From the NCBI GenBank assembly GCA_964589485.1, contig CAZPRK010000007.1, forward strand, positions 1 to 39,442: a stretch of DNA of 39,442 bases. Direction: 5' to 3'. Under the pieces are notes generated by a model that ran no database searches, was not told where the DNA came from, and saw nothing but the letters and a program-made list of their open reading frames with translations. This document shows, piece after piece, positions 1-39,442 of the stretch. Positions within the stretch are counted from its first letter, which is position 1. Each line of letters starts with the position of its first letter. The translations under genes were made by a program, and so were the position numbers. The stretch is from an uncultured Methanosarcinales archaeon (GTDB taxonomy: Archaea; Nanobdellota; Nanobdellia; Woesearchaeales; CAYSVS01).

Positions 1-9
1 AACTGTCAA

Positions 10-591
10 ATGAATATTCAGGATGAAATAGTTAGTAAACTGTCAAACTTGGGATGTAAGATGATTCGTTTCGCAGAAGAAAATGCATATAGGGAAATGA
101 TTCAATTTACAGATATGGAGGCAACAGAGAGAAAAAAATTCGCAGAATATGTTGTCAAAAAAATATTTACACCTAATATAACTTTAAATGAAGATTTAGA
201 TGATTTCTTTGATAATGAAAAAGAAATAACTAAAGGTGGAGAAATTTTACTTGAATCTGGTTTAAGTTCAACAAAAGTAAAAGAAGCAATTGTATTTTCA
301 TTAGATGATCAAAGACAATTTAATGAGAGAGCATTGTTATTCTATGTAAATGAACTACTAAAACCTCAATTATATGAACAATTCGCAAATTCTTATGGTA
401 CACGTGTAGAATTAACTGATTTAATTTTTTGTCAAGAAATAGGATTAGGCCAAGCTTACGAAATATCTAAAAATGTTAAAGAATTTAGACATTTCCAAGA
501 TTTCTTAAATGTATCACGCCGTGTTTTTAATTTACACCACGAAGTTAGCTATAGTATATTAAAAAGAGAAATATATAACAGACAAGTTTAA
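10..591 (+). CDS. hypothetical protein (193 aa)
   Basis: Long ORF with typical codon usage; no recognisable motif; true start could lie upstream of the window edge. Confidence 0.65.
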   Translation: MNIQDEIVSKLSNLGCKMIRFAEENAYREMIQFTDMEATERKKFAEYVVKKIFTPNITLNEDLDDFFDNEKEITKGGEILLESGLSSTKVKEAIVFSLDDQRQFNERALLFYVNELLKPQLYEQFANSYGTRVELTDLIFCQEIGLGQAYEISKNVKEFRHFQDFLNVSRRVFNLHHEVSYSILKREIYNRQV

Positions 592-617
592 ATATGAATT
601 AAATAATTAAATAATAA

Positions 618-1298
618 GTGAAAAATACAATTATTAAATTAGATAATGTTTGGAAAGTATATAAAATGGGAGATGTAGAAGTTCCTGCATTAAGAGGAAT
701 CAATATTGACATTAAAGAAGGTGAATTTGTTTCAATTATGGGTCCTAGTGGAAGTGGTAAGAGTACAGCAATGAACATGGTTGGAGCATTAGATATTCCA
801 ACTAAAGGTAAGATTTTCCTTGAAAACAATAATATTGCAAATATGGATGAAAGTGACTTAGCACAAATTAGAGGAAAAACAATAGGATTTATATTTCAAC
901 AATTTAATTTAATACAAACTCTTACAGCATTAGAAAATGTAATGCTTCCAATGACGTTTCAAAACATTTCAAAAGAAAAAAGAATTAAACGTGCACAAGA
1001 TTTATTACAAAAAGTAGATCTTTTAGAAAGACAACATCATAAACCAAACGAGTTATCTGGTGGACAACAACAAAGAGTTGCCATTGCAAGAGCATTAGCC
1101 AATAACCCTAAAGTAATACTTGCAGATGAACCTACCGGAAACTTAGATTCAAAGACAGGAATAAATGTAATGCACTTTTTACAAGAACTTAATGAAAAGG
1201 AAGGAAAAACTATTGTTATGGTTACTCATGACAAAAATATATCAAAAAACGCTAAAAGAACCGAAATACTTAAAGATGGGAAGTTCTTAAGAGGTTAA
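618..1298 (+). CDS. ABC transporter ATP-binding protein, LolD/MacB (SalX) family
   Basis: Walker [10 protein letters not shown], signature [15 protein letters not shown], Walker [13 protein letters not shown]-loop VTHD; GTG start. Confidence 0.95.
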
Positions 1299-1302
1299 TA
1301 AA

Positions 1303-2511
1303 ATGAAAAAAACTATATTTTTACTATTAATTGTATTAATGTCATCATACGTATCAGGAGGATTGGTTGATGGTCATAAAATTGAAGCTACGTTAATAAG
1401 CCAAACTGCAGACCCAGTAAAACCTGGTGAATTTGTAGAATTAAGATGGAAAATTGAAAATATAGGTAAAGTATTAAACAATGTTGAGTTTGAACTTCTT
1501 CCAGAGTACCCTTTTAGTTTAACTGATTCAGGCATAAGAAAAGTTGGAAGTTTATATGGTAAGCAACAAGGCGATGATGCTGTTATTCTTTATTATAAAT
1601 TAAAAGTAGATGAAAGAGCAGTTGAAGGTATTAGTAAGGTAAAATTAAAATATAAAACTAATTCTTTAACTTGGACAACATTTCCTGATTTTGATGTTAG
1701 AATTCAAACAGATGATGCAATTTTATCTGTTGTTTCAGTTAACACTATACCTGAAGTGATTGCCCCCGGGGAAAAAGCAAGTATTGAAATTAAGTTAAAA
1801 AATGAAGCTGATTCAGTTTTAAAAAACATAAAATTAAAATGGACAACTTTATCCTTAACTTCGTCCACAACCGAACTACCATTTACTCCAATTAAATCTA
1901 CTAATGAAAAAATATTAAATTCATTACATCCAAAAAATGAAGAAAGTATTACATTTAATGTTGTAGTTAGTCCTGAAGCTGAGGCTAAAGATTATAAAGT
2001 AGAATTATCTCTGTCGTATGAAGATGAACTAGGAGAAAATTTCTCAACAAAAAATATAATGGGAATCATAGTTGGTAAAACTCCAGAATTAAGAATAACT
2101 CTTGAAGAAAGTGAAATTGTTAAACCAAATATGAATGGAGATGTTGGAATTAAAATAGTAAATAAAGGTGTAAGTGACATTAAATTTACAAATATAATTC
2201 TTCAAGAAAACGAATGTTATACAATACTTTCACCACATGAAGTTTATTTAGGAAATATTGACTCAGATGATTATGAAACTGCTGAATTTAAGCTCCATAT
2301 GCAAGGTTGTAATAACTTGCCAATTATTCTATCTTACAAAGATGCAAATAATCAAGAATATATTGAAGAACATACATTAAACATGAAACTATTTTCTGAA
2401 AAAGAAGCAATCAAGTTTGGATTAATTCAAAAAAGTAACAAAGTTGGAATATTATTAATTATTATTATCGTAGTTGGTGGATTTTATCTTTGGAGACGCT
2501 ATAAGAAATGA
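1303..2511 (+). CDS. COG1361 S-layer-domain / Ig-like repeat membrane-anchored protein
   Basis: N-terminal signal peptide, repeated Ig-like motifs (PVKPGEFVELRWKIENIG, IAPGEKASIEIKLKN), C-terminal TM helix plus basic tail; lies between ATPase and MacB permeases as is common in archaea. Confidence 0.8.
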   Translation: MKKTIFLLLIVLMSSYVSGGLVDGHKIEATLISQTADPVKPGEFVELRWKIENIGKVLNNVEFELLPEYPFSLTDSGIRKVGSLYGKQQGDDAVILYYKLKVDERAVEGISKVKLKYKTNSLTWTTFPDFDVRIQTDDAILSVVSVNTIPEVIAPGEKASIEIKLKNEADSVLKNIKLKWTTLSLTSSTTELPFTPIKSTNEKILNSLHPKNEESITFNVVVSPEAEAKDYKVELSLSYEDELGENFSTKNIMGIIVGKTPELRITLEESEIVKPNMNGDVGIKIVNKGVSDIKFTNIILQENECYTILSPHEVYLGNIDSDDYETAEFKLHMQGCNNLPIILSYKDANNQEYIEEHTLNMKLFSEKEAIKFGLIQKSNKVGILLIIIIVVGGFYLWRRYKK

Positions 2512-3734
2512 TTTTAGATTATATTGGCTTAGCCTTCAATAATTTAAGAAGAAGAAGGTTAAGAAGTTGGCTTACTTTAATTGGAATTATAATCGGAATA
2601 GCTGCAGTTATTTCTTTAATTGGTTTAGGTGAAGGACTTAGAGTAGCTATAACTTCTCAGTTCGGATTACTTGGAAATGATGTGCTTAGTGTAAGAGCAT
2701 CCGGAATTGATTTTGCAGGTCCTCCAGGAACTAATACGCCAAATCCTTTATCTGATACATTATATAAAAAACTTGAAAATATTAACGGTATTGAAGCTGC
2801 ATTTAACAGGGATTTAGAAACAGTATTAATGAAATTTAACGATAAAGAAAAAACGGTTATAATAGCTTCATCTCCGGAAGGAAAAAATAGAAAATTATTT
2901 GAAAAAATGTTAAACCTGAAAACAGTTGAAGGAAGGTTACTTAAAGATAATGATAAGAAAAAAGTTCTTATTGGTTATAATTTTGGTAATAAAGATAATT
3001 TTGGTAGATCTATATCTAGTGGAAGTAAAGTTGAAATAAATGGTATAACTTTTGAAGTTGTCGGAAGACTTGAAAAAAAAGGATCTTTTATAATTGATAA
3101 TAATGTAATCACAAATGAAAAAGATATTCTTGAATCATTAGACAAAGACGATGGAACTGCGAATATAATTGCAGTTAAAGTTAAAGATGTTGACAAAATT
3201 AACATTGTCAAAAAAAATATAGAAAAAATATTAAGAAAAGAAAGAAATGTCAAAAAAGGTGAAGAAAATTTTATTGTACAAAGTCCAGTAAATGCAATTG
3301 AAAGTTTAAATTCAACTTTATTTGCAATTCAACTTTTTATTACAATAATCGCAACCATTTCTTTATTAGTTGGTGGAATTGGTATTATGAACACCATGTA
3401 TACATCAGTGCTTGAACGAACAAAGGAAATAGGAATAATGAAAGCTCTCGGAGCTAAGAATTCAGAAATATTCAAAATATTTTTTATCGAGTCTGGGTTT
3501 TTAGGACTTGTTGGAGGGTCTTTAGGTCTAATTATTGGGTTAATATTAGCATTTGGATTTGCATTTATTGGAAGAACTTTTTTAGGAAGTCAATTAATTC
3601 AAGCTCAAGTTACATTAACAGTTATAATAGGTTCAATGTTATTTTCATTTATATTAGGTATTATATTTGGTGTATTGCCAGCAATTCAAGCTTCAAAATT
3701 AATTCCAGTAGATTCATTGAGGAAAGCAAAATGA
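2508..3734 (+). CDS. ABC transporter permease, MacB/FtsX family
   Basis: RRRLRSWLTLIGIIIGI N-terminus, GGIGIMNTMYTSVLERTKEIGIMKALGA, PAIQASKLIPVDSLR; ATGA overlap with upstream gene. Confidence 0.93.
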   Translation: MILDYIGLAFNNLRRRRLRSWLTLIGIIIGIAAVISLIGLGEGLRVAITSQFGLLGNDVLSVRASGIDFAGPPGTNTPNPLSDTLYKKLENINGIEAAFNRDLETVLMKFNDKEKTVIIASSPEGKNRKLFEKMLNLKTVEGRLLKDNDKKKVLIGYNFGNKDNFGRSISSGSKVEINGITFEVVGRLEKKGSFIIDNNVITNEKDILESLDKDDGTANIIAVKVKDVDKINIVKKNIEKILRKERNVKKGEENFIVQSPVNAIESLNSTLFAIQLFITIIATISLLVGGIGIMNTMYTSVLERTKEIGIMKALGAKNSEIFKIFFIESGFLGLVGGSLGLIIGLILAFGFAFIGRTFLGSQLIQAQVTLTVIIGSMLFSFILGIIFGVLPAIQASKLIPVDSLRKAK

Positions 3735-4939
3735 GCGAAGAATTAAAATATGCAATTGGTAACTTGAAAAAAAGAAAATTAAGAACATTCCTTAGCGTTA
3801 TTTCTATTACAATAGGAATTACTTCAATTTTTGCAATAGTTAGCTTTGGATTAGGTTTACAAAGTTATGTTAATGAAATTGCTGCAGAAGCTGGTGTAGA
3901 TAAATTATTTATTCAATCAAAAGGAATAGGCGCTCCTGGTACAGATTTAACTTTTTCATTATCTAAAGAAGATATAAATTTTATAGATAAAATAAAAGGT
4001 GTAAATCAAATTACAGGTGTATATGCTCAAGCAGGTGAGATTGAACATAATAAACAAAAAAGGTTTGTATTTATTATGGGTATTGATACTAAACAACTTG
4101 ATTTTATTGACGAAAGTTTTACTGCTACAGTTGAAAAAGGAAGACATTTAAAAAAAGGAGATATAGATAAAGTTGCCCTAGGTTACAACTATCAATTAAA
4201 TGATAAAATATTTAAAAAGAAAATTAATATTGGAGATAAAGTTAATATTAATTCAAATAAATTTGAAGTCATAGGTTTTTATGAAGAACTTGGAAACCCT
4301 CAAGATGATTCAAACATTTACTTAACAAGGGAATCTTTTGAAGAAATATATCCAGATATTGAAGATAAGTTTGGTTTTCTTATGATTAGAGCAGATAAAA
4401 ATGTTAAAACTGCTGACTTATCTGAAAAAATAACTGAAAAATTTAGAAAACATAAAGATCAAAAAAAAGGAGAGGAAACTTTTTTTGTTCAAACTTTTGA
4501 AGACGCATTAAAAACTTTTGGAGATGTATTAAATGTATTGAATGGAGTTTTATTTTTAATTGCACTAATTTCATTAATAGTTGCAACTGTAAATATAATG
4601 AATACAATGTTTACAGCTGTAATGGAAAGAACAACTGAAATTGGTATAATGAAAAGTATCGGTGCTAAAAATTCAACAATACTAAAAATATTTATGTTCG
4701 AATCAGGAATTATAGGTTTAATAGGAGGAGTTACTGGAATCACAATTGGTTTTATTATTGCTTCTATTGGCGGAAATGCAGCTGCTGCATCTGGATTTTC
4801 TTTATTAAAGCCAATATTCCCTTTTAGTTTAATTTTTGGATGTTTATTATTTGCTTTAATTACCGGAATTATCGCAGGATACTTACCTTCAAGAAAAGCT
4901 TCAAACTTAAAACCAGTAGATGCTTTGAGATACGAATAG
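3731..4939 (+). CDS. ABC transporter permease, MacB/FtsX family (paralog)
   Basis: IMNTMFTAVMERTTEIGIMKSIGA and PSRKASNLKPVDALRYE motifs; ATGA overlap. Confidence 0.93.
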   Translation: MSEELKYAIGNLKKRKLRTFLSVISITIGITSIFAIVSFGLGLQSYVNEIAAEAGVDKLFIQSKGIGAPGTDLTFSLSKEDINFIDKIKGVNQITGVYAQAGEIEHNKQKRFVFIMGIDTKQLDFIDESFTATVEKGRHLKKGDIDKVALGYNYQLNDKIFKKKINIGDKVNINSNKFEVIGFYEELGNPQDDSNIYLTRESFEEIYPDIEDKFGFLMIRADKNVKTADLSEKITEKFRKHKDQKKGEETFFVQTFEDALKTFGDVLNVLNGVLFLIALISLIVATVNIMNTMFTAVMERTTEIGIMKSIGAKNSTILKIFMFESGIIGLIGGVTGITIGFIIASIGGNAAAASGFSLLKPIFPFSLIFGCLLFALITGIIAGYLPSRKASNLKPVDALRYE

Positions 4940-4987
4940 TATCTGAAAGCTATGAACACAAGTGAATATGCTTTGAGATTCGAATAG
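4920..4987. repeat. direct plus inverted repeat (A-A'-A) hairpin element between convergent genes
   Basis: ATGCTTTGAGATACGAATAG (4920-4939) vs ATGCTTTGAGATTCGAATAG (4968-4987), 19/20 identical; intervening GTATCTGAAAGC (4939-4950) is an imperfect inverted copy. Confidence 0.85.
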
Positions 4988-4988
4988 A

Positions 4989-6116
4989 TTAATAAAACTC
5001 TTTTAATAATTTAAATACTTCTGGATTATTTTGTAATTTTCTAATGGCTCTATTTTCTATTTGTCTTATTCTTTCTCTTGTTACTCCTATTTTTTTTCCA
5101 ACTTGTTTTAAACTTCTCGCCCAGCCATCATCTATTCCAAATCTCATATTTAATATGTAAGCTTCTCTTTCACTTAATATACTAAACGCTTCTTTAACTT
5201 TACCTTTTAATGTATTTTGTTCTACAATTTCTTCAATATCTACAACTTCGTCTTCTATAAGTTCATTAGATTCTCCTTCGAAAATTGCATCGAGTGAAGA
5301 TGTTTGTTTTAAATTTAAAAGAAAGTTTATCCGTTCTTGAGGTAATTCAAATTCTTTGGCAATTAACTCTATATCTGGTTCAAAACCATATTCAGTTTGA
5401 AATTCTCCTACAAAATTAGCTATTTTTTTTTGAACTTCTTTTACGTGAACAGGTATTCGTACTAAATTATCAGATTGTAAATAACGTTGTATAGCCTGAT
5501 TGATCCACCAAGTAGCATATGTAGAAAATTTATATCCTAACTTATGTTCAAATTTTGGAATTGCCCTCATCAAACCTAAATTACCTTCTTGAATTAAATC
5601 TAAGAATACCCTATCATCTCTTAGATACTTCTTCGCAATATTTACAACTAATTTCGTATTACATTCTACAAATTTGTATACGGCTTGTTCATCTCCCCTA
5701 TCTACAGCGATAGATAGTTCACGTTCTTGTTCTTTAGTTAGTAAAGAATGACCCTTAATTTCATTTAAATAAAGACTTGTTGGATCGAGCAAATCTACTT
5801 TTCTTTCAAGTAACTCAACTTCATGTAATCTACTAATAGGTAAAACAGTATGATTATTATGATTAACTAAATATTCATAAACTTTACTAAATGTTAAACC
5901 TAATTTCTTTGTTACTTGATCTACGGTTAAATGAGATTTAGATTCAGGTATAGGTTCACCGCTAATTATATGTAAGTGATTTATAATATAAGCTCCTTTA
6001 ATTTCAGGTCCATGTAATTCTTTTAACCTTCTAATATCTTTAGATTCTAATTGACGTACCTTCTCTGTTTCATAAGATCTCAATAGAGATATTCCTGAAT
6101 ATAAATTGGATGTCAT
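4989..6116 (-). CDS. RNA polymerase sigma-70 family factor, RpoD/RpoS-like (regions 1.2-4.2) with N-terminal extension
   Basis: Region 1.2 DPTSLYLNEIKGHSLLTKEQE; region 2 DLIQEGNLGLMRAIPKF..GYKFSTYATWWINQAI; region 3 VRIPVH; region 4 LSEREAYILNMRFG..SLKQVGKKIGVTRERIRQIENRAIRKL. Confidence 0.95.
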   Translation of the reverse strand: MTSNLYSGISLLRSYETEKVRQLESKDIRRLKELHGPEIKGAYIINHLHIISGEPIPESKSHLTVDQVTKKLGLTFSKVYEYLVNHNNHTVLPISRLHEVELLERKVDLLDPTSLYLNEIKGHSLLTKEQERELSIAVDRGDEQAVYKFVECNTKLVVNIAKKYLRDDRVFLDLIQEGNLGLMRAIPKFEHKLGYKFSTYATWWINQAIQRYLQSDNLVRIPVHVKEVQKKIANFVGEFQTEYGFEPDIELIAKEFELPQERINFLLNLKQTSSLDAIFEGESNELIEDEVVDIEEIVEQNTLKGKVKEAFSILSEREAYILNMRFGIDDGWARSLKQVGKKIGVTRERIRQIENRAIRKLQNNPEVFKLLKEFY

Positions 6117-6134
6117 TTTACAAGAAATAACGTA

Positions 6135-6149
6135 TATTTATAAAAAGCT
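6135..6149 (-). promoter_or_regulatory. archaeal TATA-like promoter of sigma gene 1
   Basis: Minus strand AGCTTTTTATAAATA; TTTATAAATA begins 28 nt upstream of the ATG at 6116; no SD. Confidence 0.6.
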
Positions 6150-7082
6150 TTAGTACAAATCTTCTAATTGAGAAGCAAATTTACTTTCTCTTAAATTTTT
6201 TAATCCTCTTTTATACAATTTTCTAGCAATCCCATCAGATCTATTCATTCTTCTACCTATTTCTCTCAAAGATAATTTATCTACACCTAAACCAAAAGCA
6301 TGAGTAATAACAAAATATTCTCTTTCATTTAAAATTTTTAAAGCATCTTTAATAACTTCACTTTTTTTTAGAATTTCAAATGCAGAGTCTACAGTACCCG
6401 GAATAATGTCACCAAGTGAAGAATTTTCACTTATTGGGTCATCTAAAGAATATGAAACTCTACTACTATTAACAACTTCAAATACTTTCTTTGTAGGTAA
6501 GCTTAGTTTTACAGCTATTTCTTCCAAAGAAGGTTCCCTTTTTAATTTTTTTCTTAGAATTTCTTGTTCTCTTTCAATTTTACTTTTATTTTTAATTAAG
6601 CTAACAGGTAACCTAATTAAATAAGCTGTCATTTTAACTGCATCTTGAATTGACTTTCTAAGTTTAGAGTTAGCATAAGTAGAAAATTTATACCCAAGAG
6701 ATTTATCAAAGTCTTCTATTGCTTTATATAATCCAAAAATAGTTTCTTGAAAATAATCAAATAAAGTTAGACTTGTATTATGTCCTTTCTTAATTTCTTT
6801 TTTTGCAAATTGCATACCTAATCTTAGGTTTGAAAACAATATTGTTTGAAATGCATCAGGGTCTCCGTTTTCATATTGTTCAAAAAGAGATATTTCTTGT
6901 TCAGGTGTAAGAACTTCATATTTTTGTAAAATAGAAACATAATCTTGGAAATTATAATTTGAATCAGTATTTTCTAAAACTTTACTAGATAAATTAGCAG
7001 ATAAATCTAACATTCCTCTTACTTCTTGACCTAATACCTGAGGAAGATCATATAATACTCCTATTTCTGAAGAACCTCTCAT
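6150..7082 (-). CDS. divergent sigma-70 family factor
   Basis: YEVLTPEQEISLF (1.2), SNLRLGMQFAKK (2.1), FDKSLGYKFSTYA (2.3), LIRLPV..LKREPSLEEIAVKL..SLDDPI (3), LNEREYFVITHAFGL..LSLREIG (4). Confidence 0.88.
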   Translation of the reverse strand: MRGSSEIGVLYDLPQVLGQEVRGMLDLSANLSSKVLENTDSNYNFQDYVSILQKYEVLTPEQEISLFEQYENGDPDAFQTILFSNLRLGMQFAKKEIKKGHNTSLTLFDYFQETIFGLYKAIEDFDKSLGYKFSTYANSKLRKSIQDAVKMTAYLIRLPVSLIKNKSKIEREQEILRKKLKREPSLEEIAVKLSLPTKKVFEVVNSSRVSYSLDDPISENSSLGDIIPGTVDSAFEILKKSEVIKDALKILNEREYFVITHAFGLGVDKLSLREIGRRMNRSDGIARKLYKRGLKNLRESKFASQLEDLY

Positions 7083-7102
7083 AAATAAAGTAATAATATG
7101 TT

Positions 7103-7120
7103 AATTTATAAGATTTTCTT
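7103..7120 (-). promoter_or_regulatory. archaeal BRE-TATA-like promoter of sigma gene 2
   Basis: Minus strand AAGAAAAT-CTTATAAA; box begins 30 nt upstream of the ATG at 7082. Confidence 0.6.
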
Positions 7121-7192
7121 ATTAAGTATTTTTAGTTATTAATACTTATAAATTAGCAAACATTTTTAAATGATATTTTTTCTTAAAATAAA

Positions 7193-8065
7193 ATGAATGC
7201 ATTATCCATCAATAATTTAGAAAAAACATACTCCAATGGAATGAAAGCTCTAAAAGGCATTTCTTTTGATGTAGAAGAAGGAGATTTTTTCGCATTACTT
7301 GGTCCAAATGGAGCAGGAAAAACTACAACTATAGGCATAATTACTAGTTTAGTAAATAAAACAAATGGAAGTTTAAAAGTTTTTGATAAAATTAAACAAA
7401 CTGAAATTAAAAAAATGATTGGAGTTGTACCTCAAGAGTTTAATTTCAACATATTCGAAAAAGTTATAGATATTATTGTTACACAAGCTGGATATTATAA
7501 TGTACCAAAAAAAGTTGCATTAAAAAGAACTAAACCATTATTGGAAACTTTAGGATTATGGGATAAAAGAAACCATAAAGCAATTACATTATCTGGTGGA
7601 TTAAAAAGAAGATTAATGATTGTAAGAGCTTTAATCCATAGACCTAAATTATTGATATTAGATGAACCTACAGCAGGCGTTGATGTTGAACTTAGATATA
7701 GTATGTGGGAATTTCTTAAAAAAATGAATAAAAATGGAACTACAATTATCTTAACAACTCACTATTTAGAAGAAGCTGAGCAGTTGTGCAATAAAATTGC
7801 AATTATAGATAAAGGAATTATCGTAAAAAATACAACAATGAAAGAATTACTTAAAACTGTAGATAAGGAAACTTATCTTATAGAAACAAAAAAGCCAGTA
7901 AAGAAAAAAGAGTACTTTGATTTAAATAAAATAGATACTAATACTTATGAAGTAAGTTTAAACAATAAAGATTTAAACAAATTTTTCAAAGATAATGAAG
8001 TAGTCAATATAAGAAACAAAGTTAACAAATTAGAAGGTTTATTTATGCAATTGGTGAAAAAATGA
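7193..8065 (+). CDS. ABC-2 type transporter ATP-binding protein (YadG-like)
   Basis: GPNGAGKTT, LSGGLKRRLMIVRAL, LILDEPTAGVD, TTHYLEEAE. Confidence 0.93.
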   Translation: MNALSINNLEKTYSNGMKALKGISFDVEEGDFFALLGPNGAGKTTTIGIITSLVNKTNGSLKVFDKIKQTEIKKMIGVVPQEFNFNIFEKVIDIIVTQAGYYNVPKKVALKRTKPLLETLGLWDKRNHKAITLSGGLKRRLMIVRALIHRPKLLILDEPTAGVDVELRYSMWEFLKKMNKNGTTIILTTHYLEEAEQLCNKIAIIDKGIIVKNTTMKELLKTVDKETYLIETKKPVKKKEYFDLNKIDTNTYEVSLNNKDLNKFFKDNEVVNIRNKVNKLEGLFMQLVKK

Positions 8066-8817
8066 TAGATTTAAAGACATTAGTAAATAGAGAGATTGAA
8101 AGATTTATGAGAATATGGACTCAAACTTTACTTCCTAGCGTAATAACAACTGCTTTATATTTTCTTATATTTGGTAAATTTATAGGAAACCAAATAAATG
8201 ATATTTCTGGGTTCAGTTACATGGCATTTATCGCTCCAGGGTTAATTATGTTAGGCGTTATAATGAACTCATATCAAAATGTATCAAGTTCATTTTTTTT
8301 AGCAAAATTTCAAAAAAGTATTGAAGAATTATTAGTTTCTCCAATTTCAAATAATAAAATAATATTTGGATTTATGTTAGGAGGAATGTTAAGAGGAATT
8401 TTTGTCGGAATCTTAATCATGTTAGTTTCATTATTTTTCATAGATCTTCAAGTATATAGTTATTCAGTTGTTTTAATTTATTTAATTTTAACTTCAGCAT
8501 TATTTTCACTTGCAGGGTTAATTAACGGAATATATGCAAATAATTTTGATGAAATTATGGTAGTTCCAACTTTTGTTTTAACTCCATTAATTTATTTAGG
8601 AGGGATATTTTATTCATTAGACGCTTTATCTGGATTTTGGCAAGGAGTTTCTAAATTAAATCCTATTTTATATTTAATCAATGGATTTAGGTTTGGTTTT
8701 TTAGGTATATCTGATATTAATATATTTGTTTCATTTGGAACTTTAGTTATATTTGTAATTATATTCTATGGAATAACTTATTACTTAATCGATAAAGGTA
8801 TTAGAATTAAGAGTTGA
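8062..8817 (+). CDS. ABC-2 type transporter permease (YadH-like)
   Basis: REIERFMRIWTQTLLP, IEELLVSP, NPILYLINGFRFGFLG; six TM segments. Confidence 0.9.
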   Translation: MIDLKTLVNREIERFMRIWTQTLLPSVITTALYFLIFGKFIGNQINDISGFSYMAFIAPGLIMLGVIMNSYQNVSSSFFLAKFQKSIEELLVSPISNNKIIFGFMLGGMLRGIFVGILIMLVSLFFIDLQVYSYSVVLIYLILTSALFSLAGLINGIYANNFDEIMVVPTFVLTPLIYLGGIFYSLDALSGFWQGVSKLNPILYLINGFRFGFLGISDINIFVSFGTLVIFVIIFYGITYYLIDKGIRIKS

Positions 8818-9190
8818 AATATTCTTTTTCCATTTTTTGCAATAAACGTAATTCTTTCATCAATTTATGAGTTTTATATTCAAGAGAAAGCTTAAGTGTT
8901 TTCATAGGCGATATTTCACGTTCAGTTAACAAAACTATTTTTTTAGTTAAATCATATAATTCTTCTTCAGAATATTGAAAAATTCTTGGAAATTTTTCTT
9001 CTTTTAAGCCTATTAAAAAATCAAGTCGGTTTCTAGCAAGTTCATCTAAATATGAAATTTTAGAATAAAAAATTATATCTTGTTCCGGTTGCACTTGTAA
9101 AGACCTTATATTCTGAGTAGACCTTAAATCACAAATAAAATACATACCATTTTCATTTTCAAAAGGAACATAATGTAAATCTAATCTCAT
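8807..9190 (-). CDS. hypothetical protein (127 aa)
   Basis: ORF fills the gap; TATA-like TTTATAAATT about 28 nt upstream. Confidence 0.6.
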   Translation of the reverse strand: MRLDLHYVPFENENGMYFICDLRSTQNIRSLQVQPEQDIIFYSKISYLDELARNRLDFLIGLKEEKFPRIFQYSEEELYDLTKKIVLLTEREISPMKTLKLSLEYKTHKLMKELRLLQKMEKEYFNS

Positions 9191-9212
9191 AAAATAAATA
9201 AATTAACTTAAT

Positions 9213-10193
9213 TTATAAATCTTTATTCCTTATATTTTTAATTAACCTCTTAGCAAGATTAAACAACTTACTTCTAGGAAAGCCAGGAAAAACATTTAAT
9301 TCTATAACATATGCTTTATCTTTACTCAACAAGACATCAACACTTGTAAAATTAACATTATAAGCTTTCGCCGCTTTAATAGCTTGAATTTCAGCTTTTT
9401 TCATTAAATGTTTAGGAATTTTTTTCAAATAATTTTGAGTTTCACCTTTGCCACCTTGACTAATATTAGTAACTACATTCTCTGCATCATTACTTCTTGG
9501 ATAAATATAACAAATTTTACCATAACTAATGTAAAACCTTAAATCAAACTTTCTTTCATTTATTAAATAAGGTTCAATTGCATCTTCAATAATAATATCA
9601 TTTTTTAATAATTCGGATAAAAATTTATCGTTACTTTCTTTAAAACTCCATCCATGATCACTTTTTCTGCTTATAATTCTTCCAGACTTAAATCTAAAGT
9701 TAGTTAATATTTTATTTTTACTAATATAAGTAATTCCTTTACCCATTCCCCCATAACGAACTTTAATGAATATATTCTTTTTTTGAGATAATTCTTTTAT
9801 TTTTTTTATACTTCTTGTAAAATAAGATTTAGGAACAGTTATTTTATTCTTAATCAGTAATTCTTTGATATATTCTTTATCTCTGTCAAAATATAATTTA
9901 CTTGGATGAACAACATATTTAATATTTTTATATTTTTTTTCTAACTTTTTTTGATAAAACTCAAGGTAATTTCTTAATTTATCAAAGAATTTTTTATTTC
10001 CATAAATCCCCCTATACTTTGGAGTTTCTATATAATTATTCCAATACCATTCAGGAAAAAATAAAATAGCGATAACATTTCCTTTAATATCAGGTAATAG
10101 TTTCCCGTATTTTGCAGAAACAACATTTTGTTTAATAAATTTCAAATAAGATTCATAATCAGAAGAATTACCTATTGCCAAAATAGTTGTCAT
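9213..10193 (-). CDS. ATP-grasp fold ligase (RimK / YheC-YheD-like)
   Basis: FIKVRYGGMGKGI, KFDLRFY, VVTNISQGG, SVDVLL..VIELNVFPG. Confidence 0.85.
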   Translation of the reverse strand: MTTILAIGNSSDYESYLKFIKQNVVSAKYGKLLPDIKGNVIAILFFPEWYWNNYIETPKYRGIYGNKKFFDKLRNYLEFYQKKLEKKYKNIKYVVHPSKLYFDRDKEYIKELLIKNKITVPKSYFTRSIKKIKELSQKKNIFIKVRYGGMGKGITYISKNKILTNFRFKSGRIISRKSDHGWSFKESNDKFLSELLKNDIIIEDAIEPYLINERKFDLRFYISYGKICYIYPRSNDAENVVTNISQGGKGETQNYLKKIPKHLMKKAEIQAIKAAKAYNVNFTSVDVLLSKDKAYVIELNVFPGFPRSKLFNLAKRLIKNIRNKDL

Positions 10194-10233
10194 TTATTTA
10201 TTTTAAAATTAATTGTTTAAATAGTTATTTAAT

Positions 10234-10587
10234 TTATTTTGTTGTTACATTATGTTCATAATTTTGAGAGCCTATTGCAATCGGTTGGTTAGCTGGTTGC
10301 CTTCCTCTTAATTTATGTTTGTGCATTAAAGATTGAGTTTTACGTAATTCAACTAATTGAGTTACAATTAATTCTAATTTATTAGGATCAATAGAAGTTG
10401 CAATTTTTCTTAATTCTTTATTTGAAAGATGATATAACTTTTTTTGAAATTGATTTCCATATAAAGACAAAGCTCCTCCCAAGTAAATAATTTCATCATG
10501 CGTAGAATGACTTTTCATTCCTGTAATTATAGAGGGAAACCTAGTCTCAAATTCACCATACTCTTTTTTTTGATTAAATCTATACAT
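10234..10587 (-). CDS. hypothetical protein (117 aa)
   Basis: ORF directly downstream of the NSS transporter; no motif. Confidence 0.5.
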   Translation of the reverse strand: MYRFNQKKEYGEFETRFPSIITGMKSHSTHDEIIYLGGALSLYGNQFQKKLYHLSNKELRKIATSIDPNKLELIVTQLVELRKTQSLMHKHKLRGRQPANQPIAIGSQNYEHNVTTK

Positions 10588-10600
10588 GAATATAAAAAAA

Positions 10601-12064
10601 TTAACTTTCGTGTTTCACAAAAACCATTTTAATAGCAATAACAATTGGAATAGCTACACTTAGCCAACCTAAATATATTGCCCACATTGGATATCCTTCG
10701 TAAGGTGCTTGTATTTCTTTGTAAAATTGTACTACAATTAACAAAATTAATACAATAGGAATTACATATTTAATTGAATAATCCCACCATTCGCTAATTT
10801 GTAGTTTACTTACAGAGTTAATATATTCTCTTAAATTATGTGCTCCATAAGTCCAACCTACAGCTAAACATTGTAATATCCCTACAATTACTAATCCAAA
10901 ATTTGTTACAAAATGGTCAAATATATCTAAAAAATATAATCCTGCTTTTGTTACAAACAATATTCCTAATAAAAAACAAACTGAACAAACAATCATTGCA
11001 ATCTTATTTTTCTTAGCTTCTTGATATTTATCATACAATACTGTGTTTACTGCTTCCACTAATGAAAATGCACTGTCAATTCCTAATGTTAATAACATTA
11101 AAAAAAACAAAGCCGAAAATAACCAAGCGAAAGGCATTAATGATAATGCTTGTGGGAATACAACAAATGCTAGTCCAGGTCCTGAAGCTATAACTTCAGA
11201 CACTGCAACATTAGTTGAAGTTGCCATAAACCCTAAAACTGAAAATACAACAAAACCTGCAAATAAACTTATGCCTGAATTTGTTAATGCCGTAATCCAT
11301 GCATCTCCTACAACATCTTGATCTTGTTTATTGTAACTTGCATAAGCAATCATTATTCCAAAGCCAAGACTTAAAGTAAAAAAGATTTGAGATGCAGCAG
11401 CTAACCAAATTTCTGTGTTTAGTAATGCAGAGAAATCAGGAGTTATATAAGCCATAATTCCAGCCATTGCTCCTTCTAATGTAATTCCTCTTATGAATAA
11501 TACCACTAATAATATTAAAGGTAAAGGCATTGTCCATGTAACAACTTTTCCAACACTTTTAACTCCTTTTCTAACACATAAATATATCATAACCCATACT
11601 GCTAGTAAAGAAAAGAATAACATTAAATTTATTCCACCTACTTCATTAACACCTGAAGAAATTTGTAAAACATTATTAAAAAAATATCCTTTTGAATCCT
11701 CTGCCCAAGGTAAAGTAGTAGAAAAACTTTTTACTAAATATACTAACGACCAAGCCATTACTGCTGCATAATAAACTACAACAATAAACCCAGAAAAAAT
11801 AGCCATAAATCCAATTCCGCTTAATTTATTATTAACACTTTTAAATGCATGTATTGCACCTTTTTGTAACTTTTGTCCCAAACCAAATTCTAAAATTAAT
11901 AATGGGATTCCTAAAACAAATAACGCAATTAAGTAAGGTATAAGAAAAGCTCCACCGCCATATTCATAAGCTAAATAAGGAAAACGCCAAATATTTCCTA
12001 AACCAACAGCACTCCCAATAGCTGCAAATAAGAAAATAGTTCTTGATGACCATCTATCTCGCAT
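10601..12064 (-). CDS. sodium-dependent transporter, NSS/SNF (LeuT-like) family
   Basis: RDRWSSR..AAIGSAVGLGNIWRFPY..GGGAFLIPY; QIFFTLSLGFG; GPGLAFVVFP; SD GGGGTG upstream. Confidence 0.96.
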   Translation of the reverse strand: MRDRWSSRTIFLFAAIGSAVGLGNIWRFPYLAYEYGGGAFLIPYLIALFVLGIPLLILEFGLGQKLQKGAIHAFKSVNNKLSGIGFMAIFSGFIVVVYYAAVMAWSLVYLVKSFSTTLPWAEDSKGYFFNNVLQISSGVNEVGGINLMLFFSLLAVWVMIYLCVRKGVKSVGKVVTWTMPLPLILLVVLFIRGITLEGAMAGIMAYITPDFSALLNTEIWLAAASQIFFTLSLGFGIMIAYASYNKQDQDVVGDAWITALTNSGISLFAGFVVFSVLGFMATSTNVAVSEVIASGPGLAFVVFPQALSLMPFAWLFSALFFLMLLTLGIDSAFSLVEAVNTVLYDKYQEAKKNKIAMIVCSVCFLLGILFVTKAGLYFLDIFDHFVTNFGLVIVGILQCLAVGWTYGAHNLREYINSVSKLQISEWWDYSIKYVIPIVLILLIVVQFYKEIQAPYEGYPMWAIYLGWLSVAIPIVIAIKMVFVKHES

Positions 12065-12128
12065 AGTAACACCCCGTAGTATAATTTAAAATAATAATGG
12101 AAAAGTTATATATAAGTATTTCTATGTT

Positions 12129-12662
12129 CTATTTCCACTTAATGCTACAACCCATACTAGGTTTAAACCAATCAAGAATTTCTTTTCCTTCCATTAAAAA
12201 AGTAATTGCATCCTTTAAACTTTCTTCATTAACTCCATCGTTTGGATTCATAGAATCATTTATTCTCCCATGATAAACTAATTTATGTTCTTTATCTAAT
12301 AAATATGCTTCAGGTGTACATACAGCTCCTAAGGCTTTAGCTACTTCTTGTGTTTCATCTATTAAATAATATTTTAATCCTAATTCATGTGCTAGTTCTA
12401 TCATTTGTTCCTTACCATCTTCAGGATATTCTTCCGCATCATTTGAGTTTATGCAAATAAAAGGAATATCTAATGATTGCAATTCTTTAATTATATCAAG
12501 TTTAGATCTAACATATGGACAATGATTACACATAACTAATATAACAACAGCTTGTTCATTAAAGTCAGATAAACTAATTGTAGTATCATCATAATTTTCT
12601 AATGTAAAAGAAGGAACTTTATCTCCTTTTTGTAAAGTTTGTTCCGATTTAAGTAAAACCAT
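12129..12662 (-). CDS. AhpC/TSA-like thioredoxin family protein
   Basis: MCNHCPYV, INSNDAEEYPED, AVCTPE, YHGRIND, PSMGCSIKWK. Confidence 0.9.
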   Translation of the reverse strand: MVLLKSEQTLQKGDKVPSFTLENYDDTTISLSDFNEQAVVILVMCNHCPYVRSKLDIIKELQSLDIPFICINSNDAEEYPEDGKEQMIELAHELGLKYYLIDETQEVAKALGAVCTPEAYLLDKEHKLVYHGRINDSMNPNDGVNEESLKDAITFLMEGKEILDWFKPSMGCSIKWK

Positions 12663-12688
12663 AAAAAGAAAAAGTAATTAATTAATAT

Positions 12689-13078
12689 TTAATAGTTTTG
12701 ATTTGAATTAGTTTCAATTTGATTTAAAGTATCTCTACAATTAATTAAATCAGTATACAAACTTAAAGTTAAATCTTCAACCATTGATTTTTTTAACATA
12801 ATAGGATATCCAAAAGGATTATGTTCAATCATATTTCTTGCAATAATTTCTATTCCACTATCTTCAAAGTCAGTTATTCTTGTAGCAATATTTATACCGG
12901 CAATGTAAACATCAGGTTTAAAATCAACAATCCCAGGAACTACAATTCTTGGTTTATCTTGAAGTATATTATCGTAATGTATTTGATCCCATGTAGTTAA
13001 TCTGTTTACAGATTTAATTAAACTATTTCCTTTTGGTGTTAATGTTACTATTCCTGATTCATATTTTGTATTAAACAT
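12689..13078 (-). CDS. hypothetical protein (129 aa)
   Basis: ORF with own upstream TTTTTTAAAC box; no motif. Confidence 0.55.
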   Translation of the reverse strand: MFNTKYESGIVTLTPKGNSLIKSVNRLTTWDQIHYDNILQDKPRIVVPGIVDFKPDVYIAGINIATRITDFEDSGIEIIARNMIEHNPFGYPIMLKKSMVEDLTLSLYTDLINCRDTLNQIETNSNQNY

Positions 13079-13161
13079 AAATTTGAGAATGTTATGAATG
13101 TTTAAAAAACTTACTTAGAATCAACATAACTTTTATAAACAATTATTTATTTCATAATTCC

Positions 13162-14241
13162 ATGTACAAAGTAATTACATTTTATAGATATGTATCGTTA
13201 AATGACACCAATAAAGTAATTAACAAACTAAAACATTTATGTAAAAAATTAATGATAAATGGGAGAGTTTTACTTGGTGAAGAAGGGATTAACGGTGGAG
13301 TTTCTGGAACTATAGAAAACATTGAAACTTTCAAAAAAGAAATAGAATCAATATTTCCTAATTTAACATATAGGGAACAAAATTCTAAAAATAACCCTTA
13401 CCATAAATTAGTTTTAAGAGAAAGGGATGAAATAGTTGCATTTGGAGAAAAAGTTAATATTTCTAATACAGGAAATCATATTAAGCCTAAAGAATTTAAA
13501 GAAATGTTAGATAATAAAGAAGATATTATTGTTTTAGATGCAAGAAACGATTATGAATTTAAAGTTGGAAAATTTACTAATGCTATTGATTTGGACATAA
13601 CTAATTTTAGAGATTTTGGAAAAAAAGTAAATAAACTTGAAGAATATAAGGATAAAAAAATAGTTATGTATTGTACTGGGGGAATAAGGTGTGAAAAAGC
13701 TTCTGCTTTTCTAAAAGAAAAAGGGTTTAGTAATGTAAATCAATTAGAAGGTGGAATTATTGCATATGACACTGAGTTTCCAAAAACACATTTTGAAGGT
13801 AGTTGTTTTGTTTTTGATAACAGAAAAACATCTAGAATGAATAATCCAATAAGTGAATGTAAAATATGTAATGAAAAAACAGATGAAATAACTAATTGTC
13901 ATAATATTGATTGTGATAAATTATTTGTATGTTGTACTTCATGTCAAGAAAAAATGAATTCTTGTTGTAATGAAGAATGTAAAAATTCACCTAAACAAAG
14001 ACCAAAAAAAGAAATTAAGAAAGTAATAGGTAAGGTAATTAATTATTATGCAAAACCAAAAATAGCTTATGTTGAATTATTTGAAGAAGCTAAAGACATT
14101 TCTATTAAAGGAAAAACAACTAAGGAATTTAACATAACATTAAATAATCCTATTAATGAAGAAGGAGAAACAAGGTTTATAGGAAAAGTTACTTTCCCTA
14201 TTAGTTCTAAAGTTAGAAAAAATGATTTGGTTTTAGTTTAA
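13162..14241 (+). CDS. trhO: tRNA U34 hydroxylase TrhO (YceA/UPF0176 rhodanese family) with C-terminal extension
   Basis: GRVLLGEEGING, LDARNDYEFKVGKF, MYCTGGIRCEKAS, QLEGGI, FEGSCFVFDNR, Cys-rich C-terminal domain. Confidence 0.88.
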   Translation: MYKVITFYRYVSLNDTNKVINKLKHLCKKLMINGRVLLGEEGINGGVSGTIENIETFKKEIESIFPNLTYREQNSKNNPYHKLVLRERDEIVAFGEKVNISNTGNHIKPKEFKEMLDNKEDIIVLDARNDYEFKVGKFTNAIDLDITNFRDFGKKVNKLEEYKDKKIVMYCTGGIRCEKASAFLKEKGFSNVNQLEGGIIAYDTEFPKTHFEGSCFVFDNRKTSRMNNPISECKICNEKTDEITNCHNIDCDKLFVCCTSCQEKMNSCCNEECKNSPKQRPKKEIKKVIGKVINYYAKPKIAYVELFEEAKDISIKGKTTKEFNITLNNPINEEGETRFIGKVTFPISSKVRKNDLVLV

Positions 14242-14279
14242 ACCAAACAATTAATAAACAACTAAAATATCCACATCAT

Positions 14280-16178
14280 ATGCAATATAAAGGTTTCACA
14301 TTAGATAAATTTCAAGAAGATGCAATTAAAGCAATAAATAATAATGAAAGTGTTGTAGTTTCAGCTCCAACTGGAAGTGGAAAAACTTTAATTGCAGATT
14401 ACATAATTGAAAAAGATTTAAAGAAAGGTATAAGAGTTATATATACCGCTCCAATTAAAGCTTTATCTAACCAAAAATATAAAGAATTTAGTAAATTATT
14501 TGGTGAAGAAAATATAGGATTATTAACAGGAGATATTGTAATTAATTCTAGAGCTCCAATTTTAATCATGACAACTGAAGTTTATAGAAATATGTCTTTA
14601 GTTGATGATATAACTTTAGAAGATGTTTCTTATGTTATTTTTGATGAAGTACATTATATTAATGATTATGAAAGAGGATATGTATGGGAAGAGTCTGTAA
14701 TTTTTTCAAAAGATCATGTAAGGTTTATTTGCCTTTCAGCAACTATTCCCAATGCTGATCAATTTGCATCATGGATTTCTACAATAAAAAAACATAAAGT
14801 TGCTGTCATTCATCATACAAAAAGAAATGTTCCATTAAATAAACAATTCTATGATTCTGAATTAGGCATTTGTACATTAGAAGACATTAAAGAAGTTTAT
14901 GACATCCCACATTATGACTCATTCAGAAACAAAAGAAAAAGACCAAAAGTTATTCCTCCTAATCATATAGAATTAGTTAAAGACTTAGGCGATAACCTTC
15001 CATGTTTCTTTTTTGATTTTTCTAGAAAAAATTGTCAAAATAATGCACTTACATTATCTAAAGAAAGATTATTTCCTTTAAACCCAGAAATCCAAAAACA
15101 TATGAGAGAAAAATTAAGTAAAACTTCTAATAAAGTTAATGAATTAAAATCAACATCTATATTAAAAAAAACACTCCCATATGGAATTGCATTCCATCAT
15201 GCTGGGTTGCTTCCAATAATGAAAGAATTAGTTGAAGAATTATTTGAAAAAAGTCTAATTCATGTATTATATACAACCGAAACTTTCGCAGTTGGAATTA
15301 ACATGCCAGCTAAAACAGTTTGTTTTGCATCATTAAGAAAATTTGATGGAATGAATTTTAGATTTCTTAACAGTAAAGAATATTTTCAAATTGCAGGAAG
15401 AGCTGGAAGAAGAGGAATAGATAAAGTTGGATTTTCTTATGCAATGATTGACAGAAGAGATTTTGATTATAAATTATTAAAAAAAATAACTGAGAAAGAT
15501 GTTGAACCTATTAAATCTCAATTTAGACTTTCAGTTAATACTGTACTAAACATAATCCAAAGACATAGTGATGAAGAAATTAAACATATACTAACTATGA
15601 ACTTTGATACATACCAAAGGTATGGAAATAATTTCGCAAATGCTACAAAAACTATTTCTAAATTTAAGTCAATAGTGAAAAAATTAAAAAAACTAAAATA
15701 CATTGAAGATGATAAATTAACATATAAGGGAGAATTTGCAGCAAGGATATATGCAGACGAAATTATTACTGCCGAAATATTTGCTACTGATTTTTATAAA
15801 AATTTAGAAGAGTACGAAATTACTATGATACTTTGTGCTATATGTTATGAGCCTAGAGAAACCACTAAATTTTTCAACGTATTCAAATCAAAAAAAGTTT
15901 TTAATCTAAAACGTAAATTAAGGAAATTTAAAGATAAACATTTTATTAATTTACTTGACTTAACTGCATTTATTGATCCGTTATATAAAGAAAAAACATT
16001 ATTTGACATATTAGATAATACCAATTTATTGGAAGGGGATGTTATTAGATTACTAAGACAAATTCTAGATAGAATAGGTCAAATGAAAAAAGCTACACAT
16101 GACATTGATTTGTCACATACTTTAGATAGTATTGCATTTAAAATTGAGAAATCCATGGAAGAAATTGATATGATATAG
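14280..16178 (+). CDS. Ski2/HelY-like superfamily II RNA helicase
   Basis: APTGSGKT, YTAPIKALSNQKY, DEVH, SAT, HHAGLLP, TETFAVGINMPA, QIAGRAGRRG, C-terminal EGDVIR (DSHCT-like). Confidence 0.92.
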   Translation: MQYKGFTLDKFQEDAIKAINNNESVVVSAPTGSGKTLIADYIIEKDLKKGIRVIYTAPIKALSNQKYKEFSKLFGEENIGLLTGDIVINSRAPILIMTTEVYRNMSLVDDITLEDVSYVIFDEVHYINDYERGYVWEESVIFSKDHVRFICLSATIPNADQFASWISTIKKHKVAVIHHTKRNVPLNKQFYDSELGICTLEDIKEVYDIPHYDSFRNKRKRPKVIPPNHIELVKDLGDNLPCFFFDFSRKNCQNNALTLSKERLFPLNPEIQKHMREKLSKTSNKVNELKSTSILKKTLPYGIAFHHAGLLPIMKELVEELFEKSLIHVLYTTETFAVGINMPAKTVCFASLRKFDGMNFRFLNSKEYFQIAGRAGRRGIDKVGFSYAMIDRRDFDYKLLKKITEKDVEPIKSQFRLSVNTVLNIIQRHSDEEIKHILTMNFDTYQRYGNNFANATKTISKFKSIVKKLKKLKYIEDDKLTYKGEFAARIYADEIITAEIFATDFYKNLEEYEITMILCAICYEPRETTKFFNVFKSKKVFNLKRKLRKFKDKHFINLLDLTAFIDPLYKEKTLFDILDNTNLLEGDVIRLLRQILDRIGQMKKATHDIDLSHTLDSIAFKIEKSMEEIDMI

Positions 16179-16221
16179 TTATTAAAAAATATTATTTTTA
16201 AAACAAACTTCAAACATTAAA

Positions 16222-16239
16222 ACGAAAAGTTTATAGATA
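16222..16239 (+). promoter_or_regulatory. archaeal BRE-TATA-like promoter
   Basis: ACGAAAAG-TTTATAGA; box begins about 29 nt upstream of ATG 16259. Confidence 0.55.
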
Positions 16240-16258
16240 ATTAAAACCATTTAACTAT

Positions 16259-16762
16259 ATGATCAAAAAAATAATTATTTTAACTTTTTTTATATTTATA
16301 ATAGGTTGTACTTCAAATGAAATTAATACTGAATCTACAATTAATTGGCAAGATATAGAATTAAAAGATATTAACTCTCAAGAAACTTTTACAATTGGCG
16401 AATTTAAAAAACCAGTATTAATAGAAAGTTTTGCAGTATGGTGTCCTACATGCACAAGACAACAAAATGAACTAAAAAAATTACACAAAGAAGATGATTC
16501 TTTTATTTCAATTACATTAGACACTGACCCAAATGAAGATGAAGCATTAGTTAAAGAACATACAAATAAACATGGTTTTGATTGGAGGTATGCAATTTCA
16601 CCAAAAGAATTAACTCAAGAGTTAGTTAACATTTTCGGAATTAATTTTGTTAATGCTCCTTCCGCTCCAATTGGGTTATTATGTCCTGGAAAAAAACCAA
16701 AACTATTACAAACTGGTTTCAAATCAAAAGATGAATTAAAAGAGGCATTAGTAACATGTTAA
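16259..16762 (+). CDS. TlpA/ResA-like thioredoxin lipoprotein
   Basis: Signal peptide with IIGC lipobox-like motif; FAVWCPTC active site. Confidence 0.85.
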   Translation: MIKKIIILTFFIFIIGCTSNEINTESTINWQDIELKDINSQETFTIGEFKKPVLIESFAVWCPTCTRQQNELKKLHKEDDSFISITLDTDPNEDEALVKEHTNKHGFDWRYAISPKELTQELVNIFGINFVNAPSAPIGLLCPGKKPKLLQTGFKSKDELKEALVTC

Positions 16763-17433
16763 CAAACTTATGGATTTCTTTAATAGCTGGAGTTTTAGCT
16801 CCATTAGGTGCAGTTTGTGTTCTTCCACTATATCCAGGGTTTTTAGCTTATCTATCAAATAAATTAAAAGGAAAAGTTGACAAGAAAACTTACATTCTAC
16901 TTAGTTTAAATGTTACTTTAGGAATTGTAGTTTCTATGTTCATTGTTGGTTTAATTTTTTCTAAATTTTTACAAACATCTTTAACTAATGCAATTGGAAT
17001 TATTTCACCTATAGCTTTTAGCATTTTAGGTATAATTAGTATATTTTTATTATTCAATAAAGATTTCAGTACATTACTACCTAAAGCAAATGTTCCTATT
17101 AATCAAAACCCTTTATGGAGTTCCTTTTTATTTGGTTTATTCTTTGGAGCAATTGTTCTTCCATGTAATCCAGGAACATTAACAGTATTATTTGCAGTTT
17201 CTACTACAACAACAAATTTCATATTAAATTTACTTAACTTTGTGTTTTTTGGAATTGGAATGTCATTGCCATTAATATTATTCTCAGTGTTATCTTCAAA
17301 TAAAAGTCAAGAAGTTATTTCTTGGTTAACTAAACATAAAAGTGCTATAAATAGAATTACTGGATTAATTATGTTAAGCATTTCATTATATTATTTAATA
17401 TTTATATTTGAAATATTCAAAAGTTTATTTTAA
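16756..17433 (+). CDS. ccdA: CcdA/DsbD transmembrane electron transporter
   Basis: VCVLPLYP and VLPCNPG redox Cys motifs, six TM helices, coupled to the thioredoxin gene. Confidence 0.8.
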   Translation: MLTNLWISLIAGVLAPLGAVCVLPLYPGFLAYLSNKLKGKVDKKTYILLSLNVTLGIVVSMFIVGLIFSKFLQTSLTNAIGIISPIAFSILGIISIFLLFNKDFSTLLPKANVPINQNPLWSSFLFGLFFGAIVLPCNPGTLTVLFAVSTTTTNFILNLLNFVFFGIGMSLPLILFSVLSSNKSQEVISWLTKHKSAINRITGLIMLSISLYYLIFIFEIFKSLF

Positions 17434-17477
17434 CCAAAAAAGATAATTATATATAAAATAAATAACCTAATAATGCT

Positions 17478-18452
17478 ATGAACAAAACAATTATATTTTG
17501 GATAAGTATTTTATCTATATTCTTAGTAGGTTGTACTGGACCAACTGTCCCAATTCAAGAAAATATACAAAGTAATAATGAAATTAAATTATTACCAGAC
17601 GGAACAAAGTACTTAGTGCACCCAGATAAAATTAGAGGTGGAGGTCCACCAAAAGATGGAATTCCAAGTTTAGATAACCCAGAATATGTTACAGTTGATG
17701 AAGCTGATGAATGGATTAATGATAAAGCCTTAGTTTTAGCTATTAATTATAAAGACATAAAAAGAGTTTATCCTTTACAAATTATGACATGGCATGAAAT
17801 TGTAAATGATAACATTGCTGGAGATCCAATATTAATAACTTACTGCCCGTTATGTGGAAGCGGGATTGCATATGAAAGAAAGATAAATGGCGAAGAAGTT
17901 GAATTTGGAACTTCTGGAAAATTATATAATTCTAATTTGGTTATGTATGATAGAAAAACAGATACATATTGGACTCAAATAGAAGGAAAAGCAATATTGG
18001 GAGAGTTAACAGGTCAAGAGTTAACTTTAATTTCTTTAGAAACAGTTGAATGGGATCAATGGAAAACACAACACCCTGATTCAGAAGTTTTAAGCAAAGA
18101 AACTGGTTATAGAAGAGATTATACAAATGATAAAGGACCTTATTCAAATTACTTCGCAAATGACTTTTTATTTTTCATGCCATTAGAAAATGAAGCTCCA
18201 ACTAACAAGTTAGCAAATAAAGAATTTGTTTATGGAATTAGAATAGGAAATAAGTATAAAGCTTATGCAAAAAGAGATATTAAAGGAACTATTGAAGATG
18301 AATTTAATGGAATTAAATTAACCATTACACAAAAAGATGATGGAAGTGTAATTTTTACAAATTCTGATGGTATTGAAATCCCTAAAGAAGTTGATTTTTG
18401 GTTCGCTTGGTTTACTTTTCATCCTACTACTGAACTATTTGATCCCAACTAA
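17478..18452 (+). CDS. DUF3179 family lipoprotein
   Basis: GGPPKDGIPSLD, WHEIVND, TYCPLCGSG, FGTSGKLYNSNLVMYDRKT, FWFAWFTFHP; LVGC lipobox. Confidence 0.88.
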   Translation: MNKTIIFWISILSIFLVGCTGPTVPIQENIQSNNEIKLLPDGTKYLVHPDKIRGGGPPKDGIPSLDNPEYVTVDEADEWINDKALVLAINYKDIKRVYPLQIMTWHEIVNDNIAGDPILITYCPLCGSGIAYERKINGEEVEFGTSGKLYNSNLVMYDRKTDTYWTQIEGKAILGELTGQELTLISLETVEWDQWKTQHPDSEVLSKETGYRRDYTNDKGPYSNYFANDFLFFMPLENEAPTNKLANKEFVYGIRIGNKYKAYAKRDIKGTIEDEFNGIKLTITQKDDGSVIFTNSDGIEIPKEVDFWFAWFTFHPTTELFDPN

Positions 18453-18461
18453 TTGAGTAAA

Positions 18462-18494
18462 ACAAGCGTCCCGAACAAAGTGAGTATATGCTTG
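18462..18494. other. GC-richer hairpin between convergent genes (possible terminator/REP-like element)
   Basis: CAAGC...GA-AC-AAA-GT-GA...GCTTG; same core as at 4954-4965. Confidence 0.45.
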
Positions 18495-18496
18495 GT

Positions 18497-19273
18497 TTAC
18501 ATTCCATCCTGAGACAAATTTGTACTCCTTAATATAGGCACTTGACCAAAAGCAAAATATTTTCTAAACTTTCCTTGATCATTAAGGTTTATAGATAGTT
18601 TATCATCTTCTGCATTTAACCCTATTGTTACCATAGTATTAAATTCAGTATTAAACAGGTTGAAGTTAAATTGAGAAAAAGTTTCTTTAATATACTTCAC
18701 ATTATTTTCTCCAAATAAAGAACCCAAAGCAAAATCTTGATCATTTTCAAACCTATATCTTTCAATTTGCTTTAATTTTCCATCACTACTAATACTTAAA
18801 TCTTCATCACTAGTTAAACTAACTTTCAAACTACGTTCCAAATGCGTTAAATCCTCTTGTAAAGGATGAGACAAATTATTTGAAACTGCATTATCACTTT
18901 CTTTTATAACATAAAGATAATGTTTATTTATTAATAATAGAGCATTTGCAGTTAATTGGCTATCTTGATCTCCTTTCTGATCAACAGAAGAAGAAAGTCC
19001 TTTCATAGATTTTTCTCTAACAGAAAGCTTATGAAAAATAAAATGCTGATCCCCATTTACTCTTTGATCTCCAAAATAAAAAGTAAGCAATCTTACTGCA
19101 TTTTCTATACTTTGCATTTTATATGTTTGCCCATCTGAACTACTCCCATAATAAGAGCTTTGTAAGTGTTCCCATGCTTTAAATTGAGAAGGTTTGGTTG
19201 TATATTTAAAATCACCATCTAATACTACTCCTTCTAATGAGGTTCTTGTTACTTTATCTGTACTATTAAGCAT
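18497..19273 (-). CDS. hypothetical protein (258 aa)
   Basis: Long ORF; AAGATTTATATTTA box about 29 nt upstream. Confidence 0.7.
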   Translation of the reverse strand: MLNSTDKVTRTSLEGVVLDGDFKYTTKPSQFKAWEHLQSSYYGSSSDGQTYKMQSIENAVRLLTFYFGDQRVNGDQHFIFHKLSVREKSMKGLSSSVDQKGDQDSQLTANALLLINKHYLYVIKESDNAVSNNLSHPLQEDLTHLERSLKVSLTSDEDLSISSDGKLKQIERYRFENDQDFALGSLFGENNVKYIKETFSQFNFNLFNTEFNTMVTIGLNAEDDKLSINLNDQGKFRKYFAFGQVPILRSTNLSQDGM

Positions 19274-19354
19274 ATTTCTTGTAAAGGTAAGAATAAATAT
19301 AAATCTTATTGAATTATGGCAAAGTATTTAATATATTAAATATATAATTTACAT

Positions 19355-20203
19355 ATGAAACAAAATCTAAAAGTAAGCATTATAGGTTTACTAGGTAATT
19401 CATTTTTATTTGTTATAAAATTAATAGTAGGAATATTAAGTAACAGTATTGCTTTACTTTCAGACGCATTTCATTCTTTATCAGATACAATAGCTTCAAT
19501 TGCTGTTTTAGTAAGTGTTCATGTTTCTGCACAAAAACCAGATCACAATCATCATTTTGGTCATAGTAGGGCTCAACCTTTAGCTGGACTTATTTTTGCA
19601 ATTTTTGCAGCAGTTATTGGGTTTGAAGCAATATTATTGGCAATTAAAAAATTCTTTGTAAATACTGAAGTTACTCTTCATTATTATGCAATGCTAGTCA
19701 TGGTTATTTCAATAATAATTAAATTTAGTTTATATATTTATTTTAAAACCCATGCACATGGAAATCCTGCAATTAAAGCAAGTGCAATAGATTCAAGAAA
19801 TGATATTCTATTAAATTTAGTTGTTTTAATAGCAATAATATCAAGTTATTTCAAAATACCATATATTGATCAAGCAATAGGTTTAATCATTGGTATTATT
19901 ATTATAAAATCAGGAATTCATATTGGATTAGAAAACATTGGATTTTTAATGGGTGAAGCTCCAGATAAGAAAACAATGCAAAAAATACATTCTAAATTAG
20001 CAAAGTTAAGAATACCTAGAATCAAAGGATATAGAAATCTAAAAGCACATTACATTGGTCCTTTCTTACATATTGCCTTGGAGATTGTTGTGAATAAAAA
20101 TATGACAACTAAAACAAGTCATAATTTAAGTGAGAAAGTAGAAGAAGAATTAGAGAAATTTAATTTTGTTGAACAAGTATTTGTTCATGTTGATTTTGAG
20201 TGA
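19355..20203 (+). CDS. cation diffusion facilitator (FieF/CzcD-like)
   Basis: SIALLSDAFHSLSD, PDHNHHFGHSR, AIDSRND, C-terminal VFVHVD. Confidence 0.93.
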   Translation: MKQNLKVSIIGLLGNSFLFVIKLIVGILSNSIALLSDAFHSLSDTIASIAVLVSVHVSAQKPDHNHHFGHSRAQPLAGLIFAIFAAVIGFEAILLAIKKFFVNTEVTLHYYAMLVMVISIIIKFSLYIYFKTHAHGNPAIKASAIDSRNDILLNLVVLIAIISSYFKIPYIDQAIGLIIGIIIIKSGIHIGLENIGFLMGEAPDKKTMQKIHSKLAKLRIPRIKGYRNLKAHYIGPFLHIALEIVVNKNMTTKTSHNLSEKVEEELEKFNFVEQVFVHVDFE

Positions 20204-20784
20204 AGATAAGCGTCAACTTCTTGTTTTGCATAAGATAAATTCAGAAGATTTCTATCTAAAACTTCAGGTGTTTTATCATTATCAAATTTAACTCCTACAC
20301 CTCCTTCTTCTAAATAAAAATATTCAATTCTTTCAAAATTATCATTACCTGAAAGATCATGAGTTATTTCGAGTTTTTGCTCTTGTCCAGATCTACTATA
20401 ACTTATTTTAAGTCCAATCGTACTTGCATTATGAATTGATCCATACCTTTCTTGTAAAAAAAAAAGCAATTCATTGTATCTATAACTTCTGTCCACACTT
20501 GCTGAAAAATCACTAGATACATTAAATAATTTTTTATGAGAAGGTAATTTTTCAACTAAAAACCTATTTTTAATACTTATTTCATCAAGAACATGATGAA
20601 TTCCTTTAGAGTATAAATATATAAAAGATTGATTAATGTCAGAATCACCTTCTTCAGTAATTGTTATAACATCTCCAGTTTCTAATAAATTATCTAAACT
20701 TTTTCTTAACATAAAATTAAAATAAACTAAGTATATATTTAAAGATTATTGTAATTGATAAGTATTTGTTCATGTTGATTTTGA
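20175..20784. repeat. 25-bp perfect direct repeat (20175-20199 and 20760-20784)
   Basis: AAGTATTTGTTCATGTTGATTTTGA occurs twice, 585 bp apart. Confidence 0.9.
20185..20712 (-). CDS. hypothetical protein, tandem paralog A
   Basis: Similar to 20770-21252 (SLDNLLETGDVI / SLDSLIREGDVI; FIYLY / FVYLG; both end SKST). Confidence 0.7.
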   Translation of the reverse strand: MLRKSLDNLLETGDVITITEEGDSDINQSFIYLYSKGIHHVLDEISIKNRFLVEKLPSHKKLFNVSSDFSASVDRSYRYNELLFFLQERYGSIHNASTIGLKISYSRSGQEQKLEITHDLSGNDNFERIEYFYLEEGGVGVKFDNDKTPEVLDRNLLNLSYAKQEVDAYLHSKST

Positions 20785-21252
20785 ATAATCATTTGCTATT
20801 TGTTGCGCTGTTTTAAAATCTCCAGAATGACCAATTAGAGTTTCATTTTTACCTTTTTTCAAAATAACTTCAACATGTAGACTATAAACTTCATACTCAA
20901 CTTTCTTTTCACCAAGTTCTTGTTTAATTCTTAATTTAAATGGTTCGCCAATATTTGGTTCAAAACCTATATCAAGTTTTGAGTCAACTGCCTGAACAAT
21001 AGTTTCATAATTATCATGTAAAAAACCTAATATTGAAGTATAAATTTTACTCCCAAATTCAATTTGTCCACTTGCCAGAGGCATACTAAATAATGTCTCA
21101 GATTCAGATAAATCAACAGCATACCTTTTTTTATCTTTTAAGTAATCAACAATATATTTTCCAGATCGTCTTCCTAAATAAACAAATAGTTCATCTTCTG
21201 TACGAATAACATCTCCTTCTCTAATCAAGGAATCTAAACTTTCTTTTTGCAT
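20770..21252 (-). CDS. hypothetical protein, tandem paralog B
   Basis: Similarity to paralog A; shared upstream promoter-like repeat. Confidence 0.7.
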   Translation of the reverse strand: MQKESLDSLIREGDVIRTEDELFVYLGRRSGKYIVDYLKDKKRYAVDLSESETLFSMPLASGQIEFGSKIYTSILGFLHDNYETIVQAVDSKLDIGFEPNIGEPFKLRIKQELGEKKVEYEVYSLHVEVILKKGKNETLIGHSGDFKTAQQIANDYSKST

Positions 21253-21304
21253 TAGAACTCGATTATTTAAGATATATTTAAAGATTATTATGTTTGATAA
21301 GTAT

Positions 21305-21829
21305 TTAGTTTGAATGAAAAACTTTTATTGCTTTACAATTATATTTTTTAAACAGAATTTCTGTTTTATTATTATTCTCAGCCCCAAGTAACCCTAAACC
21401 TATTATCTTTCCACCTTGCTTTTCAATTAACTTTATAGCTGCTTTCATTTGACCACCAGTTTCCATCCAGTCATCAACAATTAAAACTTGATCTTCTTTT
21501 TTAATTTCACCTTTATTCATCTCAAAAGCTTTTTTATTTTGTGAATAATCAATAAAACTTTCTCTTATAAGACTTTCTTTGTACCCTGGAAGTCTTCCTT
21601 CTTTTCTTACTGGAACAAACCTTATTTTTAATTTATGGGCTAAAGCTCCCCCTATGATAAAACCTACTGCATCTAACCCAGTAATAACATCAAATTTACA
21701 ATTATTGAATAATTTTTCTATATCATTTATTAAGTTAGAAAAAGCTTCAGGGTGATTAAATAAAGGTGTAACATCGTATTTTAACCTAGTATCTTTCTTA
21801 ATTAGTTTATCATAATATGAATAATCCAT
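21305..21829 (-). CDS. apt: adenine phosphoribosyltransferase / type I PRTase
   Basis: DVTPLF, GLDAVGFIIG, VPVRKEGRLP, PRPP loop VLIVDDWMETGG. Confidence 0.8.
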   Translation of the reverse strand: MDYSYYDKLIKKDTRLKYDVTPLFNHPEAFSNLINDIEKLFNNCKFDVITGLDAVGFIIGGALAHKLKIRFVPVRKEGRLPGYKESLIRESFIDYSQNKKAFEMNKGEIKKEDQVLIVDDWMETGGQMKAAIKLIEKQGGKIIGLGLLGAENNNKTEILFKKYNCKAIKVFHSN

Positions 21830-21860
21830 TTTTATTTAAAAAAAGTTTGATTATATAAAA

Positions 21861-23042
21861 TTATTTATTTAACTCAATAACTTTCTTAACTTCTTCAACA
21901 AATAATTTAGCTTCTTCTTCAGTGTTGTATAAATACAATGAAGCTCTAACACTTCCTGGCAAATTACGTTTATTAAACCAACTATGGCAACAGTGTGCTC
22001 CACTTCGTGTCATAATATTAGCACTTTTATCTAATATTCTAGAAACATGATGAGGATCCATCCCTTTAATATTGAAAGAAAATATTCCCCCTCTTAATGC
22101 TGGATCTTTTGGACCAATTAATTCTACTTCAGGTAAACCATCTGTAATAATTTTATTAAGTTTTATTTCATGTTTATTTATTTTATTCAACCCAACTTTT
22201 CTTAAATATTTACAAGCTTCACCTAATGCAATTATCCCAGCATAATCTTGTAAACCCGCTTCAAATTTCATAGGTAAACCTTCTTCCTTATAATCAGAAT
22301 AAGTAGAATCTATTACAGTTTCACCTCCAACAATAAATTGGGGTAACTTTTCTAATAACTCTTCTTTTCCATATAAAACACCAGTTCCAGTAGGCCCCAA
22401 CATTTTATGTCCTGAAAAACATAAATAGTCAACATCTAATGTTTTTACATCAACTACTTTATGTGGAACTGCTTGTGCTGCATCTACTAAAACTTTAACA
22501 CCTTTAGAATGTGCAAATTCAACAATTTCTTTAATTGGATTAGTAACGCCATCTAAATTAGATGTATAAACTATTGAAACTAATTTGGTTTTTTCAGTAA
22601 AAGCTTTCTTGAAATTATCCATATTAAAAGTATTATCTTCGTTACTATCAACTACAATTACTTTAACTCCCTTCTTAATCCAAGGAATTAAATTAGAATT
22701 ATGTTCTTTATCACTAATAATTACTTCATCTCCTTTATTAAATGAATTAGCAACTATATTGATTCCTTCAGTTGTATTTCTTGTAAAAATAATTTCTTTT
22801 TCACTTTTAGCATTGATTAACTTTTTAACTTGATTTCTCGCATTTAAAACTTCTTCTTCAACTTTTGTTGCAAATTGATGTGCACTTCTTCCTGCACATG
22901 CTGGATATTCATAATAATATTCATTTAATTTATCTATAACTTGCCTTGGTTTTAATGACATACAAGCAGAATCAAAATATATTCCTTTTTTAATTGAAGG
23001 AAAATCCTCCCTTACTTTATTAAAGTCAACTCCAAAAATCAT
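21861..23042 (-). CDS. sufS: cysteine desulfurase, SufS/class V aminotransferase
   Basis: YFDSA, FTRNTTEGIN, EHNSN, VDAAQ, FSGHKMLGPTGTG, RSGAHC, RASLYLYN. Confidence 0.9.
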   Translation of the reverse strand: MIFGVDFNKVREDFPSIKKGIYFDSACMSLKPRQVIDKLNEYYYEYPACAGRSAHQFATKVEEEVLNARNQVKKLINAKSEKEIIFTRNTTEGINIVANSFNKGDEVIISDKEHNSNLIPWIKKGVKVIVVDSNEDNTFNMDNFKKAFTEKTKLVSIVYTSNLDGVTNPIKEIVEFAHSKGVKVLVDAAQAVPHKVVDVKTLDVDYLCFSGHKMLGPTGTGVLYGKEELLEKLPQFIVGGETVIDSTYSDYKEEGLPMKFEAGLQDYAGIIALGEACKYLRKVGLNKINKHEIKLNKIITDGLPEVELIGPKDPALRGGIFSFNIKGMDPHHVSRILDKSANIMTRSGAHCCHSWFNKRNLPGSVRASLYLYNTEEEAKLFVEEVKKVIELNK

Positions 23043-23944
23043 TTTTTCAACTCCTTGTTAATTATTTTCTTAAAAGTTTTGAATGGTTTTGGCCCTACTA
23101 TCTTTTGATCACCAATAAAAAAAGTAGGTGTTCCTGGAACTCCCGCCTTTCTTCCCATTAAAGAATCTTCATCAACTTCAGTATAATCTTGTTTACTGAA
23201 ACATTCCCAAAATTGAGTTTCATTCAAGCCAATATTTTTTGCAATTTGTTTATATGTGTCATTTCCTAAAAATTTTTGATAAGTAAATAATTGTTTATGG
23301 TATTCATGATACATTCCTTGCTCAAATGCACAATTAGAAGCTAGTGCAGATTCTCTACTTCCATTATGCCATGGTATTAAAAAAGTTTTAAACTGAAAAT
23401 TAACCCTTCCTTCATAATAATCTATAACTTCTTGAACTATTGGTTCAGCCTTTTTTGTATAAGGGCAAGCAAAACATCCAAATTGAATTATTGTTAATTC
23501 TGCATCTTTTGGTCCTAGTATTGGATCATTATTTTCTAATTTAGGTGGTTCTCTTTCTGATTCAGGAATAGTTTCAACTTCACTTGCTCCAGTACCTGGG
23601 TCAAAAATACAAAACCCTACTTCATCAGGAGTATTACAATTACCATACTGAGAATAATTATACAAACCAATCGCACTTCCATATGCACTCCAAATAAATA
23701 AAAACATCACAATCCAAGATAATAGTTTATAATTTTTATATGTAAACCTTGCTAACTTAGGTGAATATCTTAAAAAAATTCCAGTAATATCTGCTTTAAT
23801 TTTATCATCTAAACCAGAATTACATTTTCTTAATGTAATTGTTTTAAATAAACAATCTAATGCATCTTTAGTTAATTTTCTATACTTAACACTAAAAATA
23901 CCAAAAAATGCAAATATTGGAATTGCCAACAAACATAACGCCAT
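23039..23944 (-). CDS. membrane-anchored DsbA/Thioredoxin_4-like oxidoreductase
   Basis: DPILGPKDAELTIIQFGCFACPYT, GVPGTPTFFIG (cis-Pro loop); N-terminal TM region with extra Cys. Confidence 0.82.
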   Translation of the reverse strand: MALCLLAIPIFAFFGIFSVKYRKLTKDALDCLFKTITLRKCNSGLDDKIKADITGIFLRYSPKLARFTYKNYKLLSWIVMFLFIWSAYGSAIGLYNYSQYGNCNTPDEVGFCIFDPGTGASEVETIPESEREPPKLENNDPILGPKDAELTIIQFGCFACPYTKKAEPIVQEVIDYYEGRVNFQFKTFLIPWHNGSRESALASNCAFEQGMYHEYHKQLFTYQKFLGNDTYKQIAKNIGLNETQFWECFSKQDYTEVDEDSLMGRKAGVPGTPTFFIGDQKIVGPKPFKTFKKIINKELKK

Positions 23945-23976
23945 TTTAATTCAGCATTCCCTTTGACATTATAAAT

Positions 23977-24639
23977 TTATTCATTTACTTTTTCCTCTGA
24001 AATTATTTTTGCACTATAAGGATCATGTATACTTGCAACTATTACATCTTTGCTAGTAACATCCGAATCATATTTAACTATCATTTTACTTCCTTCTTGA
24101 CTAACTTCTTTAACTCCTAATATACTTTTGACATCATACTGAATAGCTGGCCCACATGAACCACAAAAAACACCTTCAATTTCTAAATGTAATATTTTCA
24201 TTCCTTCTTTTTCAGGAATAACTTTAATTTTTTTCATTTCTGGCATTCCATGACTTTCTGCCATTTCAATTATATTCCCTAACGGTTTTTGATTTACTTC
24301 CAAACTACCATATACTGAAGCTGCAATTGGTGCTATAATTAAATAATTTAAAAAAGCCCATACTCCAAACATAAAAACAATTGTCAAAAATATACTTTTC
24401 CAATTTTTACTAATAGAATTTACATTACATCTTCCTGACTTTCTTTTAACTATGTAAAGTATTATTAATAACATTAAAACAGTCCCAGAAACAATACTTA
24501 CCAAATGAAAATTGTGCATTACAGTCATACTTAATGCAGTTCCAAAGCCAAGCAAAACTAAAACAATTGGGGCAATGCAACAAGTTGTTGCTATAAACCC
24601 TCCAACAAAACTGCCTAAAAAATAATCTTTTAGTCCCAT
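23977..24639 (-). CDS. MerT-like membrane domain fused to a heavy-metal-associated (HMA) domain
   Basis: ATTCCIAP in TM1, three TM helices, C-terminal IEGVFCGSC; start placed at ATG 24639 (MGLKDY), which overlaps the upstream gene end. Confidence 0.78.
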   Translation of the reverse strand: MGLKDYFLGSFVGGFIATTCCIAPIVLVLLGFGTALSMTVMHNFHLVSIVSGTVLMLLIILYIVKRKSGRCNVNSISKNWKSIFLTIVFMFGVWAFLNYLIIAPIAASVYGSLEVNQKPLGNIIEMAESHGMPEMKKIKVIPEKEGMKILHLEIEGVFCGSCGPAIQYDVKSILGVKEVSQEGSKMIVKYDSDVTSKDVIVASIHDPYSAKIISEEKVNE

Positions 24640-24839
24640 AATTTCCAACCTGTAAAAGCAACTGCTAATCCAATTATTCCAATAATCCATCCCCAAGTTG
24701 CATACATTCCATGGTTACTATGCATATTCATTCCTTCATGTCCTAATAAACCCATATGAACTTGATGTGGCAGTAAAGCAAACACTATTCCTAAAACTCC
24801 AAAAATTAAACCAATCTTCATTAAATTTTGATTTTTCAT
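24630..24839 (-). CDS. small His/Met-rich two-TM membrane protein
   Basis: TM-PHQVHMGLLGHEGMNMHSNHGM-TM; SD AGGTGA upstream. Confidence 0.75.
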   Translation of the reverse strand: MKNQNLMKIGLIFGVLGIVFALLPHQVHMGLLGHEGMNMHSNHGMYATWGWIIGIIGLAVAFTGWKLWD

Positions 24840-24884
24840 TTTATCACCTGTTTAAAAAACAAGTATAACTTATTTATAAATAAA
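24835..24884 (-). promoter_or_regulatory. duplicated promoter plus SD block, copy 1
   Basis: Near-identical to 26002-26050; contains palindrome TTATTTATAAATAA and SD AGGTGA. Confidence 0.8.
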
Positions 24885-24903
24885 CTAGAAAAATAGTGAA
24901 AAT

Positions 24904-25536
24904 TTAGTGAAATAGGTGAGAATCTTTATCAAAAAATAAAGAAACTCGTATAATAATCGTTACCATCCCAATAATAAAAGCAATCAAACTAGGAGGAGGA
25001 TATATTGGAAATAAAGCTTTAAACCAATCTGTCCAAAGTATTGAAGACTTTATTGCAAAATGTAATAATCCTATAATTAAAGCAATGTGTCCAAGTCTCA
25101 TTACTTTTCTCCATGTAAAAACATTTAACTTACTTCTTATATAGTTATGTGATGCAACTGCTACAATAACAAAAGTAAATGTACTAGCTAAAGCAAAAAT
25201 AAAAGGAACAATTGTTTCACTTTGCAAAAAATAAATAGGAAAAGGATACCTATTTTGCATGAGTAATATTATTGCTCCATGTATTAAGACAAAGTAAAAA
25301 CCAATTAAACCTAAATATTTTCTATATATTATAAAAGAGTTTAGACCCCTAACATAATAAGCAAAACTTCTTATTCCCATGCTAATTGAAATTAAAATTA
25401 CTGAAGTATTTGCAAATATTTTATTCCAAATGTATAAATCATGTTTTTGATAGAATGAAATTGTATAAACCCAAAAAATAACTAAAAGAAAAAAAGAAAA
25501 AACAGTTGACTCTATCCAAAGTTTATTTTCTTTCAT
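24904..25536 (-). CDS. ferric reductase-like (MsrQ/YedZ-type) heme membrane protein
   Basis: YRKYLGLIGFYFVLIHG, ASHN..WRKVMRLGH..LLHF; about six TM segments. Confidence 0.72.
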   Translation of the reverse strand: MKENKLWIESTVFSFFLLVIFWVYTISFYQKHDLYIWNKIFANTSVILISISMGIRSFAYYVRGLNSFIIYRKYLGLIGFYFVLIHGAIILLMQNRYPFPIYFLQSETIVPFIFALASTFTFVIVAVASHNYIRSKLNVFTWRKVMRLGHIALIIGLLHFAIKSSILWTDWFKALFPIYPPPSLIAFIIGMVTIIIRVSLFFDKDSHLFH

Positions 25537-26006
25537 CTTGCAACTGAAGTAACTTTAGCCATAGCCATTATATTTTTTCCATTAACTGTATAATCTCTAT
25601 GGTTATTGCTATTTAGAGTTACCATTAAAGTATGTTCTCCTGGATCTAATTCAGGAACATGGAACCAGTTACTATATAATCTAGTCATTTTATGTCCATT
25701 CAAATATAAATGTGCATGACCTTTACCAGGAACATGGTCTTTACTTGCTCCTTCTGGTGCAAACGCAAAATTAGTTGTAATAATCTCTAAATTCCATCCA
25801 GACATTGGATCTTCGTGAACTACTAACTTTACTGAAGGAATATTTTCAGTAACTTCCATCGGTCCATGGTGTGTATCACTATGACCTTGCATCATATGTC
25901 CTTCATGGTTATCAGTAGATTCTGCAGAGAAATTAATTAAACTCCCTATAAAAAATCCAACTACTAAAAAAATAATTGATGCAAGAACTGTATTTTTATT
26001 CTTCAT
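25533..26006 (-). CDS. exported His-rich putative metal-binding protein
   Basis: N-terminal TM/signal, HEGHMMQGHSDTHH, GKGHAHLYLNG, GEHTLMVTLNSNNH. Confidence 0.75.
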   Translation of the reverse strand: MKNKNTVLASIIFLVVGFFIGSLINFSAESTDNHEGHMMQGHSDTHHGPMEVTENIPSVKLVVHEDPMSGWNLEIITTNFAFAPEGASKDHVPGKGHAHLYLNGHKMTRLYSNWFHVPELDPGEHTLMVTLNSNNHRDYTVNGKNIMAMAKVTSVAR

Positions 26007-26050
26007 TTTATCACCTGTTTAAAAAAAAGTATAACTTATTTATAAATAAA
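26002..26050 (-). promoter_or_regulatory. duplicated promoter plus SD block, copy 2
   Basis: Near-identical to 24835-24884. Confidence 0.8.
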
Positions 26051-26079
26051 ATAGAATTAAAGGGAAAAAATAGTGAAAA

Positions 26080-27015
26080 CTATGAACAATCTTTCATCTT
26101 ATCAACGTATTGTTTTAACTTTTTTTTCAAAGCATCTTTATCTTCATAACTTAGTTTATCAACTTCTTTATCCCAATCTACTTTTGGCAGTTTAGTTAAA
26201 CTAAATTCATAGTTAAAACCTGCATCCTGTATTTGCTTTTCTATAAATTTACTTTCTTCAGAATTAAATTTTTTTATTACTGGGAACTTAGTTATTTGGT
26301 CCGCACCTGATTCTAATATAAACTTAGTATATCCTGGATTTTTTGGTGTAAGACCAGCAATAACTTTCAATTCAGGAAAAGTATCTTTTGTTTGTTTTAT
26401 CCACCAAGCATAATATTCTTCGTTTGGACTTTCGGTAAAAGGTGTTCCTTGAACTGGCTTTAATGCATAAAAAGTTATTCTAGTTAGTTTATGTTCTTTA
26501 ATGAATTTCACTAAAGTTGGAAAATCTTCCTTTGTTTCACCTAAACCTATTACAATTGTCATTGCAGTTTTTAATCCTAGATCTAATGAATTCATCAGCA
26601 TTTTAGAGTAAGGTAATAAAGGCTTACCAGGACAAACATCTTTTTGTACTTGTTCATTTACAGTTTCACATGACGCATATACTCCTTCAACATAAGGCAT
26701 TAATTTTTCAATTTGTTTTTTTCCTAAAACTCCTAAATTAACCCATAATTTTTCTCCATAAACTTCATAAACATATTTTGCAATTTCAACTATTTCATCA
26801 AATTCAAAAATACCATATCCACCTGTAAGAAACTCATTATGTAATCCTAAGTGTTTACCAATAATAGCTTCACATAAAACACTTTCAACTGTTCTTTTAG
26901 CTGTTTTTGCATGTTTTATCTTATGCTTAGTTGTACTTCTGAAACAAAATGTACATGTTCCCAGTTCACAATACCAAGATAAAAATATACACCTGCTAAA
27001 TCCAATTGTTTTCAT
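26080..27015 (-). CDS. radical SAM protein, biotin synthase-related, with CX4CX2C motif
   Basis: SWYCELGTCTFC, FLTGG, CETVN, IVIGLGET, YALKPVQGTPF. Confidence 0.8.
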   Translation of the reverse strand: MKTIGFSRCIFLSWYCELGTCTFCFRSTTKHKIKHAKTAKRTVESVLCEAIIGKHLGLHNEFLTGGYGIFEFDEIVEIAKYVYEVYGEKLWVNLGVLGKKQIEKLMPYVEGVYASCETVNEQVQKDVCPGKPLLPYSKMLMNSLDLGLKTAMTIVIGLGETKEDFPTLVKFIKEHKLTRITFYALKPVQGTPFTESPNEEYYAWWIKQTKDTFPELKVIAGLTPKNPGYTKFILESGADQITKFPVIKKFNSEESKFIEKQIQDAGFNYEFSLTKLPKVDWDKEVDKLSYEDKDALKKKLKQYVDKMKDCS

Positions 27016-27116
27016 ATTTTGCTTAGAAAAGAGAATAGTTTAAAAAAGTATCTTTAAAATAAATGAATTAAGCAATAAAGCCATATTTTAAATAAAACCA
27101 AATACTTAGTAATTTA

Positions 27117-27857
27117 ATGTTAGATGAAATGTCAAAAAACATTACTTTAATATCAATATTCCTATTTTTAATAATTATTGAAAAAACAATTCCTTTCTTT
27201 AAGTTTAAAAATCAGTTCAAACATAATATTACAAACATTTCTTTATTTATAATAAACTCAATAATTGTAAAAATATTTTTATTTAGTTTAATTTTATTTG
27301 CTACAAAAAATAAGGTAGGTTTTTTCTATACTTATATGATTAGTTATCAATTGTTAATTTCTTTAATTTTACTAGACTTAATAACTTTCTGGTTACATGT
27401 TGCATATCATAAAGTTCCATTTATGTGGAAATTACATAAATTACACCACTCAGATAATGAAATGAACGTAACAACTTCATTTAGATTTCATATAGGTGAA
27501 CTAGCTTTTAGCATTATTATAAAATCAATAGTTATAGTATTTTTAGGTATTAAACTTGAACATTTCTTACTTTATGAAACTTTATTTTTAACTAATGTAA
27601 TGTTTCAGCACTCTAATTTATCAATAGGTAAATTTGACAAAGTATATAGATTCATATTCACTTCTCCAGATATGCACAAAGTACATCATTCGAATATTCA
27701 AGAAGAAACTGATTCAAATTACACTAGTTTATTATCAGTATGGGATAGAATTTTCAAAACCTATAAAGAAAATAACCCTAAGAAAATAGTTTTCGGAGTC
27801 AGAGGTTTAGAAAATGAACAAACTCTTAAAAAAATGTTACTAACTCCTTTAAAGTAA
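27117..27857 (+). CDS. sterol desaturase / fatty acid hydroxylase family protein
   Basis: His boxes HVAYH, HKLHHSD, FRFH, FQHSN, HKVHHS; SNY..WDRIFKTY. Confidence 0.9.
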   Translation: MLDEMSKNITLISIFLFLIIIEKTIPFFKFKNQFKHNITNISLFIINSIIVKIFLFSLILFATKNKVGFFYTYMISYQLLISLILLDLITFWLHVAYHKVPFMWKLHKLHHSDNEMNVTTSFRFHIGELAFSIIIKSIVIVFLGIKLEHFLLYETLFLTNVMFQHSNLSIGKFDKVYRFIFTSPDMHKVHHSNIQEETDSNYTSLLSVWDRIFKTYKENNPKKIVFGVRGLENEQTLKKMLLTPLK

Positions 27858-28196
27858 TTTAATAATAAGCATATCAGCTTCACACATCTCATACTTACTA
27901 AAATCTTCAACCCAAGCATAATCTTTAATATCTAATTTTTGTATTTCTCCTTTCATTATACATTTAAAAGCAATTAATTGAATATTTTTATATTCAGAAA
28001 CAGCTAATTGTTCATGAACTTCAATGTCAACTCCTAACTCTTCTTTAATTTCCCTAACTAAACATTCTTCATTACTTTCATTTTCAACTTTCCCACCAGG
28101 AAATTCCCACCTTCCAGCATTACTTCGTCCATCATTTGGACGTTGAGTTATTAAGAACTTATTTTCTTTTTTAATTATTGCGCATGTGACTATCAT
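27849..28196 (-). CDS. NUDIX hydrolase, MutT/NudG-like
   Basis: WEFPGGKVE...ECLVREIKEELG Nudix box. Confidence 0.9.
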   Translation of the reverse strand: MIVTCAIIKKENKFLITQRPNDGRSNAGRWEFPGGKVENESNEECLVREIKEELGVDIEVHEQLAVSEYKNIQLIAFKCIMKGEIQKLDIKDYAWVEDFSKYEMCEADMLIIKLL

Positions 28197-30340
28197 CTTA
28201 ATTCACTAACTAATCTTTTCGTTCTAGGTAAATCATTTTTACTACAAAAATTCAAATATAATTGTTTAGATTTTTCGTCATTTTGTTCATTATAAAAATC
28301 TACGCATTTTCTAATAATAAAAGGCATATATTCGTTTTGTTCAGTTAAATTCCTAAATAAGTTCATTGCCATTGTTTTATATCCTGATAAATATTTTGCT
28401 TTAATCAAGAGTAATATATCATATTCATTAGAACTTGTTAACCCTTCTTCTTCTCTAGTTAATACTTTTTCTATTTTAAAATTTTCATTTTGAGAAATTA
28501 TAAAGCTAAACAATTCTTTTTTTCTTTCACTAAAATGTTCACCTGTATCTAATAAAGTTAAAGCAGATTTATAGTTAAGTGTTTCAATTAAATAAAACAA
28601 TTTCTGAAAATATTTATCTTTTCCCTTCAATTTACCCATATATCTATCTGCTAAATCAATTTCCCCTTCTACCAATAATAAATTAACCATTGTTGAAGTT
28701 ATTCCACCTTTATCTGCAACTTTTTCTAAAAACAATAAAGCTTCATTTTTTTTATCAGCCTCTAAAAGTGCATTAAAATGAACATTACTTGCAACTTCAT
28801 ATTTCTCGTGATGACTTACTTCATTAAAGAAAGTTTCAAATCCATTTAATATATCTTCTAATTTTTCTGTTGAACTTGTAAATGTAAGTGCAAATTCGGG
28901 ATTATTTTCAAATTGTATTGCTTCATGTAAATAATCTCTTGCAATAGAATCTAACCCTATTTTAAAATACTCGACTCCTATCCACCCTTTTAATTCGTGA
29001 CAAGTTAATTTTTTATATTTAAATTTAGTAGGAATCAAATCAGGTATAGATTTTAAAGATATTTCCGAAGCTTTATAATATCCTTTTTTGAAGAGATTAA
29101 CAGCCCTCAAATGTCTTAACTCACAGCTTTCTTTTCTTCTTAAGAAAGAATAAGTTTTTATTTTTCTTTTTTTAAAATTTTCATACCCTTCTTTTGCCAA
29201 TCTCTCATAAATTAATTTAATCCTAGGTTGAACAAAATTACTATTCATGCCTAAACTATAAAAACCGCCACTAGAACCACTATTTACTTCAATTACTTTA
29301 AAGCCTTCTTCTGTTACAATGAAATCAAACCCAAGAACTATTGGGAAATATTCTTTTCTTATGTCTGCAAAAGGTTGTCCGGCTTTTATGGTAAAATGAA
29401 ATAAATCTTCTAAACTAAAACCTAATTTCTTAGCATATTCATCTAAGTTAATACCTCTGGCAGACTTAGATAAATTAACTGGTTCTTTAGACCAAGGTTG
29501 CGCTCTTACAACCCCGCCAACATATTCACATTTATCTGTCAAAATTCCAAAAACTCTCATATTAGAATCAAATTTTTGACCATTTATACGAAATCCAAGA
29601 GGCTTCATTCTTTCCTCAGCAATTATATTAGTAGATTTAATATGTCTATCTATAAACTCAGTAATTTTCTTTTTTTCATCTGGTCTAGCCATCATTACTT
29701 GCTTGCCACACGCACCATTATCTGCTTTAAAAACTAAAGAAGTAGAGTCTACACGTGAATGTAACCTTTCAATTATTTTATCCAAATTAGTTAAATCTTT
29801 TTTTTGAATTAAATTACTTTTTGCAACTGGAATTCCACTTTCTCTTAATAACATACTTGTTAAACTTTTACTTGAAGTATATGCAATTACTATTTTATCT
29901 TTGCAAGAATGCCTTACATCATTTCCTAAGCTCTCAAAAAGCATATCAGTCCATACTGGTTCTGAAGAAAAAAAAGGCACTAATTTAGAACCTAGTAAAG
30001 TATAAAAATAATTAAAGCCTAAATTATAATCTGTATCAAAATCTGGTCTTTCAAATTTTTTATCTCTTAAAATTTGAGCATTGATACCCAAGCTCTCACT
30101 TCTTAAAGAATAATATGAAAGATCAGGAACTAGAATAGTTTTGATAGGAATTCCTTTATAAGATGCCCCTTGCGACATAATTGCCAAAGCCAGCCCACCA
30201 TCACTAAGTCTATTAGCTATGATAATACTATCTTCTAAATTATGTGCACCATCTGATACTTCTTCATCTACAGATATCCCACCTACTCCTAAATCTAAAG
30301 AATTTATAAATTCATTTGCTTTTTCAAAATCAATTTTCAT
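28193..30340 (-). CDS. ATP-grasp domain protein with C-terminal alpha-helical (TPR-like) region
   Basis: VFKADNGACGKQV, NMRVF, PVNLSKSA, LGFDFIVTEEGFKVIEVNSG; helical C-terminal half. Confidence 0.7.
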   Translation of the reverse strand: MKIDFEKANEFINSLDLGVGGISVDEEVSDGAHNLEDSIIIANRLSDGGLALAIMSQGASYKGIPIKTILVPDLSYYSLRSESLGINAQILRDKKFERPDFDTDYNLGFNYFYTLLGSKLVPFFSSEPVWTDMLFESLGNDVRHSCKDKIVIAYTSSKSLTSMLLRESGIPVAKSNLIQKKDLTNLDKIIERLHSRVDSTSLVFKADNGACGKQVMMARPDEKKKITEFIDRHIKSTNIIAEERMKPLGFRINGQKFDSNMRVFGILTDKCEYVGGVVRAQPWSKEPVNLSKSARGINLDEYAKKLGFSLEDLFHFTIKAGQPFADIRKEYFPIVLGFDFIVTEEGFKVIEVNSGSSGGFYSLGMNSNFVQPRIKLIYERLAKEGYENFKKRKIKTYSFLRRKESCELRHLRAVNLFKKGYYKASEISLKSIPDLIPTKFKYKKLTCHELKGWIGVEYFKIGLDSIARDYLHEAIQFENNPEFALTFTSSTEKLEDILNGFETFFNEVSHHEKYEVASNVHFNALLEADKKNEALLFLEKVADKGGITSTMVNLLLVEGEIDLADRYMGKLKGKDKYFQKLFYLIETLNYKSALTLLDTGEHFSERKKELFSFIISQNENFKIEKVLTREEEGLTSSNEYDILLLIKAKYLSGYKTMAMNLFRNLTEQNEYMPFIIRKCVDFYNEQNDEKSKQLYLNFCSKNDLPRTKRLVSELR

Positions 30341-30373
30341 TTTTTAATTCCTTAATAAAGAATATATATAAAT

Positions 30374-31387
30374 CTAATTAGGGCACATCTTCTCACTAGA
30401 ATATTCTATTGCATCTAAGTCAGGATTTTCAAAATATTTATGAAAGTTAATATATTGTTTTTTATTAAAAGATTTCTTAATAAAACATAAAACTCTACTA
30501 GGAACGTGTTCAGATATAATTTCATATTCTGGCAAAACTTCTAACAATTTATTCGCAAACTCTTTTACATATTCATGCTCAGGCATATTATCTCTAACTA
30601 AATGTTTAGTACTTTCACCTACAAACATATATCCTTTAACTTCAATTAAGTCAGGATTTCCTTTTTCTATTAATTGTTTATAACCTTGCAAATCAGTATC
30701 ATTCAAACCTTTAATTACAGTCAACCTAATACAAGTTCTACATTTTTTCTTAGATAATACTTCCAAAGATTTCTGTAGCCTTTCATAATAGTCAGGGAAT
30801 AATGGTTTATCTACGTCTTTCAAAATTAATTTATTTGGAGCATCTACACTAACATATAACTGAGTTACAGTTTTTAAATTATCTAATGCTTCGGGGAATT
30901 GTGCATTTGTAACTAAGAAAGTAGATATTCCTCTTTTATGAAATTCACTTACTAACTCGTTAAATTTAGGGTAAGTAATTGGTTCACCTGTTAATGATAA
31001 TGCTACATGCTTAATATCTTTCATTTGATCTAGCAATTTAGTGTTAACTTCTTTATTTCCATGAAACCCTTCTAATAAACTTAAATGTGCATCTTTACTT
31101 CCAGAAATAATATCAATTGGATTGTCAATATCTCCATACCATTCTTTTGATACTGGAGCTTTTTCACCTCTCCAACAAAAACTACATCTATTTGCACAAT
31201 ACATTGAAGAAGTCATTTGCATACACTGATGACTTCTAATTCCATAGAACTTAAATTTATAACATCCACCTTGATTTCTAAGCATGCTCTTAGTCCAACC
31301 GCAAACTTTAACAGCACTATGACTACCTACTAATCTATATTGTTGTTTTTCTAACTGTTTTTGTTGAACTTCACTTAATTGAGACAT
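30374..31387 (-). CDS. taw1: 4-demethylwyosine synthase Taw1/TYW1 (radical SAM)
   Basis: YRLVGSHSAVKVCGWTK, CYKFKFYGIRSHQCMQM, CANRCSFCWR, HVALSLTGEP, EVKGYMFVG; no flavodoxin domain (archaeal form). Confidence 0.95.
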   Translation of the reverse strand: MSQLSEVQQKQLEKQQYRLVGSHSAVKVCGWTKSMLRNQGGCYKFKFYGIRSHQCMQMTSSMYCANRCSFCWRGEKAPVSKEWYGDIDNPIDIISGSKDAHLSLLEGFHGNKEVNTKLLDQMKDIKHVALSLTGEPITYPKFNELVSEFHKRGISTFLVTNAQFPEALDNLKTVTQLYVSVDAPNKLILKDVDKPLFPDYYERLQKSLEVLSKKKCRTCIRLTVIKGLNDTDLQGYKQLIEKGNPDLIEVKGYMFVGESTKHLVRDNMPEHEYVKEFANKLLEVLPEYEIISEHVPSRVLCFIKKSFNKKQYINFHKYFENPDLDAIEYSSEKMCPN

Positions 31388-31468
31388 TTTGGGATAGAAT
31401 TCTATTTGTTTTTTAAAGTTAATGGAATTATCTCACATACTCCATATCAGACTTATACTTTATAAAAT

Positions 31469-33097
31469 TCACTTACTTCTTCTTTGTTTCCTATTATTTG
31501 ATTTACCTTTAGAAAAAGATTTATTTTCTCTAAAGCCTTTCTTATCAGGTTTATTTGAATCTCTATTGGAACCTCTATAAGAATTTCTTTTATTACTATT
31601 AAAACTTCTATCTTCAGAATCTCTTCCGGATCTTGAATCTCTGCTAGAGCTTCTTCCTGAACGAGAATTTCTATCAGAATCTCTTCTTCTGAAATTTCTA
31701 CCATCAGAGTTACTTCTTCTCTCTTTACCCCTATAACCTCTTTTTGAGTTCCTTAAAGAACTTCTTTCACTAGATGATGTAGGTTCAGAAATATCTTTAT
31801 ATAAATCTAAATTAAGTTGATCTTTGAAACAATATTTTAAAACTGCAGAAACTATTCTAGTTGAGTCATTCCCTTTTAATAGCTCTTCAGCCATCGCGTC
31901 ATACTTTTTACTTTTACTTTTTTCAATAATATCTGCTAATATAGTTTTAATATGTGATTCCTTATGAGCTATTATCTCTTTAGCTGAAGGTAACTTAGCT
32001 TTTGTCAATTTACATTTATTTATTCTTTCAACAAAATTTAATTTTCTTTTCTCAGATGGAATTACAAAAGTTATAGAAATTCCTTTCTTACCTGCTCTTC
32101 CAGTTCTTCCAATTCGATGTATGTAAGATTCAGGACTTTGTGGCAAAGAATAATTAATAACATGAGTTAAATCATTTACATCTATACCCCTTGCTGCTAC
32201 ATCTGTTGCTATAAGTATTGTTACTGTCTTTTTTCTAAATTGCAATAATATTTTTTCTCTTTGTGCTTGAGTAATATCTCCATGTAATGCTGCAACTTTA
32301 TAATCCATTCTAGATAATTGAGCAATTAAAGTATCTACATTCATTTTGGTATTGCAAAATATTATACCATAAAAGTCATCATAATAATCAATAATTCTTC
32401 TTAATGCATCTAATTTATCTTTTTGATTAATGTCATAATAAATCTGTTCAATAGAATCTAAAGTTAAGTGAGATTTTTCAGCTTCAACAAAATCATATTC
32501 CTTCATATATTTTTTAGCGATATCCATTATTTGTTTAGGCATAGTTGCGGAAAATAATAACATATGTTTTTCTTCAGGTGTACTTTGTAGAATTAATTTA
32601 ATATCTTCTTCAAAACCCATATTTAGCATTTCATCTGCTTCATCTAATACAACATATTGAACTTTATCAATTTTCAAACTTTTTCTTTTTAATAAATCTA
32701 TAACTCTTCCTGGAGTTCCGACTACTATATCTACGCCCTTTTTTAACTTTTGAATTTGTTGCATAATAGGAGCTCCACCGTATACTGCTAAAACTTTAAC
32801 ATTCCTATCTCCAACTAAAGATTCAATTTCAAGTGAAACTTGTAATGCTAATTCCCTAGTAGGAGTTAAAATAATAGCTTGAGTTCCCTTACTTCTATCT
32901 CTAAGATTATCCAATATTGGAATACCAAAACTAACTGTTTTTCCTGTTCCAGTCTGACTCTTTCCAACAATATCTTTTTTTCCTTTCAAAAGTAAAGGAA
33001 TAACTTGACTTTGAATACTTGTTGGTAAAGTGAAACCTTTTTTCTCTATAGCTTTAAATGATTCTTCAGATATACCTAATTTCTTAAATTCTTCCAT
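31469..33097 (-). CDS. DEAD-box RNA helicase (DeaD/CshA-like) with R/S/D-rich tail
   Basis: Q motif, QTGTGKT, PTRELA, GTPGR, DEAD, SAT, ARGID, HRIGRTGRAG. Confidence 0.95.
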   Translation of the reverse strand: MEEFKKLGISEESFKAIEKKGFTLPTSIQSQVIPLLLKGKKDIVGKSQTGTGKTVSFGIPILDNLRDRSKGTQAIILTPTRELALQVSLEIESLVGDRNVKVLAVYGGAPIMQQIQKLKKGVDIVVGTPGRVIDLLKRKSLKIDKVQYVVLDEADEMLNMGFEEDIKLILQSTPEEKHMLLFSATMPKQIMDIAKKYMKEYDFVEAEKSHLTLDSIEQIYYDINQKDKLDALRRIIDYYDDFYGIIFCNTKMNVDTLIAQLSRMDYKVAALHGDITQAQREKILLQFRKKTVTILIATDVAARGIDVNDLTHVINYSLPQSPESYIHRIGRTGRAGKKGISITFVIPSEKRKLNFVERINKCKLTKAKLPSAKEIIAHKESHIKTILADIIEKSKSKKYDAMAEELLKGNDSTRIVSAVLKYCFKDQLNLDLYKDISEPTSSSERSSLRNSKRGYRGKERRSNSDGRNFRRRDSDRNSRSGRSSSRDSRSGRDSEDRSFNSNKRNSYRGSNRDSNKPDKKGFRENKSFSKGKSNNRKQRRSK

Positions 33098-33179
33098 ATT
33101 TCCCTCTTTATGTTGGTTCCTTTAAAAAGGTATGCCTGTTTCATATTATTTTATAAATAATTAATACCTTTCCAATCAA

Positions 33180-34277
33180 ATGAAAGAAGATTTTCTCTTA
33201 AGAGATATATACAATATGAGAGTTATTAAACATTTATCTGAAAGAATTAAAAAAGTTTATCCTGAATTTGAACAAGAAAAATTTAATAAATCAATTGAAA
33301 AAGAACTAGAAAAACTTAACTTCGGAGAAAGGTCTAAACTAATTAGAAAAAAATTAAAAGAATTTCTTCCTGATAATTTTAATACGTCAGCCCAAATATT
33401 AATTGATTCATTAAGTCCAGAATTAATTTTAGAAAATGGAAAAACAGACTGGAATAGTTTCATTAATGTTGCATTATCTGAATATATTGGAGATTATGGA
33501 TTAAACGATTATGAAATTTCAATGAAAGCTCTATATGAAATAACTAAACGTTGCTCTTCAGAAAGTGGAATTAGACCCTTTATCAGGAAATATCCTGAAA
33601 TATTTATTACACTTAAACTATGGACTCAAGATAAAAATGTTCATGTAAGAAGATTAGTTTCAGAAGGAACAAGGCCACGTTTACCATTAAGTTCACCATT
33701 AACTGAATTTAAAAAAGACCCTAAAAAAGTTATAGAATTATTAGAGTTACTTAAAGATGATCCTGAATTATATGTAAGAAGAAGTGTAGCAAATAATTTA
33801 AACGACATTTCTAAAGATAATCCTACTATTGTTATTAACTTATTAAAACAATGGAACAAAAATGCCACCAAAGAAAGACAATGGATTATAAGACATTCAT
33901 TACGAACTTTATTCAAACAAGGTAATAAAAATGCATTAGAATTAATGGGGTATACTAATCCTAAAATTGAAAATACGAGCATATCTATTGATGATGCTAA
34001 AATTGGAGAATCAAAATATATTGAAATAAAGTTTAGTTCTCTAAAAAATCAAAAATTAATGATAGATTATGTTATTCATTACATGAAAGCTAATGGAAAA
34101 CATTCAGAGAAAGTTTTCAAAATGGCTAATAAGAGCGTTAAAAAAGAAGTAATAATTTTAAAAAAAAAACATTCATTTAGACAAATGAGTACAAGAAAAC
34201 ATTACCCTGGAAAACATTATATTGAACTAATTATTAACGGAAATAGGTATAATAAGCAAGAATTCACATTACATTAA
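33180..34277 (+). CDS. DNA alkylation repair protein (COG4335, HEAT-like)
   Basis: SSESGIRPFI, HVRRLVSEGTRPRLP, YVRRSVANNLNDISKD, IDYVIHYMKANG..KVFK, TRKHYPG. Confidence 0.88.
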   Translation: MKEDFLLRDIYNMRVIKHLSERIKKVYPEFEQEKFNKSIEKELEKLNFGERSKLIRKKLKEFLPDNFNTSAQILIDSLSPELILENGKTDWNSFINVALSEYIGDYGLNDYEISMKALYEITKRCSSESGIRPFIRKYPEIFITLKLWTQDKNVHVRRLVSEGTRPRLPLSSPLTEFKKDPKKVIELLELLKDDPELYVRRSVANNLNDISKDNPTIVINLLKQWNKNATKERQWIIRHSLRTLFKQGNKNALELMGYTNPKIENTSISIDDAKIGESKYIEIKFSSLKNQKLMIDYVIHYMKANGKHSEKVFKMANKSVKKEVIILKKKHSFRQMSTRKHYPGKHYIELIINGNRYNKQEFTLH

Positions 34278-34302
34278 TAAATATGCTACCACTACAAGGA
34301 TT

Positions 34303-34773
34303 ATGACATTCACTAACTTAGAAGAATATTTAAAAGAACTAAAAAAATGCGATAATGTAGATGAACTTAAAGAGTTACATATTTACGATAATTGGCCGGT
34401 TCTTTTATATGGAAATCAAGAAAAAATATTCAAAAAAATAGATTTACATTTTAAACAGTCTCCTAGATTTAGATTTTCAGAATCTATTGTTCAAAGAAAA
34501 AAAGAAGTCTATGATTTTGAAAATACATTTATTACAATAGGTAAAGAAAATAGAGAAGATTATTCTGCGAAAGAACATCAAGTTAATGGCTTAGATCATT
34601 GTATTTGGATTGTACTTCACCCATATAACGATCATAGAACCAAAGCATGGAATTTTCATGAAATGACTTCCAATATAATAGATTTAAGTGAATATATTAT
34701 AGAACAAAATTTAACTGCCAGATTTCCAAAAGAAGGCCTTGAATTAAATTATGTAGGAAGAACTAAAAGCTAA
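34303..34773 (+). CDS. hypothetical protein (156 aa)
   Basis: ORF with AAGGA SD; no motif. Confidence 0.6.
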   Translation: MTFTNLEEYLKELKKCDNVDELKELHIYDNWPVLLYGNQEKIFKKIDLHFKQSPRFRFSESIVQRKKEVYDFENTFITIGKENREDYSAKEHQVNGLDHCIWIVLHPYNDHRTKAWNFHEMTSNIIDLSEYIIEQNLTARFPKEGLELNYVGRTKS

Positions 34774-34822
34774 CAATACTTTTTTACACTTATTATTAAT
34801 CCTAAATAAAGCATAATAAAAC

Positions 34823-35251
34823 CTAAATCTTCTTTGTTAAGAATTTAAACCAATCAACTTTTTTCTTTGGCCAACCATGATATACCAATAATGCTAAAGG
34901 TAACATAAAATTAGCAGCCCTTTCAATAAAATCTGCAAATGCTATAGTGAAAAATCCTGCAGTAATTGGTCTTATCAAAGCTGTAATAAATGCCCAAATA
35001 GTAGCCCATATCAAAATAAATCTGTAAGGTTTCCAAAGTACAAGAATACTCACAAATATATCCATTATACCTATTAATATTAACAATGTTGGAATTGCTG
35101 ATTCAGCTATCCCAATTCCTGTAAAATATTTGAACCAACCTTGTTTAATAGTTAAAGCCCAAATACCATGACCAAAGAATGTTCCAAAAACCCCAATTCT
35201 TAAAACCCATTCAAGTGGATCTCTTGCTCTAAAAGGTTTTCCATATGCCAT
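34823..35251 (-). CDS. four-TM membrane protein (DoxX-like)
   Basis: LRIGVFGTFFGHG, TALIRP, FIERAANF; start placed at ATG 35251 (MAYGKP). Confidence 0.7.
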   Translation of the reverse strand: MAYGKPFRARDPLEWVLRIGVFGTFFGHGIWALTIKQGWFKYFTGIGIAESAIPTLLILIGIMDIFVSILVLWKPYRFILIWATIWAFITALIRPITAGFFTIAFADFIERAANFMLPLALLVYHGWPKKKVDWFKFLTKKI

Positions 35252-35443
35252 ATAAGTATTTTGAAGATTCAACTATTTAAATGTTTTTAAAGTAAATATA
35301 AGATGCTAAAAAAATACGAAATAATACATTTTAGCAAAAAGCGATAAAACAATCAAAATAAATTATTACTTCTCTAATTATATTGCATTAATAAATTAAC
35401 ATTGAACGATAGCCTTATAAATAACTAATTTTAAATCCAACAA

Positions 35444-35980
35444 ATGTTAGTAAAAATAAAAGGATATGAATTTAATGCAATAACTATAAGAGATTCATTT
35501 AACAGAAGAGCTCAGTTATTTCATAATAATATTATTCAAACATTAAGGTCAATTGGACTTACTGAAGATGATATTGACATTCAACTTGAACCTGTTGCAA
35601 TAAAAAGGCTTCCTGCAAAAGCAATATGGTATGTTGATGGATATAAATTACATTATAGTTACAATGCTGGAACAAAATATGTTGAAAATCTATTTGTTGT
35701 TTCTAAAATTATTGAATTTGAAGTAAAAGAAATTATTGAAGGTAAAAAAACAATTGATCAATTTATTTTCGATTTCTCTGAAAATGATGAAGTTGAAGAA
35801 GAACGAAAAGAAGCAAGAAAACTTTTAGGAATTGAAGAAGATTCTTTAGATTTTGAACTTATGAACAAGAAATATAAAAAATTAGCTAAAGAAGCCCATC
35901 CCGATATGCCTAATGGTAATACTGAAAGGTTTAAAATGCTTAACCGAGCTCATAAAATTCTAAAAAGAGAATTAACTTAA
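35444..35980 (+). CDS. C-terminal J-domain (DnaJ-like) protein
   Basis: ARKLLGI..KKYKKLAKEAHPD..FKMLNRAHKIL. Confidence 0.88.
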   Translation: MLVKIKGYEFNAITIRDSFNRRAQLFHNNIIQTLRSIGLTEDDIDIQLEPVAIKRLPAKAIWYVDGYKLHYSYNAGTKYVENLFVVSKIIEFEVKEIIEGKKTIDQFIFDFSENDEVEEERKEARKLLGIEEDSLDFELMNKKYKKLAKEAHPDMPNGNTERFKMLNRAHKILKRELT

Positions 35981-36241
35981 TTCCTTATTTTTATAATAAA
36001 AAAATATAGCAATATATGCAACAGTTGTAACAATAGCAATAACATACTTAATAACTAAAGGTGGCTGATAAATTAAAATAGCATAAATTAAAGCAATTAT
36101 ATTTGCAACTAAAAATATTATAAATAAAAATAAACTAACTCCGCTTGTATCTTTAGTCTTAATTGTCTTAATCATTTGTGGAATAATCATTATTGAAAAC
36201 AAAAAAGTAGCCATCCAACCTAATACTTGCGTAAAGTCCAT
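35972..36241 (-). CDS. SemiSWEET / PQ-loop family transporter
   Basis: IIPQMIKTIKTKDTSGVS, three TM helices, 89 aa. Confidence 0.88.
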   Translation of the reverse strand: MDFTQVLGWMATFLFSIMIIPQMIKTIKTKDTSGVSLFLFIIFLVANIIALIYAILIYQPPLVIKYVIAIVTTVAYIAIFFYYKNKELS

Positions 36242-36273
36242 AATTTGAAAAAAAAATCAAGACATTAATAAAG

Positions 36274-36579
36274 CTATTGTTTGATATTAATTTTTATTTT
36301 AAACCATTTAGAAAAAAAGTTATACAAAATAGCTTCAATTAATCCTAATAAAAACCCAAATATTCCAAAAATAACCGGCATTCCTATCAAGGCACCAAAT
36401 GCAAGTACTGTTCCATAACTTAACCCAGGTGTTTCTGTAAAAACAATCCAATTAAGACTTACTAATGTATCAATTAACAATCCACCAAAGGAATATAATA
36501 TCCCTAAAAATAAACCTATAAATGTGGTTAATATTGCTTGAGTTTTTGCAAATTCTAAAATTTTAATTTTTTTTACCAT
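36274..36579 (-). CDS. small membrane protein
   Basis: Two hydrophobic segments, GMPVIFGIFGF..AILYN; start placed at ATG 36579 (MVKK), overlapping the upstream gene end. Confidence 0.65.
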   Translation of the reverse strand: MVKKIKILEFAKTQAILTTFIGLFLGILYSFGGLLIDTLVSLNWIVFTETPGLSYGTVLAFGALIGMPVIFGIFGFLLGLIEAILYNFFSKWFKIKINIKQ

Positions 36580-37129
36580 TTTTAACTCTTCTTCTATAGA
36601 AATCAGCAATAAAAATATTCTTTGTGAAGGCTCCTGCAGGTAATCCTACTAATACAACAATTAAAATTAAAAATATTATAGATAATAAAATACTTTTTAT
36701 TAAAACCATCAAATAATCTCCAAAATTTTGAAAGACATGTCTTAATATTTTAAATTCAAAAAAAGAACTTATAGTTCCTTTATTCATAAAATTTACAGCT
36801 AATATTGGAATTAAAAAAAATTCAATAAATATTCTAAAATACTCCAGATAAGGATTAATTACTGATAATAATATTATAAATAATCCATATGCTAATACGA
36901 AAGGAAGTGATTTTATAAAAATAATAAATCCTAATTTAAAATCTCTTTCAAAATTAAATTTAGGCAAGTGTTTAAATTTTCCTTTACTAAATTCTCTTAC
37001 AATTCTAACACCGTATCCACCTAATGGAAACCATCCAATTATTGGCAAAAGTAACCATAAAATATTCAACATTCCTTTAGGTCTATTAAAAGGATATTTG
37101 AAAGCAGTTTCAAAATCTAAAGTCTTCAT
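36563..37129 (-). CDS. DUF4013-like membrane protein
   Basis: AFKYPF, LLPIIGWFPLGGYGVRIVR, LPKF; start placed at ATG 37129 (MKTLD). Confidence 0.72.
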   Translation of the reverse strand: MKTLDFETAFKYPFNRPKGMLNILWLLLPIIGWFPLGGYGVRIVREFSKGKFKHLPKFNFERDFKLGFIIFIKSLPFVLAYGLFIILLSVINPYLEYFRIFIEFFLIPILAVNFMNKGTISSFFEFKILRHVFQNFGDYLMVLIKSILLSIIFLILIVVLVGLPAGAFTKNIFIADFYRRRVKNGKKN

Positions 37130-37220
37130 ATTAAAAATAATATTATTAATATATATAAGCTTTATTATTAACAAGATATTTAAATATAAGTAGTTGTTAT
37201 ATTTAATAAGGTGAATAAAT

Positions 37221-37460
37221 ATGAAAACAATGACTTGTAAAGAATTAGGCGGAGCTTGTGATAAAGAATTCCATGCAGAAACTTTTGAAGAAATGGCAGA
37301 AATGAGTAAAAACCATGGAATGGAAATGATGACAGATGTAGAGCATCAAAAAGCAATGCAGGCAATGATGGAACTTATGAAAGATCCAAATGCAATGCAA
37401 AATTGGTTTGAAAGTAAAAAAAAAGAATTTGAAGATAAAGATGCCGTTAGCAACAATTGA
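37221..37460 (+). CDS. DUF1059-like small protein
   Basis: MKTMTCKELGGACD..AETFEEM..H; Met-rich; SD AGGTGA. Confidence 0.75.
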   Translation: MKTMTCKELGGACDKEFHAETFEEMAEMSKNHGMEMMTDVEHQKAMQAMMELMKDPNAMQNWFESKKKEFEDKDAVSNN

Positions 37461-37842
37461 AACGAATAAAAGTGTAAATGATTTTATTAATTCAATAGAA
37501 GATAAAAGTAAAAGAGAAGATAGTAAAGTATTAATTAAATTAATTCAAAAACTCACTGGTGAAAAACCAAAAATATGGGGTGATAACTTCATGATTGGTT
37601 TTGGTAAATACAAATATCATAGAAAAAACAGTAAGGAAGAATTTGAATGGTTTAATGTTGGTTTTGCACCACGAAAAAATAATATTACACTTTACTTAAC
37701 TTGTTATTTAGAAAAAGAACCTTTAATTAAAAAACTTGGAAAATGTAAATGTGGCAAAGGTTGTTTGTATATTAAAAAATTAAATGATATTGATATGAAT
37801 GTTCTTACTAAACTAATTACTAAGTATAAAGATGGTAAGTGA
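37441..37842 (+). CDS. DUF1801 (YdhG-like) protein
   Basis: SVNDFINSI, PKIWG..IGFGKY, GFAPRKNNITLY, LGKCKCGKGCLYIKKL; start placed at ATG 37441. Confidence 0.85.
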   Translation: MPLATIETNKSVNDFINSIEDKSKREDSKVLIKLIQKLTGEKPKIWGDNFMIGFGKYKYHRKNSKEEFEWFNVGFAPRKNNITLYLTCYLEKEPLIKKLGKCKCGKGCLYIKKLNDIDMNVLTKLITKYKDGK

Positions 37843-37852
37843 TTTGAATAAG

Positions 37853-38557
37853 TTAATTAAGCTTAGATTCTTGTTCATTTAATATTTCTAATTTTTGTTT
37901 AATTTCAGAAGCATAATTTGAACCCTTAAACTCCTTTTCAGCAATTTCTTGAGCCCTTGAAAGAATAAACTTTGCTTTATCTCTATGACCATCTTGCAAC
38001 AAAATATCTGAAAAATTAATGCAAGATATTACTCCTATTTCAGAACTTATTTCTGCTTTATATAAAATTTTTTCATATTTATGACCTGCATTTTTCCAAT
38101 ATTTTTGTGCTTCAGGTGTATTTCCCATCAAAGTATAAATCTCACTTAATTTTCTACTTGCTATTGCTTCTATTAAATTCATATTATCTTGCAAATGAGT
38201 AGGGTTAGCAATAGGAATATATTCTTTAAATCCCTCTTTTGCTAATTCTTCATATAATCTACCATTAGTAATATTACCAATATTATTAATTGTTGCTATA
38301 GATTTTTTTAGATAATTAATAGATTCAGGCATATTACCAGTTTCTCTTAAATTTTCTCCTATATCAGAATATAAACTTGCTAAACCTATTTGCATAAAAA
38401 TACTATTAGGAACTTCATCCAATACTTTGTTAAGATCTCTTTCAGCTTTTTTTGCAAATGCAAAATATGTATCAGGTGAACTTTCTACAGCTTTAGCATC
38501 ACTAATACTTTTTCTAGCAGATGTTACTAAATTTTCTAAATCCATTTTCTTCATCAA
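37853..38557 (-). CDS. TPR-like alpha-helical protein
   Basis: LASLYSDIG..ESINYLKKS; LSEIYTLMGNTPEAQKYWKNA patterns. Confidence 0.65.
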   Translation of the reverse strand: MMKKMDLENLVTSARKSISDAKAVESSPDTYFAFAKKAERDLNKVLDEVPNSIFMQIGLASLYSDIGENLRETGNMPESINYLKKSIATINNIGNITNGRLYEELAKEGFKEYIPIANPTHLQDNMNLIEAIASRKLSEIYTLMGNTPEAQKYWKNAGHKYEKILYKAEISSEIGVISCINFSDILLQDGHRDKAKFILSRAQEIAEKEFKGSNYASEIKQKLEILNEQESKLN

Positions 38558-38583
38558 TATGTGTATAATAAAATAAAATAAAA

Positions 38584-38675
38584 AGCCTCTGGGGAGATTT
38601 GAACTCCCGACCTGTCGCTTTCTTAGATCATAAGATCATACTAGGCGACCGCTATAGCCACTAAGCCACAGAGGC
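38584..38675 (-). tRNA. tRNA-Thr(AGT) with 19-nt intron at 37/38
   Basis: Minus strand GCCTCTG TG GCTTAGTGGCTATAGC G GTCGC CT AGT A [TGATCTTATGATCTAAGAA] A GCGAC AGGTC GGGAG TTCAAAT CTCCC CAGAGGC T; perfect acceptor, anticodon and T stems; U73; no CCA. Confidence 0.9.
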
Positions 38676-38765
38676 AACGATACCAAGAAATTTAACTTTG
38701 TTTAATAAAGTTTTGGGTAATTCTATCCATAAAGCTTATAAATCAAATCAAAAAACAAATGAATT

Positions 38766-39125
38766 ATGAACTTAAACGATAAATTAAGGGTAGCTTCAGG
38801 TTATTCAAGCATACCCGCTGGGTTTAGAAATCCACAAGAATGGCATCGAGAACAAACTCAAGATGGTGTTAAAAACCTAAAAAGATATCTTATTGGTTTA
38901 TGTAAAGATGAAGCATACAAATCTGTAGATGATGTAATAACTACTTTTGAAAGATTAGGTATGATAAATAAAAAAGAAGATGGCCTTAAATTGTTAAAAG
39001 AAATAAATAAAAAACCTTTAACATATGCAAGTGGAGATTATTCACTTACATTAACAATACAACCAACAGATAATTTAAACGATATAGTATATGTTAAAAA
39101 AGACATAGTTCAGCTTCAAGAATAA
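38766..39125 (+). CDS. hypothetical protein (119 aa)
   Basis: ORF with AAAG-CTTATAAAT box about 31 nt upstream. Confidence 0.6.
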   Translation: MNLNDKLRVASGYSSIPAGFRNPQEWHREQTQDGVKNLKRYLIGLCKDEAYKSVDDVITTFERLGMINKKEDGLKLLKEINKKPLTYASGDYSLTLTIQPTDNLNDIVYVKKDIVQLQE

Positions 39126-39442
39126 ACAATCTTAATCAAATCCTTATCAAATAAAGGAATCCTTTCTGATTTATTCACTTCAACACCATTAACATAAATT
39201 TTCAAAGAAAATTTTTCATTTTCACATAAATCAAATATACAAGTTGAATTAAGATTCTTACCCCATATTTCAAAAAAATCGTCTAAATGAAATTGAAAAG
39301 GGGAAGGTGCTTCTGCATGTAACTTTCCAGTTGTATCATGAGTGTGAATAACTCTCATTCCTAAATCAGATATTCCAACTTCAGCCGGAATTGTTAAATT
39401 ATTTCCAACAATTTCAATCTGTAAAATTGGATGGATATGTAA
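39116..39442 (-). CDS. partial (5'-truncated by window) protein with HIH / HTHD motifs
   Basis: Frame stays open to the window end: LHIHPILQIEIVGNNLTIPAEVGISDLGMRVIHTHDTTGKLHAE..FFEIWG..YVNG. Confidence 0.75.
   Translation of the reverse strand, partial: LHIHPILQIEIVGNNLTIPAEVGISDLGMRVIHTHDTTGKLHAEAPSPFQFHLDDFFEIWGKNLNSTCIFDLCENEKFSLKIYVNGVEVNKSERIPLFDKDLIKIVYS

Follow-up and report, generated by a model that had tools for sequence, protein, structure and literature searches.

The window analysed here, a stretch of 39,442 nt of DNA from an uncultured archaeon, carries on its minus strand two genes, designated sig1 and sig2, which lie in tandem with a spacer of 33 nt between them and whose predicted products are assigned to the sigma-70 family. 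The features of the pair, with their positions in the window, are listed below.

6116..4989, minus strand: sig1, predicted sigma-70 family protein of 375 aa (open reading frame, Pfam, TIGR02937, PDB SigA, AF2 and Foldseek)
5802..6116, minus strand: N-terminal domain of sig1, residues 1-105, in place of region 1.1 (no Pfam match; pI 8.05)
5472..5684, minus strand: region 2 of sig1, residues 145-215, holding FLDLIQEGNLGL (region 2.2) and KFSTYATWWINQAIQR (regions 2.3-2.4)
5031..5216, minus strand: region 4 of sig1, residues 301-362, aligned to SigA and holding VTRERIRQIE (region 4.2)
6144-6137, minus strand: predicted TATA box TTTATAAA of sig1, starting 28 nt before the ATG, within the 33-nt spacer and at the window-wide peak position
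7082..6150, minus strand: sig2, predicted degenerate sigma-70 family paralogue of 310 aa (open reading frame, Pfam, PDB SigA, Foldseek; 29% identical to sig1)
6633..6857, minus strand: region 2 of sig2, residues 76-150, with the tryptophan pair and most region 2.2 signature residues replaced (YANSKLRKSI)
6183..6377, minus strand: region 4 of sig2, residues 236-300, with the recognition helix replaced (RSDGIARKLY)
7112-7105, minus strand: predicted TATA box CTTATAAA of sig2, starting 30 nt before the ATG and belonging to the broader heptamer set at -33..-25

Both genes start with ATG and neither frame contains an internal stop, in agreement with the initial annotation of this DNA, which had described two intact sigma-70 genes. 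The same annotation had placed regions 1.2, 2, 3 and 4 in each protein, and this holds for three of the four regions per protein at the level of Pfam cut-offs and for all four in alignments with SigA. In sig1 the models above their cut-offs are Sigma70_r2 (68.1 bits, cut-off 24), r4 (57.9, cut-off 24.1) and r1_2 (39.3, cut-off 22); Sigma70_r3 scores 19.3 bits, under its cut-off of 25.3, yet the SigA alignment spans region 3 and the AF2 model has helices there. In sig2 they are r3, r4 and r2 (50.0, 41.9 and 30.6 bits against 25.3, 24.1 and 24); r1_2 is unmatched in Pfam at E<=0.01, and the equivalent stretch of SigA pairs with residues 47-75 in the alignment. Scores against TIGR02937 are 114.3 for sig1 and 76.2 for sig2, where the cut-off is 42.9. 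Solved SigA chains in the PDB align through all four regions with residues 107-374 of sig1 (E 5e-59) and residues 47/48-308 of sig2 (E 1e-32), the best matches among solved structures being SigA of Bacillota (203 bits for sig1, 117 bits for sig2), and the top Foldseek matches are sigma factors both for sig1, searched with its AF2 model, and for sig2. The NCBIfam equivalog cut-offs for RpoD, SigA and RpoS are reached by neither protein, the best equivalog model being NF006666 (240.6 and 135.6 against a cut-off of 572), and neither has a Pfam match to the acidic region 1.1 (PF03979). The N-terminal domain of sig1 has a single true relative among 1.84 billion representatives, the fragment P0361, to which it is 44% identical; its residues 60-96 form an HTH-like motif that matches six HTH repeats of the protein P0362, and AF2 confidence over the domain is low (pLDDT 35-69). 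Both proteins are accordingly classed by sequence as sigma-70 family members, and sig1 is predicted to be a primary-sigma-like protein with a lineage-specific N-terminal domain.

Profile matches also raise the question of an MZA-type anti-virus defence system, whose MzaA is a sigma-70 family protein with sigma-70 regions 2-4 at its C-terminus. NCBIfam NF041931 matches sig1 with 210 bits and sig2 with 108.7, and PADLOC PDLC02203 matches them with 132.9 and 80 bits, but the matches are limited to the C-terminal sigma part of these 726- and 683-position models (459-704 of 726 in NF041931) and remain far from the cut-off of 800. Partner genes are missing nearby, PADLOC having matched none of the five neighbouring or unannotated proteins scanned, and membership of the pair in such a system is exceedingly improbable.

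Archaeal setting and promoters

The contig is archaeal, as the initial annotation held, belongs to a DPANN, Woesearchaeota-like lineage and is not chimeric, a conclusion drawn from a TYW1 gene and its relatives, a tRNA intron, the spacing of TATA boxes over the window, including the sigma genes and their flanks, and uniform codon usage. The TYW1 gene, previously recognised as Taw1, scores 345.8 with the equivalog model TIGR03972, above the cut-off of 317.95, and 18 of its 19 organism-named relatives among the 120 matches listed are archaeal (8 Woesearchaeota, 4 Pacearchaeota, 4 named 'archaeon', 1 Nanoarchaeia and 1 Nanobdellota). ARAGORN in intron mode finds a tRNA gene with a 19-nt intron; the intron that had been noted there is confirmed in this sense, while its supposed bulge-helix-bulge was not reproduced in strict form by folding. 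The composition of the sigma genes matches that of their neighbours, as had been proposed, with GC of 0.283 (sig1) and 0.268 (sig2), GC3 of 0.128 and 0.100, inside the range of the window, and RSCU correlations with the other genes of 0.90 and 0.94 (window mean 0.90, sd 0.07). Searches of the 44 other ORFs at E<=1e-4 found no integrase or transposase families, which accords with the earlier statement that none flanks the pair, and the MacB-type permeases reported for this contig are indeed encoded on it. No rpoB or rpoC gene occurs within the window, and the ORF at 1303-2511, the candidate for the earlier COG1361 label, is without a Pfam or NCBIfam match.

The archaeal TATA boxes that had been described 28-30 nt ahead of each ATG are present at the distances given in the list, and the reported lack of SD motifs is upheld, no SD-like motif being present at -18..-5 of sig1 or sig2. 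The sig2 box sits in the 110 nt that separate sig2 from the divergently oriented ABC transporter gene at 7193. TATA spacing across the window exceeds chance: a strict heptamer, TT[TA]A[TA]A[AT] with its start at -33..-25, is found at 18 of the 44 genes, where about 5% would be expected from the window-wide density of the motif and about 12% from its local upstream density (binomial p 1e-12 and 1e-6). A broader heptamer set, chosen post hoc, occurs in the same interval at 26 of the 44 genes, whereas other intervals of 9 nt have it at 3-8 genes. Gibbs sampling of 12-mers yielded a diffuse motif that gave no information beyond the heptamer counts. SD-like motifs precede 7 of 13 operon-internal genes as compared with 4 of 31 first genes (Fisher p 0.008). 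The promoters of sig1 and sig2 are predicted to be of the archaeal leaderless type and to resemble those of neighbouring genes.

It could be supposed that bacterial DNA was joined to an archaeal contig during assembly or binning, in keeping with the exclusively bacterial names of the organism-named close homologues of the sigma proteins among the matches listed and with flanking ABC transporters of bacterial type, such as the permease encoded at 8062-8817, which passes NCBIfam PRK15066 with 366.7 against a cut-off of 225. This supposition has almost nothing to recommend it when set against the other observations. The sigma genes and the flanking transcription units (7193, plus strand; 9190, minus strand) have the archaeal-type TATA spacing of genes 20-30 kb away, the region cannot be told from the remainder of the window by its GC, GC3 or codon usage, and the sigma proteins are found on two contigs in the case of sig1 and three in that of sig2; Castelle et al. 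2021 (PMC8204110), moreover, excluded mis-binning for the sigma family of DPANN. Because their codon usage is ameliorated, their promoters are of the archaeal leaderless type and their non-self relatives are only 36-47% identical to them, the sigma genes are, so far as sequence can tell, neither a junction artefact nor a recent insertion. The earlier view that they are domesticated finds support in the same codon usage, in TATA boxes like those of the neighbours and in the distance of their relatives.

Conserved and degenerate residues

Conservation was scored over the columns in which 114 bacterial homologues show at least 95% conservation. By this measure sig1 keeps 15 of 17 columns in region 2.2, 15 of 18 in regions 2.3-2.4, 10 of 11 in region 4.1 and 16 of 23 in region 4.2, and its least conserved part is region 3.2 (5 of 17), the segment that occupies the active-site channel of the polymerase in bacterial holoenzymes. 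The columns kept amount to 46 of 58 in regions 2.2, 2.3-2.4 and 4.2, compared with 8 of 26 in regions 3.1 and 3.2 (Fisher p 4e-5). The residues kept predict that sig1 has preserved the sigma surfaces for core binding (2.2), for melting and reading the -10 element (2.3-2.4), for the extended -10 (3.0) and for the -35 element (4.2); region 1.1 has been swapped for a novel, non-acidic N-terminal domain, and region 3.2 has diverged. Like the bacterial primary sigmas (SigA/RpoD and RpoS; groups 1-2), the pair has the domain order 1.2, 2, 3, 4, and sig1 shares their signature residues of regions 2.2, 2.3-2.4, 3.0 and 4.2. Unlike them, both proteins lack region 1.1 and fall below the equivalog cut-offs, and their host is an archaeon with TATA-box promoters; sig2 differs further in having neither the tryptophan pair nor the residues of the -35 recognition helix.

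The conserved columns kept by sig2 are 8 of 17 in region 2.2, 9 of 18 in regions 2.3-2.4 and 5 of 23 in region 4.2, giving 22 of 58 for these regions as compared with 14 of 26 for regions 3.1 and 3.2. The protein has retained the fold and a more canonical region 3.2 and has lost the DNA-reading and region 2.2 signature residues. Purifying selection is nevertheless supported, at least for sig2. Its ortholog P0122 is 79% identical to it, both proteins being 310 aa long with no indel between them, and in 2000 neutral simulations carried to 79% identity the frame stayed open in 0.1%. Since sig2 is intact and so similar to P0122, a state almost never reached by neutral drift, we infer that it is held by purifying selection. 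For sig1, the 44% identity of its N-terminal domain to the fragment P0361 points towards selection as well.

These observations bear on the notion that the genes are functionless remnants of a horizontal transfer in the course of decay. Very long branches (3.8 changes per column for sig1 and 6.7 for sig2 with P0122), the disappearance of most DNA-contact residues from sig2 and the failure of both proteins to reach any RpoD or RpoS equivalog cut-off could be read in this way, but both frames are intact, sig2 and P0122 have kept the same length in a manner that neutral evolution rarely reproduces, conservation along sig1 is strongly non-uniform, each gene has a well-placed TATA box and codon usage is fully ameliorated. 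On balance, such decay is very improbable.

Relatives and published counterparts

P0122 aside, no sequence among 5.8 billion clustered proteins exceeds 47% identity to sig1 or sig2, the best non-self identities being 47% and 38%, respectively. The nearest relatives of sig1 are the proteins P0003-P0006, and that of sig2 is P0122. Organism names are attached to 10 homologues of sig1 and 3 of sig2 among the 120 matches listed, and all are bacterial, as are all of the at least six GTDB loci that sig1 matches at 40-43% identity among the matches listed, which do not include the genome of the window itself. Trees bearing on whether the pair stems from one acquisition or two differ in where they put sig2. 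One quick tree places sig1 with P0003-P0006 and sig2 with P0122 on one side of a branch with a support of 69. When the long rows L005 and P0235 are removed, sig2 shifts to another group and sig1 with P0003-P0006 has an SH-aLRT value of 98; removal of the sig1 clade again places sig2 elsewhere. A phage origin was considered and set aside, the best tblastn matches in 50,697 phage records being 34-44% identical and no closer than those of bacteria. In the ESM Atlas the neighbours belong to clusters of bacteria and, in some cases, to sigma clusters of Uroviricota, and they are uninformative on origin.

The initial annotation had implied that such genes were new to archaea, and here the literature speaks otherwise. 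Archaeal sigma factors were first described by Rinke et al. 2013, according to a review (PMC6126073), and Castelle et al. 2021 (PMC8204110) reported sigma-70 genes in DPANN genomes, especially those of Woesearchaeota. The latter authors also recorded that DPANN have TBP, TFB and TFE, as expected, and did not find anti-sigma factors. Table S3 of that study lists a family, fam00359, of 221 sequences with a typical length of 280 aa, annotated as primary sigma factor K03086; it occurs in 38% of the genomes of both Aenigmarchaeota and Pacearchaeota, in 16% of those of Diapherotrites and in 15% of those of Micrarchaeota. Compared by description, sig1 and sig2 are like this family in being bacterial-type sigma-70 genes of DPANN genomes, in which it is commonest in Woesearchaeota, and sig1 differs from it in its length of 375 aa, which is owing to the near-orphan N-terminal domain. 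In the text of Castelle et al. 2021 (PMC8204110) covered here there is no mention of a canonical and a degenerate copy in tandem or of the residue-level pattern given above. We regard sig1 and sig2 as a new, divergent member of an already published DPANN oddity. A search of the literature outside subscription journals yielded no experiments on any archaeal sigma factor.

Candidate functions

The account that we favour, tentatively and as a whole, is that sig1 and sig2 are anciently acquired and fully domesticated bacterial sigma-70 family genes of a Woesearchaeota-like DPANN archaeon, and that their products most likely act as transcription regulators inside the archaeal cell. On this account the DNA bound by sig1 would be AT-rich and promoter-like, with the sigma-2 and sigma-4 domains and the extra N-terminal HTH making the contacts, and sig1 may dock by region 2.2 on the archaeal homologue of the bacterial beta-prime site, namely the clamp coiled-coil of the cell's own RNA polymerase. 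Once docked, it would modulate initiation directed by TBP and TFB and not replace it, and sig2 would be a degenerate paralogue that modulates sig1 or competes with it. Several points weigh against regulation of this kind. The core-binding, melting and -35 residues that sig1 jointly keeps are those to be expected of a protein at work in a bacterial-type holoenzyme, whereas a free DNA-binder would be expected to drift at these positions, as sig2 has done. Bacterial-type target sites are unenriched in the window: counts of sigma-70-like promoters were 129 as compared with 131 +/- 12.8, and 111 as compared with 124.7 +/- 11.9, in shuffles, TTGACA was observed 25 times against 28 +/- 4.4, and TGNTATAAT 4 times against 6.1 +/- 2.6. 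Archaeal names, finally, are absent from the closest homologues among the matches listed, and the GTDB loci among them are bacterial as well.

A second possibility, which we consider unlikely, is that sig1, perhaps with sig2, serves a bacterial-type RNA polymerase other than the cell's own, either that of a partner or host reached by cell-cell contact or one encoded elsewhere, on a mobile element, in a virus or in an unseen part of the genome. The retention by sig1 of nearly all conserved columns in regions 2.2, 2.3-2.4 and 4.1 and most of those in 4.2, despite its 3.8 changes per column, would agree with this, as would the lack of enrichment for sigma-70-type promoters in the archaeon's own DNA, as sampled in the window. 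The genes would then be akin to the nuclear-encoded sigma factors of plastids, housed and transcribed by one system and acting on another. In plants and algae the cognate bacterial-type plastid polymerase is known and the plastid sigma factors carry transit peptides, whereas for sig1 and sig2 neither a cognate polymerase nor a targeting signal is known. The plastid factors are nonetheless a precedent, being sigma-70 genes that are kept and transcribed in a genome whose polymerase ignores them (PMC5215360), and many bacterial systems occur in DPANN genomes (Castelle et al. 2021, PMC8204110). What speaks against a foreign polymerase is that the family matches in the window include no export signal, secretion gene or bacterial RNA polymerase gene, that region 3.2, the part of sig1 that would enter the active-site channel, is the least conserved, that sig2 is apparently under selection despite the loss of its holoenzyme signature residues, and that the known hosts of cultivated DPANN are, in the literature available to us, archaea.

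The pair might also constitute a working initiation module of bacterial style, in which sig1, through its intact region 2.2 and region 4, would dock either on the archaeal RNA polymerase, at its homologues of the clamp coiled-coil and flap, or on a bacterial partner's polymerase, and would steer that enzyme to some promoters only. Decay in the two proteins is complementary, sig1 keeping regions 2.2, 2.4 and 4.2 and not 3.2, and sig2 keeping 3.2 and not the others, which on this reading would mean that the paralogues act together. We consider such a module improbable.

By itself the sequence finding contributes a divergent member of the family and anatomical detail, and not a new phenomenon. 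Its context is that textbooks and recent papers, one of them of 2025 (PMC12316311), still state that archaea lack sigma factors, and that DPANN archaea appear to keep such genes under selection. The pair offers a sharp test case, in that one copy looks able to bind the polymerase core together with -10 and -35 DNA and the other has lost the residues concerned, both of them behind predicted archaeal promoters. Whether the binding partner of sig1 is the archaeal RNA polymerase, a bacterial RNA polymerase or DNA alone would bear on how far the bacterial and archaeal systems of transcription initiation are interchangeable.

A head-to-tail pair of sigma-70 genes

The two tandem sigma-70 genes of the initial annotation are real. 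Designated here sig1 and sig2, they are arranged head to tail with a spacer of 33 nt:

6116..4989, minus strand: sig1, open reading frame of 375 aa
7082..6150, minus strand: sig2, open reading frame of 310 aa

Both products, which share 29% identity, are sigma-70 family proteins. Each passes the NCBIfam superfamily model TIGR02937, and the top solved-structure matches of both are SigA of Bacillota, aligned over residues 107-374 of sig1 and 47/48-308 of sig2. AlphaFold2 models the sigma domains confidently but region 3.2 and the N-termini poorly (mean pLDDT 75.5 for sig1 and 74.4 for sig2), and Foldseek searches with each model return sigma factors. Regions 1.2, 2, 3 and 4 had been attributed to both proteins, which Pfam sustains in part: sig1 exceeds the cut-offs for regions 1.2, 2 and 4, with region 3 sub-threshold (19.3 vs 25.3), and sig2 exceeds those for regions 2, 3 and 4, with no Pfam match to region 1.2. 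Neither reaches the NCBIfam equivalog cut-offs for RpoD, SigA or RpoS, the best equivalog scores being 240.6 (sig1) and 135.6 (sig2) against a cut-off of 572.

Residues 1-105 of sig1 stand where region 1.1 would be. They are not acidic (pI 8.05), are without a match in a Pfam search, and have one real relative among 1.84 billion representatives, the 128-aa fragment P0361 (44% identity). The database entry of sig1, P0001 (364 aa), starts at a TTG 11 codons downstream of the ATG (window 6084-6116, minus strand); we prefer the ATG at 6116, because the P0361 alignment begins at residue 1 and a TATA box lies 28 nt upstream. Residues 60-96 are similar to the HTH units that recur in two multi-HTH proteins, and the HTH-like motif there is a candidate, a lead and not a demonstration.

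Promoters and archaeal setting

As had been proposed, each gene has a TATA box at the appropriate distance, TTTATAAA beginning 28 nt upstream of the sig1 ATG and CTTATAAA 30 nt upstream of that of sig2, and neither has an SD-like motif at -18 to -5. A strict TATA-like heptamer starts at -33 to -25 in 18 of the 44 window genes, where about 5% would be expected from window-wide density (binomial p 1e-12) or about 12% from local density (p 1e-6); with a broader heptamer set, chosen after inspection of the data, the count is 26/44, where other 9-nt stretches have 3-8 genes each. SD-like motifs accompany 7 of 13 genes lying closely behind another gene versus 4 of 31 first genes (p 0.008). In archaea with leaderless mRNAs, the TATA box of a first gene lies ~25-30 nt ahead of its start codon and SD motifs occur only within operons, an arrangement that bacterial -10/-35 promoters would not produce. 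The sigma-gene promoters follow the contig-wide pattern, and the flanking transcription units at 7193 (plus strand) and 9190 (minus strand) have the same promoter type.

Other features of the window are as follows:

618-4939, plus strand: ATPase and two MacB/FtsX-type permeases
7193-8817, plus strand: ABC-2 pair, the permease passing NCBIfam PRK15066 (366.7, cut-off 225)
28193-30340 and 9213-10193, minus strand: two ATP-grasp-like proteins, one (715 aa) matching RimK only weakly
10601-12064, minus strand: sodium:neurotransmitter symporter (SNF) family transporter (Pfam 506.5 bits, very strong)
12129-12662, 16259-17433 and 23039-23944: thiol-redox genes (AhpC/Redoxin; Redoxin and DsbD-type membrane protein; DsbA/thioredoxin-like)
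14280-16178, plus strand: Ski2/MTR4-like helicase with DSHCT domain, 632 aa (domain and solved-structure matches)
20185-20712 and 20770-21252, minus strand: two tandem ORFs without family matches, 29% mutual identity
21861-23042: SufS-type cysteine desulfurase adjoining the thiol-redox genes
27117-27857, plus strand: fatty acid hydroxylase family protein (96.2 bits)
30374-31387: TYW1 (Taw1) equivalog (345.8, cut-off 317.95)
38584-38675, minus strand: tRNA with a 19-nt intron in the anticodon loop (ARAGORN intron mode)

Since ribosomal, RNAP, TBP and TFB genes are all missing from the window, the archaeal assignment rests on TYW1, the tRNA intron, the promoter pattern and the DSHCT helicase. 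Taw1 was correctly recognized in the initial annotation. Of the 120 TYW1 matches listed, 19 bear organism names (identities 57-69%), and 18 of these are archaeal (8 Woesearchaeota, 4 Pacearchaeota, 4 'archaeon', 1 Nanoarchaeia and 1 Nanobdellota), the single other name being Bacteroidota. Default ARAGORN reports the tRNA as a 92-nt tRNA-Leu(tag); intron mode leaves a 73-nt class-I tRNA once the intron is removed and calls it 'tRNA-Ser(aga)', yet the variable arm is short. Because TATGATCT is duplicated, the splice points can be placed in more than one way, which leaves the anticodon ambiguous as well. The intron previously described as bulge-helix-bulge is supported, but its fold, a 4-bp helix flanked by two 7-nt single strands, is not strictly of that form.

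The sigma genes match their neighbours in composition, as had been claimed, and in codon usage (GC 0.283 for sig1 and 0.268 for sig2; GC3 0.128 and 0.100; RSCU correlation 0.90 and 0.94, vs a window mean of 0.90 +/- 0.07), and the reported lack of flanking integrases or transposases extends to all 44 ORFs, none of which belongs to such a family. Given this uniformity, the same promoter type in the flanks and the missing mobility genes, a chimeric junction, the danger foreseen in the initial annotation, or a recent insertion at the sigma genes is very unlikely; their archaeal setting is well supported, and we give the reading of the pair as an artefact almost no weight.

The sigma genes are flanked by bacterial-looking ABC systems (618-4939 and 7193-8817), in which GGAG/GAGG motifs occur at internal genes and the first genes are leaderless. 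Of the COG1361/MacB operon annotated earlier, the ATPase and its two permeases stand, and the preceding 402-aa ORF is without a family match. Among solved structures the helicase matches the eukaryotic exosome helicases MTR4 and Ski2 best (E 4e-101), archaeal Hel308 scoring E 1e-43 or weaker. The upstream regions of the two tandem ORFs, TATA box included, are almost identical, and the ORFs look like an old tandem duplication with its promoter retained. The closest NCBIfam model to the hydroxylase is the ornithine-lipid hydroxylase OlsE, far under cut-off.

Relatives, residue anatomy and selection

Among the matches listed from a 5.8-billion-cluster protein set, sig1 finds itself at 100% and its next best at 40-47% identity, and sig2 has one ortholog, P0122 (79%, on a 1.3-kb contig), all others being at 38% or less. 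The organism-named relatives among those listed are all bacterial (10 for sig1, 3 for sig2), as are the loci, at least six, listed by a GTDB scan at 40-43% identity to sig1, a list in which the genome of the window itself does not appear. Four proteins of 306-307 aa (P0003-P0006) carry sig1-specific C-terminal features and group with sig1 (SH-aLRT 83, or 98 with two long rows left out); the placement of sig2 differs between runs, with long-branch warnings.

Measured against 144 columns at least 95% identical across 114 bacterial homologues, a set skewed to Bacillota-like SigA, sig1 retains 91 and sig2 60, with losses uneven among regions in both.

Reference columns retained, by region
Region 2.2: sig1 15/17; sig2 8/17
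Regions 2.3-2.4: sig1 15/18; sig2 9/18
Region 3.1: sig1 3/9
Region 3.2: sig1 5/17; sig2 9/17
Region 4.1: sig1 10/11
Region 4.2: sig1 16/23; sig2 5/23

In sig1, regions 2.2, 2.3-2.4 and 4.2 together keep 46/58 columns vs 8/26 for 3.1 and 3.2 (p 4e-5). It retains FLDLIQEGNLGL, KFSTYATWWINQAIQR, RIPVH..E and VTRERIRQIE, which we take, from bacterial holoenzyme structures, to be the segments for the beta-prime clamp helices, -10 melting/reading, the extended -10 and the -35. That sig1 has kept core-binding and melting residues together agrees better with the main rival explanation, in which the pair would serve a bacterial-type polymerase belonging to a partner or to some unseen element, than with a role inside the archaeal cell. 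Against it, region 3.2 of sig1 has diverged, the window shows no sign of export and cultivated DPANN are known to have archaeal hosts, and we regard it as rather improbable.

In sig2, SK replaces the tryptophan pair, S the region 3.0 histidine and RSDGIARKLY the region 4.2 helix. Even so, sig2 and P0122 are 310 aa each with zero indels, and the frame was still open in 0.1% of 2000 neutral mutation simulations run to their 79% identity. By this comparison sig2 is constrained despite its residue losses, and a relic without function is quite unlikely.

Possible roles and place in the family

Sigma-70-like promoters in the window number 129 (131 +/- 12.8 expected) and 111 (124.7 +/- 11.9), TTGACA 25 (28 +/- 4.4) and TGNTATAAT 4 (6.1 +/- 2.6); this window of the archaeon's own DNA therefore holds no excess of bacterial promoter elements, a weak test at 27% GC. 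An MZA-type defence system was considered and rejected, the MzaA models covering only the sigma part and PADLOC matching 0 of 5 other proteins scanned; no defence context was found with these models, and a defence role is, like an artefact, extremely unlikely.

The reading we rank first, tentatively, is that sig1 and sig2 act as transcription regulators within the archaeal cell. The sig1 protein would contact DNA by sigma-2, sigma-4 and the additional HTH at its N-terminus and might also contact the archaeal polymerase clamp, and sig2 would be a paralogue with a modulating role. The probability left over from these readings belongs to functions not yet thought of.

Sigma-70 genes in DPANN archaea are a phenomenon already in print. 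Castelle et al. 2021 (PMC8204110) describe such genes (fam00359) as commonest in Woesearchaeota, exclude mis-binning, report anti-sigma factors as not found and call the mechanism unclear; Table S3 gives 221 sequences, typically 280 aa long, in 38% of Aenigmarchaeota, 38% of Pacearchaeota, 16% of Diapherotrites and 15% of Micrarchaeota genomes. A review (PMC6126073) credits the first description of archaeal sigma factors to Rinke et al. 2013, and the openly accessible literature searched yielded no functional study of them. The earlier proposal of domesticated genes in archaeal DNA is upheld by codon usage, promoters and the constraint on sig2, its novelty forestalled by publication (PMC8204110). 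This Woesearchaeota-like DPANN contig carries a domesticated, selected sigma-70 pair, each gene with an archaeal-type promoter, and the pair adds a divergent member to a known kind, notable for its tandem of one canonical and one degenerate copy.

Follow-up and report, generated by a model that had tools for sequence, protein, structure and literature searches.

Tandem sigma-70 genes behind archaeal promoters in a Woesearchaeales genome: possible effectors of a bacterial partner's RNA polymerase

What can two sigma-70 genes do in an archaeal cell in which no bacterial core RNA polymerase is found? The question is raised by a contig of 39,442 nucleotides (CAZPRK010000007.1, analyzed over its whole length and called the window below) from a small marine Woesearchaeales archaeon with a genome of 1.16 Mb. 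Two sigma-70 genes, A (375 aa) and B (310 aa), lie there in tandem on the minus strand (Table 1). Sigma-70 genes were reportedly noted in DPANN archaea by Rinke and colleagues as early as 2013. The table of Castelle et al. 2021 (PMC8204110) lists such bacterial-type sigma-70 proteins (fam00359) in 39% of 196 Woesearchaeota, and the accompanying passage rules out mis-binning and leaves the function open; a sigma-70 gene in an archaeal chromosome, as described in an earlier note on this DNA, is therefore not new. Among the titles and abstract openings on DPANN sigmas and their hosts that were screened, with few subscription journals covered, this was the only paper on DPANN sigmas and none dealt with function. 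Promoters, residues, donors and selection are not analyzed in the passage of PMC8204110, and what is new here relative to it is the tandem pair, the bacterial sister of A, the conserved rewired specificity of B and the mismatch at the polymerase clamp.

The two frames are intact, as the earlier note had read them, and its archaeal assignment of the contig stood: the genome (99.9% complete, 0.74% contaminated) encodes TBP, two TFB and split archaeal Rpo1/Rpo2, and the window carries the expected Taw1 (a TYW1 match exceeding its cut-off), an intron-bearing tRNA and a macB operon also present in both same-genus genomes. Homologs from same-order genomes bear the NCBI labels Woesearchaeota or Nanoarchaeota. 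The claim that the cell has no bacterial core polymerase held as well, with E. coli RpoB and RpoC queries (tblastn/phmmer, whole draft) matching the archaeal Rpo1/Rpo2 only, at 22-32%, besides one 28-aa segment. The RpoA and NusG queries gave zero matches in the 99.9% complete draft.

A chimeric junction was looked for at the sigma genes and none was seen. A single contig of run X1, which may itself be the assembly source, covers 2500-10500, and contigs from other samples of the same study (X3, 3806-5532; X4, 5731-6962 and 6961-7330) bridge all three junctions with zero differing letters. The AT content is like that of the neighbors, as claimed (GC 26-28% throughout); GC3 is 12.6% in A and 9.7% in B against a median of 13.0%, and codon bias lies at the 64-65th percentile among 239 genes of similar length. 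These host-like codons, with promoters of the genome's own type, bear out the proposed domestication. Likewise, no integrase or transposase is found among the best five NCBIfam matches for each of the 46 ORFs in the window. Contamination does occur in relatives, where one sigma (L003) groups with Moraniibacteriota RpoD; here, an assembly chimera or a contaminated bin is extremely improbable given the bridged junctions, the archaeal promoters and neighbors, the host codons and the low contamination of the genome. The archaeal host, junctions and promoters together mark the pair as native to a DPANN chromosome.

Just beyond the stop codon of A, the 3' end of macB recurs as a direct repeat that the earlier note had missed (Table 1). 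Comparable direct repeats fall in only 25 bins of 200 nt genome-wide, and this one, bordering the sigma pair on its left, may be the scar of an insertion. The locus is variable, and no ortholog of A or B was found in the two same-genus genomes.

Table 1. Features of the sigma-70 locus (positions in the window)
Feature	Position	Strand	Remarks
20-nt direct repeat	4920..4987	+	4920-4939 is the macB end including the stop codon; 4968-4987 is the copy, 19/20
Sigma A, RpoD/RpoS-like sigma-70 protein, 375 aa	4989..6116	-	Without Pfam region 1.1; unique N-terminal extension of ~105 aa
Region 4 of A	5031..5186	-	-35 recognition helix TRERIRQIE, the same as in sigma70
Region 2 of A	5472..5669	-	Intact equivalents of D403/Q406/E407/N409 (core-binding) and Y430/W433/W434/Q437 (melting), E. 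coli numbering
Three predicted helices, HTH-like, in the N-terminal extension of A (residues 41-86)	5859..5996	-	AlphaFold/DSSP
BRE and TATA box of A, leaderless type	6137..6152	-	Matrix score 11.0; A-rich BRE overlaps the stop codon of B
Sigma B (310 aa), a divergent member of the sigma-70 family	6150..7082	-	D403/Q406/E407 kept; S/K at W433/W434, K at Q437, -35 helix rewritten
Region 4.2 helix-turn-helix of B, non-canonical recognition helix	6201..6272	-	0/24 residues differ in P0167
Pfam region 2 stretch of B	6633..6758	-	2/42 residues differ in P0167
BRE and TATA box of B, leaderless type	7105..7120	-	Matrix score 11.0

A TATA box 28-30 nt before each ATG and the lack of a Shine-Dalgarno (SD) sequence had been described and were confirmed for both genes: TTTATAAA begins at -28 of A, CTTATAAA begins at -30 of B, and an SD-like motif is absent from the upstream sequence of either. 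Counted with our own ORF calls and operon rule, 618 genes are operon-first with an ATG start; YTTATAAA starts at -36..-26 in 79 of them and at -66..-56 in 13, and the 293 operon-internal genes give 0. Since the motif peaks at the genome's own -30 position in operon-first genes, the boxes of A and B are more than chance. A BRE plus TATA matrix trained on the host genome, with A and B left out, gave both the same score of 11.0; a score of 6 is attained in 41% of the operon-first set and in 3.9% of the control windows. With a TATA box about 30 nt before the ATG, an A-rich BRE and no SD, the genes have promoters of the archaeal kind, from which we infer that they are expressed as leaderless mRNAs.

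The regions 1.2, 2, 3 and 4 that had been read in both proteins were recovered in part. Pfam calls regions 1.2, 2 and 4 of A and regions 2, 3 and 4 of B above cut-off; region 3 of A and region 1.2 of B are uncalled, though the stretches align, and region 1.1 (PF03979) was found in neither. Regions 2 and 4 thus stand in order in both, and a sigma fold is seen by Foldseek (E 1e-17, A only): all of the first 50 of at least 500 matches to the AlphaFold model of A (pLDDT 75) are bacterial RNAP or sigma structure chains. Sigma A is 40% identical to E. coli RpoD across 268 aa, and its best NCBIfam matches are of RpoD/SigA type, below cut-off (241 bits where 572 are required, 217 where 354 are). Among positions invariant in RpoD, it keeps 6/7 for core binding, 7/8 for melting and 8/10 for recognition, while the other invariant polar positions, 44 in number, are kept at 45%; RpoS of E. 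coli has a similar profile over the same sets (5/7, 8/8, 9/10 and 50%). Most of these positions are ones that we take to be functional from the general literature. Against its bacterial sisters, at invariant positions only, A keeps 21/24 functional and 50/65 other sites, a difference that is not significant (p=0.38). The core-binding positions 403/406/407/409 are given in a passage of PMC8321222.

With regions 1.2-4.2, no region 1.1 and sigma70-like residues, A resembles the group 2 (RpoS-like) sigmas. Unlike RpoD/SigA of group 1, it lacks region 1.1, falls below the NCBIfam RpoD cut-off and has no cognate bacterial core RNAP that was found in its genome; unlike RpoS too, it has an eroded region 3.2 finger and a unique N-terminus. 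The helices of this extension (H41-52, H65-72 and H76-86 by DSSP, pLDDT 55-73) resemble HTH clusters in the Atlas at no more than 0.75-0.79, which is just a lead. A shared N-terminal targeting domain was considered and rejected: the first 112 aa, compared with 59 candidates in the protein set, matched only themselves, the extension had no match in the host genome or the sigma loci, and the Atlas values stayed below 0.8.

Sigma B is 27% identical to A and likewise has its best NCBIfam matches among RpoD/SigA-type models, below cut-off (136 bits against 572 for RpoD). Unlike RpoD/SigA and RpoS, it has neither the W dyad nor the motif of the -35 helix; it departs from group 2 by W433S, W434K, Q437K and recognition sites kept at 2/10. 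Purifying selection, which the earlier note had made a point to check, is nevertheless evident from P0167, a relative of equal length and 79% identity: 8/95 residues are changed in Pfam regions 2 and 4 against 57/215 elsewhere (p=2e-4), with a run of 42 identical residues in region 4 (permutation p=0.0014) and 15/33 changes in the linker. The rewritten promoter-reading residues are conserved in P0167 (0/24 changes in the HTH), so that B is not a decaying gene. B was also considered as a possible duplicate of A. It has no settled place in the tree and at sister-diagnostic sites is outside the top 15 of 108, and some residues shared with A were seen by eye.

Sigma-70 genes occurred in 115 of the 301 genomes surveyed here, in a patchy distribution, with two or more copies at 14 of 95 loci. 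No gene neighborhood is shared across these 95 loci, the largest shared neighbor family reaching 3 of them. The archaeal clade of homologs whose absence the earlier note had named as counting against its reading did not emerge as a single group, as archaeal rows grouped in 0 of 200 bootstrap trees. The sister of A is the sigma gene of a bacterium (support 99/96; 98 in a quick tree), and same-genus archaeal sigmas are not sister to it, which points to repeated transfers: A would have come into this lineage from a bacterium in an event separate from those that gave its same-genus relatives their sigmas. The bacterial sister gene (P0003-P0006, L198-L200; NCBI MBT3785853.1) also lacks region 1.1 and is at most 50% identical to A over the core; it differs in its dnaE-accD-accA-sigma operon, its 46% GC and its short branches, the branch of A being several times longer. 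Branch lengths are 1.96 for A and 5.75 for B, compared with 0.1-0.7 for most bacterial rows. Among the matches listed in the donor search (at least 600), only generic RpoD was seen (up to 55%), and a clade-specific motif search gave 0 viral and 3 metagenome loci. A viral origin was tried and rejected, the best phage match being below 45% identity among 318 records.

The patchiness, several origins and long branches, as well as the missing same-genus orthologs at a variable locus, would suit transient passengers, that is, rpoD-like genes often acquired from neighboring bacteria, briefly kept and slowly decaying. This is improbable: codon usage is fully ameliorated (the nearest bacterial loci have 46% GC) and yet neither frame is broken, each gene has its own top-scoring promoter, and B has changed in its linker while region 4 was kept.

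A poor residue match between the sigmas and the cell's own polymerase, as had been suspected, was borne out by comparison of clamp and flap. Where E. coli beta' has R275, E295 and A302, positions at which mutation impairs holoenzyme formation according to a passage of PMC8321222, the coiled coil of the archaeal clamp has I, L and H; R271 and R297 are also missing, and with 3 basic residues against 9 in E. coli the surface is charge-reversed. The docking positions equivalent to R275/E295/A302 are alike in 15 sigma-bearing and 14 sigma-negative genomes, with the docking residues absent in 29/29, and the flap-tip equivalent of Rpo2 has no hydrophobic helix in a rough pairwise alignment. A complex prediction of A domain 2 with the cell's own Rpo1' clamp (score 0.06, mark 0.32) was counted neither way. 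These observations bear on whether A and B are alternative initiation factors for the archaeal RNAP, reading acquired bacterial genes from bacterial promoters. The many bacterial-type genes of these genomes (noted in the passage of PMC8204110), the nearly complete DNA-opening residues of A and the homologous coiled coil with R278, P288 and Q300 retained would agree with such a role. We consider it quite unlikely, as the clamp is mismatched, sigma-bearing genomes show no clamp adaptation, and bacterial -35/-10 promoters are not enriched (42 observed vs 62 in shuffles, at most 2 mismatches, 616 upstream regions) while the TATA peak dominates the upstream regions of host genes.

On the sigma side, the core-binding face is largely kept. 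Across the 28 archaeal sigma units with a TATA box, conservation is 0.67 at 18 polar functional sites and 0.42 at 44 other invariant polar sites (p=2e-4, with no kinship correction), although conservation in region 2 is inflated because the comparison set was chosen by Sigma70_r2 score. D403 is kept in 95 of 104 archaeal units; it lies where a helix begins and could be retained for folding. The acidic triad is found in A, B and most clustered copies, with no obvious partner at home, and both proteins are predicted to bind a bacterial core.

We tentatively favor a model where A and B act on the RNA polymerase of a bacterial host or prey. The genes, with codons adapted to the archaeon and BRE/TATA promoters that would give leaderless mRNAs, would supply sigmas for the polymerase of the cell to which the archaeon attaches, as phage-encoded sigmas do. 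A might join the bacterial core and steer it to -35/-10 promoters in a housekeeping-like manner, which could keep a drained host active. B might join that core too, either to read other DNA with its conserved specificity or to compete without melting the DNA. The likeness to phage-encoded sigmas (Schwartz et al., 10.1101/2021.11.12.468384, in the part available) is that a parasite encodes a host-like sigma without making the polymerase and alters host transcription. Unlike a phage sigma, expressed inside the host, the archaeal protein or mRNA would need to cross two envelopes, and A and B have no close phage homolog.

Passages of PMC8204110, PMC9723730 and PMC12352652 propose that Woesearchaeota have bacterial hosts or prey, and the archaeal genome has two GH73 peptidoglycan-hydrolase domains above cut-off, in proteins with N-terminal hydrophobic stretches, as well as Lgt, and no match to PcrB/GGGP synthase, all of which we count in favor of a bacterial partner. 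The long branches and the clustering of copies are in keeping with a conflict-type gene family. On the other side, the passage in PMC8204110 states that a bacterial host of a Woesearchaeote "remains to be seen", and all cultivated DPANN have archaeal hosts according to PMC11291902, in the part available. No SLT match was found in the host genome, and sigmas do not co-occur with lytic transglycosylases (64/115 vs 104/186 genomes, p=1.0). A simple hydropathy scan of 106 archaeal sigma proteins found one weak N-terminal hydrophobic window and no TM segments. Contact-dependent transfer does not require a signal peptide, and we know of no delivery route for such sigmas. The fam00359 table entry likewise gives signalP = 0 (PMC8204110).

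Cytoplasmic proteins with no export signal would also be expected of DNA-binding regulators that work at home free of polymerase, with region 4 on duplex DNA and region 2 on an opened or forked promoter, as repressors or TBP/TFB helpers; lacking region 1.1, they would have no autoinhibition of DNA binding. A regulatory role was raised in the passage by Castelle et al. (PMC8204110); this polymerase-free form of it is somewhat unlikely in our view. The lost W dyad of B and the extra HTH-like helices of A fit it equally well, regions 2.3-2.4 and the non-canonical recognition helix of B are strongly conserved in P0167, and 55 of 110 relatives have N-terminal extensions of at least 50 aa. It does not account for an acidic core-binding triad kept with no home partner, nor for the absence of a conserved neighborhood, and A keeps sigma70 specificity residues, yet the predicted motif is unenriched upstream of host genes, although a small regulon would escape. 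For A, the evidence leans modestly to an effector over a regulator. Very unlikely, in turn, is a defense or decoy function in which the sigmas jam a bacterial-type polymerase or promoter DNA from a virus or mobile element: fast evolution, arrays and a match of A to the MzaA anti-phage-associated sigma model would agree with it, but that match is far under cut-off (210 vs 800 bits), close phage homologs are lacking and the NCBIfam-annotated neighbors include zero defense or viral genes.

About four in ten Woesearchaeota carry sigmas for a polymerase that they apparently do not make, a puzzle whose mechanism is left open in the passage of PMC8204110, and the A/B pair allows it to be addressed without a culture. 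The prediction for A is activity at consensus promoters with a standard bacterial core; for B it is core binding together with the reading of other DNA. DNA binding with no action on the polymerase would reveal that a sigma fold has become a regulator in its own right. A positive outcome would provide molecular evidence of DPANN manipulating bacteria, with hosts inferable from sigma phylogeny. In its fullest form, which we hold to be doubtful, bacteria-dwelling Woesearchaeota would repeatedly capture sigmas of their partners, place them under archaeal promoters and send the proteins into the bacterial cell to redirect its RNAP, A being a housekeeping mimic and B the carrier of a new promoter code or a jammer. 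If such cross-domain effectors are at work, the sister group of A would hint at the type of bacterium on which this lineage feeds.

The draft genome that carries the window as contig C7 (1.16 Mb in 23 contigs, GC 26-30% in all) is rated 99.9% complete with 0.74% contamination, and it encodes a TBP and two TFBs. When E. coli queries were run against it, RpoB and RpoC matched the split archaeal Rpo2 and Rpo1 subunits only, and RpoA and NusG gave zero matches. The search for bacterial rpoB/rpoC proposed in the earlier note thus returned archaeal subunits alone, and the placement of the two sigma-70 genes, A and B, in an archaeal chromosome is borne out. The macB/A, A/B and B/ABC junctions are crossed, with zero differing letters, by contigs of two runs from other samples of the same study (X3 and X4). 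A contig of run X1, possibly the source itself, covers 2500-10500, and the pieces listed for X5, from a second study, overlap parts of the locus and bridge no junction. No chimeric junction was seen across the sigma genes with this contig support, and an artefact is extremely improbable.

A and B are the only Sigma70_r2 matches in the whole genome. Both ORFs are intact, as claimed, and regions 2 and 4 stood in both. Of the four regions (1.2, 2, 3 and 4) ascribed to each, however, the Pfam matches above cut-off comprise 1.2, 2 and 4 in A, without region 3, and 2, 3 and 4 in B, without region 1.2. The top NCBIfam models are RpoD/SigA types with scores under cut-off, and A, modelled with AlphaFold (pLDDT 75), resembles bacterial RNAP/sigma structures.

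Features of the window discussed in the text
Feature	Coordinates	Strand	Description
Repeat of macB end	4920-4987		19/20 repeat, 48 nt downstream
Sigma A	4989-6116	minus	ORF, 375 aa
Sigma B	6150-7082	minus	ORF, 310 aa
ABC-2 permease	7193-8817	plus	bacterial-type, above PRK15066 cut-off
TrhO	13162-14241	plus	tRNA hydroxylase match above cut-off
Radical-SAM gene	26080-27015		PRK06267-type
tRNA with intron	38584-38675	minus	Rfam, 55 bits

Archaeal initiation via TATA, BRE, TBP and TFB is established (PMC7289017, in part). Our ORF calling kept 1124 ORFs; in the operon-first genes among them, TATA boxes peak sharply 30 nt before the ATG, and an A-rich BRE lies at -35 to -33. YTTATAAA started at -36 to -26 in 79 of 618 operon-first genes; a control window gave 13 of 618, and none of the 293 operon-internal genes had it there. 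A matrix trained on 248 promoters other than those of A and B scored the predicted promoters of both at 11.0, at the genome's -30 position, which upholds at the sequence level the claim of an archaeal TATA promoter before each gene. A's BRE overlaps the stop codon of B, so each gene would have a separate promoter. Among relatives, 32/106 sigma genes score at or above the matrix threshold with this spacing, versus 4/106 in a control window. Codon usage of A and B is host-like and, with their own archaeal promoters, supports the claimed domestication. The pair is real and domesticated, a further member of a class already known.

Rinke et al. (2013) reportedly gave an earlier account of DPANN sigma genes. 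In the parts consulted, Castelle et al. (2021) report that sigma-70 genes occur in DPANN and are prevalent in Woesearchaeota, exclude mis-binning and leave the mechanism open; their supplement lists 39% of 196 Woesearchaeota and no signal peptide (PMC8204110). Excerpts of PMC4598750, PMC6142677 and 10.64898/2026.10.08.757525 held nothing on DPANN sigmas for the searched terms. The HMM survey of DPANN genomes that had been suggested found Sigma70_r2 matches in 115 of 301 same-order genomes, of which 4 are flagged unpublished, and in 65 of 251 from the same class. NCBI labels are Woesearchaeota or Nanoarchaeota for 3 of 5 looked-up sigma homologues of same-order genomes, so the window's genome probably belongs to Woesearchaeales.

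In E. coli numbering, A retains D403, Q406, E407 and N409, together with M413, E555, R562, F563, I565 and L598, which we take to be core-contact positions. Also kept are K418, F419, Y425, T429, Y430, W433, W434, Q437 and R441, presumably melting/-10 positions, and T583-E591, presumably the -35 helix. It is altered at L384, R385 (to K), K414 (to R), R436, T440, E574 and part of the 3.2 finger. The conservation profile of A is like that of RpoS. Roles in core contact are described for positions 403, 406, 407 and 409 (PMC8321222, in part). Against its bacterial sisters, A kept 24/30 listed sites versus 94/199 others (p=0.0008); with invariant positions only, the figures were 21/24 versus 50/65 (p=0.38). 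Across 28 TATA-bearing units, a set picked by region-2 score and including non-independent kin, polar functional sites were kept at 0.67 versus 0.42 (p=2e-4).

B retains L384-L386 and D403/Q406/E407; its W dyad is replaced by S and K, positions 437 and 441 carry K and D, and the -35 helix is rewritten. These changes suggested decay; P0167, a 310-aa relative with 79% identity that shares all of these replacements, speaks against it, and decay of the sigma genes is improbable. Changes between the two number 2/42 in Pfam r2, 0/24 in the HTH and 15/33 in the linker, and one run of 42 residues is identical (permutation p=0.0014). The predicted purifying selection is supported for B, with 8/95 changes in r2 plus r4 versus 57/215 elsewhere (p=2e-4); this one pair, at the protein level, argues for selection on what may be a new DNA-reading surface.

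The beta' coiled coil is the docking site of sigma region 2.2, and holoenzyme formation suffers when it carries R275Q, E295K or A302D (PMC8321222, in part). The organism's own Rpo1' has I, L and H at these positions and D at R271 and R297, with 3 versus 9 basic residues in the stretch. The docking positions are alike in 29 genomes, 15 with sigma and 14 without (chosen by sigma status; of 31, one was missed by the pattern and one was partial). In a rough alignment, the Rpo2 flap-tip equivalent is without the hydrophobic helix, and 616 upstream regions had no excess of -35/-10 promoters at 1, 2 or 3 mismatches relative to 2-mer block shuffles. Given this clamp mismatch, flap tip and lack of excess, the archaeal polymerase is an unlikely partner in bacterial geometry, and use of the sigmas with it is very improbable.

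The relative set comprised 110 sigma units at 95 loci (best-scoring matches plus 60 hand-chosen regions; two loci from unpublished genomes excluded, 6 partial units dropped). At least one unit is probably a contaminant: the archaeal-bin sigma L003 (G016:C67) groups with a Moraniibacteriota RpoD and likely lies on a bacterial contig. A is sister to a bacterial clade (P0003-P0006, among its top database matches) with SH-aLRT 98 in a 78-row quick tree and 99/96 in a careful 35-row tree whose bootstrap was not fully settled; A's branch measures 1.96, the bacterial branches 0.25 plus 0.06-0.3. A motif scan placed that clade, labeled 'bacterium' at NCBI, in three metagenome loci of GC 46%, in a dnaE-accD-accA-sigma operon whose genes were identified by eye in the translations. 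An archaeal clade of homologues was not recovered: with many branches long, archaeal rows fell on one side of a branch in 0/200 bootstrap trees and starred branches force at least 3 changes. A has no close relative among the sigmas of the two same-genus genomes; B found no placement in the tree, and its diagnostic-site count gave no tie to A's donor. No gene neighborhood is conserved across the sigma loci. At 14/95 loci there are at least two sigma copies, one often with altered promoter-reading residues, and G040:C3:16414-20277 (L002, L086) holds four in tandem, with scores in a gradient from 383 bits (near-RpoD) down to 134 bits (very divergent). Elsewhere (G108:C5, L095; G176:C9, L056; G030:C1, L113; G090:C59, L101) the sigma-70 core is C-terminal in frames of 830-1760 aa with long, unassigned N-terminal parts.

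In the same-genus genome G001 (L233, C14) the radical-SAM gene lies ~100 nt after the macB operon, and in the window it is 21 kb away, so the sigma pair opens a variable segment. By sequence comparison with G001, about 21 kb (~4940-26080) is inserted or rearranged, with the macB-end repeat at its left edge, and the macB end may be a recurrent insertion site. Degenerate repeats of it were seen by eye just after macB in G002 (L234). The ABC-2 permease query had no match in two same-genus genomes. The intron-bearing tRNA, called Leu or Ser by ARAGORN, begins GCC, has discriminator U and would read AGU if the intron lies at 37/38; with this inferred position it is possibly a tRNA-Thr with A34, a wobble base that archaeal tRNAs very rarely carry.

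Bacterial hosts or prey have been proposed for Woesearchaeota, without proof (parts of PMC8204110, PMC9723730, PMC12352652 and PMC11868695). The genome encodes Lgt and two GH73 (peptidoglycan-hydrolase) domains above cut-off, on proteins with N-terminal hydrophobic stretches (C1:16566-18551, C21:1-1373); PcrB and SLT had no match in it. SLT matches occur in 168/301 order genomes, at equal rates with (64/115) and without (104/186) sigma. In one case (G072:C8:51782-54187) a tandem sigma pair and a lytic transglycosylase match are ~1 kb apart. Two proteins of >4200 aa with signal-like N-termini (C1:29734-42543 and 47590-60225) stand among many giant surface proteins of the window's genome.

By analogy with phage sigmas (10.1101/2021.11.12.468384, in part), we tentatively suggest that A and B act upon the polymerase of a bacterial partner, which would account for the kept core contacts, the clamp mismatch, the missing target promoters and the repeated capture, and which leaves the delivery route and the host unaccounted for. 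No export signal was found in the sigmas. Polymerase-free DNA-binding regulation at home, which is somewhat doubtful, would account for a cytoplasmic location and for B's conserved helix, but not for retention of the acidic triad unless this is structural; a defence role is also very improbable. The evidence from A and B narrows the open question of DPANN sigma function and brings it within reach of a test in laboratory E. coli; action on a bacterial partner's polymerase is the reading that we tentatively prefer.

Follow-up and report, generated by a model that had tools for sequence, protein, structure and literature searches.

Two adjacent sigma-70 genes in an archaeal genome

The window, i.e. 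the whole stretch of 39,442 nucleotides analysed here, is the entire contig C7 of a 1.16-Mb assembly (23 contigs, 99.9% complete) and carries two neighbouring genes of the sigma-70 family on its minus strand. One of them (4989–6116) encodes a canonical RpoD-like protein of 375 amino acids in which the Pfam regions r1_2, r2 and r4 pass and Sigma70_r3 is weak (19.3 bits, under the cut-off). It lies directly downstream of a divergent member of the family (6150–7082), hereafter sigX, which encodes 310 amino acids with regions 1.2-like, 2, 3 and 4. Aligned over 256 columns, they share 29% identity. No phage genes were found around the locus on contig C7.

The tetranucleotide composition of the contig correlates with that of the remaining genome (r = 0.997), and the contig also encodes a wyosine-formation (Wyosine_form) radical-SAM protein and a DSHCT helicase, both of which are of archaeal/eukaryotic type. 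The host is a DPANN (Woesearchaeota-type) archaeon with one archaeal RNA polymerase: TBP was detected, there are two TFB genes (a third Sigma70_r4 match in the genome falls within one of them), the large polymerase subunits are represented genome-wide by a single Rpb1_1 match and a single Rpb2_6 match, and a profile search of the genome gave no match to alpha-CTD. Taken together, these observations mean that no bacterial core RNA polymerase is detectable in the cell, and the bacterial host that the original prediction had presupposed has to be given up. Across the genomes of 41 relatives (this one counted), alpha-CTD gave 4 weak matches in ORFs of unrelated length; 3 of these come from genomes in which no sigma gene is detected with sigX as query.

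Domain content and predicted fold of sigX

The three sigma regions of sigX occur in the order typical of the sigma-70 family, each above its curated Pfam cut-off: Sigma70_r2 (PF04542, 30.6 bits, cut-off 24, covering only profile positions 25–66 of 71), Sigma70_r3 (PF04539, 50 bits, cut-off 25.3) and Sigma70_r4 (PF04545, 41.9 bits, cut-off 24.1). An AlphaFold2 model has a mean pLDDT of 84.8, with residues 45–310 confident, and is predicted to contain the sigma-2/sigma-3/sigma-4 helical fold. The best matches of this model in Foldseek are SigA and SigS chains (E = 4e-15 to 1e-13, TM about 0.55), and the same two proteins are the best matches of the sequence in phmmer (E = 1e-32 to 6e-32). No region 1.1 was found, and an insertion of 4 residues separates helix 2.1 from helix 2.2. 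The N-terminal tail (residues 1–42; 6957–7082, minus strand) is modelled with pLDDT below 50 at residues 1–18 and 20–42; by manual count on the translations, 33 of its 42 residues (79%) are identical in P0002, the ortholog described below, and dN/dS of the pair over residues 1–45 is 0.28.

Assignment of sigX to the RpoD, RpoS, SigB/F/G or FliA subfamily was rejected, the NCBIfam scores being under every cut-off. They amount to 135.6 for NF006666 (cut-off 572), 130 for TIGR02393 (354) and 138.9 for TIGR02997 (384.5) among the RpoD-type models, and to 82.8 for TIGR02980 (234.35) and 71 for TIGR02479 (189.6) among the SigB/F/G and FliA/WhiG models. Since the RpoD/RpoS models score highest (130–139 bits), sigX is an alternative form derived from RpoD.

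Replacement of promoter-reading residues

All three of the unusual motifs that the original prediction had read in the second sigma paralog are present where it had placed them. Region 2.2 is DYFQETIFGL (6729–6758, minus strand, residues 109–118) in place of DLIQEGNxGL, with L110Y, I111F and G114T relative to the consensus of at least 80%. Region 2.3–2.4 reads KFSTYANSKLRKSI (6648–6689, minus strand, residues 132–145); KFSTYA is kept, WW has become SK and Q has become K. Region 4.2 reads MNRSDGIARKLYKR (6207–6248, minus strand, residues 279–292; consensus xGxTRERIRQIExx), so that the RER.RQ recognition helix is DGI.RK, with R287 kept. The corresponding motifs of the neighbour are DLIQEGNLGL, KFSTYATWWINQAI and IGVTRERIRQIENR, with TRERIRQIE intact.

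Alignment with other sigma factors indicates that this divergence goes beyond chance. Among the 268 nearest database homologs, 231 have WW, 32 have one W and 1 is gapped; the four that lack both tryptophans are sigX, its ortholog P0002, P0213 and P0252. At 62 columns, each conserved at 80% or more in 59 other homologs, sigX departs from the consensus 16 times and the neighbour 9 times. Five of the neighbour's departures (columns 156, 176, 180, 182 and 188) are in region 3, whereas those of sigX are clustered in regions 2.1, 2.2, 2.4 and 4.1–4.2, six of them in helix 2.1/2.2, and the consensus is followed in region 1.2, the KFSTYA stretch and region 3.

In the numbering of E. coli sigma-70, the residues kept are, by our reckoning, D403, Q406, E407, G411, L412, F419, Y425, K426, F427, Y430, R436 and R588, and those replaced are L404Y, I405F, G408T, N409I, W433S, W434K, Q437K, T440Q and R441D in region 2 and R584D, E585G, R586I and Q589K in region 4.2. 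The aromatic residues that hold the flipped -11 adenine are thus retained; those that form the tryptophan wedge, those that read -12 and most of those that contact -35 are exchanged, mostly for other polar or basic residues. The pattern of substitution appears to be one of changed specificity, not of erosion: the replaced DNA-facing residues remain basic (K, R) and are strictly kept in the ortholog, so that a new DNA specificity fits better than lost binding. A factor with new specificity is the part of the earlier interpretation that we favour. The melting defect that the same interpretation had deduced from the loss of WW does not follow from that loss by itself, since 7 of 49 sigma genes from the same archaeal order lack both tryptophans; in bacteria, the sigmas of groups 3 and 4 are functional although they have no WW pair.

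Selection on sigX

The protein database contains a sole ortholog of sigX, P0002 (310 amino acids, 79% identity). It is encoded on a metagenome contig of 1,237 bp (L033) in which the gene order is the same as here, with an ABC ATPase gene diverging upstream and an RpoD-like gene starting downstream. Comparison of the two genes by the Nei–Gojobori method gave dN = 0.129, dS = 0.431 and dN/dS = 0.30, non-synonymous change being rarer than synonymous change (Fisher P = 9e-11 against equal rates). Along the gene the ratio is 0.09 for residues 46–76, 0.28 for 77–155, 0.39 for 156–235 and 0.33 for 236–310. Together the three odd motifs comprise 38 residues, all identical in the ortholog, with 0 non-synonymous and 6 synonymous differences (none in DYFQETIFGL, 2 in KFSTYANSKLRKSI and 4 in MNRSDGIARKLYKR), and 14 of the 16 departures from the consensus are to the same residue in both proteins.

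Hence the substitutions are conserved in an ortholog, a point that the original prediction had left to be checked, and simple decay, for which it had anticipated dN/dS near 1, is not what the ratio indicates. The functional split which it proposed for the pair is supported, and the odd copy is not decaying. By these measures sigX is kept by purifying selection; for a transcription factor, however, 0.30 is a relaxed ratio, and, because there is one ortholog only, it describes a single pair. With P0002 as query, no further sigX ortholog was found in genome contigs and nothing beyond L033 in metagenome contigs. In G001 and G002, two genomes of the same genus that are 96% and 93% complete, the sigX query detects one sigma gene each (28% and 26% identity), that of G001 at a contig end, and no sigX ortholog. 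Six DNA sequencing entries from two marine or seawater studies contain the sigX locus or part of it, and no RNA entry is listed with them.

Promoters at the locus and in the genome

The regions upstream of ORFs with 120 codons or more (958 in total) were scanned for promoter elements. Relative to the ATG, the start positions of TATA-like hexamers peak at -30, -29 and -28, with 200, 165 and 169 cases, respectively, compared with mostly 10–30 at each of the other upstream positions, a layout that points to leaderless archaeal architecture. An archaeal TATA-box-like element, TTATAAAT (7104–7111, minus strand), is located at -29 to -22 from the sigX ATG and is conserved in L033. The RpoD-like gene is preceded, within the 33-bp spacer between the two genes, by the TATA-box-like element TTTATAAATA (6135–6144, minus strand; -28 to -19 from its ATG), and TTTTTATAA upstream of this gene is likewise conserved in L033. 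As each sigma gene has its own TATA box at the position that is standard for the genome, the two are probably transcribed individually by the archaeal machinery.

The same genome was searched for sigma-70 consensus promoters (TTGACA, 16–18 bases, TATAAT), with 20 dinucleotide shuffles as control. There was no enrichment, either at up to 2 mismatches (47 genes versus 68.3 ± 9.1 in shuffled sequences) or at up to 3 (430 versus 451 ± 14), and neither TATAAT nor TTGACA has a positional peak upstream of the genes. In view of this lack of enrichment, even the canonical neighbour has no visible targets at home.

Sigma genes across the archaeal order

The presence of sigma-70 genes in DPANN archaea is already published, and the locus adds to a known phenomenon. 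Castelle et al. (2021, Front Microbiol 12:660052, PMC8204110) found such genes (fam00359) to be prevalent in Woesearchaeota; in the portion of that article available to us, Table S3 gives frequencies of 39% in Woesearchaeota (n = 196), 38% in Pacearchaeota (n = 90) and 38% in Aenigmarchaeota (n = 37), mis-binning is ruled out, anti-sigma factors are reported as not found and the mechanism is described as unclear. Our literature search for archaeal sigma genes in DPANN found no paper besides this one, and the accessible portion of PMC7289017 does not mention them.

In the order to which the present genome belongs, 89 of 251 genomes have Sigma70_r2 matches, 1–5 in each, or 84 of 246 when five unpublished genomes, all with a match, are set aside (G183, G113, G244, G133 and G122). 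Motifs were tabulated for 49 distinct sigma genes from 28 genomes, a non-random set picked by hand for best matches or visible tandem arrays. WW is present in 26 of these genes, one W in 16 and none in 7, and an RER.RQ-like helix is retained in 24. Some copies in the order have region 1.1, and one copy in G207 carries what we take to be a FliA-like motif. Of the 28 genomes, 13 have sigma genes in tandem pairs or triples. Genomes with pairs, triples or a quadruple are G040, G193, G078, G168, G187, G073, G172, G125, G207, G209, G184 and the one described here; in G124 two copies occupy opposite strands, with about 1.6 kb between them. Sigma genes in tandem, like paralogs that lack the tryptophans, thus recur in the order. 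Moreover, copies from the same genome cluster with SH-aLRT support of at least 95 in G124, G193, G209, G021 and G168. Given these recurrent arrays and clustering copies, sigX may be seen as one more product of recurrent local duplication and divergence.

The sigma genes turn over fast and evolve far faster than RNA polymerase. The single sigma proteins of the two same-genus genomes are only 34% and 30% identical to the neighbour, compared with 86–88% identity over the first 330 residues of Rpo1N. Among the matches listed for the neighbour, its own entry aside, the closest relatives reach at most 47% identity, and a pattern scan of genome contigs found 6 loci only, all bacterial, with 40–43% identity. 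An all-against-all BLAST of the ORFs flanking the sigma genes in the 28 genomes gave no family present in more than 3 genomes except sigma itself. Likewise, 15 long sigma ORFs of the order (597–1,763 amino acids) have no informative fusion partner in Pfam; they comprise sigma regions, with weak sub-cut-off helix-turn-helix matches in two and an unrelated sub-cut-off DUF7198 match in one.

Origin of sigX

In the phylogenetic tree, the stem leading to sigX and P0002 measures 1.98 changes per site and the two tips 0.11 and 0.15. The topology is star-like, many branches being long; support is below 80 for 32 of the 54 inner branches, and no sister group of sigX can be named. A tree in which sigX, P0002 and the neighbour were forced into a clade lies 21.9 log-likelihood units above the quick free-search tree (p-AU = 0.807). 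The sequence data therefore allow, and even favour, an origin of sigX by local tandem duplication, which is not proven because the tree is largely unresolved.

Comparison with known systems

Like the genes of the DPANN family fam00359, as far as these are covered by the accessible part of PMC8204110, sigX is a bacterial-type sigma gene in a Woesearchaeota-type genome with TBP and TFB and with no anti-sigma factor; it is a sigma-70 homolog on a genuinely archaeal contig and genome. That part of the article treats neither paralog pairs in tandem nor selection on a divergent copy, nor does it say in what state the promoter-reading residues are.

The nearest proteins in both sequence and fold are bacterial group 1/2 sigmas (SigA/RpoD and RpoS; PDB 7l7b_F, 8x6f_E, 7ckq_F and 5ipl_F), with which sigX shares the order of regions 1.2, 2, 3 and 4, KFSTYA, region 3 and the sigma-4 helix-turn-helix. 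Unlike them, it scores far under the RpoD/RpoS cut-offs, shows no region 1.1, has SK for WW, K for Q and DGI.RK for RER.RQ, contains the insertion between helices 2.1 and 2.2 and resides in a cell without a bacterial core enzyme. As a sequence feature alone, this is ordinary divergence of the kind found in alternative sigmas. Group 3 sigmas (SigB/F/G, FliA/WhiG) have three domains and no WW pair and read other promoters. It is these that sigX most resembles in logic, yet it scores lower against their models than against those of RpoD/RpoS.

The phage sigma family phrog_351 (PHROGs) matches residues 44–300 of sigX with E = 1.9e-47. Phage sigmas are similarly carried by genomes without a bacterial RNA polymerase of their own; in contrast to them, sigX has no phage genes at its locus, and the match covers no more than the generic sigma core of a profile 928 positions long. 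MzaA of the MZA anti-phage system was also considered and rejected: only its C-terminal sigma core is matched (PADLOC positions 396–665 of 683), sigX scores 108.7 bits against an NCBIfam cut-off of 800, and none of the neighbours tested matches an MZA partner gene. Overall, the defence-system and phage libraries returned generic sigma homology only.

Possible roles of sigX

Among the explanations considered, we favour one in which sigX is a specificity-switched sigma-70 paralog, maintained by selection in a DPANN archaeon, and assign it a probability of about one half. The same probability applies to the mechanism proposed within it, by which sigX would read DNA other than the targets of its neighbour and regulate inside the archaeal cell. 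The original prediction had suggested a melting-deficient decoy, possibly a dominant-negative protein sequestering bacterial RNA polymerase. With no bacterial core enzyme in the genome, a decoy of this kind has no target within its own cell. A broader version, in which sigX binds the partner of its neighbour, cannot perform the neighbour's DNA recognition and so damps its activity, would suit two adjacent genes 33 bp apart with separate promoters, and a protein in which the overall fold from sigma-2 to sigma-4 is intact, helix 2.2 is kept in part (D, Q, E, GL) and the DNA-reading residues are lost. However, the surface presumed to contact that partner, helix 2.1/2.2, is itself changed at 6 conserved columns, and the residues that replace the DNA-facing ones are basic (K, R) and strictly conserved in the ortholog; we regard this version as unlikely. 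A slowly decaying duplicate without a function of its own would account for the Sigma70_r2 score, which at 33.2 bits is the weakest of the family in our survey of the order and a partial match, for the departures at 16 of 62 conserved columns and for the occurrence of sigX in one lineage and one metagenome contig. It is hard to reconcile with an open frame of identical length (310 amino acids) in both lineages, dN/dS of 0.30 (P = 9e-11 against neutrality), three motifs with synonymous differences only, a confident predicted fold and a conserved TATA box, and it is largely refuted, with a very small probability left to it.

Another alternative places the site of action outside the cell, the sigmas acting in trans, in the manner of phage factors, on the RNA polymerase of a bacterium that serves as host or prey, with sigX as a second specificity. 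This would explain why there is neither a bacterial core nor an enrichment of sigma-70 promoters at home, and why regions 2.2, 2.4 and 4.2 still follow the bacterial consensus in the neighbour and in canonical copies from other families of the order, some of them with region 1.1. The much faster evolution of the sigma genes than of RNA polymerase would also fit, as would the phrog_351 match, which both proteins share although it reflects merely general sigma homology. Set against this are the Pfam scans and the structure model, which suggest no signal peptide or membrane anchor, the lack of linkage between secretion genes and sigma genes across genomes, and the lack in sigX of the residues needed on standard bacterial promoters; to our knowledge, every characterised DPANN host is an archaeon. 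Action in trans is therefore rather improbable in our view, and there is an even slimmer chance that the canonical sigma and the divergent one together make up a kit of two specificities delivered into a bacterial partner, where it would redirect the RNA polymerase. If such a kit did exist, the fast turnover and tandem radiation of the sigma genes would amount to a host–symbiont arms race. The remainder of the probability goes to something other than the specificity switch and these three rivals.

For the specificity-switched paralog, the following course of events can be envisaged. The ancestral RpoD-like gene, or its forerunner, would have been taken from bacteria, and sigX would most likely have been born by tandem duplication of the adjoining RpoD-like gene or of the ancestor of that gene. 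A burst of change may then have replaced WW and Q (wedging and reading at -10), RER.RQ (reading at -35) and part of the core-binding helix 2.2, after which sigX would have stayed nearly constant. The archaeal machinery would transcribe the gene into a leaderless mRNA, starting from a standard TATA box, and the product could serve as a sequence-specific DNA-recognition or regulatory protein by means of its intact sigma-4 helix-turn-helix and its sigma-2 domain, at sites that would differ from those of the neighbour, either docked to the archaeal RNA polymerase or free of polymerase. The locus provides a natural matched pair, one copy having all bacterial promoter-reading residues and the adjacent one having swapped them while being selected. 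With both members behind archaeal promoters, it offers a handle on the role of bacterial sigmas in archaea, a question asked since 2021, and bears on three options, namely initiation factors, free-standing regulators and tools aimed at another organism.

As regards docking, the clamp coiled-coil of Rpo1N is invariant in 29 aligned genomes with or without sigma genes; the alignment gives no sign of co-adaptation to sigma and is still compatible with docking. Complex predictions for residues 40–165 of sigX and the first 330 residues of Rpo1N (clamp coiled-coil included), with both proteins entered as alignments, gave scores of 0.00, 0.53 and 0.00 in the three runs, which speak neither for nor against docking.

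Start codons and upstream TATA-like words

The start codon of the RpoD-like gene (4989-6116, reverse strand), which lies directly downstream of the divergent sigma gene sigX, differs between sources: the database entry (P0269) has 364 amino acids, whereas translation from the ATG of 6116 gives 375. A TATA box at -28 to -19 agrees with the 375-amino acid start. In addition, the N-terminus is kept from the first residues in L033, the metagenome contig carrying a sigX ortholog and the start of an RpoD-like gene (MEQNLYSGIS versus MTSNLYSGIS in the window). In the upstream regions of 958 ORFs of the source genome, TATA-like hexamers form a very sharp peak: 200, 165 and 169 of them begin at -30, -29 and -28 relative to the start codon, in comparison to mostly 10-30 at each of the remaining upstream positions. 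A TATA-like word was found within -33 to -20 in 510 of the 958 genes. As judged from these sequences, leaderless mRNAs appear to be the main mRNA type of this genome.

Sigma genes in related genomes

The sigma genes of relatives from the same order also include tandem arrays and unusually long forms. One Woesearchaeales genome (G040:C3:16402-20250) carries a tandem of four sigma genes (loci L008, L023, L029 and L032), which grades from canonical members (697 and 381 amino acids, with region 1.1) to a strongly degenerate one (QLRSKLFWHAKQAI with TTLDDMMKIIKRGL). One member of a tandem pair in another genome (L056, G207:C10, ORF 2743-4050, reverse strand) possesses the motifs GFRPYAEMRIRGTILDYL and TESRASQLHSAAL; these resemble FliA/sigma-28-type motifs, which would be odd for an archaeon.

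Very long sigma ORFs, coding for 763-1,763 amino acids, were found at seven loci (L092, at G114:C5, 1750-7038, forward strand; L094, L095, L096, L097, L098 and L107). Their N-terminal extensions place ~180-1,450 residues ahead of the sigma core, and no Pfam family matched these extensions; the L092 ORF contains additional partial sigma-like stretches. For the long sigma ORF of G193:C9, Pfam returned weak MarR_2, PF0610-like and HTH_17 matches, all below cut-off.

In G020, a relative that also has a sigma gene, RNA_pol_A_CTD, the bacterial alpha C-terminal domain, was matched at 34.6 bits (G020:C24:959-1132, locus L106); the match falls within a 424-amino acid open frame, and the contig is 1,982 bp long. 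This match could stem from contamination, or the domain could be a further component of bacterial transcription that was borrowed.

Gene neighbourhood of the sigma pair

Two ABC transporter operons (618-4939 and 7193-8817, both on the forward strand) flank the sigma pair: a MacB-type operon, comprising an ATPase, a 402-amino acid ORF without a Pfam match and two MacB_PCD/FtsX permeases, and an ABC-2 type operon of ATPase and permease. The ABC-2 ATPase is divergent from sigX in L033 too. Elsewhere this DPANN archaeal contig carries a DUF3179 protein, an SNF-family sodium symporter and several thiol-redox genes (12129-13078, 16259-17433 and 23039-23944), the thiol-redox set consisting of an AhpC/Redoxin, a second Redoxin, a DsbD-type membrane protein and a DSBA/Thioredoxin_4 protein.

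Follow-up and report, generated by a model that had tools for sequence, protein, structure and literature searches.

A 92-nt gene near the end of a 39,442-nt archaeal contig (the window, meaning the whole stretch of DNA analysed; coordinates without a contig label are positions in it) probably encodes a functional, spliced fourth isoacceptor of tRNA-Thr, with the anticodon AGU and an unmodified adenosine at wobble position 34 that would serve the codon ACU. We give this reading, which was built from sequence comparisons, a probability of roughly 0.6. The source genome (G000; 1.16 Mb, 27% GC, 99.9% complete) is that of a marine DPANN archaeon from a Woesearchaeota-type order. Passages in PMC8007984 state that archaea have neither ANN anticodons nor an A34 deaminase, and parts of PMC11066159 and PMC8879553 also describe ANN anticodons as absent from archaea, in line with the premise of the original prediction made from this stretch. 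A survey summarized in part of bioRxiv 10.64898/2026.05.15.725136 lists 3 tRNA_ANN among 10,517 archaeal tRNAs of 220 GtRNAdb genomes. Full-text searching of the literature turned up no report of A34 tRNAs from DPANN archaea or Woesearchaeota.

The gene matches Rfam RF00005 on the minus strand (38675-38584; 55.1 bits, gathering 29, E 2.4e-09), and the alignment places a 23-nt insertion in its anticodon loop. Direct reading gives acceptor (GCCUCUG/CAGAGGC) and anticodon (GUCGC/GCGAC) stems, a D arm, a T arm (GGGAG-UUCAAAU-CUCCC), a variable loop AGGUC and U73; CCA is not encoded at the 3' end. The 26 nt between the anticodon-stem strands comprise C32, U33, A34, G35, U36 and A37, a 19-nt intron, and A38. 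After removal of those 19 nt in silico at 37/38, ARAGORN calls a 73-nt tRNA-Thr(agt), and the register of the anticodon is fixed by homologues that lack an intron and have the 7-nt loop CUAGUAA. The original prediction of an intron-containing archaeal tRNA-Thr with an AGU anticodon, a 19-nt intron at 37/38 and this same loop was thus borne out by the Rfam match, by ARAGORN and by homologues. It had been conceivable that a different intron position would yield another anticodon, but the intronless homologues fix AGU. With the GUCGC/GCGAC stem, every single-intron placement yields A34-G35 (AGU or AGA), and a Ser (AGA) identity is excluded because the variable loop is only 5 nt. The names that ARAGORN gives to the unspliced gene, Leu(tag) and Ser(aga) i(34,19), are ruled out by the short variable loop and the intronless homologues. 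One coordinate needed correcting: A34 had been placed at 38643, which is U33, and lies instead at 38642 (t on the plus strand).

In archaea, G1-C72, C2-G71, C3-G70 and U73, together with G35 and U36, are presumed identity features for ThrRS. The gene has G35 and U36 as well as G1-C72, C2-G71, C3-G70 and U73, which are common to the other Thr tRNAs of the source genome; G1-C72, C2-G71 and U73 had already been singled out as Thr-compatible. Upstream, AAAACTTTATTAAA is a putative promoter, and the T run that follows the gene a putative terminator (Table 1). A AAAACTTTATAAAT-type motif is present at a comparable distance upstream of other tRNA genes in the genome, and T runs follow other tRNA genes too.

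Table 1 Coordinates of the tRNA-Thr(AGU) gene, its parts and the other threonine tRNA genes of the source genome (G000)
Feature	Position	Strand	Basis
tRNA-Thr(AGU) gene, 92 nt including intron	38584..38675	minus	Rfam RF00005; ARAGORN after in-silico splicing; homologues in 33 genomes
5' exon, tRNA positions 1-37	38639..38675	minus	direct reading, register as in intronless homologues
Anticodon: A34 (38642), G35 (38641), U36 (38640)	38640..38642	minus	direct reading; homologues; contigs of three runs
19-nt intron UGAUCUUAUGAUCUAAGAA at 37/38, GAUC/GAUC hairpin; UAAG opposite C32-G35, one A.A mismatch	38620..38638	minus	direct reading, folding, homologues
3' exon, positions 38-73: A38, stem GCGAC, variable loop AGGUC, T arm, acceptor, U73	38584..38619	minus	
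Promoter-like AAAACTTTATTAAA (BRE/TATA-like), about -39 to -26 from tRNA position 1	38701..38714	minus	inferred
Five-T run directly 3' of U73, likely transcription stop	38579..38583	minus	inferred
Thr(UGU), introns of 16 nt near 31/32 and 15 nt at 37/38	G000 C1:240673-240776	minus	T-arm/acceptor scan
Thr(CGU)	G000 C14:15071-15143		
Thr(GGU), 13-nt intron	G000 C15:23378-23462		

All four ACN anticodons (AGU, CGU, GGU and UGU) are encoded in the source genome. Neither ARAGORN nor the Rfam-based genome scan picked up the two-intron Thr(UGU) gene, which came to light in a custom scan for a T arm with a matching acceptor stem; 38 nt separate its stem strands GCAGA/UCUGC, and ARAGORN calls the spliced form Thr(tgt). 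As UGU, CGU and GGU genes are all present, AGU is an extra, fourth isoacceptor rather than a mutated UGU gene. We considered, and dropped on finding the two-intron gene, the idea that AGU had replaced UGU in this genome. Standard tRNA finders call for caution in these genomes, where they overlook or mislabel many genes: ARAGORN reported 25 tRNA genes in this 99.9% complete genome and the Rfam-based scan 22, and introns led ARAGORN to label Thr(GGU) or Ser(GCU) as 'Phe aaa' and what looks like Arg(UCG) as 'SeC tca'. Across 850 long open reading frames, the 16,625 Thr codons divide into 8,950 ACU (54%), 6,600 ACA (40%), 621 ACC (4%) and 454 ACG (3%), so that the ACU-rich, AT-biased coding originally supposed is indeed found.

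To assess how widely the gene occurs, we scanned genomes of the order for a Thr-type 3' half combined with the loop CUAGUA. Raw matches were obtained in 42 of 401 genomes; 15 of these were left out, as their matches fell only in the D loop (UUAGUA) or were random, leaving 27 true AGU-bearing genomes spread over 14 of about 136 families. In a second sample, also of 401 genomes (by row count, about 278 from the same order and 123 from other orders of the class), there were 23 true matches among the same-order genomes, six of them new, for a union of 33 genomes. The pattern was found in none of the 123 genomes from other orders, where a single match proved spurious. These genome counts are lower bounds because the pattern is restrictive: it accepts a gene only if the ends are GCC/GGCU, position 32 is C32, the variable loop has the form ARRUC and no intron exceeds 30 nt. 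In one genus (g80, family f80), AGU was present in 8 of the 10 genomes of one sample. The pattern scan did not detect the gene in G001, a 96%-complete genome from the same genus as the source. The TPR protein that flanks the gene (37853-38557) had no match in G001 or in the congeneric G002.

A pattern scan of the whole collection returned at least 120 stretches, a figure that does not amount to a global count. Among the 80 matches listed, four were true AGU tRNAs (L115, L144, L155 and L190); the remaining listed matches were other Thr tRNAs picked up through the D loop, tRNA-like ends of apparent tmRNA genes, a lone 3' half, or chance. Some other contigs with the same kind of gene are titled 'Candidatus Woesearchaeota archaeon' or 'Candidatus Nanoarchaeia archaeon', titles from which the group name used here partly derives. 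The 10-kb contig of L115 is titled Alphaproteobacteria bacterium and carries an archaeal-type Thr(AGU) whose body is nearly identical to Woesearchaeota-type genes; it is probably mis-binned or mislabelled. At a locus in another genome (L273, G365:C23:12770-12910; 141 nt examined), the AGU loop and 3' half are not preceded directly by a recognisable 5' half, and there may be a further intron near 30/31 or a split gene. AGU and GGU genes lie about 15-230 nt apart, at 50-64/73 identity, in five genomes (L003, L265, L270, L271 and L272, from G024, G333, G168, G261 and G369, respectively).

We compared exons to trace the origin of the gene. The AGU exons of the source are identical at 55-56 of 73 positions to each of their paralogues (GGU, CGU and UGU), compared with 70 of 73 to the AGU gene of G024, which belongs to another family; identity to five of six other AGU genes compared is 61-65/73, and to that of G220 58/73. 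The closer match across families argues that the A34 lineage is old: either it was in place before the families separated, or it was passed from one family to another. Thr genes do switch anticodons or undergo gene conversion, as a difference of only 2/73 between the AGU and CGU genes of G024 indicates. A G34-to-A34 mutation of a GGU gene is an unlikely origin, as AGU genes have C32, like UGU and CGU, and all GGU genes have U32, with identities of 50-64/73. The U34-to-A34 change originally proposed does not hold up either: the source genome has its own Thr(UGU), the AGU lineage is old, and the base opposite position 34 in the intron varies among homologues.

The last of these points concerns the splicing substrate. 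The original description of the BHB proved exact, with an outer GAUC/GAUC helix and a central helix of C32-G, U33-A, an A34xA mismatch and G35-U; two 3-nt bulges flank the central helix. Eight AGU genes carry an intron, with a common 3' end ..AG-AA (..AG-UA in one). Among these, the C32-G and U33-A pairs are kept in all eight and G35.U in six, with A (G245) or G (G366) opposite G35 in the others; the base opposite A34 is A in four, G in two, C in one and U, a true pair, in one (G135). Introns of CGU genes in relatives share the same 3' end, with A or C opposite C34 (G366, G237, L009 and L012). Introns of UGU genes (G000, G011, G237 and G245) end in CAAGCA and form a perfect helix. Given the mismatch opposite position 34 in CGU introns and the variable base in AGU introns, we consider the mismatch a trait of the intron family and not a trace of a former U34.

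In the source AGU gene the geometry is that of two 3-nt bulges with a 4-bp helix between them, broken by the A.A mismatch, and the strict BHB fold is not favoured: it has an energy of -6.1 kcal/mol against -10.5 kcal/mol for the MFE fold, a difference of 4.4 kcal/mol, and all that the MFE fold retains is the anticodon stem plus the GAUC hairpin. As modelled, the substrate in the pre-tRNA is a relaxed BHB. Relaxed-BHB pre-tRNA introns of archaea described in parts of PMC4090602 and PMC5829648 resemble it in their position at 37/38, their solid outer helices and their two 3-nt bulges, and in the presence of an endonuclease gene. It differs from the relaxed BHBs in those portions of the two reviews in that the central 4-bp helix is broken at the wobble base, which is unpaired in seven of the eight intron-bearing AGU genes. 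The source genome encodes a splicing endonuclease (PF01974, 99.3 bits; a 175-aa open reading frame, C1:113103-113363, L280:1261-1788). A second subunit was not found with PF01974, and the sole gene found specifies a single 175-aa alpha-type unit. The single alpha-type form of the enzyme is associated with narrow specificity. Other tRNA genes of the source are interrupted at non-canonical sites, which include the D loop, the vicinity of 31/32 and the T-arm region; with one endonuclease unit and introns at several such sites, a broad specificity is suggested, and the relaxed endonuclease invoked in the original prediction is plausible.

We then examined whether A34 is likely to be edited. A search for TadA/ADAT, suggested at the outset, found none in the source genome, where the best NF008113 scores were 13.9-16 bits against a cut-off of 150. 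Two proteins matched the Pfam cytidine/deoxycytidylate deaminase model. One, of 228 aa, has a 70-aa N-terminal extension and scores as a ComEB/dCMP deaminase (106 bits, versus 16 bits for TadA); the other, of 162 aa, is a cytidine deaminase (TIGR01354, 125 bits). The gene for this cytidine deaminase (C5:19675-20207) has a tRNA-Ser(GCU) gene with an intron about 100 nt away, a proximity that is probably a coincidence. Across the 27 AGU-bearing genomes of the first sample, none reached the 150-bit cut-off for NF008113, and 19 had no match at E<=0.001, including the source and G220 (99% complete, 3 contigs), G090 (100%) and G151 (98%). Matches of 40-87 bits in six of the 27 were to generic COG0590-type deaminases. 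The best of these, at 87 bits, is a 151-aa generic nucleoside deaminase in G002, a genome with 5% contamination, and is as close to guanosine/deoxycytidine deaminases as to TadA. With no consistent deaminase partner, plain adenosine is the likeliest state of A34, and we consider it most likely that the base stays unmodified. The genomic setting of unmodified A34 in Mollicutes, namely an AGU gene, no TadA found and AT-rich, ACU-biased coding, is present in the source genome.

The foremost alternative is that A34 is deaminated or otherwise modified by an enzyme unseen by TadA/ADAT models, giving an IGU anticodon that would read ACU, ACC and ACA. Its main attraction lies in the distribution of GGU genes, which the pattern detects in 7 of the 27 AGU-bearing genomes, often right beside AGU, compared with 53 of 96 genomes without AGU (101-genome sample). 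When five f26 and f80 genomes were searched by BLAST with a GGU gene, the only full-length matches were their AGU genes, and in G220 GGU was not seen among the 31 of 37 Rfam matches read, which included AGU, UGU and CGU. Such a pattern resembles the loss of G34 tRNAs in I34 systems, yet the signal is soft, as the GGU pattern detects only about 55% even in genomes without AGU. The absence of a G34 isoacceptor that characterizes I34 systems is also not seen in the source genome, which, like six other genomes, keeps GGU beside AGU, an unusual arrangement for an I34 system. The generic deaminase in G002 means that editing is possible in some genomes, and an unrelated enzyme would be invisible to the models used. 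Set against the failure of all 27 genomes to reach the TadA cut-off and the lack of any match at E<=0.001 in 19, the generic deaminases in six genomes leave an inosine at A34 unlikely. Narrower, and more doubtful again, is the proposal that A34 becomes inosine or another modified base through an enzyme unrelated to TadA/ADAT, one candidate being the N-terminally extended dCMP-deaminase-like protein of the source genome, which scores as a ComEB/dCMP deaminase. If true, an unrelated A34 enzyme would be the first source of wobble inosine in archaea, an independent invention of I34 decoding, and would explain why GGU was not found in two families.

Under our preferred reading of an unmodified A34, the gene would be transcribed from its own BRE/TATA-like promoter, and the 19-nt intron would be excised at 37/38 by the endonuclease of the source organism from a relaxed BHB with solid pairing confined to its two outer helices. 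ThrRS would charge the product through G1-C72, C2-G71, U73 and G35-U36, as common to the paralogues. Because no TadA/ADAT-type deaminase appears to be encoded, A34 would remain adenosine and pair in Watson-Crick fashion with ACU, the commonest Thr codon, with tRNA-Thr(GGU) alongside reading ACC and ACU. The composition of the anticodon loop is consistent with such a role: C32/A38 is found in every AGU gene and U32/A38 in every GGU gene of the order examined, which matches the rule, set out in part of PMC7293025, that links the 32-38 pair to weak A34 versus strong G34 tRNAs. A34 may have assumed the role of G34 in families f26 and f80.

A second A34 tRNA occurs in the same order. The genome G220 encodes a tRNA-Leu(AAG) (L249, G220:C1:41071-41154), confirmed by ARAGORN, and loop plus 3'-half matches provide six further candidates (G056:C3:12018, G078:C33:50991, G318:C22:11350, G382:C39:6657, G362:C1:57130 and G391:C85:1205). 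Five of the seven genomes belong to f26 or f80, the families that also have Thr(AGU); the exceptions are G056 (f55) and G078 (f77).

Less probable than editing is that the gene is a tolerated, near-neutral or decaying Thr duplicate with little or no role in translation. In the source genome AGU is formally redundant, as GGU can read ACU, and this redundancy, the disfavoured strict BHB and the absence of AGU from the scan of the congeneric G001, all of which count against a functional gene, fit such a duplicate, as do the patchy spread over about 14 of 136 families and the ease of anticodon switching suggested by the 2/73 difference in G024. Conservation of the gene argues otherwise. The gene was examined over its full length for 13 of the 33 genomes and four named contigs; in these 17 full AGU genes the acceptor, anticodon and T stems show canonical pairing in 289 of 289 cells, with two-sided (compensatory) changes at 9 of the 17 stem pairs and an invariant CUAGUA..A loop. 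Intact stems maintained by compensatory change in many families, the kept promoter-like motif and T run, a lineage older than the family splits and the presence of AGU in 8 of 10 g80 genomes speak against a decaying duplicate.

The remaining alternative, that the DNA was misread or misassembled or that the contig is non-archaeal contamination, is already close to refuted: the source is a metagenome-assembled genome with a depth of about 4-10 in the runs examined, but contigs of three runs have the same base at 38642, 32 other genomes have the identical anticodon, the contig is 39 kb of dense coding sequence at a uniform 24-29% GC, and the gene has an archaeal-type intron, U73 and a promoter-like motif resembling other tRNA genes of the source. 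Over 38450-38668/38675, the Logan contigs of runs X1, X3 and X4 differ at 0-1 letters, and none lists a variant at 38642, so at low depth these contigs agree with AGU; X1 is possibly the source run, and X3 and X4 may share campaigns with the source. A base-call error, one of the explanations first offered for A34, is rejected. A search for related loci with a 715-aa protein returned no relative. Elsewhere in the window (31469-33097, minus strand), a 542-aa DEAD-box helicase has mostly bacterial best relatives (Bacteroidota, Spirochaetota and others, 41-55% identity), which hints at a bacterial origin for that gene.

In eukaryotes, tRNA-Thr(AGU) is edited to IGU by ADAT2/ADAT3. The archaeal genes are unlike that system in having no ADAT/TadA above cut-off, in the coexistence of GGU in the source genome and in a different tRNA body and discriminator. 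They do share with the eukaryotic genes, as treated in part of PMC7293025, an AGU anticodon in a C32/A38 context rather than the U32/A38 of G34 tRNAs. The precedents are bacterial. In Mollicutes (Mycoplasma capricolum and others; Andachi 1987 and Inagaki 1995, cited in PMC11066159), passages of that article describe a tRNA-Thr with the same anticodon in small, AT-rich genomes without TadA, where plain-A34 decoding is the expected mode; the Mycoplasma tRNA, named in the original prediction, too, as unmodified at A34, is reported there to decode ACU, ACC and ACG. The Mollicutes gene is intronless and part of a minimal tRNA set, whereas the archaeal gene has a presumably protein-spliced intron and, in the source genome, stands beside GGU, UGU and CGU. 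According to parts of bioRxiv 10.64898/2026.05.15.725136, Thr-AGT and Leu-AAG are the commonest non-ACG ANN genes in bacteria, and thrT-AGT is functional in E. coli. In Leuconostocaceae/Lactobacillales, Thr(AGU) and Leu(AAG) replace GNN genes (sections of PMC8007984 and of bioRxiv 10.64898/2026.05.15.725136), and the same two anticodons recur in the archaeal order, with a similar replacement suggested by the failure to find GGU in the f26 and f80 genomes searched. Lactobacillales, as portrayed in those sections, have TadA for tRNA-Arg(ACG), whereas the archaea keep Arg(GCG), seen in G220, and TadA was not found in 19 of 27.

Plain-A34 tRNA-Thr(AGU) in Mollicutes and GNN-to-ANN replacement in Lactobacillales are thus of an already known kind; what seems to be new is a conserved A34 tRNA-Thr lineage of an archaeal order, one with an intron that is presumably spliced out and with no TadA alongside. 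One DPANN order keeps Thr(AGU) in at least 33 genomes under structural constraint, mostly without a TadA-like gene, and Leu(AAG) in at least one. These archaea offer a natural system for asking why unmodified A34 is almost universally avoided, and raise the question of whether life with an AT-rich, reduced genome relaxes that avoidance, as in Mollicutes.
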